Assembly (NCBI RefSeq): GCF_044704955.1
Contig: NW_027254745.1
Coordinates: 124,001-188,000 of the forward strand
Reading direction: 5' to 3'
Source: Pristiophorus japonicus
Taxonomy: Eukaryota
Length of the DNA stretch: 64,000 nt
Shown here: one piece after another, positions 1 to 64,000 of the stretch
Layout: every line of letters begins with the position of its first letter
Numbering within the stretch: position 1 is the stretch's first letter
Program-made: the position numbers and the translations under genes
The notes under the pieces: generated by a model
Database searches by the model: none
What the model was told of the DNA's origin: nothing
Seen by the model: the letters and a program-made list of their open reading frames with translations, nothing else

Positions 1-2147
1 CTGGATGGAGAAGGAGGTGCTGCGAAAAGGAGAGCAGTCCTCCTCACGGTTTGCGGGGCACCGACCTACAGCCTCATGAAGAATCTTCTGGCTTCAGTGA
101 AACTCACAGATAAGTCGTATGAGGAGCTGTGTGCACTGGTTCGGGAGCATCTTAACCCGAGGGAAAGCGTGCTGATGGCGTGGTATCGGTTCTACATGTG
201 CCAGCGATCTGAAGGTCAGGAAGTGGCGAGCTACATCGCCGAGCTAAGGCAACTTGCAGGACAATGTGAATATGATGGCTACCTGGAGCAGCTGCTCGGA
301 GACTTTTTTGTACTGGGCATTGGCCACGAGACCATCTGACGAAAACTTTTGACTGAAGAGACACCGACCCTCAGTAAGTCCATTGAAATAGCACAGGCGT
401 TTATGTCCGTCAGTGATAACACCAAACAAATCTCTCAGCACACAAGTGCTTGCAATGTTCACAAATTAATTGGAACTGTGTTTGTGAGCAGAAATGTACA
501 GGGCAGAAACCACGAGTTTGCAACAGCCAGAAGGCCTCAGGTGACCCAGATGACTCAGATTCCGCAACAAAGGATGAATGCAAGGTAATTCACACCTTGT
601 TGGCGTTGTGCAGGCTTCCATTCAGCCTATTCATGCCGCTCCAAAGGGTATGTTTGCAACAGCTGTGGAACAATGGGGCTCCTCCAACGAGCTTGCAACC
701 TGCTGACCACCACGTGGCAGAGGAAGATCGGTCCATGGTGGATAAAAGCAATTTCGAGCCTCAGAGAGAGGAGGCAGATGCTGAAGTAGACGGGCTGTAC
801 ACATTTTCGACAAAATGTCCACCTATAATGCTAAATGTTAAATTGAATGTCTTACCCGTAGCCATGGAACTGGACACTAGCGCTTGCCAATCCATCATGG
901 GTAAAAAGATGTTTGAGAGACTGTGGTGCAACAAGACTCTCATACCAGCCCTGAGCCCCATGCACACGAAACTGAGAACGTACACCAAAGAGCTCATCAC
1001 TGTCCTGCGCAGCGCCATGGTCAATGTCACCTACGAGGGCACGGTGCATGAACTGCCACTCTGGATTGTCCCGGGCGATGGCCACACACTGCTTGGAAGG
1101 AGTTGGCTGGGTAAAATCCGCTGGAACTGGGATGACATCCCAGCGCTATCACATGTCGATGAGGCCTCATGTACCCAGATTCTTAAAAATATCCTTCCCT
1201 TTTTGAGCCAGGCATTAGACATTTTTACCGGGGCGAAGGTGCTCATCCACTTGGTCCCAGAGGTACGGCCCATTCACCACAAGGTGCGAGCGGTACCTCA
1301 CATGATGAGGGAGAGAGTGGAAATCGAGTTGGACAGGCTGCAACGCGAGGACATCATCTCCCCAGTGGAATTCAGTAAGTGGGCCAGCCCGATTGTTCCT
1401 AAGTGATGGCACAGTCAGGATTTGCGGCGATTATAAAGTAACTATTAATTATTTCTCGCTACAGGACCAATACCCACTACCTAAGGCAGACTACCTATTT
1501 GCGATGCTGACAGGAGGCAAGACGTTCACCAAGCTCGACTAAACTTCGGCCTACATGACGCAGGAGCTGGAGGAGACTTCGAAGGGCTTCACCTGCATCA
1601 ACACGCACAAGGGACTGTTCATCTCCAACAGATGCCCGTTTGGAATTCGGTTGGCTGCAGCGATCTTCCAGAGAAACATGGAGAGCCTACTCAAGTCGGT
1701 GCCATGCACAGTGGTCTTTCAGGACGACATATTGGTCATGGGTCGGGACACTGTGGAGCACCTACAAACCTAGAGGGGGCCCTCCGTCGAATGGATCGCG
1801 TAGGGCTGCGGCTGAAGAGGTCGAAATACGTTTTCATGGCAATAGAAGTGGAGTTTTTTGGGAGAAAGATTGCGGCGGACGGCATTCGGCCCACAGACGC
1901 CAAGACAGAGGCCAGGCCACAGAACATCATGGAGCTGCGGTCGTTCCTGGGACTTCTCAACTATTTTGGCAAATTTCTACCGGGGTTAAGCACCCTCTTA
2001 GAGCCCTTACATGTGTTATTGCGTAAAGGTGAGAACTGGGTATGGGGGAAAATAACAAGTAATTGCTTTTGAGAAAGCTAGAAACATTTTATGCTCCAAC
2101 AAGCTGCTTGTATTGTATAACCTGTGTAAAAGACTTGTGCGAGCATG
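1..2147 (+). mobile_element. Decayed Ty3/Gypsy LTR-retrotransposon gag-pol fragment, starting before the window and cut off at the ERV insertion
   Basis: Broken ORFs: gag-like RQLAGQCEY/RDFFVLG (76-339), CWRC..H...C zinc knuckle (~597-635), protease MELDTS and LLGRSWL, RT WASPIVP / RCPFG / VFQDDILV, and LRSFLGLLNYFGKF. Many stops and frameshifts. Confidence 0.9.
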
Positions 2148-2675
2148 TGTTTTGGATCGATAATAATAGATCCAGATTCGGGATCTGGATGAATGGTAAA
2201 TAAGAGACAAGACAAATGAAGTAAAGATAAAACACCATTTACTGAGAGAAAGTAAACATCATACAGTTTACGAAGAAAAAGGAAGTATGATAAGATGCAA
2301 CAAAGCTCACAGCCTTCGACCCGTCGGGAACTCCGCAACGACGGCTGGTCTGGAGCCTTAGGGGTCCTGGCACCACTCGCGAATCACGGTCTAAGGTGAA
2401 ATTCAAAGAGCTACTGGACAGTTCCGTTCCTTTATACTGTTGAATAAACATGGGTGCATGTGGCTTATGGACAACTCCTAATCTGTAAGGCCCCAGATGT
2501 TCTTCCACAAAGCATGAGGCCTCGAGGCGCTGATTGTCCCACAAACAAGATGGTGTGCGCATCAAGGTCTCTCCCTCTCTGGATCAACAACATTCCAGGA
2601 GGCATGAAGCAGAATACACACTGTAAGTGTCGGAATATCATAATTAACCCTATGTGATTAACCCTATACAATACT
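2148..2675 (-). repeat. ERV 3' LTR
   Basis: Aligns end to end with 7976-8510. Starts TG on the + strand. Minus-strand TATAAA near 2430-2436 and AGTAAA poly(A)-like signal near 2238-2243. Confidence 0.9.
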
Positions 2676-2772
2676 ATCCAATCTTGATATTTAGAGATTC
2701 TAAGTAATATAATCGAGTTGAAAGCGTAATGCATCAGTTACATATTATGTTTGCGCGAACAACGCCCACAAT

Positions 2773-3199
2773 CTACATCAAAGCATACATAAATATCAGT
2801 AATAACGCGATGAGTAAAACAACGATAGGATGTAGTAACAGCTTCAAAGGGGCAGATGTCTTTGGGGACCATTCGTAAAAGGTGTCCCACCAATGGTGTA
2901 CAGTAAGGTCATTGACCGTTGTCGCAACTCTGACCAAGGCGCCTTCACTGTAACTCATAGCAACTTGCAGAGTATGAAGAATACGCCCTCGTTTGCTCAA
3001 TTCGTCAGTGACCTTTTGATTATCTTTTAGAAATTGAGCTTAACGAGTTAGGTCTACAGTGTGGAGGAAGGTTAGTAATTGTCTTGCATACGATCAGTGT
3101 TAGCTATCCGCCACCCCATGCTGTGTTTGAGGATGGAAGTAGCACAGTCACAGATAACGAGACACAGAGGCTGGCCAGCACGAGTTGGTAAGTCGCCAT
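2773..3199 (-). pseudogene. env: Internally deleted env remnant (signal peptide plus C-terminal membrane anchor)
   Basis: Acceptor ttcctcccacag (AG at 3215-3214), then ATG 3199 giving MATYQLVLASLCVSLSVTVLLPS. Downstream frame gives HHWWDTFYEWSP..LLLHPIVVLLIALLLIFMY, a hydrophobic anchor, between integrase and the 3' LTR. Confidence 0.65.
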
Positions 3200-3241
3200 T
3201 TTGGGCTGAATTCCTGTGGGAGGAAGCATAATTATATTAAT

Positions 3242-6200
3242 TCAGCACCGTTTAGTCAATTTACCCTTGTCAACAGATGGAGGAACATCTTGACCGGTCA
3301 GGAGCACCCAATAAGTGTTTCGTTCTCCTTTCACTAAGATTTCCCCTGCTTGTAAGTGTTTCTGGGGGTACTGCACCCACACTTTTCCTCCTTCACAAAC
3401 TGTGTCCTGAGTCTGATTTTCTTTTTCAATAGTAGGGACACTAACTTTGCCTAACATGTGGCTTATGGGAGTTTCCCCCCACAATGGTCGGTGATTCAGA
3501 TTGCGCACTGCTTGTGGGAAAATCTTTAACCACCCTTGCAATGTGTTAGTGGGAGTTAATATTTTAATCTGTTGTTTAAGTAATCCATTCATGCGTTCCA
3601 TTAAACCTGCAGCTTGCGGATAGTAATGTATGTGAAACATCCAATAGATCTCGTTATCTACCGCCCACTGTTGCACTGTTTGACCTGTGAAGTGCGACCC
3701 ATTATCGGACTGTACTTCTGCTGGTTCACCGTAGTATGTGATTAAATTCTCCAGTCCTTTAATCGTACTTGGTTGATTCGCTTTAGTCACAGGATAAGCG
3801 ATCAAAAGTATAGAATAGGTATCAACAACAGTGAGCAAATATTGGAACCGTTGTTGCAATGGTAAAGGTCCTACATCATCAACTTGCCATGTTTCTGCTG
3901 GTTGAGTCCCTCTCTTAATTGTCGTTGTAGGGGGAAATGCTTCACCTTTTGACAAATTTCACAGGTGTTTATGATCTGATTAACACCGTCCGTAGTCAAA
4001 TGTAACCCCCCATTTCGTGCCCACTGTATCGTACCCTGAATGCCCAAATGTCCAGATTTGTGGTGGGCCCACTTGCCTATGCCATATTCTTCCTCTTCCG
4101 CCTCTTTGACAGCCCGTACCCGGGCTATATTATCAACTGTGTTATTATATTCAGAAGTCTTTGAAGTGTTTTTCATGTGGGTGTCCACATGATATACAGT
4201 TATTTTCATCTTCTGGGATTTGGAACATATTTGTTCCCATAGGTACTTTCCCCACAAGTCTTTCCCAGTTATTTGCCAGTTATGTTCATGCCAGTTTCGC
4301 ATTCAGCCCGCCATGCCATTGGCTACTGCCCATGAGTCAGTATATATGTGTATTTGTTGCTGTTCCTCTTCTAGCGCAGGGACTACAGCTGCTAGTTCTG
4401 CTTGCTGGCTGGAGTCTCCCACGCCCTCATCATGCACAATTGTCTGTTTTTTTGGATTGAAGGCAGCGGCTCGCCATCACCGAAGGCCATTTCGCCAGAC
4501 CGCTGAGCCACCTGTGAACCAGGCATGGCTACGTTCTTCGGGTGTTAACTGTTCAAAAGACACATCCCAGGAGATCGGTGACTCTTTGGTTAAACTGACA
4601 GACGACTGCGTAAGTTCACTCTCAGCTGTTTGTGGGTATCCAGCCACATGCTCATGTAGTCGGGTGATTCCTTCTTTCCCTTTACTTGCTCTGTCTGCGA
4701 TATACCATTTCGAGCGCACTATGCACTCGCCCGACCTTGTGTGTCTCATTTTCTGAGAGAACCCAGGATAATATGGGTAGGTCTTGTCTTAAACTGACTT
4801 TGTCGTCCCCTGTCTGTCCTTCTGTTTCTGTTAGGGCCCAATAACATGCTAATAATTGTTTCTCAAATGGAGTGTAACGAGCAGCAGCATCTGTCAATGT
4901 TCTAGACCATAACCCTAACGATATACGAGTGCCATGTTGAGCCTGCCACAAACTTCATACTGCAGTATCATTGATAACGGATACCTGGAGCTCAAAAGGC
5001 TGTCCAGGCACTCGTGGGGCTAGGGGTAAAGCTTGAGCTACGGCTTCTTTGGCTGCATCAAAAGCCACCTGTTGTTCCTTTCCCCACTCGAAGTGGGCCT
5101 TTTTTCGAGTTGCGGCATACAACGATTTTAATAGCAACGTGAGTTGAGGTATGTGTCTCCTCCAGTAACCCAATAGTCCCACGAACCGTTGTGTCTCAGT
5201 TTTATTCGTGGAGGTGGCCATTTCTTTAATTTTATTCCTCACAGGCTCGGGTATGATGCGCTCACCGCGAGACCATTGGATCCCCAGAAACTGGACAAAC
5301 TGGCTAGGGCCCTGCACCTTCTTCGGATTTATCTCCAAGCCCAGATCTCGCATGTGTTGGACTAAAGTAGCTAGGGCTTCTGACACCACATCCTCGGTGG
5401 GACCCCTTATTCGTACATCATCGATATAGTGTGCCAGTGAGATATTAGGAGCCAACGTGCACATGTCCAGGTCCCGGGCCACCAATCCATGGCATAGGGT
5501 AGGGCTATGTAGGTAACCTTGAGGTAGGCGTTTAAACGTGTATTGCCTCCCTTCCCAAGTGAGTGCAAACTGGTGCTGTGATTCTTCCGCTATTAGATTG
5601 GCGAAACTGGCATTGGCCAGGTCGGTTACCGCATACCACTCCGCACCTTCTTCAGACAGCCGCTCTGTTATAGTTACTACATTGGGACAGCGGTTGCCAG
5701 GAGAGGGGCACATTTGTTCAGTTGTCGGTAATCCACAGTCATCCTCCAACTTTTGTCGGGTTTCTGCACACGCCAAACAGGGCTTTTGTAGGGGACACCA
5801 CATGTCTAATGATTCCCGCCTCCAAGAGACCTTGTATGGTTTCCCCTATTTCTTTGTGTCCCCCAGGTATTTGGTACTGTTTCATAGTCACTATACGCAA
5901 TGGCCGTGGTATTACCACTGGTTCCCACTTTGCTTCCTCTGCAATCTCAATGATCGCCCATATCCCGAATGAGAATCGCCCGAACGAGATGTTGTGTGTG
6001 GTTCCCTTTAAAAGGTCCATCCCAATAATATGTTCCTTTACTGCCGATATTAAGACCGTTACGCAGCGCGGAGGCCCATTTCCCAACGCCATTCTGATAG
6101 TTGTTCGGACAGCGGGCGTTTCTGCCCCCCACCCCCGAACCCATTAATCATCATACAGGTCCCTGTGTGTTTCCTAGGGTTTCCATGGATAATAGTAACT

Positions 6201-6300
6201 TCTGCCCCTGTGTCTAGTAAAGCAACATCTCTTTGTATGTTCGCCCCCACCCCGCCAATGTATCGTAATCGGAATGTGTGGCCTCAGATCCCGGGAGCTT
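3242..6300 (-). pseudogene. pol: ERV pro-pol (protease, RT, tether/RNase H, integrase), frameshifted
   Basis: LLDTGAEVT (6059-6250), RT YIDD (4955-5803), RNase H WFTGGSA (~4500), integrase HHCC (AHHKSGH...CEIC) and core (3242-3955). Confidence 0.9.
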
Positions 6301-6447
6301 GGGTTGATGTGGTTCTAATGGGGAGTACTCCCGGATCCCGGCCACACCCCAGTCGAGGGGATTACTAGCCTTCCACAGCTCTTCTACGCTGGGATATAGG
6401 CTAGTGGGAGATGGTTTCTCCGCATCCGCAGACTTGACGTTATCCGA

Positions 6448-7946
6448 CTAAGTCTCCCTTACCTCCCTCCTTTTACCCTTCCCTGTTCCCGGGACGCAGT
6501 GTTGCTTCCACATAGAATACATTGCTCCTGTTGGGATTGCATCAATTTTTTTTCCTTGGGGACCCCTGCTTTCAATAAAGACGCGTACATGTCCCTCTGC
6601 GCAATTCTTTTTTTTTGTCTTTCCTGACCCTATATCTTTCCCAGAGGTCGAACCTTGTCGCTGGTCCCGATCCCCCTCTACATTAGCCGTTCTCGACTCT
6701 CGCACACTATCTTCTACATCGTCTAACTGTCCTAACAACAGGAGAGCGTCCCCTACCCGCTGCTCTTGGGCTGGTCCCAATAATGCACGTAGCGCACCCC
6801 TCATCATAGGAGGGCCACTCTTCATCAGCCTGCTCTGCATTCCTGCCGTAAAGAGCTCCTGATCTGGCCCCCCATATTGTTGGTGATATATTCCTCCCTG
6901 TGTTTCCATGTTGTGCAATTGTATCGCACCCTCCACCACAGTACTCCAAGGTTTTAACTCCCCTTTCCAATCAACGGCAGAGGGATATTTTTCCTGGACC
7001 CCTATAGTAACCATGTCCCATAGCGAACTTGTGCCCTGGACATTTCGTAGCACTGCTGTGATATGGTGGTCCGTAATCATAGTCCTCATTTTTATTAACT
7101 CTTCAGGGTTAAGTATTACGCCTGATGCTCCCTGATCCCAAATCCGGGTTAGCCATTCTGACAATGATTCCTCGGGTTTTTTGCGAAATCGAGACCCTAT
7201 TTCTTGTAACTCACAAGTGGTGAAGTCACGCACCCCTCTAGTGGTTACTGGCTGTTTCCCATCTTGCTGTTTCACCTTATTTGTCATAAGGGGTCTAGCT
7301 TTCTTGCTCGGAGCGTATGGGGGAGGGTTTTTAGTTTCCTCCCGTTCCCCCCTCTCCATCTGACCATTCATATTCTGAGTCAGAGGAGTACCAGATGTCT
7401 CCTTCCCAATGAGCCGGATCCCAAGTGGGTCCAGCTACCAATGCACGTACCTTTGACCGATCTATCTGTAATTTCCGTCGTCTGGCTTTTTAATAATGTT
7501 GTACTGTCACCAGATGGCATATTAAAGTTTCTGATTGTTCATTGAGCTTGTCCACCTGTTGTTGTGCAGTGTGGACCGCTTCAGTCAGAGTCGAGTTTTG
7601 ACTTTCGAAAAACCTTAACAGCTGTTTTTAACTCTAGGTTTTCTGCCTCACTTTCCTTAAGTTGTTTACACATCGTCTTTAATGCTGTCAACAAAATTCA
7701 TCCCATTTGTGAGGGATTACTTTTCTCCTGTGGGAAGCCGACTTCCTCCAGGAGAGACAGTACCGCGTGGGGTACGGGTCTATCTTTGCTCTGTTCCAAT
7801 AACTGCATATCCCAATGTTGTGGGGATGCAAACTGGGCTAGCACATTGGCAAGAGAGCCAAAACCCTCATCCCTCATGCTCCACCCTGGTATTCTATACT
7901 TCTCTCCCGCAGGAGGAGACTGCTCCTTGTCTTTTCTCTTAAACAT
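6448..7946 (-). pseudogene. gag: ERV gag, frameshifted
   Basis: ATG at 7946 just after the PBS. 307-aa fragment with a PPPY late-domain-like motif and ESLSEWLTRIWDQGA capsid-like motif. Confidence 0.8.
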
Positions 7947-7954
7947 TTTACCAG

Positions 7955-7972
7955 ATCCTGTTCGTGATGCCA
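7955..7972 (-). promoter_or_regulatory. Primer-binding site, tRNA-Ser(CGA) type
   Basis: + strand ATCCTGTTCGTGATGCCA matches, at 17/18 positions, the 3' end of a vertebrate tRNA-Ser(CGA) as recalled (ATCCTGTTCGTGACG-CCA). It lies 3 nt inside the 5' LTR boundary. Confidence 0.8.
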
Positions 7973-7975
7973 ACA

Positions 7976-8510
7976 TTTTTTGGATCGATAATAATAGACC
8001 CAGGTTCGGGTTCTGGATGAATGTTAAATAAGAGGCAAGACAAATGAAGTAAAGATAAAACACCGTTTACTGAGGGAAAAGAAACATAATACAGTTTATG
8101 AAGAAAAGAGAAGTATGATAAGATGCAACAAAGCTCAAAGCCTTCGGCCCGTCGGGAACTCCGCAACGATGGCTAGTCTGGAGCCTTGGGGGTCCCGGCA
8201 CCGCTCGCGAATCATGGTCCAAGGTGAAGTTAAAAGAGCTACTGGACAGTTCCATTCCTTTATACTATTGAACAAACATGGGTGCATGTGGCTTATGGCC
8301 AACTCCTAATCAGTAAGGCCCCAGCTGTTCTTTCACAAAGCATGAGACCTCGAGGCGCCGACTGTCCCATAAACAAGATGGTGTGCGCATCAAGGTCCCT
8401 CTCTCTCTCTCTCTCTGCATCAACAACATTCCACGAGGCATGAAGCAGAAACACACTGTAAATGTCGAAATATCATAATTAACCCTATGTGATTAACCCT
8501 ATACAATACA
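7976..8510 (-). repeat. ERV 5' LTR
   Basis: Paralogue of 2148-2675, about 92% identical by eye, with an expanded (CT)n near 8398-8416. Confidence 0.9.
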
Positions 8511-8515
8511 GCAAG

Positions 8516-8740
8516 CCGCACCCCTTGCACACGCCGATTGGTTGGAAGACTAACCGCCCACCCAGACCACCAGCTCCACAACTGCTCTCCCTATTGGTCG
8601 GGAGCTGCCGTCAATCAGCCAGGCAGTGTGAACTGAGCATGCGCGGTGGGTGAGACAGGGGGTCAGAGATGGGTGGAGGGAGGGAGCGATTTAATAAAGG
8701 ACGTGCTTATTTGTACTGCAAAAATGGCCGCCATGCTCCA
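8516..8740 (+). promoter_or_regulatory. Promoter-like GC-rich island
   Basis: Two ATTGG boxes, NRF1-like GCATGCGC (8637-8644), YY1-like AAAATGGCC/GCCGCCATG (8721-8735). Confidence 0.4.
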
Positions 8741-8907
8741 ACCTTTTTCCATGATTGGATCCTTTGGAGGATAAGCCACAGCCTGAGGTTTCACTCGAAT
8801 GTATAACTGAAACCACCCATCCCAACGTCTCACTGACTTTGCAAATTGTAACTTGATCCACTTTGACTTCCTGAAACAACAGAGGCAGAACTCCCAGAAG
8901 ACAGCGA

Positions 8908-9720
8908 CTGCAAGCCAAAGTGCCTTGCTCCAGTCGCAGTGCATCCCTCCCCAGCGGAAGTGCCTTACTCCAGTCCTAGTAAATGCCTCCCCAGCCAAAG
9001 TGCCTTAACCCGATCCAGTGCATGCATCCCAGTGCCAAAGTGCCTTACCGCAGACCCAGTGCATGCCTCCCCCAGCAAAAGTGCCTTACCCCAGTCCCAG
9101 TATATGCCTCCCAGAGGCGAAGTGCCTTACCCCAGTATATGCCTCCCCCAGCCAAAGTGCCTTACCCCAGTCGCAGTACACGCCTCCCCCAGCCAACGTG
9201 CCTTACCCCAGTCCCAGTGGAAGTCTCCTCCAGCCGAAGTGCCTTACCCCACTCTGAGTGCATGCCTCCACCAGACGAAGTGACTTATCCCAGTCCCAGT
9301 GCAGGCTTCCCCCAGCTGGAGTGCTTTATACCAGTCCCAGTGCATGCCTCCCCCAGCCGAAGTGCCTTACCCCAGTCCCAGTATATGCATCCCCCAGCCA
9401 AAGTGCCTTACCCCAATCCCAGTGCATGCATCTCCCAGCCGAAGTGCCTTACCTCATTCCAAGTGCATGCCCCCAACCCAGCTAAAGTGCCTTACCCCAG
9501 TCCCAGTGCATGCCTCCCCCAGCCCAAGTCCCTTACCCCAGTCCCAGTGCACGCCTCCCCCAGCTGAAGTGCCTTAGCCAGTCCAAGTGTATGCCTCCCC
9601 CAGCCGAAGTGCCTTACCCTAGTTCCAGTGCAAGCCTCCCCCATCCAAAGTGCATTACTGCAGTCCGACTGCCTTACCCCAGTCCCAGTGCACGCCTCCC
9701 CCAGCCCAAGTGCCTTAACC
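8908..9720. repeat. 41-bp minisatellite, about 20 copies
   Basis: Unit GTGCCTTACCCCAGTCCCAGTGCATGCCTCCCCCAGCCAAA. It explains the Pro-rich ORFs in all three frames. Confidence 0.95.
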
Positions 9721-9829
9721 GAGTTTTATTTCTCTGCACCACATGCATGGAATGATTCGTGCCCGGATGGTGCGGGGCTTGTCGCCTGTCAGTCACAAAG
9801 TGCAGAATCAATCGATTCCTGCGTTAATA

Positions 9830-10130
9830 AACCCCAGGCGGGACACGCAGCCCGAGTGCGGGCCCAGGCCCGAGAGGCAACACACCGCACCATCTGCTTT
9901 ACACACACCCGGGCTCGTCCCCAAGAACCGAATCACAGCCCGGTTCCAGGCCCAGTCAGTGAGCTTCCCAGGGGAGCGGGCTCAGTGGCCGCCATCTTGG
10001 TCAGGGCGGGTACGGCGGTGTTTGCGCGGCCCTTTGGGCAGGGATAATGGATGGGCGGGGCTTCAGCGTGTCTGACAGTTAGATTGGACACATGTTTGTG
10101 CCCAGGTCAGTGGCCCCTGACAGGGAGCCT
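9830..10130 (-). promoter_or_regulatory. CpG-rich promoter / first-exon-like island
   Basis: Minus-strand AAGATGGCGGCC (YY1-type, 9987-9998), GC boxes GGGCGG (~10003, ~10053), ATTGG (~10083), many CpGs. Confidence 0.45.
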
Positions 10131-10160
10131 TGTTGTGCTGAATGTTGTCTGGTGACCCTC

Positions 10161-10618
10161 GGCCAGCCCGGCTCATCCTATTGGGCCAGCCCGGGCTCGC
10201 CCTATTGGGCCAGCCCGGCTCACCCTATTGGGCCAGCCTGAGCTCACCCTATTGGGCCAGCACTGGCTCATCCTATTGGGCCAGCATGGGCTCACACGAT
10301 TGGGCCTGCCTGGGCTCATCCTATTGGGCTAGCACAGGCACACCCTATTGGGCCAGCCTGGGCTCACCCGATTGAGCCAGCCTGGGCTCGCCCTATTGGA
10401 TCAACCCGGCTCACCCTATTGGGCCAGCATGGGCTCACCCTATTGGGCCAGCATGGGCTCACGCTATTGGGCTAGCCCGGGCTCACACTATTATGCCAGC
10501 TCGGGCTCACCCTATTGGGCCAGCATGGGCTCACCCTATTGGGCCAGCCTGGCTCATCCGATTGGGCCAGCACAGGCTCACCCTATTGCGCCAGCACAGG
10601 CTCACCCTATTGGGGGCC
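10161..10618. repeat. 24-bp minisatellite, about 19 copies
   Basis: Unit GGGCTCACCCTATTGGGCCAGCCT. It produces the GSPYWASx repeat ORFs. Confidence 0.95.
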
Positions 10619-11180
10619 ATTCTCCGGTGTTGTGCTACCTTGGGCGTTTGTGTCAGATTTCTAACCCGTGCTGTACCTGCCCTGGGAGAGTTTGATGGGA
10701 CAGTGAAAGGGAGACTTACTATGCCGTGTACTGAACTGTGAAAATCTGTGACGAGACAGAGACCTGTTTTTTCACAGAACCTGCCATGTGACTGTGACAG
10801 ATCATAATATTAGAGGAGACTGCATGGTGCACCTGGTGGTTGTGCCGCAATTCCGCCTCTGGGACCAGATACATCAAGGCTGCGGTAGAGATGTCTTTTC
10901 TCCGATGGGACACTGGGTGGCGCCATGGGTCCTTCACCAATGGAACTTGGGTTCAATCACAACCCAGATAGGACGGGTGAAACATACCTGTCAGGCAAAT
11001 AAAACACAGTGTGACAGGGAAAATGGAGAAGTGTACAGGAGCCGTGGAGAAAGGAATACAGCAAAGTCCAAGTTACTTCATTTGTCATTCGAGATTTATT
11101 AACAATTTCACAGAAAACAATTTACAGGGAAGTGTAAAAAAGTGAACATAAAGTGAATATAACTGAGCAATACTTTGAGA

Positions 11181-11612
11181 ACCGAATACAGGCGGATTGG
11201 GCCTGTACTCTCTGGAGTTTAGAATAATGAGACGTGATCTGATTGAAACATAAGATTCTGAGGGCGCTTGACAAGTTAAATGCTGAAGGTTTGTTTTCCC
11301 CGGCTGGACACTCGAGAACTAGGGAGCACTCTCTCCGGATAAAGGATCGGCCATTTAAGACGGAGATGAGGAGGAATTTCTTCACTCAGAGGGTTGTGAA
11401 TGTTTGGAATTCCCTGCCCCAGACGGCTGTGGATGCTGAGTCTCTAAATAAATTCAAAGGCTCAAATAGTTAGATTTTTGGACTCTAGGAGAAGCAACGG
11501 ATATGCTATCGGGCGGGAAAGTGGAGTTGAGGTCGATAATGAGCCCGGATCTTATTGAATGGCGGAGTAGACTCGAGGGTCCGTCGGGCCTACTCCTTCT
11601 CCTATTTCTCAT
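11181..11612 (+). mobile_element. CR1-type LINE 3' fragment
   Basis: SRTREHSLRI..FKTEMRRNFFTQRVVNVWNSLP and a typical 3' UTR. Confidence 0.9.
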
Positions 11613-12115
11613 GTCAGAGCTGCCGCTATCTGTACAGTTGTGACAGACATCAGAGCGAGTGAACAGGGGCTCAGCATAAAGGGAAGGGAACACTTGTGAA
11701 TAAGAATGAGAAAAGTTATTTATTTACACATGAAATGTACAAGGCACGGTGAAACTCTGAGATGCAGTTACATTACAGCCACAATTATCGCACACATTTC
11801 AAACAGAAAGATGGAAATCCCAGTTATATATTTCTCAGCCACTGATTCGGATCTAGTAAATTAAGGCATTTTACTCTGAGAATCACCAAGAGGACATATT
11901 TTATTTTTAGTGACACAGAAATAATAAACAGATGAGGAACATTCACGGTGGCCGAAATTCAGATCATCACTTGAGATGCAAAAGTGGGATAAAAGAATTA
12001 AGCGGAAGTTTAGCGGTCTGGGGCATTTATCTCAGGGTTTTTATTAATGAAACATCCAGAGATTTGTCAAACGGCTTCAGTCAGATAGAAGTGTGAGCGG
12101 ATTGAATCTTCTCAC

Positions 12116-12243
12116 CTTCACCAGAGTGACGGCAGTGCTGTAGGAAATGCTCAGGAAGAACAGGATGATGAATGTGGAAGCGGTTGTCCAGATGTTGCCG
12201 CTCTCGTCCTCATAGTCTTCATTCCAGATGTGGTCTGAGGAAT
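12116..12243 (-). CDS. IGHM: IgM transmembrane exon TM1
   Basis: cccgtag|AT..AAG|gtgaga. Encodes (D)[42 protein letters not shown] with the conserved membrane-Ig motif. Phase matches the internal Cmu4 donor at 15005. Confidence 0.95.
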
Positions 12244-12929
12244 CTACGGGGATGTAGGGAGGAAATATATTCAGATCGTTTATTAATCCCGGGTATCATG
12301 CTATTATTTTATATTCTCTTTTTTCCCTTAAGGTATTAGTTTGTTCTTTAATTGGACTTTCAATATATATTTTGTGTTAAGTTAATCACTCTCAACAATC
12401 TCTCACTGTTCCTCACTCCACTGCCGCTCTTCCTTTACGATCCCTCTGTCGTCCGTTTTGGAAAATATGATAGTTTTTCTTCCATGTCAGAGGCTAATTG
12501 ATTTTGGATGACTTTGCAACGATCTATCATTCGGAAATAATACGATGAAACATCGAGGAAGGTTTACAGCAGGATATCGATTATTTTTCCGCTAGGTTAA
12601 GGTAGTTACTTAGTTGGAGGCTGCCAAGGAGGCTAGGTAAGAGATCAGTTGTGAGTTATAACCTTGTTTTTTTATTTGTTACGGCAATGCTCTGAACATA
12701 AATAACGTGTCAGTTTGCAACAACTACATTGATCCAGTGTATGTGTAAGACCAGAATAGTGAATTGTGAGATATTATGGTATCAGGAATTATTTATTCAG
12801 GCCAAGCGTTGGATACATTGTCCGTCATAAAAATGCATCTTAGTTCTACATTCTTCTAAAGCCTGACGTTTTTGTTTGTGCTCTTTAATGTCTATATCAC
12901 TGTATGATTATCTCTTGTTCTGGATTAGT

Positions 12930-13155
12930 CAGTGTTTGTGTTTCCCTGTGAGCGTGTTGATCTGTGAGGTTGTGCGTGTGTGTATTTGTAAGATTGTGTA
13001 TGTGTGTGTAAATCTTTGTTTATGTTTTGTTTAAGAATGCATGTAAGTGTGTGTTTTTATATTTAATTGCGAGTGTGCGATTTGGTGTAGGTGAGTGTGT
13101 GTACTTTTATGTGTAAGCATCTTCATATCTAAGGGTTTGTGTGTGTCTGTGTGTG

Positions 13156-13189
<34 letters not shown>

Positions 13190-13990
13190 AAGTGTGTTCA
13201 TGTGTGTGCTTATGTGTATGTGTATCCTTGTGTATATGTATGTTCATGTGTGTGTTTCCCTACAAGTGTATGTGTATGGTTATTTATAAGTGTTTGTTTT
13301 TGTTGAGGTGTAAGTGTGTGTGTGAGATTTCGTGTAACATTGTGTATACCTGTAAGTTTGTGTGTGTGTGTTTTGTGTTAGTTTGTGTTTGGATTTATAT
13401 GCGTGTTCATGCTTGTGTAAGTCTGTTCAGTTGTGTGTTTTTCTGTAAGTGTATGGCTATGTATCAGTGTTGTTCATGTTTAGGTTTAAGCGTGTGTGTG
13501 TTTATGTGTAACAATGGGTTTGCAGGTAAATTTGTGTGTGTGTGTTTTGTGAAAGTGTGTGTTTTGATTGATGTATGTGTCTAAGTGCAATAGTATGTTT
13601 GCATGTAAGTGTGTGTGTGTTTAGTTTAAATGTGTGTTTGGATTGATGCGTTTGTTTACGAGTGTGTGTGTGTTTTGTGTAAGTGTGTGTGTGGATTGAT
13701 GTGTATTTATGTGTGTGTAAGTGTGTTTTGTGTAAGTGTGTGTGTGGATTGATGTATGCATTTATGTGTGTATAAGTGGTGTTTTGTAAGTGTAAGTGTA
13801 TGGATTGGTGCGTATGTCTATGTGTGTGAAAGTGTGTTTTGTGTAAGTGTGTGTGTGGATTGATGTATGTGTTTATGTGTGTGTAGGTGTGCTTTGTGTC
13901 AGTGTCTGTGTGGATTGATGTGTGTGTCTATGTGTGTGTAAGTGTGTGTAAGTATCCGTTGTGTAAGTGTGCGTTTAGATTGACGTGTAT
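12930..13990. repeat. Degenerate (TG)n-rich tract with higher-order ~56-bp units
   Basis: GT-rich low-complexity sequence in the Cmu4-TM1 intron, with recurring GTGGATTGATGT..GTAAGTGTG. Confidence 0.9.
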
Positions 13991-14898
13991 TATTGCTATT
14001 GTTAACATTTTCAGAGAGCATCAAGAACTGGATTTGACAATGATGGTTTTCATTATATTCTAGTTACGTAAAATATTATGTGTCAGAGTGTTAATGTATG
14101 TCTTTATATGTAAGTCTATGTGTGTTTGTGTGTAATTGTGCACTTACACAAAAACACACACACTTATAAAAAATCATCAACACACTTACATGTGAACACA
14201 GACAAACTCACTTTCACAAGTATTCTCCCTGCTCTGTGTAAATGTGTCCTGTGTGAGGCGCAATGTGACGTCAGCCGAAGGAATGCAACAATTCAACCGA
14301 TGGGCCTCAGAAACATCAGGGACACAACTGTGAGAAACCCGCAGAGGATTAAATCACCAGTTTAGATATGGCCCATTAGAATTCAGCATGTTAGTTTACA
14401 ATTAACAGGGACTGTTGCACCCCCAACCCTATTTAAAAATATTACGTGGAATAAACAGTTATTTCAGAATATAATACTCATGTGGCAAGTTTAAAATCTT
14501 TAGACCATGGGTTAGAATGTGACATTGTACTGATAACAACTTAGTGCATTTAAAAGAGAGTGGTTCACTTCCCATCTCCCTGCAGGAGGGGCAGTGGGGG
14601 GTTACGTGAATTACACATTTCCCATTCCCCTCTCGCTGGTGGTTGTGAGAGGTGCAGTGAATTAAAATTAGCCTTTACTCTCTCTCTGCTGAAGTTACTT
14701 TCAGGAATTCTATAATGAGAGAACTTCACGCAGTCTCCAACCCATGGTGTATCTGAGCTGGGAGCGCTGGCTGTACAAGCCTTGGGACCGAGGCGCGCAA
14801 ACTCCCTACTTCAGATAAACAGCCCTCACATTGGCAAAAATAGGAAACATAGTTGATTGAGCGGCTGTGTGTTTAACTCACGATTGGAAAAAAAACCC

Positions 14899-14904
14899 TT
14901 TATT
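14899..14904 (-). terminator. Poly(A) signal of secretory mu mRNA
   Basis: AATAAA about 40 nt after the secretory stop codon. Confidence 0.8.
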
Positions 14905-14942
14905 GTTTTTAATTTAAGAACGGAAATGCAATCGAGAGATTC

Positions 14943-15334
14943 TCATTGACAAGAATTTACGGTGTCCATCAGAACAAGGGAAATGTTGACGAAACTGGGT
15001 TTACCGCTGGATTTATTGACGGTTCTGTTGGTGATCTTCAAGGGGATCGCTTCATGTCCCACCACACAGGAGTAAGAAGCGCCGCTGGCCCACTCCTCGG
15101 CTGCAATGGATAGCAGGCTGTACATGAAGAAGGATCTGCTGCCGTTCTCCGCCATCACCTCGGTGTTCTTGTAGTTGCCCGAATCCACCGGCTTGTCATT
15201 GACGGTCCATTTGACGAAGATCTCTCGGGGGGAGAAACCTCTCACTAAGCAGGTGAGGCTGACCAACCCCTGAGCGGAGACTTCTTCTGCCGAGGGCAGG
15301 AGGACAGACACGGCTGGTTCCCGTGGATCTTTCG
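14943..15334 (-). CDS. IGHM: IgM Cmu4 plus secretory tailpiece (internal donor at 15005 for the membrane form)
   Basis: cgacag|CG AAA. Encodes [37 protein letters not shown]|[19 protein letters not shown]. The tail sequon and penultimate Cys are intact. Confidence 0.97.
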
Positions 15335-16232
15335 CTGTCGAACAGTTACAATAAAGACCAATGAACTGGACAGTTCCAGAGACAATGGGGGAACTTTAAA
15401 CGAATACAGCGGGCAGGTTTTGGGCGTGGAGGTATATAAATTGTTAAAAATTGTAATCCCGACATCAACTAGCCCACTCCCAGTTGTAATATTATATTTG
15501 AGTAATGTATTTAAATTAGGCTGGAATGCTCTTTTTTAACCACCATTTGGTGTTTATCTGTCGCTGGTCCGGTTGACACACTGTGTAAATCCCTGCAGTT
15601 ACAGCGAGGCGGGGACTTCTGCAACCAGGTGATAATTGCCCTTACACATACTCCCTGGATCCAGGGTCCCTATCTAACCCACCCCCCGTGATCCGAGACC
15701 TCCTCACTCGGCTTACAATCCTCCCATTCTCCCGGGTGGCCTGTGAGACCACCGCCCACAACTCGCCTTCCTCATTAAAATTCAGCCAATTTCAGGTGGT
15801 TAGATGTGAAAGAAATGGACACTGCGTTGAATTTTAAAGCTTTTCCTTTTCCCCTCTGGGGCCCCTCTGGTTTTCCATCCCGCAGCAGAGGGAACACAAC
15901 CTTTCACTCTGAAATCTTGAAGGATTGGTGTGGAAAATTACATACAATTTACAGCACATAACAAGGAGATTTGGCCAACTGGTCTATGCCGGTGTGAATG
16001 TTCCACACAAGCCTCCTCCTAGCTCACTTAATCTAACCCTAATAACATACCCTTTCTCACCCATGGACTTATCCAGTTTCCCCTAACATACACAACATCA
16101 GGTCCCAGAGTGCTGAGTTCGTGGAATTACCAAACTGAATGATCAGATTAGCCCATTAACACTTTAAATAATGAATTGGCCCTTGCACATGCAGCAGGAA
16201 TAGTCACTTATTGCAACAATCTTCCCCCTCAC

Positions 16233-16541
16233 CCTTCTCCTTGTGGATGGATTCTCTGATCGGTGTCGGCATATCCTGATGGCTCACCACGCAGTAGAAC
16301 TTATCCCCACTCAGCCAGTCTTGTGTCGAGATGTTTAAGTTGCTGATCACGCTGTTGGGATCCTCTCCCGGTTGGACGGCAATCTCTGATTTCAAAGCCT
16401 CCTTTTCTCGGGTCCAGGTCACAGTGAGCCCATAAGGAGCGTCTGACACGACGCAGGTTAAGGTCACCGTCGCCTCCAGTAAGATCTGTTCCAGTGATGG
16501 TGAGCGAAGAGTGATTTTTGAATCGCTGCATGGGACATCCA
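16233..16541 (-). CDS. IGHM: IgM Cmu3 exon
   Basis: ttttgcag|TG..AAG G|gtgag, 309 nt. Encodes [40 protein letters not shown]. Confidence 0.96.
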
Positions 16542-17247
16542 CTGCAAAACAGGAATGATAGTCAAGAAAAGCTGCAGCTTCAGAATCAGGATACCAATAT
16601 TTAGCCTTAACTCTTTAAGGGGAATAAATCACTTTTAAGATATCAACCTCTTGCTGTTGCCTCAACAACAGCGTTATTGGAAGACAATGAATTGGCAACG
16701 ATTCCGGTAGATCTGTAACATTTCCTGTGTATTTTCAGCCAGAGCCACCTGTAATGGGCTGTGAAGCAAATACCCGGCGTAAAATGGGAATAGACTGGGG
16801 TGCAATTGTGTTAGGCATTGAATAGCGCTCTTCCTGAAATCCCTTGCTCCTTTACACCCGTCTATAGATCCTTGCACCCAATTGCATCTCCACTGGTTAT
16901 AAAAGCTGAAGCCCGAATAGCCCGAAGTTCAAGAGGTCTACACCAGCATTATACTCGTTCAAAACCAGTGTCAAATTAATTTCAGGATTTATAGGTCAAC
17001 AGGAAACAAAGTTAAATTTCTGGTCTCTTGCTGCGTTTTTTGTTGCGGTGAAAATGTGCAGGTACCAGTCACATCCCCCGTCAGAGGAGAAGTGCAATAT
17101 CGGGAGAATGGAGTTCCAAGGAATCTTTGTGGTCGGGCGTCATTTGTAATGATGTGAGGTAGTTTGTTAATATCTGTAATTACTGAACATTTATCATGTA
17201 TGGTGAGAGAGATCCAGGGTGAAATATGACCTCAGGGCATTAATAGC

Positions 17248-17750
17248 AACATAGGAACAGGAGGAGGCCATTCAGCCCATCCATCCTGTCCTGCCATCCA
17301 GTTAGATCATCAACACCATCTTCACGCCTTGGTTATGTAACCCTTGATAATATTGCCGAACAAAAATCTATCAATCTCACTTTTCTACTTTTCAATTGAA
17401 AGCAAGCGTCAGCACCTTTTGGGGAGGGAAATCCCGACTTGCACTATTCTTCCTGTGAGAAAATCCTTTCTGACATCACCTCTGCACGGCCTAGCTCTAA
17501 TTTTAAGGTTCTGCTACTTGTTCTCGATTCTTTCATCAAACTAAATAATGTTTTCTATATCTACTCGATCAATTCCATTTATCAACTTAAACATGTCAAT
17601 TGTATCATCTCTTAACGTTCTATATTCGTCTCCTGCTCATTTTATATTATTAGTCCCGGTATAATTCAGGTAAACATGCACTTTACCGCCTCCACGACCA
17701 GTATATCCTTCCTGAGGTGCGCAACCCAGAATTGGGCTCAGTGCTCTGAA
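17248..17750 (-). mobile_element. Old CR1-type LINE 3' fragment
   Basis: Begins with acataggaacaggaggaggccattcagccc and continues as reverse-complement ORF2 C-terminus. Confidence 0.75.
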
Positions 17751-17929
17751 TAGGGTAAATGTCCATTCTAGCAGTGGGTTCCTGGACAGTTAGCGGTAAA
17801 GGGTTCCAGACTCCTACTGCCACTCCGTATATGATCAGCCAACTCAGGATATACCTGAGACTAAGGACACTTCACTCACTGCCTGAAGTTAGAGCAGGGA
17901 GAAATCTTCTTTGGCGAGGTTAATATATC

Positions 17930-18372
17930 CTGAACAATGAGGAATCCTGAACCAGAAAATCGTGGGTTGAAGTCCCACTGCAGATACTTGATCACAAAAT
18001 GTAAGCTGAGTCTCCCAGTGCAGTACTGGGGGCGTGGTGCACTATCGGAGGTTCCGGCTTTCAGATCAGGTGTTAAACCGAGGATCCGTCTGGCCTCTCA
18101 GGTGGACATAAACGTTCCCCTGGAAATATTTCAATGAAAAGCAGAGGAGTTCTCCCTGGTGGCCTGGAAATATTTATCCCTCAAGAAATATCACTAAACA
18201 AAAAAAATGGTCATTATCACACTGCTGTTTGTGGGAGCTTGCTGTGCACTAAATGACTGCCGCACTTTGTACATTACAACTGTGACCACATTTCACAACT
18301 TAATTCATTGGCTGGCAAGCGCTTTGGTTCAGTCTGTGGTCGCTGAAGGCGCTGTATAAAGGCAAGTTTGTA
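17930..18372 (+). mobile_element. Shark SINE (Deu-domain / SacSINE-like)
   Basis: Contains ggtcattatcacactgctgtttgtgggagcttgctgtgca and the tail ggcgctgtataaaggcaagt. Related copies occur elsewhere in the window. Confidence 0.7.
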
Positions 18373-18502
18373 TCACAAGAATACACAAACTGCATGATTG
18401 GAAATTAGGAATAGTTCTGTGCTTTTTACTAATTCCAATAAAAGTCTTGACTGAGATCAGCGCTCAGAATGGTCTGGAACCTCCCGGGATTGTACCTCTT
18501 AC

Positions 18503-18820
18503 CCTGAGATCTGCTGAAGTTATGGTTTTGCGTGACCCCTTGATGAGTGACCTGGCAGGTGTAGACCGAGCCGGTTAACCATTCCTCGGCGGGGACTGTC
18601 AGCCGACTGGCTGTCGAGAAGTTCCCGTTCACCTCAAAGACGGGAGAGGTGAGGAAGCCCGAATCCATGAGTTGTCCACTCTTCAGCCAATTCACAGTCA
18701 GTGACTTTGGCCTGAAATCGATGATTGAACACACGGCGCTTGCATATCTGCTGCTGGTGATTTGTTCAGTGGAACTCAGTGTGAGGAGAACAGTTGGAGG
18801 AACGATGTCCCGTTCAGGAT
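18503..18820 (-). CDS. IGHM: IgM Cmu2 exon
   Basis: tctcttgaag|AT CCT..CAG G|gtaag, 318 nt. Encodes [33 protein letters not shown]. Confidence 0.95.
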
Positions 18821-18942
18821 CTTCAAGAGAAGACATATTACTGACATTGCTTGCAAAATAAATGATTAAGAAATGCAAAGTGTCCTTATATTTTAACGGG
18901 TTCTTTGCTGTCAGACTAACACAAACCTGGCAGTTACAGAGA

Positions 18943-19215
18943 GCAGGACTGTGCACAGAATTCTCAGTGTAATATGCAGCCCGGAACTGTGCACAATATT
19001 CTAAGTGCGATATGGGGACCAGAACCATGCACAGTACTCTAAGTGTGATATGGAGACCAGAATTATGCATAATATTCTAAGTACGAGATGGAAACCAGAA
19101 ATTTAAACAATATTCTAAATGTGATAAGGAGACTAGAACTGTGCACAGCATTATAAGTATGATACAGAGAGCAGAATTGCACACAGTACTCTAAGTGTTG
19201 TCTGATCAAGTTCCG
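18943..19215. repeat. 38-bp tandem repeat, about 7 copies, CR1-derived
   Basis: Units start at 18981, 19019, 19057, 19095, 19133 and 19171 (ccagaactgtgcacaatattctaagtgtgatatggaga). Confidence 0.85.
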
Positions 19216-19276
19216 ATGCAAGTTAAACATAATTTCTCATCTTATCACAATTTGCCCTGTATCCCACACCACTAAC

Positions 19277-19576
19277 CTGGCATTGTGATGGCCCAGACCG
19301 ACACACCACGTCGAACCTCGCAGTTGATTGTGCTGCTCCCCACCTCTGACTCGGTGATGGTTAACTGGCTGCTCTGGGTGTAGATTCCCTTCTTGTTGAG
19401 CACTGGCGGGTAGGTCTTCAATCCAGTGGTGATCGGCTCTTTATCTTTCTTCCAGGAAAGGCTGGTGATGTCGGGGGAATAGTCCATTGCCAAACAGCCG
19501 TACGTGATGGAGCCATCGGTGCTGGGTTGTTCACAGGAGGAGAGCAGGGCGTAGAGGGTGGGGGGAGACGGTGTTA
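19277..19576 (-). CDS. IGHM: IgM Cmu1 exon
   Basis: ttcccag|TA ACA..CCA G|gttagt, 300 nt. Encodes [34 protein letters not shown]. The early extra Cys (likely L-chain link) is retained. Confidence 0.96.
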
Positions 19577-20349
19577 CTGGGAAGGAATGGCCCATTGAAC
19601 AAGTTAGACTCTGTAATCCGTGCTTATAAAAGAAATAAACAACTCGAAATTTGACTGCAGAATAAACTAATTCCACCATTTCCCCATCAAAGACTACACG
19701 GGCATTTGAGCTTCTGTCAGTTCCATCATAAGCACCTGTCGATGCCCCTGTCAGGAACACACCTCTCTATCCCCGAGCTCTATCACATTACACAACAAGA
19801 ACTTTTACATAACTCGTCAATAAAGAATCCTTCATTGGATCATACAATCGAAGAACAGAGACGTGTTCCTGCTTTTTCGGCCATCATTTATTTCTCAATC
19901 AGCACCATTTTTGGTCCTTTATTGCAGTTTGGGGAAATTTACTCTGTGCACATTGCCTGCGGCGTATCCCTACAAAACAACAGTGACTGCATTTCAAAGT
20001 AACAGCGGAATTCCTGCCTCACGCGTCAGCAAAAAACCCTCTAAATTTGCCTGCCACATAATTCAACAGGAAGCATTTCCATAGTCTAGTTTCTAAGATT
20101 CAGTCTGTAGATGAATCGCGATTGAGTTGAATCTCTCTCTTTCTTTCTCAGTATTTGAGGGAGAGCGATGTCCTTCAGCGCACTGTGATCTGGACTCTAT
20201 CCCATCTTATTGAATGCATGTCTCTTGAGTTTCCTCCTCCCTGCCACTCAATTAATAATCCGAATAAAATACCATTCCAAATTCCGGTTAATTGGAAGTT
20301 TCTCCTTAAATGGCCCATTTCAATTCCCATTGTTGTTCTTGTTATGTAA

Positions 20350-21250
20350 CAATGACATGGACTTGGGTATAGGGAATGCAATTTCGAATTTAGAAGATAA
20401 TGCAAAACCTGGCAACGTAGCCAATAGTGAACATGATAGCAGCAGACTCCATGAGGAGACAGATGGTCCAGTGAAATGGGCCGGAACATGGCAATTGCAA
20501 TTTAATGCGAATCATTGAGAAGCGATACACATTGGATGGAAGATGGAGAGGCAGTATAATCTAAATAGTATTATTTTGAGGGGATGCACGAACAGAGATA
20601 TCTAGATGTATATATTCACAAATCTTTGAAGGGGGCAGGGCAAACTGGTTAGACTATTATGAAAGCGTATGGGATACATGACTTTGTAAATGGGACATTG
20701 ACTACAAAAACAAGGCGGTTATGCTAAACTTACAGATCACGTGTTAGACCTCAGCTGGAGTATTGTGCATAATTCTGGAACAACAATGTAGGAAGGATGT
20801 CAAGCCCTTGGGGAGTGTAGAGGGGAGTCTTTTACCAGGATGATGCCAGGGATGGGATCTTCAGTTATGTGGAGAGATTGGAGAAGCTGGGATGTTCTCC
20901 TTAGAGCAGAGGTTAAGAGGAGATCTAAGAGAGATATTCAACATTATGACAGGTTTTGATAGAGCAAGTAGGGAGAAACAGCTTTCGCTGGAAAGAAGGT
21001 GCGTAACCAAAGGTCACAGATTTAAAATAATTGGCAGAAGATCGAAAGGGGAAATTGGGGTAATTTTTTCACACAGAGGGTTGGTAATTTCAGGAATGCT
21101 CCAGGCAGTTCATCCTGTACGTCAGGAGGATTCATTTGCACGTTTACAATGAAAACCCTGGGGAGTTGGACTAAATTGGACAGCTCTTTCAGAGCCGGCA
21201 CAGGCACGATGCCTGAATGGTCTTTTCAGTGTTGTGAGATGCTATCATTG
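20350..21250 (+). mobile_element. Decayed CR1-type LINE fragment
   Basis: Contains agacctcagctggagtattgtg and RLRGDLREIFNIMTGFDR..GHRFKI. Confidence 0.85.
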
Positions 21251-21959
21251 TATACGAGTCATGGGAATAGTTCTTCTAGATTTAATGGAAGGAAACGCTT
21301 CATATTTTGGACACCTCTACCAGATCTACTTTTATTGTTCATTAGAATGAAAGAGGATATTTCAGAAAAGGATCTTATAAATCTGACGCAAATTAGTCAA
21401 TCGCATGCTGTTATAAAGGCTTAAAGTTCATTGTGAATGATGACGTATTGCAGGTTGACTCTATCTCTTTAAATGTTTCACAGAATTGCAGCTCAGTGAC
21501 TGTGTGCCTTGTTTTGTGACCCAGGCCAATAGCTGCATCTCGTCATAGTTTGTCCCTGCCTTTAACCTTCTCAGGAAGAATTGAACAACATAATGTTTCT
21601 AAACATGAGGTCCTCATGACGGTCATTTGAAGCGGCAGTCCCGATATTCTCCATTTAAATTGTGAAAATATCTTACAGCCTCCCAACAGATCAGAACAGG
21701 CGCTGCTTTCTGGAGCGTTATTCACTTCCTGAAACGGTTTGTTCTGAAAGTGAGCTGAGGATCAGGCCAATCGTGTTCAATAGTAATCTGATGCTCAAAA
21801 TGTTCAAACATTAATAACTCATTAAAAATTGGGCATTTTTTTCAGAAAGAATATAAACATCAATGAATGTGCGTTGTTTAATCTGGGCAATGGGACGATT
21901 CATTGTATATATCTGGCACGAGCAGTTTATCTGCTATCTGTTAGACGCAGATAACGGTG

Positions 21960-22750
21960 CCTTGAACACTGCCTGACCAAGCACTCTCAGGTCAGATATA
22001 GCACGGATAAGAGAGCAAAGCTCCCGCTATGCTGCCGTGTGGGTCAGGGCAGGTATAGCAAGGGTTGCACACAGAGTAATACGTTATCTGTGCTATCCCG
22101 TCAAACATTCCCAGCTGAAGTACTGCAGAGATGTGCTACGAAATGTCTTCCCTTAAAATGCGTTATCAAATTGACCGATTAGATTAAGCACAATTATCAC
22201 AAGTACAAATAAAAGCTTCCGATACACTGATCCATTAAAGCGCACCAGCTCACCTAGAGCTCTGATTAAATAGAAGATCAATCTATATTGAAGGACCCAA
22301 TTAAGCTCCACGTCCTTGTAAATAAAAGGTTAAATACTGATTAAAGCTATCTCTGCAATGTCCCATCAAGCACTGCCATTTAAGGTAAAGCACGGGTTAG
22401 TTGCAGAGTAAAGCTCCCTCTTCACTGTCCCATCAAATACTCCCAAGACAGGTACAGTGTAAAGCTCCCTCTACAGTGTCCCATTAAACATTCTCAGGGC
22501 AGGTACAACATGGGTCAAGATACAGAGTAAAGCTCCATCTACACTGTCCCATCAACACTCCTAGGGCACGTAGAGCATGGGCTAAATACAGAGTAACACT
22601 CCCTCTACACTGTCCCATCAAACACTCCCAGGGCACGTACAGCATGGGCTAGATACAGAGTAAAGCTCCTTCTGCCCTGTCCCATCAAACACTCCCAGGG
22701 CAGGTACTACCGGGTTAGAAACTGATTAAAGCTCCTTCTACTGTCTCCCC
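21960..22750 (+). repeat. ~67-bp shark tandem repeat
   Basis: Unit acactgtcccatcaaacactcccagggcaggtacagcacgggttagatacagagtaaagctccctct. Also at ~10660-10730 (-), 33300-33710, 41620-41875 and 59995-60310. Confidence 0.85.
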
Positions 22751-25029
22751 ATGGTGTTTCGGAACTGCTTCTTCTGGCTATCATAATCTGGATTAACGAT
22801 CTCATTTCTGCGGAGACTCCACAACCTCAAAGTCAATCTTTCACGTTTCTCACCTATGCCAGTTTCTTAAATAACTGAGTTAAATGACACTCCCCGCAAT
22901 ACAGGATCACAATCCAGAAGTTTTACAACCCGTCAGGAGGACTCCTGATTCTCACACAGTGAGCAGGCGCACATAAACAGAACAGACACAAACGGTGCTC
23001 CAGGCAGAGAGACCAGTTCAATCTATTAATTTCAATGAAGTTGTTTGATTTCTAATTTATTTCCTGCCAATTTCCAACCACCGCAAGTCTGCAGATTCTT
23101 TGAAATTAAACTGATATTAATTTGAGAGAAACTTCAACATCCAGCCATTTTTCCATCTCTGTCAACTATCTTGTAAACCGTGTAAAAATTAACTTCCCTG
23201 AAAGTAAGTATCTGGAAATAATTCACATTCCACGGCAATTTGCTGCCCGTCACACGGGACTTGGTGACATATTCAGAATGTCACAATCCAGGGGACATCT
23301 ACATTGAAACCTGATCACCCACTGATTTTATATATTTTCATCAGTAAATATAACCTGTAAAATCATCGAGGCAAAACAAGAAGTTAATTCACTAAAATCT
23401 GCAGCGACACCTTATCAAACTCAGCACAGCCGGGTTATACATGCATTGTTTTGTAAATTAACTTATGAATTAATTAAACATTATCTGCAACCCTTGAGAT
23501 TTTGCAATAATTGTAATACTGACCAGTATGCAACACAATTGTAATGGATCGTTTATGTTTAATGAATTAGCACTGATGTTACTGTCTAAGTTAATGTTCA
23601 TGTTAGCTGATTATTGAAAATAATCTGAGTGCTTATCTGGCTCTTCCTGCTCAGAAGCATACGTACCTGGAACTTTTGAAATTAAATTAACGTTCTTGAA
23701 TTTCTGCCTTACTAATGCAATTAATTAATAATAATATTAAAACCTTTTTCTGCCTGGTAACTTGTGATATATTAAGATTAACTTAACTTACAATAACAAT
23801 TCATGAATATTAAAATATTAAGCAGCATATTAATACATACATTCTCAGAAAAATACCTTATTTTTACTTATATCGAATCAAATTTGAATAATTGACAATA
23901 ATCACGCAGTTCTACCACTGTCCCGCTCTCGACCGACATCTTTTTAAACTCTGCATGTTTCTGATATAGCAAAAACTGAGTCTATTCGCAGAGAACATTT
24001 CACATGATGGATTTAGGGGAGGACTATTTTAAATAGTTCTCTGTCCAGCCGAGGTCACAACTCCGATGGTTGTAAACCGCTTGTTTACTAATACTGGAAT
24101 CTCGAGCTGAAATATTCTCCTCAATCTTAAACCCCAAAAATGGTTTTATTAATTAAAACCCACCCGTGCAGCTTAAAGTCAATAGCAGAGCCTCCGCTGT
24201 TTAATAACACAGACAATCTTTTATAGTTCACTCCCGTTATTCACATAATGCCCACAAATTAATGATTAAATATACTCTGCTACTTCTTGAAAATAGTTTC
24301 CAGAATGGTGAGTGTAAAACTGGAGGATAACAAATCATTCAGACCATATGCGACACTGAAACTGAATGAGGTGAGACTTTGTTCATCAATTTAACATTCA
24401 TAAGAATTAAACATAACTCTCAGATATTATCTGTGCTTTGTCTACCGCTCTATTCCGCATACAGCAGCCTTTTGGGAGATAGGATTTTGTTTTAAATTCA
24501 AAAGAAGATGGACCTTTTGTAAGTAAATTAATCTGCTTGAATTTCAATGGATTATTTGCCTGTCTCCATCCATACACAGTCGGAACCTGCCTTGAATTTA
24601 AATATAATTACATGAATAATTCTTTGACTGCCAGCGACGCCTGTCTCTCAGCTTTTGGTCTTGCAAAGTGTTCAAGATTAATTTAGTAATAATTCTATCA
24701 AACAACACACAATATTGATTCAATAACAATTTTCGGCTGCACAGTGAGAATGTCATACCCCAGCAGATATATTAAATTGACAAAATGCAATTTGCAACAC
24801 GGCTTTAAGTTATAATTAATTGCACTCAGTCATTCATCTGTGTAAACAGGAGGTAGCAAGTAATTGAACTCCCGACTCAAACTGAACACAGCGGTGGAAT
24901 CAGTATGTTATTAATGAAATAATTGCAGGCATAATTAATAACTGTATCCAGCCTCTAAAAGTTTCTGCTTCCTTTAATGGAGCCCAGTGTAGAGCAGGAT
25001 TTTGGAAGGCGAATAATATTAAGTAAATT

Positions 25030-26260
25030 AACATTGGACTTATAGCATATTTTAATAACACTGGGAGATATTATCGCATTATAATCGGTTGGTTAATATT
25101 AATTTAATTCAACTACATCCTGAACACGTTAATTATTCAGATGGCAATTAGTTACATTTCGCACAATAAAATATCAGCATCGTAAACATAAATTAATAGT
25201 TGAATATATAATTATCACTTGTATAATTGTTATATTAAAATACCTTTCAATGATTTCTGATTTCTAAACCCGTCCTGTTCTCTGTCTATAAACTGTTTTC
25301 AAACAGTTTCAAACACATATCGTGTTTGCATTCGAGCAGAAACCTGCTGCTGCCCGCTGACACCCATATTGAACATTGTAGAAACGCCTAGATTCACAAA
25401 TTCTAGGTATTCTGAGTAACACAGGCACATCTCTCCTCAGCAGATCAACACTAAATCACATCACTGAGGGGCGGAATCCCTCGACAGAACCTTTCATGGA
25501 GCAGATCCTTCATTTCATCAACCCTTTCAGCAGAATCAAATGTATCATTGCAAAAAATCTCATTACAAAATCACTGAACCCGCCTAACACTGAAATAACT
25601 AAAGATTGAATTCAACAGAAATATAAAATAATGAGAGCAGAATTGTGATTAGACAGATCATGTTAAATACATTAATGTTGATATTATAGCATATTTAATA
25701 AAACGTGATGATATTGCTACATTATAATAATGTTAATAATATTAATTTAAGTGTGTCCCAGCGTGAAATATGTTAATTTTTCAGTACTTAATTACAGTAA
25801 CAGCTCACGTATTGAATCTGAGAGTTCGGGAACATTCGGTCAGTAGATGACAATCCAATTTTCATTAAAAAACTTAAAATTCCTTAAGATTATTTACTGG
25901 TCGCTAAGCTTTCTGTTTTGTGCCTACAATGTTCTTTTAAACACATTTAAACACAATGTTTGCATTCGATCAGAAAAACTGCAGCAATTAGTGGTCACCA
26001 AAATTAAACATTGCAGAAACATCAAACAGTGTAAAAACCATAATGTATTTAGAGTAACCCAGGCACATGTCTCGTCAGCAAATAAACAGCAAATCACATC
26101 AACAACATTTTCTGTGGAGAAAAAGTTGAATTCTATAATCACTTTGCAGCAGAATCACATTGAAAATTGCAAAAAATCTCAAAACAAAATCCACTGAACC
26201 TAAGTTTCAGTGAACGAAATAATTATTAAAATAAACAGAAATATAAAATAAAGACACAAA
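25030..26260. repeat. Diverged ~620-640-bp tandem duplication in the J-C intron
   Basis: Matching anchors at 25040/25684, 25322/25955, 25414/26052 and 25614/26233. Confidence 0.8.
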
Positions 26261-26294
26261 TACAAGAGTTACTGAATGAGTGAATGTTCCTTAC

Positions 26295-26362
26295 CTGCAG
26301 TCACCGTCACCATGGTCCCTTGTCCCCAGTAGTCCTTGGCAATGTACCCACTCCCGCAGTCC
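26295..26362 (-). CDS. IGHJ: Pre-joined D(D)J segment of IgH
   Basis: Directly after heptamer CACTGTG: G GAC TGC GGG AGT GGG TAC ATT GCC AAG GAC TAC TGG GGA CAA GGG ACC ATG GTG ACG GTG ACT GCA G|gtaagg. No internal RSS. WGQG motif and a phase-1 donor are present. Confidence 0.92.
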
Positions 26363-26390
26363 CACAGTGACAGGAACCCGCACACATACT
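26363..26390 (+). promoter_or_regulatory. 12-bp-spacer RSS 5' of the DJ segment
   Basis: CACAGTG-acaggaacccgc-ACACATACT: perfect heptamer, nonamer 6/9 to ACAAAAACC. Confidence 0.85.
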
Positions 26391-26797
26391 GCACTCACTC
26401 TCTGCTCAGTACTGACTCTCAACATTCACGTCAAATAGACATTCACTTCAAATACTCATTCGCTTCTGATCAAGTTTAGAATTTAGCCAACAGTTTACAT
26501 AGCACAATTGAAAGTGAACACAGTTCTAACCAGCTCCCTGCATGTACCAGGCACAGTGAATCGAGCATCACCTCCAGCTCTGCAATTGCTGACACTGTTA
26601 ACATTAAACAGGAGCATAATCAACACCTCGCCTCTGTACATGGGTTAGTGTGTTAGATTTTCACCATTGAATTCTCAGTGTGTTAGTTTTGTAAGAAGCG
26701 GTTTATGGTCTTGTTCTGTACATTGCCGGTAACATTGCATTTGACACAATTAATGACCATCAGGTTATGATGTAAGTTGTTGAATTCCCCCTCGATC

Positions 26798-26836
26798 TGT
26801 TCTTGTACAGGTCCAGCCCTGGTTCCTCTCGCTGTG
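26798..26836 (-). promoter_or_regulatory. 23-bp-spacer RSS 3' of VH
   Basis: CACAGCG-agaggaaccagggctggacctgt-ACAAGAACA immediately after the YYCARY codons. Confidence 0.93.
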
Positions 26837-27141
26837 GTACCTTGCACAGTAATAGATGGCGGTGTCTTCGCTCTTCAGATTCTTCATGTCCAGCGCGAAG
26901 ATGTTGTTTGAAATGTCTTTGGACGCAGTAAATCGGCTCGCAATCCCTGCGGCGTAATACTTGTTCGATGGACTGTAATACTGAACCAGCCACTCCAGCC
27001 CCTGTCCGGGAATCTGGCGGATCCAGTACATGTAGCTGCCACCAAGATCGAAGCCGCTGGTTTTACAGGTCAGTCTCAGGGAGCTTCCGGGAAACCTGAT
27101 CTCTGCCTCGGGCTGAGTCAACACCACATCCGACTGGACAC
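26837..27141 (-). CDS. IGHV: Unrearranged IgM VH exon (with end of leader)
   Basis: tttttacag|GT GTC CAG TCG. Encodes [46 protein letters not shown], with no stops. Confidence 0.97.
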
Positions 27142-27268
27142 CTGTAAAAATAATCAAAATACCCGAAGATTCAATCCTGGTGAAATGATTCCTGACTCTG
27201 TAACATTCCAGAGAGAGACTAACACTGAGACAGTAACAGTGAGACATTGGACAATAAAAACTACTCAC

Positions 27269-27314
27269 GGGAAAAGAAAGCCAGCAACAGACTGAGAGAA
27301 ATCGCCGACCTCAT
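27269..27314 (-). CDS. IGHV: IgH leader exon
   Basis: ATG 27314, [16 protein letters not shown]|gtgagt, 46 nt, 127-bp intron. Spliced leader [19 protein letters not shown]. Confidence 0.95.
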
Positions 27315-27399
27315 CCTCCTGGCAATGTGTGGTGAATGGTACCGGCAAGAACTCACTGAACAAACCCACTCCCAGACTGTTGTATTGCGGTCCCAGTGA

Positions 27400-27505
27400 C
27401 AGCAGTTAAATACCCGGGAGCTGGGGGCGAGGTTACAGGCGCCGCCCATTGATTCACTGATAGAGGCGGTTTCTGGATTCACATCACACCTTCCACATCA
27501 CCAAC
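27400..27505 (-). promoter_or_regulatory. Putative VH promoter
   Basis: TATTTAA at 27412-27406 and two GTGATGTG motifs (~27480-27501). No ATGCAAAT octamer seen. Confidence 0.5.
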
Positions 27506-29027
27506 AGAATGGACTCACATCTGGACTGTAAATTAAATCCCTTATTTCCTCACTCCTTCAAAGGGGATGTGAATCTCTGAGATTGAATTACATAATCAGG
27601 GTCTAAAGATACTGCCAGTTTGTGTTTCTCCATCTCCCGCTATCTATCCATGCATCTGTACCAATAAAGTATCCCCTATAATCTGAATTGTTATCACTCT
27701 ATGTAACCGAGTGCGGGAGATGGGTAATGTGATTCTATTTACGGTGTACTTGGCTAAAGCTACACACTTTTGGTCTGGAGATGAGATCATACTCCTCACA
27801 TTACACAATAGTCTCTCATTGCATTTCACTAACTGCCCCTGAGTCTGTGACCCGACGACAGCCGTTTGTAAAATTAGCTGTCAAATAAGTCCGCTTGACT
27901 GATGATTAAGGAGTGAGTTGACGGAGACACATAAGAAAGTGGGTCCCTCCCGCTTCAGACCTGCGTTTTATGAGAGAAGCTTGTGAATCAGAACCGATAA
28001 TGTGATCAGCAAACCTCGATATCCAAATCCTTGCAGCTAACTTTAATAGCGACCGACTGTGTAACAGACACGGGTAACAGGAACACGGTGTATCAGGACA
28101 TAACGATATGTTACAGAATTTCACAGGAATAAATGCTTCATCTCCAGCAGCAACAGATCACAATCTGGGCATTTCACCACCCAATGGTAGCCTGGCTATG
28201 AGAGGGGTTGTTCAGGAACCCAAATCAGATCAAATTATACCGCACACTGCGCGGCTACTAATCAGGAATAATGGAGACATGAGGTTAGACCTGGCTCTAA
28301 ATTCTGTGATAATATTAAAGAAGTGCAGCTGGCACTTCTCTGTGAGAATATTCAAGGCAATTCAACCTGTTTTAGTTACTTTGCGAATCCCACTCATCTC
28401 ATCATAGTGTGGGGTGAGGCCATTAAACCTCTCTCCAAAACTTCATCCTGTACTGAATAAAGGGACTGAATGGTCCAGAATGGTATTTATTTGGAAATAG
28501 TTTTCATTAGATACCGTGTTGATCAATTCATTATTTTCCGATCCTATTTTTAATATGGTGAACAAGGAATTTACGGAAAATCATTCTTGTGATGTTATAC
28601 CATGTAAAATGTTTCTTATTTTAAAAGTTCGACTGAATAATTTCATGTTCAAGTAGTTAAATACCATCTTTCTCCCATTCTTGTTCACGCTATTCTGACC
28701 GACACAATATTTGGCAGTAACCCAACCGACTGCCTTCAGCGAGCCTCGAACACCAGTGTCATTTACAGGAAGCATTTGGGATTCTTTGCAGTCCATCAAA
28801 GGTCTGTTTTCTCACTGCTGACCGCATGCCTGGAAGCCAACTTCAAAACCTTTACATTGTCAAAAGACCTATTAATATACACATCTACCCAGTAATGGTA
28901 CTGGAGTTAAATTTAATTTTTTCGTTGTGTAAATGTGTGGAACTGTTCCCATATCCCAGGAAAAGAAATATATCCAATGCCTCAGACACCATGTCAAAAG
29001 CAGCAGTCAGCTGGAGTATCAGTACCG

Positions 29028-29199
29028 NNNNNNNNNNNNNNNNNNNNNNNNNNNNNNNNNNNNNNNNNNNNNNNNNNNNNNNNNNNNNNNNNNNNNNNNN
29101 NNNNNNNNNNNNNNNNNNNNNNNNNNNNNNNNNNNNNNNNNNNNNNNNNNNNNNNNNNNNNNNNNNNNNNNNNNNNNNNNNNNNNNNNNNNNNNNNNNN
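29028..29199. other. N gap (172 nt); further gaps at 47416-47551, 52037-52176 and 56670-56797
   Basis: Runs of n in the sequence. Confidence 1.
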
Positions 29200-30640
29200 G
29201 ATCAGTGCTGGGTCCACTATTGTTCACAACTTATATTAACATTTTAGATTTTGGAGTCAAAAACACAACTTCTAAATTTTTGAATGCACGTGGGGTGGGC
29301 GGGTCGGTGTGTAAATACTGAGGAACACTGCAACGAATTACAAGAATGCATGAATTGACTAATTAGTTCCAACACAGACAAGCATGAGTTATTACAATTT
29401 GGTAAGAAAAATAAGGAGGTCACTTATCACGTTTAAAATAAGAATCTAAGTGGGATGGAGGAACAAAGGTCTCTGAGAATGCAAATACACACATCACTAA
29501 AAGTAGCGACGCAGGTTAATAATGCCATAAAAAGAATAAAAACTGTACTCGGGTTTATTTCTAGAGGGATTGAATTGAAAAGTGCAAAAGTTATACGAAA
29601 CTTGGTTAGACCACACTTGAAGTACTTTGTATAATTGACCCAACCCCCGCCCTTTCCCCGAAGCCCTGCATATGTTTTCATTCGGATATGTGGACAGTGC
29701 AGGGAAGTGGAATTCAGGTAGAAGATCAGCCATGATCCCGTTTAATGACGGAACAGGTTCGAGGAACCGTATGGCCTACTTCTGCTCCCAATTCTTATGT
29801 TCTTATCTTCTGATTTTCTCGTAAATATGGACAATAGATACTCAATCTCTTCTCATAGGACAGCATCCCACCCACCCACCCCCCCGCGCACTCCCTCCCC
29901 GCCCCCCACCCCGCCGCCATCGCAGGAATCAGATCAGTCTGATGAACCTTAGATGCACTACCTCGAAGGCAAGTGTATCCTTCCTTAGGTAAGAGAACAA
30001 AACTGTACACAATACACCAGGTGTAGTCTCAGCAAGGCCCTATATAAGTGCATGAAGACTTCTTTGATCTAATACTCCAATCCCTTTGCAATAAAATGTT
30101 GCTTACCATTTGCTTTCCTAATTGCTCACTTTGGCTCTATTTTAGCTTTCTGTGATTCGTGTACAAGACCATCCAGGTCTTTCTGAAAAACAACATTACC
30201 CAGTTTCTCAGCATTCAAAAAATAAACTGCGTTTCTATTTGTCCTACCAAAGTGCGTAACTTCACACTTCACCACATTATACTCAAGCTGTCATGTTCTT
30301 GCCCACTCACTTAACATTGCAGCCTTCTTCCTTCTTCCTCACTGTTTACTGTCCCACATAACTTTGTATTGCATAGTACGCTCATTTAAATCATCTTTCT
30401 ATACACGTGTAGAAGCTCTAACAATCTGTTTTTATGTGTTTGATAGCTTATTTAATTTTATATTTTCTCCCATATTATCAGTTGCGTGTGCATCTTTTGC
30501 AGAATTCTAAAATCTTCCCAATTGTCGGGCTTACTCCACTTTTTGTCAACATTCTAAGCCTGTTCATTTAATCTAATACTGTCTTTAACGTCCCTTGTTA
30601 TCCACGGTTGCACCATTTTGCCTGTGAGGTTTTTATTCAT
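29200..30640. mobile_element. Cluster of decayed CR1 fragments (+ strand to ~29805, then - strand)
   Basis: SVLGPLLFT.YIN and the tail tcttatgttcttat at ~29793, followed by reverse-strand ORF2 pieces. Confidence 0.8.
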
Positions 30641-30841
30641 TATGGAAGTTTATCTAATCTGACGGCTCTGTGTGATGAGCTGAAGGTGAATTTGCAACAG
30701 TAATTTTGCTAATTCCGCCCTTGATACTTCCTGATCATCTGCACCTCTTGTTGTTTGTTCTAAAAAAATCCTCTGGGTAAACGTTCAAGCAAGTTATTGT
30801 GGTTGGAATTATGAATCATGTTTAAAGTAAGCTCTGGGGTT

Positions 30842-30877
30842 TGCAGTAGATGTCGTTTATCAGCAGGTGGCGACAGT
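30842..30877 (+). promoter_or_regulatory. Candidate CTCF site with upstream motif
   Basis: TGCAGTAGA-tgtcgttta-TCAGCAGGTGGCGACAGT resembles the core CCASYAGRKGGCR, with TGCAG 18 nt upstream. Confidence 0.5.
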
Positions 30878-31444
30878 GATCATATTGATACATGAGTCAT
30901 GTGGAGACGAATGTTGCTGAGTATTTCAGTCACCGTCTGCATTGTCAAAACAAGTAAAACAATATAATGAATGCTTCTCAGTCTATCAAATTTGAAGGAA
31001 GCATGTATCCTTAGAAATAATCTGAAGGGCCAATAAATTTATTTCAATCCACATTTTAGGAAGAATTTTGGGCTCTTGCCGAGGATGCAGAGGAGATTGC
31101 TGCAAGGCATGAGGGAGTTAGTTATGTGGAGACGAAAGAGGATGGGATTATTCTTATTATAGCAGGGAATGCTTAGGGGAGAATTAACAGATGTTTTCAA
31201 AATTGTGAAGGGGTTTCATAGAGTTGATAGGAAGGTAGGGTTTCCATCGGCAGGTCTATCGGTAACCAGAGGACAAAGATTAAGGTGATTGATAAAATAA
31301 ATCCAGACGATGGAGATAAAGAGATTTTTTATGCAGAGAGTTTTAATAGCCTGGAATGTAGTGCCTGAAAGGGTGATGGCAGCAGATTCAATTATAACTT
31401 TCAAATAGGGAAATCAATATATTTTTGAAAAGGAAAGATGATCT

Positions 31445-31995
31445 GGTGAAATAAAAAGAGAGACAGTGTCGAGGATAATATAAACAGAGACAGTGTCTGG
31501 CGTAATATAAACTGAGACAGGATCTACTGTAATATAAACAGAGACAGGGCCTAATGTAATATAAACAGGGATAGTGTCCGGAAGAATATAAAAAGAGACA
31601 GTGTCCAGTGTAATATAAACAGAGGCAGGGTCTTGTGTAATATAAACAGAGATAGGGTCTGGTTTAATATAAACAGAGAAAGGGTCCAGTGTGATATAAA
31701 CAGAGACAGGGTCTAGTGTAATATAAATAGAGACAGGGTCCAGGGTGATATAAACAGAGACAGGGTCTAGTACAATATAAACAGAGACAGGGTCTAGTGT
31801 AATATAAATAGAGACAGGGTCCAGGGTGATATAAACAGAGACAGGGTCTAGTACAATATAAACAGAGACAGGGTCTAGTCCAATATAAACAGAGACAGGG
31901 TCTAGTGTAATATAAACAGAGACAGGACCTGGTGTAATAGAAACAGGTACAGGGTCTAGTGTAATATAAACAGAGGCAGGGTCTAGCATAATATT
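31445..31995 (-). repeat. 27-bp satellite array, reverse orientation
   Basis: Unit aatataaacagagacagggtctagtgt. It produces the ITLDPVSVY repeat ORF. Confidence 0.95.
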
Positions 31996-32139
31996 AGATA
32001 GAAGTACAGATAGATGGACAGAAGTCCGAATCGAGTGACGGAAGTAACAGATGGACGGACCGATCGACCGAACAACAGACAGACAGACAGATAGACAGTC
32101 AGACAGACATGAAGATTTGCATGGCTGGAATGTTGCTTT

Positions 32140-33075
32140 CAAATTACTCTAGATATTCGATATGTTTAAATTACTCTAGACTCTGTATAATTATAACTGC
32201 ACTGGACCTTCTCTCTATTCATATTGCACAAGGCCCTGTCTCAGTTATTACTGCACTCCATCGGGATCTATTTTATTACTGTAAATTCTGTCTCAGTTAT
32301 ACTGCACTAGAACCTGTCTCTGTTTATATTATGCTCAGCTCTGTATCAGTTATCACAGTACTCGACCCTCTGTTATAATACATTAGAACCTGTCTCAGTT
32401 ACTATTGAACTAGACGCTGTCTCTGTTTATATTACCGTACACCCTGTTTCTGTCAATATTTCCCTAGTCCCTGTCTCTCTTTATATTACACTAGACACTG
32501 TCTCAGTTTATATTGCACTAGGAAATGTCTATGTTTCTAATACAATAGATCATGTATTAGTTATTATTAGAGCACGATTTCCTTTGTTATATTATGTTGG
32601 ACCCTGTTTATATTATACTATCCCCTGTCTCTTTATAATAGATTGCTCCTGTCTCTATTTATATTACAGTAGACCCTGTCTCTATTTATATTACACTAGA
32701 TCCTGTCTCTATTTATGTTACAGTAGATCCTGTCTCTATTTATGTTACAGTAGACCCTGTATTTTTTATATTACACTCGACAGTCTCTGTTTATGTTACA
32801 CTAGACCCTGTATTTTCCATATTACACTAGACACTGTCTCTGTTTTTACTACACTAGACCCTGTATTTTCCATATTACACTAGACACTGTCTCTGTTTTT
32901 ACTACACTAGACCCTGTCTCTGTTTATATGGCACTACACACTGTCTCTGTTTATATTACACTAGATGCTGTGTCTGTTTATTTTACACTAGACCCTGTAA
33001 ATGTATATATTAAACTATATCCTCTCTATCTATGTTACAATTGGACATGTCTCGGTTATTACAGCACTGGACCCT
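32140..33075 (+). repeat. 27-bp satellite array, forward orientation
   Basis: Unit tagaccctgtctctgtttatattacac. Confidence 0.9.
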
Positions 33076-34504
33076 GGGGTAGAGATGTGTCTATATCGGT
33101 CAAATCGAGCAATTTGTGTGGCTGAAGGTCAGAGGTCGCACTGATGTTGCTGTTGCGACCAAGTCAAGTTGATGATGCTGCATTGTTGTGAAAAATGACT
33201 TCACCCATTGTTTACGTGTTTATGACGTAATTATGTCAAAAAGGTAAAAAGGAAATGCAATATACAGGAAGTTGCACTGATAATAACATTTTTCTGGGAA
33301 AGAGATGTCACACTGTGCCATCAAACATTCCCAGGGCAGGTACAGCGCGGGTCTATGAAGGGAAAAGCTCCCTCGATGATGTCCCATTAAACACTCCCAG
33401 CTCAGGTACAGCACTATTCGAGAAACAGTAAAGCTCCCTCTACACCGTCACATCAAACACTCCCAGGGCAGGTACAGCACGGTTTAGATAGAGAGTAAAG
33501 CTTGCTCTACACCGTCCCATCAAACTCTCCCAGGGCAGGTACAGCAATGGTCTATGCAGACTAAAGCTCCCTCTACACCGTCACATATCACACTCCCAGG
33601 GCAGGTACAGCACGGGGTTAGAAGCAGAGTAAAGTTCCCTCTACAGAGTCCCATCAAACACCAAAGATCTTTGAGTTCACACGACATATTTTATTATAAA
33701 GCTGCCTCTCCGCACAACCACCAATTTGGTTTGAGGCCTGGAAATAGACCTTAGGGAACATTTTTGTTAGACATTGACTTCTTATTGCGAGGTAAAGATA
33801 ATGAGGCATTCTTTAGAGGCAAGGCAGAAGGTGTGGATAGTACAGAGAGGCAGAGAGGGAGGGGATACAGGGAATTGCCACTAATACATTGAGCTGTCAC
33901 TATATACGGTGACTAGAATATTTCCCCATTCTGACCGCGGATAACATCGTTGATTTGCTCACCAATAACTGAAAGAAATCTCCAAAACATCAATTGTTGC
34001 TGGAATCCGTTGAGACATTAGCATTTCTCTCTCTGTTTATTTCTATTCTGTATTGATGAAGAAACATTTACTGTGTTTCTGTCGTTCAATATTCTAATCT
34101 GGGACTTCTATTTCTGTGTTTATTTACATAAACACCTCACTGGTTTCCAGGAAGTGTTCATGGCAGCAAAAGCAGATCCACAAAGTTTTACTGATTAGTT
34201 TTAACTCACAGCACGGGTTTATTTTATGAATATTGTTAGCTGGTACAAATAAATGGAAATATCTCCAGCAGTGACATCGGTTTTTTTTGTTTAATCAGAA
34301 GAGATGTGATTTATATCAAAGGGAAAATATTAAAATGAAAAATTCATCTCTGAAAATTGCGATACTTAAGTCAGTGGAACGTCTCTGAACAGATCAGTGA
34401 TTCACTGGATGTCCATTTTGAGTAAGATTCCTGCCATTTAAACTAAACAAGTTACAACAGCGAGCAGAGGAGTGACCCATTGCAACGTATATTTTAAATG
34501 TTGA

Positions 34505-34985
34505 CATTTAGAAATAACTTTCACGACTTTCACGTCCTCGGAATGTCTAAAAGCGCTTTACAATGAAGTACGTTTGAAGTGTAGTCACTTTTGTAATGTA
34601 GGAAATGTGGAGTCAAATTGCGCACAGCAAGCTCCCACAAATGTATTGTGATAATAACCACAGAATCTGTTCTTTAGTGATGCTGGTTAATGGATAAATA
34701 TGTGTAATGGACACCGGGGTGAAATCCCCTGCTGTTTAAAATAGTGCCATTCAATCTCTTACATCCAACTGTGAGGGGAGACTCAGCAGATGTAACGTCT
34801 CATCAGAAAGACTGCACCACCGTCAATATAGCCCTCCCCCCCGCCCCCAACCCTTCCCCTTTGGTACTGGAACCGGGAGTGCCAGCCGAGCTTATGTGCT
34901 CATTCTCTGGAGAGGGGTTTGGACCCACAAACTTCTCACTCAGAGGCGAGAGTGATCCCATTGTGCCGGGGCTTTAGCACACCAC
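34505..34985 (-). mobile_element. Shark SINE copy (paralogous copies at 42700-43036 + 45913-46045 and 60960-61410)
   Basis: Reverse complement of the 17930-18372 family (gcacagcaagctcccacaaa..., actcagaggcgagagtg). Confidence 0.7.
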
Positions 34986-35321
34986 TGCTTTATTTTTTAG
35001 ATGTTGTCATTTAGTTTAGAGTGTCCAAAGTTCAGTGCCTGAGACGAGTCATACATGTCGGTTTAATTCCCGGGGATAATGCTCTTATCTTGCCTGGGAT
35101 GATATTCTGACACTGTTGTAAAGTGGGATTTCCATATCAAATCTAGCGACTCCGCATCTGGATGTTCATCAGGTGCATCAGTAGAGCAGCTGGAAACTAC
35201 GACGATGCTCCTTAGATTAGAGAATGTTAAGGGCGATTTAATAGAGGCGATCAAAATTATGAGAAGTTTTAATCGAGTAAATAGTTAGAAATCTTTTCCA
35301 CTGGTAGGACGTACAGTAACC

Positions 35322-38300
35322 ACTGCACTAGACCATTTCTCTGCTGAGATTACACTAGACCCTGTCCCTGCTTACATTATACTAGACCCTGTCTCTGTTT
35401 ATATTACACTGGACCCTGTCCCTGCTTACATTACACTAGACCCTGTCTCTGTTTATATTACACGAGACCCTGTCCCTGTTTACATTACACTAGACCCTGT
35501 CTCTGTTTATATTACACGAGACCCTGTCTCTCTTTATATTACAATCGACGCTGTCTCTGTTTATATTACACTAGACCTAGTCACTGTTTACATTACATGC
35601 GACACTTCTCTGCACTAGACCCTATCTCTCTTTATTTTACACTAGACATTGTCTCTGTTTATATTACCCTAGATAATGTCTCCGTTTATATTACACTAGA
35701 CCCTGTCTCTGTTTATATTACAATAGACCCTGTCTCAGTTTATAATACACTAGACCCTGTCTCTGCTTATATTACACTAGAGCCTCTCTCTGTTTATCTT
35801 GCACTTGACCCAGTCTCTATTTAAATCACTCTACGGGCTGGCTCAATTATTAATGTATTGCAACTCATCTCTGCTTATATTAGGCCTTAGATCTCAGATG
35901 GAATATTATTGACATTTTTGGGCACCACATTTCCATAACGATGTACAGACACTAGAAAGGCGACTGAAGAGGTTTAACGGGTTGTTACCAGGGATGAGGG
36001 GCTTCAATTAGAGAGTTCAAAAGTTATAACTGTTCTCCTTGTAACAGAGTAGTTTAATTAGCGAGCTAATAGATCTCTCCAACATGCCAGCTTGTTTTTA
36101 TAATGTAGAGGAGATACGAGGGGACATGTCTTCACCGAGAGGGTGGTGGGGGTCTGAAACGCAATGCATGAAATATTGATAGAGGCTGGAATTCTCACCA
36201 TATTTAAACGATACTTGGATGTTCAATTAACATGTCGTAACCTACAGGTGACAGAACACGAGCTGGAAAGTGGGATTAGGCAGGATAGCTCTTGGTCGGC
36301 TGACGCAGATACAATGAACTGAAATGGCCTCCTTCAATGTTGTAAATTTCTAAGATTCTATGATATAGTGTGTCGGCTCTCACTAAGCAGAGGTCATAGA
36401 TTTAAAAGCATTGGCAAAAGATCTAGAGCGGAGAAGAGCAGAATTTGTTTTCACTCAGATTCAGCAGATGTGCGATGGAACGAATGGCTTCCTTTATGCC
36501 GTAATTGTCTGTGACACTATGAAATCACAGCAGATTGTTTCTCAGTTATTACTCCACTACACCATGCCTCTGTTTATATTACACTAGACTCTGCCACTAT
36601 TTATATTACATTAGACCCTCTCTCTATTTATATTACGCTAGATCCTGTCTCAGTTTATATTACACTAGAGCCTGTCTCTGTTTATATCACACTCGACCCT
36701 GTCTCTGTTTATATTGCACTATACCCTGTCTATGTTTATATTACACTAGACCCTGTCTCTGCTTATGCTACACCAGATCCTCTCTCTGTATATAATATAC
36801 TAGACCCTCAAAATAACGGGCTGCCCATTTAACCTGAGATGAGGAGAAATTTCTTCTCTCAGAGGGCTGTAAATCTATGGAATTCTCTGCCACGGAGAGC
36901 TGTGGAGGCTAGGTCATTGAATATATTGAAGGCGGAGATAGATCGATCTTTGAGCGATAAGGGAATAGATGGTATGGGGAGCGGGCAGGGAAGTGGGGCT
37001 GAGTCAATGATCAGGTCAGCAATGATCTTATCAAATGGCAGAGCAGGCTCGAAGGGACAGGCGGCCTACTCCTGTTTCTAGTTCTTATGTTGATATGTGC
37101 TTATTTTTATTACACTATACCGTGTCTTTGTTTATATTACACAAGGTCCTGTCTCTCTTTAAATTATACTAGACCTTGTCCCTGAATTTATTACGTTAGG
37201 CCATCTCTGTTTATAATAAACTCGACCCTCTCTCTGTTCATATTACACTAGACACTGTCTGTGTTTATATTGCACTAGGCCCTGTCTCTGTTTACATTAC
37301 ACTAGCCGCTGTCTCTGTTTCTACTACACGAGGACATGTCTCTGTTTATATTACGCTAGACTCTGTCGCTGTTTATATTACACGAGGCCCTGTCTCTGTT
37401 TATATTAAACTAGGCCCTGACTCTTTTTATATTACACTAGACCCTGTCTCTGATTATATTACACTAGACCCTGTCCATGTTTATATTACCCTGGACCCTG
37501 TCTCTGTTTATATTTCACTAGATTATGTCCCTGTTTATTTTACCCTGGACCCTGTCTCTGTTTATATTACACTAGACCCTGTCCATGTTTATACTACACT
37601 AGACCGTGTCTCTGTTTATATTACACTAGACCCTGTCTCTGTTTATATTACACTAGACCCTGTCTCTGATTATATTACACTAGACCCTGTCCATGTTTAT
37701 ATTACACTAGACCGTGTCTCTGTTTATATCACACTAGACCCTGTCTCTGATTATATTACACTAGACCCTGTCCATGTTTATATTACACTAGACCACGTCT
37801 CTGTTTATATTACACGAGACCCTGTCTCTGTTTATATTTCACTAGATTATGTCCCTGTTTATTTTACCCTGGACCCTGTCTCTGTTTATATTACACTAGA
37901 CCCTGTCCATGTTTATATTACACTAGACCGTGTCTCTGTTTATATTACAGTAGACCCTGTCTCTTTTTATATTACACTAGACCCTGTCTCTGATTATATT
38001 ACACTAGACCCTGTCCATGTTTATATTACACTAGACCACGTCTCTGTTTATATTACACTAGACCCTGTCTCTCTTTATATTTCACTAGATTATGTCCCTG
38101 TTTATTTTACCCTGGACCGTGTCTCTGTTTATATTACACTAGACCCTGTCCATGTTTATATTACACTAGACCGTGTCTCTGTTTATATTACACTAGATTA
38201 TATCCCTGTTTATATTACACTAGACCCTGTCTCTGTTTATATTACACTAGACCCTGTCTCTGTTTATATTACACTAGATTATGTCCCTGTTTATATTAGA

Positions 38301-38740
38301 CTAGACCCTGTCTCTGTTTTTATTACACTAGGCCCTGTTGCTGTTTATATTACACTAGACCGTGTCTCTGTTTACATTACACTAGACCCTGCCTCAGTTT
38401 ATAATACAATAGTCCCTGTCTCAGTTTATTTTACAGTAGACCCTGTCTCAGTTTATTTTACACTAGACCCTGTCCCTGTTTATGTTATGTTAGGCCTGTC
38501 TTTCTTTATATTACACTACACCTTGTCTATTTTCGTATTACACTAGACCCTGTCTTTGTTTATATTACACTAGACACTGTCTCTGTTTAAACTACACAAG
38601 GCCCTGTCCCTGTTTATATTACACGAGACCCTGCTGCTGTTTACATTACACTAGGCTCTGTCCCTGCTTATATTATACTATACCTTGTCTCTCTTTATAT
38701 TGCACTAGACCCTGCCTATGTTATATTACACTAGACTCTG
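35322..38740 (+). repeat. 27-bp satellite arrays (35322-35880, 36535-36808, 37100-38740) interrupted by CR1 3' fragments
   Basis: Same unit as above. CR1 MRRNFFSQRAVNLWNSLP at 36808-37095 and older pieces at 35900-36530. Confidence 0.92.
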
Positions 38741-39724
38741 TGAGGATGCAATACGTTTTTGGTTTGAAGTATATGTTTGTTTTGTTAACATCTAGCAAGA
38801 GCTATCTGAAATTTCTGCTTGATTTGGCATTGTTTCGTTAATATTTGTGTTGATAAGATGTGGTGACTTTTGTAACAATCTCCAAGAGATTGACTGGGAT
38901 TGAGGAACAGGAGTGAAGGTGAGGAATAGTACACTGCACTTTGTACTACTTAGTGGCAATCTGTGTGTTAAAGGTTACTCATTCGCACGTGTGTTGTCCT
39001 GTGCCAATTCCTCCGAGTTCTTTAATGTTAAGGATTGTTTTTCCTGCAGTACTTGCTAGTTCGCTGTCACGTGACCCAATGATTATGTCAGGCAGAGCCT
39101 GGCAACTTGACCTCACAGCACCGCCGGATGGGCGGCCGCGTGGTCCTAATATCCACCTGAAAAAATTCTCTCATCTCGTTAAGATGAACAGCTGAAAAGA
39201 GCACACACAAAGTTTTTGCTATATGTGTATGTGTATGTGCACGTGTGTGTGCACAAAACACATCATTCATTATGTGTGCATTCCACAAAGATAAATGGTT
39301 TGCTTCAACCATTATTTTTCAGCATTTTATTATATTCAAAATGCAATTCCATGTCGTTTAATAACTTTAACATTTATTGATAACCCATTGTCCTGTATGC
39401 TCTTGTTTAGTAAGTGATGTCGCACTGACCATTCCGTTACCAAGGTGATCATATCTGTCGCTGTATTCAGTGGGAAAGGGGATTAAATCCCATTGAGGAT
39501 AATGAGCAGCCCCCCGCTTTATTATCTAGTGATCACCTCACCGTCACACAGAAGTTCCTGAGATTTACCTCCACTGTGGATGATTAGTGTAAGTGTTCGT
39601 AAAAATGAAAATGCACCTGTACCTGGCATGAGGTTAATACATTTGTAATTGTCTGATGTGTTGATTCTCTCGTTACACCAGACCCCGTCGCAGTTTTTAC
39701 TGCACTAAACACAATCTCAGTTTA

Positions 39725-40870
39725 TATGGTTGATGTGTCTTGATAATATCCTTGCTGCCAAAGTTGAAGCCCATAAAATAAAAAGAACAGTGGCAGCATG
39801 GATATGAAATTGGCTGAGTGACAGGAATCAGAGAGGAGTGTTCTTATTTAGACTGTAGGAAGGTACACAGTGGTGTTCCGCAGTGGTAGGTAATTGGAAC
39901 TCTGCTTATCTTGATTTATATTCATGACGAAGATTTTGGTGTACGGGACACACTTTCAAAATGTTCATATCATTCAAAGCTTGGAGGCATAGTGAACAGT
40001 GAGGAGGATAGTGCTGACTGCAAGAGGACATAGCTATGCTGGTGGAATGTGTGGACACGTGGCAAATGAAACGGAGAACATATTGAAGTGATACATTTTT
40101 GTAGGAAGAACGCGGAGAGGGAAAATAAATGAAAGGGTACATTTCTAAAAGGCGTGATGAACAGAGAAACCTGGGGGTATGTTTGCACAAATTATCGAAG
40201 ATGGCAGGACAGGTTGAGAAAGTGTTTTATAAAGCATGCGGAATCCTGGGCTTCATAAATAGAGGCCTAGAATACAAAAGCAAGGAAATTATGATGAACG
40301 TGTATAAAACACTGGTTAGGCCTCAACTGGAGTATTGTGTTCAATTCTGGGCACTGCACTTTAGGAAGGATGTGATGGTCTTAGAGAGGGGGCAGAAAAG
40401 ATTTACGTGTTGTTCTGGGGATTAGACGCATCAGTTTTGTGGATAGACTGGAGAAGCTGGGATTGTTCTCCGTGGAGCAGAGAAGGTTGAGATCCGATTT
40501 GAGAGAGGTGTTCAGAATCATAAGGGGTGTAGACAGAATAGCTGGAGAGAAACTGTTCCCATTGCCGTAAGGGTCGAATACAGAGGACACAGATTTAAGG
40601 TGATTGGCAGAAGAACCAAAGGCGACATGAGGAAAACGTTTTTACACAGCTAGTGGTTCGGATCTGGAATGCACTACCTGAAAGGGCGGTGGAGGCGGAG
40701 TCAGTCATTGCATGACAAAGGGAATTAGATAAGTACCTCAATGAATAAAATTCACAGGGCTATGGGAAAGGGCGGGGGAGTGGACTAGCTGAAATACTCT
40801 TGCAGAGAGCGGCACGGGCTATATGGACCAAATGGCCCTCTTCTGTGCTGTAACCATTCTATGATTCTAT
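39725..40870 (+). mobile_element. Decayed CR1 fragment (paralogue at ~57760-58680)
   Basis: YKTLVRPQLEYCVQFW and the tail attctatgattctat. Confidence 0.85.
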
Positions 40871-40924
40871 AATATACAAGAACCTGTCTCAGTTATTACT
40901 ATACTAGACCCTGTTGCTGTTTGT

Positions 40925-41345
40925 ATTACCCCATCCACCACATTAAATATTCACTACCTCCACCACCGGCGCACTATGTCTGCAGTGAGTATTATCTACA
41001 AGATGCATTGCAACAACTCGTCAAGACTTATTCGACAGCACTTTCCAAACCTACGACCTCTTCCACCTGGATGGACAAGGGCAACGGGCTCATGGGAGCA
41101 CCATCACCTCCACATAACCCTCCAAATCACACACTATCTTAACTTGGAAGTTATTGCCGATCCTTCATAATCGCTGGGTAAAATTCGTGGAACAGCCCCC
41201 CGTACACTGTGGGTGTACCTTCGCCACACGGGCTGCAGCGGTTCAAGGTGGCAGCTCACCACATGCTTTTCAAGGCAAATTAGGGAAGACAATCAATGTT
41301 GGCCTTGCCAGCGACACACACACCCACATGCCAGGAACCAATAAA
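40925..41345 (+). mobile_element. 3' fragment of a second LINE family (paralogue at 59300-59720)
   Basis: IYKMHC.NS.RL.RQH.PNLRPLPP..TRA..SWEHHHL, duplicated in the window. Family not assigned. Confidence 0.55.
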
Positions 41346-43036
41346 CTATGTCCCAGTATCAGTAATTACTGCACGAGCCAATACCTCAGTTATTACTGCA
41401 CTAGAAACACTAATATTATACTAGGCCTTGTTTCAGAAATTACTGGAGTATGCCATGCCATTGTTCCTAACTGAAGACCCTGTCTCTGCTTGCAGTAAAT
41501 TAGACAATGACACTCTTTACATTACACTAGCTCCATTCTTTCATATTAATAAACTAGACCATGCCTCTGTTTATATTAGACTAGACCCTGTCTAAGATAT
41601 TACTGCACTAATCTATGTAAATCACAGGGCAGGTACAGCATGTGTCAGATACAGAGTAATGCTCCCTCTACAGCATTCCATCAATAAGTCCCAGGGCAGG
41701 TACAGCACGGGTTAGGTACAGAGTAAAGCTGTCTCTACACAGTCCCATTAAACACGCCCAGAGTTGGTAGAGCACGGGTTAGATACAGTGTAAAGATCCC
41801 TCTACATAGTCCCATCAAAAACTGCCAGATCATTAAATGCACATATCACATTTTGGATTAAAGCTCCCTCTGCGCATTCTGATCAATTTGGTTCGAGGCA
41901 TATCATTAGGGTTCAAGAAAAAGGTTTGTTAGATGTTGACATCAAGTTGTGGGGGAAAGCCAATTATCCATTCTTGAGAGACAAGACGGAAAGTGGAAAT
42001 AGGAGAGAGAGAGGATACGGGAAATCTCCACTGTCACATTTGTGATGCCACTATGTACGGTGATTAGAATCTTCCCCATTCTGTCCGTGGGGATCATCTT
42101 TACCTTATTCTCCTATAATTTAGAGAAATGTACCAAAAAACAATTGTTGCTGGAATCTGTTGAGAGATTTGCATTTTTCTCTATCTTTATTTCTGTGCTG
42201 TGTTGGTGGGGAATCATTTATTGTCTTTCTGTCGCTCAATACTCTAATCTGAGACTGCTATTTCCGTCCTTATTTACATAAACGTCTTACTGGTTCCCAT
42301 GAAATGTTCATGGCAGCAAAATAAGATAAATACACTCACTTATTGATTCTTTTCAACTCACAACAAGGGCTTATTTTAAGAATATTGACAGTTGGTACAC
42401 AGATATATACATATCTCGAACAGTGACTTTGGCTTCAGTTTTTGTTCAATTAGAACAGGTGTGATTTATATCTAACGGAATAAATTTTAAAATGAATAAT
42501 TCAGTTCTGAAAGTTCTGCTGCCATACTCAGTGTAACATCTCTGAACAGGCGGCTATTCCACTGGATCTCCATTTAGTGGAATATTTAATCTATTGAAAC
42601 TTAATACGTTAAACCAGTGAGCAGAGGAGTGTCAGACAATCAGAGTAATATCTGAGTTTTTCACATATCACAAATTGTATTTTCCAATGTTGACATTTCG
42701 AAACACCTTGCATTTGTATAGCACCTTTCATGACCTCAAGTTGTCCCAAAGTCCTTAAAAGCCAATGAATTATTTCGGAAATGTGGTCACGGTTGTAATT
42801 TAGGAAACGTGGCAGCCAATTTGTGCACAGCAAGATCCCATAAACAGCAATGAAATAATGATCAGATAATCAATTTTTCAGATGTTGGTTGATGGATACA
42901 TGTTTCCCTTGGAAACTCTGGAGAACTCCTCTGCTCTTTAAGATAGTGCCATGAATCCTTTAAATCCACCTGAGTGGTAAAACGGGGCCTCAGTTTAATG
43001 TCTGCCCCAAAAGACAGCACCTCTAATCGTGCAGCA

Positions 43037-45912
43037 TAGAAAGATAGAAAGATAAAAGCATAGAAAATAGGTGCAGGAGTAGGCCATTCGGCCCTTCGAG
43101 CCTGCAACACCATTCAACGAGTTCATGGCTGAACATGCAACTACAGTACCCCATTCCTGCTTTCTCGCCATACCCCTTGATACCCCTAATAGTAAGGACT
43201 ACATCTAACTCCTTTTTGAATATATTTACTGAATTGGCCTCAACAACTTTCTGTGGTAGAGAATTCCACAGGTTGACCACTCTCTGGGTGAAGAAGTTTC
43301 TCCTCATCTCGGTCCTAAATGGCTTACCCCTTATCTTTAGACTGTGACCCCTGGTTCTGGACTTTTCCAACATTGGGAACATTCTTCCTGCATCTAACCT
43401 GTCGAAACCCATCAGAATTTTAAAAGTTTCCATGAGATCCCCCCCTCATTCATCTGAACTCCAGTGAATACAAGCCCAGTTGATCCACTCTTTCTTGATA
43501 GGTCAGTCCCACCATCCCAGGAATCAGTCTGGTGAACATTCGCTCCACTCCCTCAATAGCAAGAATGTCCTTCCTCAAGTTAGGAGACCAAAACTGTACA
43601 CAATACTCCAGGTGTGGCCTCACCAAGGCCCTGTACAACTGTAGCAACTGCCCCAGTACTCAAATCCCCTCGCTATGAAGGCCAACATGCCATTTGCTTT
43701 CTTAACCGCCTGCTGTACCTGCATGCCAACCTTCAATGACTGATGTACCATGACACCCAGGTCTCGTTACACCTCCCCTTTTCCTAATCTGTCAACATTC
43801 AGATAATAGTCTGTCTCTCTGTTTTTACCACCAAAGTGGATAACCTCACATTTATCCATATTATACTTCATCTGCCATGTATTTGCCCACTCACCTAACC
43901 TATCCAAGTCCCTCTGCAGTCTCATGGCATCCTCCTCGCAACTCACACTGCCACCCAACTTAGTGACATCCGCAAATTTGGAGATACTTCATTTAATCCC
44001 CTCGTCCAAATCATTAATGTGCAATGTAAACAGCTGGGACCCCAGCACAGAACCTTGCGGTACCCCACTAGTCACTGCCTGCCATTCTGAAAAGTACCCA
44101 TTTACTCCTACTCTTTGCTTCCTGTCTGACAAGCAGTTCTCAATCCATGTCAGCACACTACCCCCAATCCCATGTGCTTTAACTTTGCACATTAATCTCT
44201 TGTGTGGGACCTTGTCGAAAGCCTTCTGAAAGTCGAAATATACCACATCAACTGGTTCTCCCTCGTCCACTCTACTGGAAACATCCTCAAAAAATTCGAG
44301 AAGATTTGTCAAGCATGATTTCCCTTTCATAAATCCATGCCAACTTGGACCTATCATGTCACCTATTTCCACATGCGCTGCTATGACATCCTTAATAATT
44401 TATTCCATCATTTTACCCACTACTGAGGTCAGGCTGACCGGTCTATAATTCCCTGTTTTCTCTCTCCCTCCTTTTTTAAAAAGTGGGGTTACATTGGCTA
44501 CACTCCACTCGATAGGAACTGATCCAGAGTCTATGGAATGTTGGTAAATGACTGTCAATGCATCCGCTATTTCCAAGGCCACCGTCGTAGGTCCTCTGGG
44601 ATGCAGTCCATCAGGCCCTGGGATTTATCGGCCTTCAATCCCATCAATTTCCCCAACACAATTTCCCGACTAATAAGGATTTCCCTCGTTTCCTCCTTCT
44701 TACTAGACCCTCTGACCCCTTTTATATCCGGAAGGTTGTCTGTGTCCTCCTTAGTGAATACCGAACCAAAGTACATATTCAATTGGTCTGCCATTTCTTT
44801 GTTCCCCGTTATGACCTCCTCTGATTCTGACTGCAGGGGACCTACGTTTGTCTTTACTAATCTTTTTCTCTTTACATATCTATAGAAACTTTTGTAGTCC
44901 GTCATAATGTTCACTGCAAGCTTCCTTTCGTACTCTATTTTCCCTGCCCTAATCAAATCCTTTGTCCTCCTCTGCTGAGTTCTAAATTTCTCCCAGTCCC
45001 CAGGTTCACTGCTATTTCTGGCCAATTTGTATGCCACTTCCTTGGCTTTAATATTATCCCTGATTTCCCTGATAGCCACGGTTCATCAACCTTCCCTTTT
45101 TTATTTTTACACCAGACAGGGATGTACAATTGTCGTAGTTCATCCATGCGGTCTCTAAATGTCTGCCATTGTCCATCCACAGTCTACCCCTTAAGTATTA
45201 TTCGCAAATCCATCCTAGCCAATTCACCCTCATATCTTCAAAGTTACCCTTCTTTAAGTCCTGGACCATGGTCTCTGAATTAATTGTTTCATTCTCCATC
45301 CTAACGTAGAGTTCCATCATATTATGGTCACTCTTCCCCAAGGGGCTTCGCACAACGAGATTGCTAATTAATCCTCTCTCATTACATAAGACCCAGTCTA
45401 AGATGGCCTCCCCCCCTAGTTGGTTCCTCGACATATTGCTCTCGAAAACCATCCATTATGCACTCCAGGAAATCCTTCTCCACCGTATTGCTTCCAGTTT
45501 GGTTAGCCCAATCTATATGCACATTAAAGTCACCCATGATAAATGCTGCACCTTTATTGCATGCACCCCTAATTTCCTGTTTGATGCGTTCCCCAACATC
45601 ACTGCTACTGTTTGGAGGTCTGTACACAACTCGCACTAACGTTTTTTGCCCTTTGATGTTCTGCAGCTCTACCCATATATATTCCACATCATCCAAGCTG
45701 ATGTCCTTCCTAACTATTGCATTAATCTCCTCTTTAACCAGCAATGCTACCCCAGCTCCTTTTCCTTTTATTCTTTCCTTCCTGAATGTTGAATACCCAT
45801 GGATGTTGAGTTCCCAGCCCTGATCATCCTGGAGCCACGTCTCCGTAATCACAATCATATCATATCCGTTAACATCTATTTCCACACAGTTAATTCATCC
45901 ACCTTATTCATC
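43037..45912 (-). mobile_element. 5'-truncated CR1 LINE (ORF2 pseudogene), copy 1
   Basis: APE endonuclease (VITETW, MGDFN) and RT ([28 protein letters not shown]), 3' (TCTA/TTTC)n tail, frameshifts. Confidence 0.95.
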
Positions 45913-47663
45913 CTGCACTGCCACAGTACTGGGACCAGGCGTGTCGGTTTCGATTATCAGCTCAGCTCTCTCGAGCGGGGTTTAGTATCTGTGACCTTCT
46001 GAATCAGAGGCGAGAGTGATCCCACTGAGCCGAATCTTGAACATATCACAGCTTGTATTTTAAAATGCTGCTATTCAGCTCATCATGTCTGAAGTCCAGG
46101 GTCTGAGCCCAGTCTTACACCGCTCCATTTATCATCAGGAGCGAGTTATCTAATATTGCCTGAGATATCATTACCACACTGTGATTTTCACTGTGTTCAT
46201 ATAAAAGTGTCAGTGATTCCACAGGGAACATCTCGAAGTGCCCCAGGCAGAACGACTCACAGACTTAAGAGATTTATATTGTGTGAGCTGGATAATCAGA
46301 GCATCTGGAAGCTGGGACTGTTCTCCTCAGAGCCGAGCAAGTTATGGGCCATTTAATAGAGGTATTCAAAATCAGGAAAAGTTTTGATCGGGTAAATTGG
46401 GAGATAATTCATCATTCCCTCTGACCACCCGCCTCTCCTTCTCTCCATTCCTTCATCACTCCATTTCTCTATCCCCCTCGCCCTCCATACCTGCCTCCAT
46501 CAATCGCTCCCTCCTTGGACACACCTCTCCCTCCCTCCGTCCGCACTCCACCCATCCAATACACTACACCTCCCTTGCTCCACTCCTCCATTCCTCCATC
46601 GCTCCCTCCATCAATCGCTCACTCCGTGCACCCATCCCTACCTCCGTCTCAGTTTATATTAAACTCGACCATGTCTCTGTTTATATTACACTAGGCACTG
46701 CATCAGTTATTCCTGCCATAGACCATGGCTGAAATATATTATATAAATGCCTGTCTCTCTTCATATTACATTAGATCTTGTCTAAACTATTAGTGCGCTG
46801 GACGCTGTCTGTATTTCTTATACTATCGACCCTGCTCAGTTATTTCAGCACTTGCACATGCGTCTGTTACATAGGCAGGAGATATAGAGAGGGTTTGACA
46901 GATATTAATATAAATAAAGATGTATATATGTGTGGGTGTGAGGATGCAATACTTTTTTGTTTGGAAGTATATGCTTAGATTTGTTAACAGCTATCAGCAC
47001 GTGTGTGCAATCTCTAATCGATCTGTTATTATGACGGTAATAATTGTGTTGAAAGGATGAGTGAATCTTGTAACAATCTTCCAGTAATGGACTGGGATTG
47101 AGGGACAGGACGGAAGGTGAGCAATTCACTGCACTTTGAACTACTGGCAAAATCTGTGGGTTTGAGGTTACTAATTCACACTTGTGTTGTCCTGTGCCTA
47201 TTTCTCCAAGTTCTTTAACGTTAAGGGTTGTTTTTCATCCAGTATTTGACGTGACCCACTGATTATGTAGGACAGAGCCTGGAACCGTGATCTCAGAGCA
47301 CCGCCGGATGGGCGGCCACAGTGTCCTAATATCGACCAGAAAATATGTTCTCACCTTGTGAAATGAACAACTGAAAAGAGAACACAAAAGTGTTTGGTAT
47401 ATGTTTATGTGTGTTNNNNNNNNNNNNNNNNNNNNNNNNNNNNNNNNNNNNNNNNNNNNNNNNNNNNNNNNNNNNNNNNNNNNNNNNNNNNNNNNNNNNN
47501 NNNNNNNNNNNNNNNNNNNNNNNNNNNNNNNNNNNNNNNNNNNNNNNNNNNAATGTCTGCAAGTGCACTCCACAAAGACAAATGATTAGCTTCAGCCAAT
47601 ATTTTTCAGCATTTTACTTCATTCAAAATGCAATTGCAGGTCATTTAATAGCTTTAACATTTA

Positions 47664-50532
47664 AGATAGAAAGATAGAAGCATAGAAAATAGGTGCAGGA
47701 GTAGGCCATTCGGCCCTTCGAGTCTGCAACACCATTCAATGAGTTCATGGCTGAACATGCAACTACAGTACCCCATTCCTGCATTCTCGCCATACCCCTT
47801 GATACCCCTAATAGTAAGGAATACATCTAACACCTTTTTGAATATATTTACTGAATTGGCCTCAACAACTTTCTGTGGTAGAGAATTCCACAGGTTGACC
47901 ACTCTCTGGGTGAAGAAGTTTCTCCTCATCTCGGTCCTAAATGGCTTACCCCTTATCCTTAGACTGTGACCCCTGGTTCTGGACTTTTCCAACATTGGGA
48001 ACATTCTTCCTGCATCTAACCTGTCGAAACCCATCACAATTTTAAAAGTTTCCATGAGATCCCCCCCTCATTCATCTGAACTCCAGTGAATACAAGCCCA
48101 GTTTATCCACTCTTTCTTGATAGGTCAGTCCCACCATCCCAGGTATCAGTCTGGTGAACATTCGCTCCACTCCCTCAATAGCAAGAATGTCCTTCCTCAA
48201 GTTAGGAGACCAAAACTGTACACAATACTCCAGGTGTGGCCTCACCAAGGCCCTGTACAACTGTAGCAACTGCCCCAGTACAGAAATCCCCTCGCTATGA
48301 AGGCCAACATGCCATTTGCTTTCTTAACCGCCTGCTGTACCTGCATGCCAACCTTCAATGACTGATGTACCATGACACCCAGGTCTCGTTACACCTCCCC
48401 TTTTCTTAATCTGTCAACATTCAGATAATAGTCTGTCTCTCTGTTTTTACCACCAAAGTGGATAACCTCACATTTATCCATATTATACTTCATCTGCCAT
48501 GTATTTGCCCACTCACCGAACCTATCCAAGTCCCTCTGCAGTCTCATGGCATCCTCCTCGCAACTCACACTGCCACCCAACTTAGTGACATCCGCAAATT
48601 TGGAGATACTTCATTTAATCCCCTCGTCCAAATCATTAATGTACAATGTAAACAGCTGGGACCCCAGCACAGAACCTTGTGGTACCCCACTAGTCACTGC
48701 CTGCCATTCTGAAAAGTACCCATTTACTCCTACTCTTTGCTTCCTGTCTGACAACCAGTTCTCAATCCATGTCAGCACACTACCCCCAATCCCATGTGCT
48801 TTAACTTTGCACATTAATCTCTTGTGTGGGACCTTGTCGAAAGCCTTCTGAAAGTCGAAATATACCACATCAACTGGTTCTCCCTCGTCCACTCAACTGG
48901 AAACATCCTCAAAAAATTCGAGAAGATTTGTCAAGCATGATTTCCCTTTGATAAATCCATGCCAACTTGGACCTAACATGTCACCTATTTCCACATGCGC
49001 TGCTATGACATCCTTAATAATTTATTCCATCATTTTACCCACTACTGAGGTCAGGCTGACCGGTCTATAATTCCCTGTTTTCTCTCTCCCTCCTTTTTTA
49101 AAAAGTGGGGTTACATTGGCTACACTCCACTCGATAGGAACTGATCCAGAATCTATGGAATGTTGGTAAATGACTGTCAATGCATCCGCTATTTCCAAGG
49201 CCACCGTCGTAGGTCCTCTGGGATGCAGTCCATCAGGCCCTGGGATTTATCGGCCTTCAATCCCATCAATTTCCCCAACACAATTTCCCGACTAATAAGG
49301 ATTTCCCTCGTTTCCTCCTTCTTACTAGACCCTCTGACCCCTTTTATATCCGGAAGGTTGTTTGTGTCCTCCTTAGTGAATACCGAACCAAAGTACATAT
49401 TCAATTGGTCTGCCATTTCTTTGTTCCCCGTTATGACCTCCCCTGATTCTGACTGCAGGGGACCTACGTTTGTCTTTACTAATCTTTTTCTCTTTACATA
49501 TCTATAGCAACGTTTGTAGTCCGTCATAATGTTCCCTGCAAGCTTCCTTTCGTACTCTATTTTCCCTGCCCTAATCAAATCCTTTGTCCTCCTCTGCTGA
49601 GTTCTAAATTTCTCCCAGTCCCCAGGTTCACTGCTATTTCTGGCCAATTTGTATGCCACTTCCTTGGCTTTAATACTATCCCTGATTTCCCTGATAGCCA
49701 CGGTTCATCAACCTTCCCTTTTTTATTTTTACACCAGACAGGGATGTACAATTGTCGTAGTACATCCATGCGGTCTCTAAATGTCTGCCATTGCCCATCT
49801 ACAGTCTACCCCTTAAGTATTATTCGCAAATCCATCCTAGCCAATTCACCCTCATACCTTCAAAGTTACCCTTCTTTAAGTCCTGGACCATGGACTCTGA
49901 ATTAATTGTTTCATTCTCCTACCTAACGTAGAGTTCCATCATATTATGGTCACTCTTCCCCAAGGGGCTTCGCACAACGAGATTGCTAATTAATCCTCTC
50001 TCATTACACAACACCCAGTCTAAGATGGCCTCCCCCCCTAGTTGGTTCCTCGACATCTTGCTCTCGAAAACCATCCATTATGCACTCCAGGAAATCCTTC
50101 TCCACCGTATTGCTTCCAGTTTGGTTAGCCCAATCTATATGCATATTAAAGTCACCCATGATAAATGCTGCACCTTTATTGCATGCACCCCTAATTTCCT
50201 GTTTGATGCGTTCCCCAACATCACTGCTACTGTTTGGAGGTCTGTACACAACTCGCACTAACGTTTTTTGCCCTTTGATGTTCTGCAGCTCTACCCATAT
50301 ATATTCCACATCATCCAAGCTGATGTCCTTCCTAACTATTGAATTAATCTCCTATTTAACCAGCAATGCTACCCCAGCTCCTTTTCCTTTTATTCTTTCC
50401 TTCCTGAATGTTGAATAGCCATGGATGTTGAGCTCCCAGCCCTGATCATCCTGGAGCCACGTCTCCGTAATCACAATCATATCATATCCGTTAACATCTA
50501 TTTGCACAGTTAATTCATCCACCTTATTCATC
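47664..50532 (-). mobile_element. CR1 LINE copy 2
   Basis: Near-identical to copy 1, with the same lesions. Confidence 0.95.
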
Positions 50533-52288
50533 CAGCACTGCCACAGTACTGGGACCAGGCGTGTCGGTTTCCATTATCGGCTCAGCTCTCTCGAGCGGGG
50601 TTTAGTATCTGTGACCTTCTGAATCAGAGGCGAGAGTGATCCCACTGAGCCGAATCTTGAACATATCACAGCTTGTATTTTAAAATGCTGCCATTCAGCT
50701 CATCATGTCTGAAGTCCAGGGTCTGAGCCCAGTCTTACACCGCTCCATTTATCATCAGGAGCGAGTTCTCTCATCTTGCCTGAGATATCATTACCACACT
50801 GTGATTTTCACTGGGTTCATATAAAAGTGTCAGTGATTCCACAGGGAACATCTCGAAGTGCCCCAGGCAGAACGACTCACAGACTTAAGAGATTTATATT
50901 GTGTGAGCTGCACCATCCGTGCAGCTGGAAGCTTGGACTGTTCTCCTCAGAACCGAGCAAGTTATGGGCCATTTAATAGAGGTATTCAAAATCAGGAAAA
51001 GTTTTGATCGGGTAAATTGGGAGATAATTCATCATTCCCTCTGACCACCCGCCTCTCCTTCTCTCCATTCCTTCATCACTCCATTTCTCTATCCCCCTCG
51101 CCCTCCATACCTGCCTCCATCAATCGCTCCCTCCTTGGACACACCTCTCCCTCCCTCCGTCCGCACTCCACCCGTCCAATACACTACACCTCCCTTGCTC
51201 CACTCCTCCATTCCTCCATCGCTCCCTCCATCAATCGCTCACTCCGTGCACCCATCCCTACCTCCGTCTCAGTTTATATTAAACTCGACCATGTCTCTGT
51301 TTATATTACACTAGACACTGCATCAGTTATTCCTGCCATAGACCATGGCTGAAATATATTATAATAAATGCCTGTCTCTCTTCATATTACATTAGATCTT
51401 GTCTAAACTATTAGTGCGCTGGACGCTGTCTGTATTTCTTATACTATCGACCCTGCTCAGTTATTTCAGCACTTGCACATGCGTCTGTTACATAGGCAGG
51501 AGATATAAAGAGGGATTGACAGATATTAATATAAATAAAGATGTATATATGTGTGGGTGTGAGGATGCAATACTTTTTTGTTTGGAAGTATATGCTTAGA
51601 TTTGTTAACAGCTATCAGCACGTGTGTGCAATCTCTAATTGATCTGTTATTATGACGGTAATAATTGTGTTGAAAGGATGAGTGAATCTTGTAACAATCT
51701 TCCAGTAATGGATTGGGATTGAGGGACAGGACGGAAGGTGAGCAATTCACTGCACTTTGAACTACTGGCAAAATCTGTGGGCTTGAGGTTACTAATTCAC
51801 ACTTGTGTTGTCCTGTGCCTATTTCTCCAAGTTCTTTAACGTTAAGGATTGTTTTTCATCCAGTATTTGACGTGACCCACTGATTATGTAGGACAGAGCC
51901 TGGAACCGTGATCTCAGAGCACCGCCGGATGGGCGGCCACAGTGTCCTAATATCGACCGGAAAATATGTTCTCACCTTGTGAAATGAACAACTGAAAAGA
52001 GAACACAAAAGTGTTTGGTATATGTTTATGTGTGTTNNNNNNNNNNNNNNNNNNNNNNNNNNNNNNNNNNNNNNNNNNNNNNNNNNNNNNNNNNNNNNNN
52101 NNNNNNNNNNNNNNNNNNNNNNNNNNNNNNNNNNNNNNNNNNNNNNNNNNNNNNNNNNNNNNNNNNNNNNNNNNNNAATGTCTGCAAGTGCACTCCACAA
52201 AGACAAATGATTAGCTTCAGCCAATATTTTTCAGCATTTTACTTCATTCAAAATGCAATTGCAGGTCGTTTAATAGCTTTAACATTTA

Positions 52289-55165
52289 AGATAGAAAGAT
52301 AGAAAGATAGAAGCATAGAAAATAGGTGCAGGAGTAGGCCATTCGGCCCTTCGAGCCTGCAACACCATTCAATGAGTTCATGGCTGAACATGCAACTACA
52401 GTACCCCATTCCTGCATTCTCGCCATACTCCTTGATACCCCTAATAGTAAGGACTACATCTAACTCCTTTTTGAATATATTTACTGAATTGGCCTCAACA
52501 ACTTTCTGTGGTAGAGAATTCCACAGGTTGACCACTCTCTGGGTGAAGAAGTTTCTCCTCATCTCGGTCCTAAATGGCTTACCCCTTATCCTTAGACTGT
52601 GAGCCCTGGTTCTGGACTTTTCCAACATTGGGAACATTCTTCCTGCATCTAACCTGTCGAAACCCATCAGAATTTTAAAAGTTTCCATGAGATCACCCCC
52701 TCATTCATCTGAACTCCAGTGAATACAAGCCCAGTTGATCCACTATTTCTTGATAGGTCAGTCCCACCATCCCAGGAATCAGTCTGGTGAACATTCGCTC
52801 CACTCCCTCAATAGCAAGAATGTCCTTCCTCAAGTTAGGAGACCAAAACTGTACACAATACTCCAGGTGTGGCCTCACCAAGGCCCTGTACAACTGTAGC
52901 AACTGCCCCAGTACTCAAATCCCCTCGCTATGAAGGCCAACATGCCATTTGCTTTCTTAACCGCCTGCTGTACCTGCATGTCAACTTTCAATGACTGTTG
53001 TACCATGACACCCAGGTCTCGTTACACCTCCCCTTTTCCTAATCTGTCAACATTCAGATAATAGTCTGTCTCTCTGTTTTTACCACCAAAGTGGATAACC
53101 TCACATTTATCCATATTATACTTCATCTGCCATGTATTTGCCCACTCACTTAACCTATCCAAGTCCCTCTGCAGTCTCATAGCATCCTCCTCGCAACTCA
53201 CACTGCCACCCAACTTAGTGACATCCGCAAATTTGGAGATACTTCATTTAATCCCCTCGTCCAAATCATTAATGTACAATGTAAACAGCTGGGACCCCAG
53301 CACAGAACCTTGCGGTACCCCACTAGTCACTGCCTGCCATTCTGAAAAGTACCCATTTACTCCTACTCTTTGCTTCCTGTCTGACAACCAGTTCTCAATC
53401 CATGTCAGCACACTACCCCCAATCCCATGTGCTTTAACTTTGCACATTAATCTCTTGTGTGGGACCTTGTCGAAAGCCTTCTGAAAGTCGAAATATACCA
53501 CATCAACTGGTTCTCCCTCGTCCACTCTACTGGAAACATCCTCAAGAAATTCGAGAAGATTTGTCAAGCATGATTTCCCTTTCATAAATCCATGCTAACC
53601 TGGACCTATCATGTCACCTATTTCCAAATGCGCTGCTATGACATCCTTAATAATTTATTCCATCATTTTACCCACTACTGAGGTCAGGCTGACCGGTCTA
53701 TAATTCCCTGTTTTCTCTCTCCCTCCTTTTTTAAAAAGTGGGGTTACATTGGCTACACTCCACTCGATAGGAACTGATCCAGAATCTATGGAATGTTGGT
53801 AAATGACTGTCAATGCATCCGCTATTTCCAAGGCCACCGTCGTAGGTCCTCTGGGATGCAGTCCATCAGGCCCTGGGATTTATCGGCCTTCAATCCCATC
53901 AATTTCCCCAACACAATTTCCCGACTAATAAGGATTTCCCTCGTTTCCTCCTTCTTACTAGACCCTCTGACCCCTTTTATATCCGGAAGGTTGTTTGTGT
54001 CCTCCTTAGTGAATACCGAACCAAAGTACATATTCAATTGGTCTGCCATTTCTTTGTTCCCCGTTATGACCTCCCCTGATTCTGACTGCAGGGGACCTAC
54101 GTTTGTCTTTACTAATCTTTTTCTCTTTACATATCTATAGCAACGTTTGTAGTCCGTCATAATGTTCCCTGCAAGCTTCCTTTCGTACTCTATTTTCCCT
54201 GCCCTAATCAAATCCTTTGTCCTCCTCTGCTGAGTTCTAAATTTCTCCCAGTCCCCAGGTTCACTGCTATTTCTGGCCAATTTGTATGCCACTTCCTTGG
54301 CTTTAATACTATCCCTGATTTCCCTGATAGCCACGGTTCATCAACCTTCCCTTTTTTATTTTTACACCAGACAGGGATGTACAATTGTTGTAGTTCATCC
54401 ATGCGGTCTCTAAATGTCTGCCATTGCCCATCCACAGTCTACCCCTTAAGTATTATTCGCAAATCCATCCTAGCCAATTCACCCTCATACCTTCAAAGTT
54501 ACCCTTCTTTAAGTCCTGGACCATGGTCTCTGAATTAACTGTTTCATTCTCCATCCTAACGTAGAATTCCATCATATTATGGTCACTCTTCCCCAAGGGG
54601 CTTCGCACAACGAGATTGCTAAATAATCCTCTCTCATTACACAAGACCCAGTCTAAGATGGCCTCCCCCCCTAGTTGGTTCCTCGACATATTGCTCTCGA
54701 AAACCATCCATTATGCACTCCAGGAAATCCTTCTCCACCGTATTACTTCCAGTTTGGTTAGTCCAATCTATATGCATATTAAAGTCACCCATGATAAATG
54801 CTGCACCTTTATTGCATGCACCCCTAATTTCCTGTTTGATGCGTTCCCCAACATCACTGCTACTGTTTGGAGGTCTGTACACAACTCGCACTAACGTTTT
54901 TTGCCCTTTGATGTTCTGCAGCTCTACCCATATATATTCCACATCATCCAAGCTGATGTCCTTCCGAACTATTGCATTAATCTCCTCTTTAACCAGCAAT
55001 GCTACCCCAGCTCCTTTTCCTTTTATTCTTTCCTTCCTGAATGTTGAATAGCCATGGATGTTGAGTTCCCAGCCCTGATCATCCTGGAGCCACGTCTCCG
55101 TAATCACAATCATATCATATCCGTTAACATCTATTTGCACAGTTAATTCATCCACCTTATTCATC
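52289..55165 (-). mobile_element. CR1 LINE copy 3
   Basis: Near-identical to copies 1 and 2, with the same lesions. Confidence 0.95.
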
Positions 55166-57129
55166 CAGCACTGCCACAGTACTGGCACCAGGCGTGTCGG
55201 TTTCGATTATCGGCTCAGCTCTCTCGAGCGGGGTTTAGTATCTGTGACCTTCTGAATCAGAGGCGAGAGTGATCCCACTGAGCCGAATCTTGAACATATC
55301 ACAGCTTGTATTTTAAAATGCTGCCATTCAGCTCATCATGTCTGAAGACCAGGGTCTGAGCCCAGTCTTACACCGCTCCATTTATCATCAGGAGCGAGTT
55401 CTCTCATCTTGCCTGAGATATCATTACCACACTGTGATTTTCATTGGGTTCATATAAAAGTGTCAGTGATTCCACAGGGAACATCTCGAAGTGCCCCAGG
55501 CAGAACGACTCACAGACTTAAGAGATTTATATTGTGTGAGCTGCACCATCAGAGCAGCTGGAAGCTGGGACTGTTCTCCTCAGAGCCGAGCAACTTATGG
55601 GCCATTTAATAGAGGTGTTCAAAATCAGGAAAAGTTTTGATCGGGTAAATTGGGAGATAATTCATCATTCCCTCTGACCACCCGCCTCTCCTTCTCTCCA
55701 TTCCTTCATCACTCCATTTCTCTATCCCCCTCGCCCTCCATACCTGCCTCCATCAATCGCTCCCTCCTTGGACACACCTCTCCCTCCCTCCGTCCGCACT
55801 CCACCCGTCCAATACACTACACCTCCCTTGCTCCACTCCTCCATTCCTCCATCGCTCCCTCCATCAATCGCTCACTCCGTGCACCCATCCCTACCTCCGT
55901 CTCAGTTTATATTAAACTCGACCATGTCTCTGTTTATATTACACTAGGCACTGCATCAGTTATTCCTGCCATAGACCTAGGCTGAAATATATTATAATAA
56001 ATGCCTGTCTCTCTTCATATTACATTAGATCTTGTCTAAACTATTAGTGCGCTGGACGCTGTCTGTATTTCTTATACTATCGACCCTGCTCAGTTATTTC
56101 AGCACTTGCACATGCGTCTGTTACATAGGCAGGAGATATAAAGAGGGATTGACAGATATTAATATAAATAAAGATGTATATATGTGTGGGTGTGAGGATG
56201 CAATACTTTTTTGTTTGGAAATATATGCTTAGATTTGTTAACAGCTATCAGCACGTGTGTGTAATCTCTAATTGATCTGTTATTATGTCGGTAATAATTG
56301 TGTTGAAAGGATGAGTGAATCTTGTAACAATCTTCCAGTAATGGACTGGGGTTGAGGGACAGGACGGAAGGTGAGCAATTCACTGCACTTTGAACTACTG
56401 GCAAAATCTGTGGGTTTGAGGTTACTAATTCACACTTGTGTTGTCCTGTGCCTATTTCTCCAAGTTCTTTAACGTTAAGGATTGTTTTTCATCCAGTATT
56501 TGACGTGACCCACTGATTATGTAGGACAGAGCCTGGAACCGTGATCTCAGAGCACCGCCGGATGGGCGGCCACAGTGTCCTAATATCGACCGGAAAATAT
56601 GTTCTCACCTTGTGAAATGAACAACTGAAAACAGAACACAAAAGTGTTTGGTATATGTTTATGTGTGTTNNNNNNNNNNNNNNNNNNNNNNNNNNNNNNN
56701 NNNNNNNNNNNNNNNNNNNNNNNNNNNNNNNNNNNNNNNNNNNNNNNNNNNNNNNNNNNNNNNNNNNNNNNNNNNNNNNNNNNNNNNNNNNNNNNNNTTG
56801 CACACATTCATAATGTCTGCAAGTGCACTCCACAAAGACAAATGATTAGCTTCAGCCAATATTTTTCAGCATTTTACTTCATTCAAAATGCAATTGCAGG
56901 TCGTTTAATAGGTTTAACATTTATTGATAACCCATTCTCTTGCGTGCTCTTGTTTAGAATGATGTCACTCTGGCCATTCTGTTACCAAGGTGACCATTTC
57001 TGTCCGCAGTATTCAGTGTGAAACGGGATTAAATCACACCGAGGATAATGAGCAACCAAACGCCAGTCTCTGCGCTTTATCGTCTAGTGATCACCTCAGC
57101 ATCACCCAGAAAACTCTGATATACACCTT

Positions 57130-57633
57130 GAGGGAGTGCAGCCAAAGTTCACCAGACTGAATCGCGGGATGGCAGGACTGACATATGCAGAAATATTGGA
57201 TTGACTAGCCTTATATTCGCTGAAATTTAGAAGAATGAGAGGGGATCTCAGAGAAGCATATGAAATTCTGACGGGATTGGACAGGTTAGATCTTGGAAGA
57301 ATGTTCCTGATGTTGGGGAAGTCCAGAACCAGGAGTCACAGTCTAAGGATAAGGGGTAAGTCATTTACGACAGAGATGAGGAGAAACTTCTTCACCCAGA
57401 GAAGTGTGAACCTGTGGAATTCTCTACTACAGTAAGTTGTTGAGTCCAGTTCGTTGCATATATTCAAAAGGGAGTTAGATGTGAACTTTACGGCTAAAGG
57501 GATCAGGGGGTATGGAGAGAAGACAGGAGTGGGGTACTGAAGTTGTATGATCAGCCATGATCATATTGAATGGTGCTGCAGGCTCGAAGGGCCGAATTGC
57601 CTGCTCCTGCACATATTTTCTATGTTTCTATGA
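57130..57633 (+). mobile_element. CR1 3' fragment
   Basis: MRGDLREAYEIL..RRNFFTQRSVNLWNSL and the tail ttctatgtttctatg. Confidence 0.9.
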
Positions 57634-60600
57634 TTAGTGCCCATGATGGTAAAAATGAAACTGCACTTGTACCTGGCAGGAGGTTAATAAATCTCTAATT
57701 ATCTGGCATTATTACTTTCACTACACCAGACCCCGTCGCAGTATTTACCCAGTCGTAGTTTATAAGGTTGATGTGGTGGACTTCTAAAAGTTGTTTGATA
57801 AAGTGCCTTAATAATATCCTTGCCATAAAAATTTAAACCCACAGAATTAAGAGAACAGTGGCAGCATGGTGTACATAATTGGCGGAGTGACAGGAACCAC
57901 AGAGTAGTGGTGACCAGTTATTTTGTGTTGGACTGGGGGAAGGAATACTGTGGTATTCTGCAGCGATTGGTACTAGGAACACTGCGTTTCTTCATTTATA
58001 TTCATGACTTAGACTTAGGAGTACAGGGTAAAATTTCGAAATTTGTAGATGATACAAAATTTGGAAGTAGATGTGAACAGTGAGGAGATAGTGATGACTT
58101 CAAGATGACACAGACATGCTGGTAGAATGGGCACACTCGTGGCAAATGAAACGGAGAAAAGTGTGAAATGAATCACTTTGATAAGACGAATGAGGAGAGG
58201 AAAAATAAACTAAAGTGTACAATGTTAAAGGAGGTGCATGAACACAGTGACCTGATGGTATATGTGCACAAATCATTGAAGGTGGCAGGGCCGGTTGAGA
58301 CAATGGTCAATAGCTTACATGATGCTGGGCTTCGTAAATACACGCATAGAGTACAAAAGAAAGGAAGTTATGATGAACGTTTATAAAACACTGGTTAAGC
58401 CTCACCTGGAATATTGTGTCCAATTCTTTAGCAAGGATGTGAGGCCTTAGAGAGGATTCAGAAAAGATTTACAATTATGGTTCCAAGGATACGGTACTTC
58501 GGTTATGTGGATAGCCTGGAGAAGTTGGAATTTTTCTCCTTAGAGCTGAAAGGTAGAGATGAGATTTCAAAGAAGTGTTCAGAATCATAAGGGGTCTAGA
58601 TAGATTAGGTAGAGAGAAACTGTTCCCATTGGTGGGAAGATCGAGAACAAAGGACACAGAGTTAAGGTGATTAGCTGATTGGAAAACTACAAATTTAATG
58701 CTCCTATTTGCAAAAGGATGCAGGCAAAAAGCAGGAAACTATAAACCAATTCGTCTAACATCTGCGCTTGGGAAAATGTTGGAGTCCATTATTAAAGAAG
58801 CAGTGGCAGGATATTTGGAAAAGCAAAATTCGGTCAGGCAGAGTCAGCGTGGATTTATGAAGGGGAAGTCATGTTTGACAAATTTTCAGGAATTCTTTGA
58901 GGAGGTAACAAACAGGGTGGGTAAAACGGAACCAGTGGCTGTGATGTATTTGGGCTTCTAGAAGGCATTTGATAAGGTGCCACATAAAAGGTTACTGCAC
59001 AAGATAAACATTCACGGGGTTGGGGCTGATATATTAGCATGGATAGAGGATTAGCTGACTAACAGAAAACCGAGAGTCAGGATCAAAGGTTCATTCTCGG
59101 GTTGGCATTCAGTAACTAGTGGGATGCTGCAGGGATCAGTGCTGGGAACCCCTCTATGTACAATCTACCGACGTTGAAGAATGCATCGAGAGCAACATAG
59201 CCAGGTTTTCTGATGATACAAAGATGGGAGAAAAAGCAATGTGTGACGAGGACACAAAAAGACTCCACTACACTACAGTAGACCCATCTCAAGTTTATTT
59301 TACCCCATCCACCACATTAAATAATCCCTCCCACCCCCAACGGCGCACCATGTCTGCAGTGATTAAAACCCCCAAGATGCTTTGCAGCAACTCGCCAAGA
59401 TATCCTCGACAGCCCTTTCCACACCTGCGACCTCTTCCACCAAGAAGAACAAGGGCAGCGTGCTCATGGGAACACCATCACCTCCGTGTATCCCTCCAAA
59501 TCACACATCATCCTGACTTAGGAACTTATTACCGTTCCTTCATAGTCGCTGGGTCAAATTTTGGAACCCGCTACCAAACAATGTGGAGGTCCCTTCATAA
59601 CATGGACTGCAGCGGTTCAAGGGGCAGCTTACCATTTGCTTATCAAGGCCAATTAGGAATAGACCATCAATGTTTGCCTTGCCAGCGACACCCACACCCA
59701 TATGCCAGAAGCGAATAAAGAAATGTCCCTGCGTCAGTAATTACTGCACGAGGCCCTATCTCAGTTATTACTGCACTAGAACTATTAATATTGTACTAGG
59801 CCCGATATCAGATATTACTGCAATATGGCATGCCTTTGTTCCTATTACACAAGACCCTGTCTCTGTTTATATTAAACTAGACCAGGACATGGATTATGTT
59901 ACACTAGCCCCAACGTTTTCCATTACTAAACTGGACCATTTCTCTGTTTATATTACACTGGACCCGGTCTCAGTTATTACTGCACTAAACTCTGTAACTT
60001 CCAGGCCAGGTTCAGCATGTGTTAGATACAGAGTAAAGCGCTCTCTACACCGCACCATCAAACATTCTCATGCCAGGTACAGCATGTGTCAGGTACAGAG
60101 TAAAGTGCCCTCTATACTACCTCATCACATACACCCAGGGCAGGTAGAGTATGGGTTAGATACAGAGAAAAACTCCCTCAACACTACCCCATCAAACACT
60201 CCCAGGGCAGGTACATCATATGTCAGATACAGAGTAAAACTCCCTCTGCAATGTCCCATCACACACTCCCAGGGCAGGTACAACTTTAAGCATAAACCTC
60301 CTCTATCACATTAGTGATTTTGCTGTACATGCTGACGAGAAGGAGTATTTCCCCATTCTGTCCGTGGGTATCATCTTTCCTTTATTCTAATAAAATTTAG
60401 TGAAATATACCAAAACACAATTGTTGCTGGAGTCTGTTGAGAGATTTGCATTTCTGTCTATCTTTATTTCAATGCTGTGTTGGTGAAGAAACATTCATGG
60501 TGTCTCTGATGCTCAATACTCTAATCTGGGACATCTATTTCTGTGATTATTTGCATAAAGGCCTCAATGGTTCCTACGAAGTGTTCATGGCAGCAAAATC

Positions 60601-62029
60601 ATGACAACAGAGTCACTTATTTATTAGTCTCAACTCACAACAATGGCTTATTTGAAGAATATTGACAGTGGGTACACAGAAGTAGCAATATGTCGAACAG
60701 TGACGTTGGCTTCAGTTTTGTTCAATTAGAACAGATGTGATTTATATCAAAGGAAATAAATATTAAAATGAATAATTCAGTTCTGAAAGTTCTGCAGCTG
60801 AAATCAGTGGAACATCTCTGAACATGCTGCTATTCCACTGGATCTCCATTTCGTGGAAGATTTAACCCATTGAAACTAAACAAGTTCAACCAGTGACCAT
60901 CAGTAATATCTGAGCGTTTCACATATCGCACCTTGTATTTAAAAATATTAACATTTAGAAAAAACTAGCATTTATATCGCGCCCTTCGTGACCTCATAAT
61001 GTCCCAAATGCTTTAAATCCAATTAATTACTTTGGAAGTGTTGTAATGTAGGAAATGTGGCAGCCAATTTGTGCAGAGCAGGATCCCATACACAGCAATG
61101 AAATAATGATCAGATAATCTGTTTTGCAAAAATTGTTTGAGGGACAAATGTTTTCCGTGGAAACCCTGAAGAACTCCTCAGCTGTTTAAGATAGTGCAAT
61201 GAATCCTTTAAATCCACCTGAGTGGAAAAATGGGGCCGCAGTTTAATGCTTGCCCCGAAAGACGGCAGCTCTGTCCGTGCAGCACTCCCTCAGTACTTGC
61301 AGCGGTCATGTCGGCATAGATTATGGGCTCAGTTCTCTGGAGTGTGGTTTAGCATCTGTGACATTCTGAGTCGGAGGCGAGAGTGATCCCACTGAGCCAA
61401 GGCTTGAACATATCACAGCTTGCATTTTAAAGTGTTGTCATTCAGTTCATCCTGCCTGAAGTTCAGGGCCTGAGCCTAGTCTTACTTCGATCCGCTTATT
61501 ATCACGGGCGAGTTCTCTGATCTTGCCTGGGATGTCATTCCCACACTGAGGTTTCCACCGGGTCGATATAAAAGTGACAGCGATTCCACAAGGAACATCT
61601 GGAAGTGCCCGAGGCAGAAGGAGTCACGGAACTTGAGTTTTACACTGTGTGAGCTGCACCATCATGGCAGCTGGAAGCTAGGATTGTTCTCCTTAGAGCC
61701 GAGCAGGTTATGGGCCACTTATCAGAGGTGCTCAAGAATATGAAGAGTTTTGATCGGGTAAAATGGGAGATACTCCATCACTCCCTCCCAATATACTTCC
61801 CTCCCACCACACGTCTCTCCTTCCCTCCCATCCATCATCCCTCCCTCCCTCCATCCCTCCCACCCTCCACCGTCTCACCTTCCCACCCTCCCTTCATCAC
61901 TCCCTCCCACCATCCGTGTCACGCTCCTTCCATTTTCAGCCCTCCATACCTCCATCCCTCCCTCCATCAATCTCTCCCTCCCCGCACCCATCCCTCCCAC
62001 TCTCCGACCATCCCTCCACCTCATTACGT

Positions 62030-62485
62030 TATGATGATAGATTGAGTACACTGGGTATTTACTAATTGGAGTTCAGAAGGATGAGGGGTGATCTTCTAGA
62101 AACATTTAAAATAATGAAAGGGATAGACAAGATAGAGGCGGAGAGGTTGTTTCCACTGGTCGGGGAGACTAGAACTAGGGGGCACAGCCTCAAAATAAGG
62201 GGGAGCCCATTTAAAACCGAGTTGAGAAGGAATTTCTTCTCCCAGAGGGTTGTGAGTCTGTGGAATTCTCTACCCAAGAAAGCAGTTGAGGCTAGCTCAT
62301 TGAATGTATTCAAGTCACAGATAGATAGATTTTTAACCAATAAGGGAATTAAGGGTTATGGGGAGCGGGCGGGTAAGTGGAGCTGAGTCCACGGCCAGAG
62401 CAGCCATTATCTTATTGAATAGCGGAGCAGGCTCGAAGGGCTAGATGGCCTACTCCTGTTCCTAATTCTTATGTTCTTATGTTCA
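62030..62485 (+). mobile_element. Young-looking CR1 3' fragment inserted in a CT-rich tract
   Basis: Open ORF2 C-terminus (62066-62386) and the tail tcttatgttcttatgttc. Confidence 0.9.
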
Positions 62486-62969
62486 CCCCTCCATCACACC
62501 ACCCCTTCCTTGCTCCACTCCTCCCTACCTCCATCCTTCTCTCAGCTCAGCCGTTTCTTATTTTCCCTTTGCAGATTTTCTGCTCCCATCGATGAGGATT
62601 CCTCAGCTTGAATTTTCTGCACCCAATTCCTTATATTAACAAATAAGAGAGAAAGCCACAGCAAATGGATATATTTCATCCACCTGCCTAAAAACAAACT
62701 GATGAGAAATAAAATGGTGACCTTTCCGGAGAGGGAGTTGGCTGGGGAACTGGCACTGGGTAGAAATTATCGTTGGGTCAGTCGGGATATTTTTCCTTTT
62801 CATAAATAAAAAATAGAAGGGTAACATCTTTAAAATTGTTTTAAATCATCGCCGACTTTCAGCTTCTCGTTTTCACTCCCCATTCTCGCTGTTGAGAATG
62901 GGCCAGTGCCCGCCTGGAGCTTGTTGCCATTGTGTGTACGGTACGGTAGCTCGCAAGCTCTCGCTACAC

Positions 62970-64000
62970 GGACAGACTTGGAGAGACTGGGGCTGTTCTC
63001 CATACAGCAGAGAAGGGTGAGGGGTGATTCAGTAGATTGGTACCTGCATGAGGGACTTCAGTTAAAGTGGAGATTGGAGAAGATGTGATTGCTCACCTTG
63101 GAGGGGGCACGGTTGAGGGCATGTGTAATAGAATGGTACAAGGGATGAGGGACTTCAGTTAATGTGAAGAGACAGGAGAAGATGGGATTCTGTTCTTTAG
63201 AGGAGAGAAGTCGAAGAGAAGATTTGATAGACTTTTTTGAAAATATCAATCATTCGACAGAGTAAATAAACAGAAACTGTTTCAGATGGATGGTGATTGA
63301 CAAAAGGACAAGAAGCGATATGTAGACGAAATTCTCTATGCAACCACTGGTTAGGATTTAGAGTGTACTGCATGATATGGTGGTAGATACAGATTCAACA
63401 GTAGTCTTCAAAAGGAAATTGTGTAAGTATTTGAAGGAGAAAAAATGCAGGGATATAGGGAAGGAGCGGGGGATTGACATTAATGGGATTGCTCTTCGAA
63501 AGAGCTGGCACAGACTCTATGGGCTGAATGCCACCCTGTGTGCCGTACTAATCTATGAGTGACCATAACATGGTTGAATTTCAAATTCAGTTGCGGCGGG
63601 GGGAAGGGGGGGGGCGGTGGTCGGTGAGAATCGATTCACAAACCAGTGTCCTAAGTTTAAATGAAGGACACTATGATGGCAAAGTTGGCTAAAGTGGACT
63701 GGGAAAATAAATAAAAGGATGGGACAGCTGATGAGCCGTGGCCGACATTTAAGGAGATATTTCATAACTCGAAACAAAAATATATCCCAATGAGAAGGCA
63801 ACATTGCATGAGAAGGGATAACCATCCGGGGCTAACTAAGGAAATAAGGGAAGGTATCAAATTGCAAACAAATGCATACAATTTGGCCAAGACGAGTGGG
63901 AGGTCAGAGGATTGGGAAACTTTAAAAACCTAGCAAAGAAATAATGAAACATAAAGAGAGGGAAGATAGATTATGAAAGTAAACTAGCCCGAAATATAAA
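62970..64000 (+). mobile_element. Decayed CR1 fragments
   Basis: LERLGLFS-type pieces, followed by an ORF2 internal piece starting agtgaccataacatggttgaattt. Confidence 0.75.

Follow-up and report, generated by a model that had tools for sequence, protein, structure and literature searches.

The IgM cluster analysed here raises the question of how many joining steps are left to the somatic cell. A V segment with its own signal stands upstream of a D-like segment and a J that lie directly next to each other. The answer depends on which recombination signals remain in the cluster, on whether they are used, and on whether the D-J join is inherited DNA.

Anatomy of the cluster and its remaining signals

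The whole IgM cluster is located on the minus strand of the window (the entire 64-kb stretch of DNA that was analysed), from 27314 to 12116, and comprises the leader, VH, DJ, four Cmu exons, the secretory tail and TM1. All parts are co-oriented and lie within approximately 15-20 kb, as is typical of an IgM minilocus of cartilaginous fish. The V side of the cluster contains the following features.

27406-27412, minus strand: TATA-like box TATTTAA, approximately 95 bp 5' of the ATG
27269-27314, minus strand: leader exon of 46 nt, followed by a GT..AG intron (splice 27268-27142 seen in an RNA contig)
26837-27141, minus strand: VH exon of 305 nt, open (frame check, Pfam V-set), ending ..TGTGCAAGGTAC (YYCARY)
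26798-26836, minus strand: V 23-RSS, composed of CACAGCG (26836-26830), a 23-nt spacer and the nonamer ACAAGAACA (26806-26798), abutting the V coding end
26391-26797, minus strand: V-D intervening sequence, without a further RSS-flanked segment and absent from the RNA contig

The leader and V together form 117 open codons that end in ..YYCARY. The VH exon matches the Pfam V-set domain (E = 8e-15). Its best relative is HV01 of Heterodontus francisci, with 74% protein identity and an identical leader start, and further relatives are the shark VH of Chiloscyllium and Scyliorhinus (67-72%). The octamer ATGCAAAT, with up to one mismatch allowed, was not found upstream of the leader within approximately 700 bp (27315-28020).

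The coding start of the DJ is 474 bp from the V coding end. The DJ side is composed as follows.

26363-26390, minus strand: 12-RSS of the D 5' side, composed of the nonamer AGTATGTGT, a 12-nt spacer and the heptamer CACTGTG (26369-26363)
26346-26362, minus strand: D1-like segment GGACTGCGGGAGTGGGT, 17 nt, with both ends as in the D1 of sister clusters
26335-26345, minus strand: 11 junction bases, ACATTGCCAAG, between the D1-like segment and the J core
26295-26334, minus strand: J core, GACTACTGGGGACAAGGG..GTGACTGCAG, followed by a GT donor

The heptamer of the 12-RSS is perfect, and its nonamer fits at only 6/9 positions. An open D-J unit of 68 nt (26362-26295, minus strand) abuts this signal and ends at the GT donor. 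It starts with 28 nt directly after the heptamer, which are followed by the J, GACTACTGGGGACAAGGG...GCAG/gtaagg. Translated in the J frame, the unit reads DCGSGYIAKDYWGQGTMVTVTA without a stop. A sister J of the same species also lacks YF codons upstream. The part of the CDR3 that is fixed by the DJ contains a lone Cys, and its codon is one base away from a Tyr codon of the sister D.

Compared with the contigs of sister clusters, the D1-like segment is untrimmed at both ends. For the junction bases, three origins are conceivable: P/N addition, what is left of a D2, or the beginning of a (D2)J unit. The first two of them, AC, are palindromic to the D1 end and may be P bases; as a sister J unit begins AC.GC.A.GG.CTACTGG, they may just as well open a (D2)J unit. 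The fusion may contain one or two D segments, that is, D(D)J.

The two remaining signals satisfy the 12/23 rule, the V carrying a 23-RSS and the DJ a 12-RSS. In the 13.5-kb cluster, each RSS class (V-type 23 and DJ-type 12) was found once when both strands were scored, and each signal abuts a coding end. Sequence shuffles gave an expectation of 0.035 sites for the V signal class and 0.025 for the DJ signal class, against one observed for each. In the entire window, there is a single WGQG J motif, TGGGGNCARGGNAC. Weaker RSS-like sites (26682, 22955, 20187, 25942 and others) were rejected, as none of them adjoins J or D coding sequence. The possibility of a second J within the J-Cmu intron was likewise dismissed, the WGQG motif being single in the window.

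These results agree with the layout proposed in the earlier note, which had described a V with an intact 23-RSS, a single 12-RSS about 470 bp further on, and 28 nt of D-like or junctional sequence fused to the J. The same note had seen no further RSS-flanked D or J on the way from V to Cmu1; RSS scoring and the single J motif lead to the same statement.

The J-Cmu intron also contains repeated sequence. At 22200-22740, there are seven copies of a unit of approximately 67 bp with a heptamer-like CACTGTC and no nonamer at RSS spacing. Degenerate direct repeats of approximately 620-645 bp occupy 25010-26255 and begin just past the J donor, and the second copy has no J-like remnant.

The constant region consists of the following exons, and a Pfam C1-set domain was found in each of the four Cmu exons.

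19277-19576, minus strand: Cmu1 exon, phase 1, AG/GT, no stop
18503-18820, minus strand: Cmu2 exon, phase 1, AG/GT, no stop
16233-16541, minus strand: Cmu3 exon, phase 1, AG/GT, no stop
14943-15334, minus strand: Cmu4 exon, phase 1, AG/GT, no internal stop, ending in a typical secretory tail and stop; the donor within the exon that serves the membrane form lies after 15005
12116-12243, minus strand: TM1 exon, intact, AG/GT

Between Cmu4 and TM1, a long TG/CA-rich microsatellite is located at 13100-13930.

We believe that an IgM minilocus with an ancestral germline V(D)J-type join of the D segment(s) and J is the best explanation of this anatomy, and we regard it as likely. The V(D)J-type recombination that joined the D segment(s) to J would have taken place in an ancestor's germ line. 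After this join, the V would have retained its 23-RSS, and the fused DJ would have retained only the D 5' 12-RSS. Completion of the gene would fall to the developing lymphocyte: RAG would bring the 23-RSS of V together with the 12-RSS of DJ, and a single deletion of the 474-bp spacer would give a complete VDJ exon with one coding joint. The VDJ would be transcribed from the V promoter, and the J would be spliced to Cmu1-4 in the secreted or the membrane form. Diversity would arise from trimming and additions at the one joint and from later hypermutation. With the D frame tied to the J, the C-terminal part of the CDR3 would be fixed as (D)CGSGYIAKDY, and productive joints would read ..(D)CGSGYIAKDYWGQG.

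Use of the last RSS pair and probable function of the cluster

Transcripts in which the V is joined to this DJ had been named by the earlier note as the evidence to look for. Such a joint was found in an RNA contig of 396 nt (run X23, sample S15), which was obtained from a different sample of the species. The contig begins with the leader, from which the leader intron is exactly spliced out, and continues with the V up to 26836, TCC (sense), and the DJ from 26361 to 26303 at 59/59 nt. The joint skips 26362-26835. At this joint, the DJ loses one base, three bases are inserted, and ACATTGCCAAG is included. The RNA contig joins a V of this family to the exact DJ, which indicates that the last RSS pair is used.

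The V of the RNA contig differs from the V of this cluster at 19/303 positions, five of which equal paralog variants of the DNA run. It may come from a sister cluster with an identical DJ, or it may result from a template switch in the conserved FR3 end. On either reading, the DJ predates the joining of the V and occurs beyond one molecule.

The V-DJ junction in this single RNA contig is out of frame. The expectation of rearranged transcripts was borne out for the V-to-DJ joint, and an in-frame joint was not found in the one contig obtained. A single out-of-frame contig says little, because approximately two-thirds of random joints are out of frame. In-frame clonotypes of this DJ would carry ..GSGYIAKDYWGQG.

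The cluster is probably functional. Over 15 kb, no coding exon or splice site is damaged, the secretory tail and TM1 are intact, and the J frame runs through the DJ without a stop. These findings speak against the reading that the join is germline and the cluster a decaying relic, which would still be cut and joined but would yield little or no heavy chain. This reading fits the out-of-frame state of the sole junction seen, the missing upstream octamer, the 6/9 nonamer of the 12-RSS and the lone Cys within the fixed part of the CDR3. The germline-joined H genes of the horned shark were also not found expressed (Lee 2000). However, one non-productive contig is weak support for a relic given the share of random joints that fall out of frame anyway, and we consider this reading rather unlikely. 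If the germline join is granted, the balance tips slightly towards a copy that yields heavy chains.

Origin of the D-J join

In the public sequencing runs, the stretch was matched under one species label only. Runs X22 and X24 of this species yielded no contig here, which does not count against its presence in them. A short-read DNA contig (run X3, whose DNA is perhaps from the very animal used for the assembly) covers 26305-26415 with 0 mismatches and includes most of the J, the D, the 12-RSS and a further 25 nt. It has a depth of 44.9, compared with 33-51 for the contigs of the unique V-D spacer and the V exon. None of the loose ends among the DNA contigs of this run suggests an allele in which D and J are unjoined. 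An exact DNA contig at flank depth excludes assembly collapse and makes a rare lymphocyte clone unlikely. The earlier note had named RSS-containing spacers between D and J as a sign of assembly collapse or of a somatic clone; the short-read contig is contiguous there, at the depth of its flanks.

Sister clusters show which signals have disappeared. In a sister DNA contig (loose end near 26840), a V end is fused to ..GGACTACGGGAGTGGGT, which is followed by the heptamer CACGGTG; this contig is a germline VD-joined sibling cluster. Its D core, ..GAGTGGGT and then CACGGTG, matches the 17-nt D of the DJ at 16/17 positions and has kept the 3' signal. In a sister RNA contig (loose end near 26332), the J unit is preceded by its own CACTGTG. 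This RNA runs through a J signal that has not been rearranged: it is a transcript of another cluster, either sterile or unspliced. The siblings keep the D 3' heptamer (D1 followed by CACGGTG) and the J 5' heptamer (CACTGTG followed by J). In the present cluster, D1 and J are contiguous and the facing RSSs are gone, so these signals were lost here.

The same sister sequences bear on a second alternative, in which nothing was ever joined and the 68 nt are a long J that carries a 12-RSS, the cluster having been D-less from the start. In favour of this, the beginning of the sister J unit that is preceded by its own heptamer resembles 26345-26329. However, the first 17 nt of the unit match (16/17) a segment that in the sister is fused to V and followed by CACGGTG, and such a segment is a D. 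A paralogous DNA contig (26358-26481, 6 differing letters) moreover agrees with this cluster in the region of the 12-RSS and in its first coding bases. We consider a D-less origin very unlikely.

V-DDJ is a common intermediate in the lymphocytes and thymocytes of sharks (Malecek 2008, PMC2435157), but a mismatch-free short-read contig that spans J-D-RSS at flank depth, together with the identical DJ junction in the RNA of another sample, makes it extremely improbable that the DJ arose somatically in a lymphocyte clone or through assembly collapse.

Inheritance of the DJ is inferred from the contig depth and from the RNA of the second sample. The proposal that the 3' joins were fixed in the germline and the V was left free is in line with the depth of the DNA contig, the signals of the sister clusters and the RNA joint of the second sample, and we hold a germline D(D)J join with a free V to be likely. 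The maker of the join would be RAG in germ cells, productive heavy chains would be made, and the cluster may have a role in the early repertoire.

Relation to known joined clusters and surroundings in the window

Germline-joined heavy-chain clusters of the VD-J, VDD-J, VD1-D2J (VD-DJ) and VDJ forms have been named (Lewis and Wu 2000; PMC5192425). Partly germline-joined IgM clusters are described for the horned shark and the little skate (Kokubu 1988 and reviews by Litman, as given by Lewis and Wu 2000 and PMC5192425). The joined Ig genes of sharks have been attributed to RAG-type joining in germ cells (Lee 2000; Lewis and Wu 2000). The present cluster is of the same type as those of the horned shark and skate: RSS pairs and the intervening DNA are lost, and a single 12/23 pair remains. 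Their VD-DJ form already includes a D2-J join made in the germline. In all forms of the horned shark and skate, however, the V is fused to a D, whereas here the V is free, the 3' joins are done and the V-to-DJ step remains.

V-DDJ is also known as a somatic intermediate in the IgM genes of the nurse shark, where it is prominent in Group 5 (Malecek 2008, PMC2435157). As in that intermediate, a V with a 23-RSS faces a fused unit with the D1 12-RSS, and one step is left. The nurse shark V-DDJ is found in individual lymphocytes or thymocytes, whereas the DJ described here lies in assembled genomic DNA, is present at flank depth, and has its junction repeated in a second sample.

Like IgM1gj and the fully joined VDJ and VJ genes of sharks (PMC5192425; Lee 2000), the cluster would be a product of germline recombination with predetermined CDR3 content. 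A role in early life has been proposed for germline-joined genes of the IgM1gj type. Genes of this type need no RAG step, whereas the present cluster would need one step and keep one diversifying junction.

In needing just one V-to-(D)J deletion, with a 23-RSS paired to a 12-RSS, the cluster resembles the V-J clusters of shark light chains and the DJ of mammalian pro-B cells. The present cluster differs from the former in being a heavy-chain cluster with four Cmu exons, and from the mammalian case in that the DJ of mammals is somatic. In IgNAR type III genes, D1 and D2 are germline-fused, the V is free and the J is separate. Internal segments are thus germline-fused next to a free V in both cases, but IgNAR is another isotype, and more than one join is still needed there.

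None of the reviews, commentaries and full-text searches consulted yielded a named germline cluster of the V-DJ or V-DDJ kind, although primary cluster papers may mention one. The comparison suggests that this cluster is a germline-joined configuration of shark IgM not listed so far, which extends the known habit of germline rearrangement. In the catalogued heavy-chain forms, the V is always fused first, and a form with a free V and a fused D-J would fill the missing class. Germ-line joining would then not be confined to the V side, and a heavy-chain gene could exist that needs only one somatic join. The accepted mechanism is unchanged, and no new principle is required.

We tentatively suggest, as a possibility on the weaker side, that the genome carries an expanded and expressed V-DJ subfamily of IgM, that is, heavy-chain genes completed in one step, whose distal CDR3 is hard-wired. 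If true, this would provide a natural test of whether fewer joins bias the choice of clusters in shark B cells, and when in life. V-DJ clusters would also open the questions of how the number of joins relates to the speed of assembly, to heavy-chain exclusion and to the early-life repertoire, whether one junction is sufficient for diversity, and how joined forms spread by cluster duplication.

Outside the IgM cluster, the window contains several repeated elements. Retroelement remains with long open frames are located downstream of the cluster on the minus strand (3200-7450), and integrase-like (3245-3958), RT/RNase H-like (4958-5845) and gag-like (6451-7434) pieces can be distinguished in them. 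From 43000 to 57000, there are three tandem units of approximately 4.62 kb, which start near 43026, 47657 and 52251. Each unit contains ORF fragments of a LINE-like endonuclease and reverse transcriptase on the minus strand, and a run of N is found at the equivalent place in each (47416-47551, 52037-52176 and 56670-56797). A proline/serine-rich tandem repeat (..PSPSACLPQPKCLTPVPVHASPS..) at 8860-9760 is open in several plus-strand frames and is probably a minisatellite rather than a gene.
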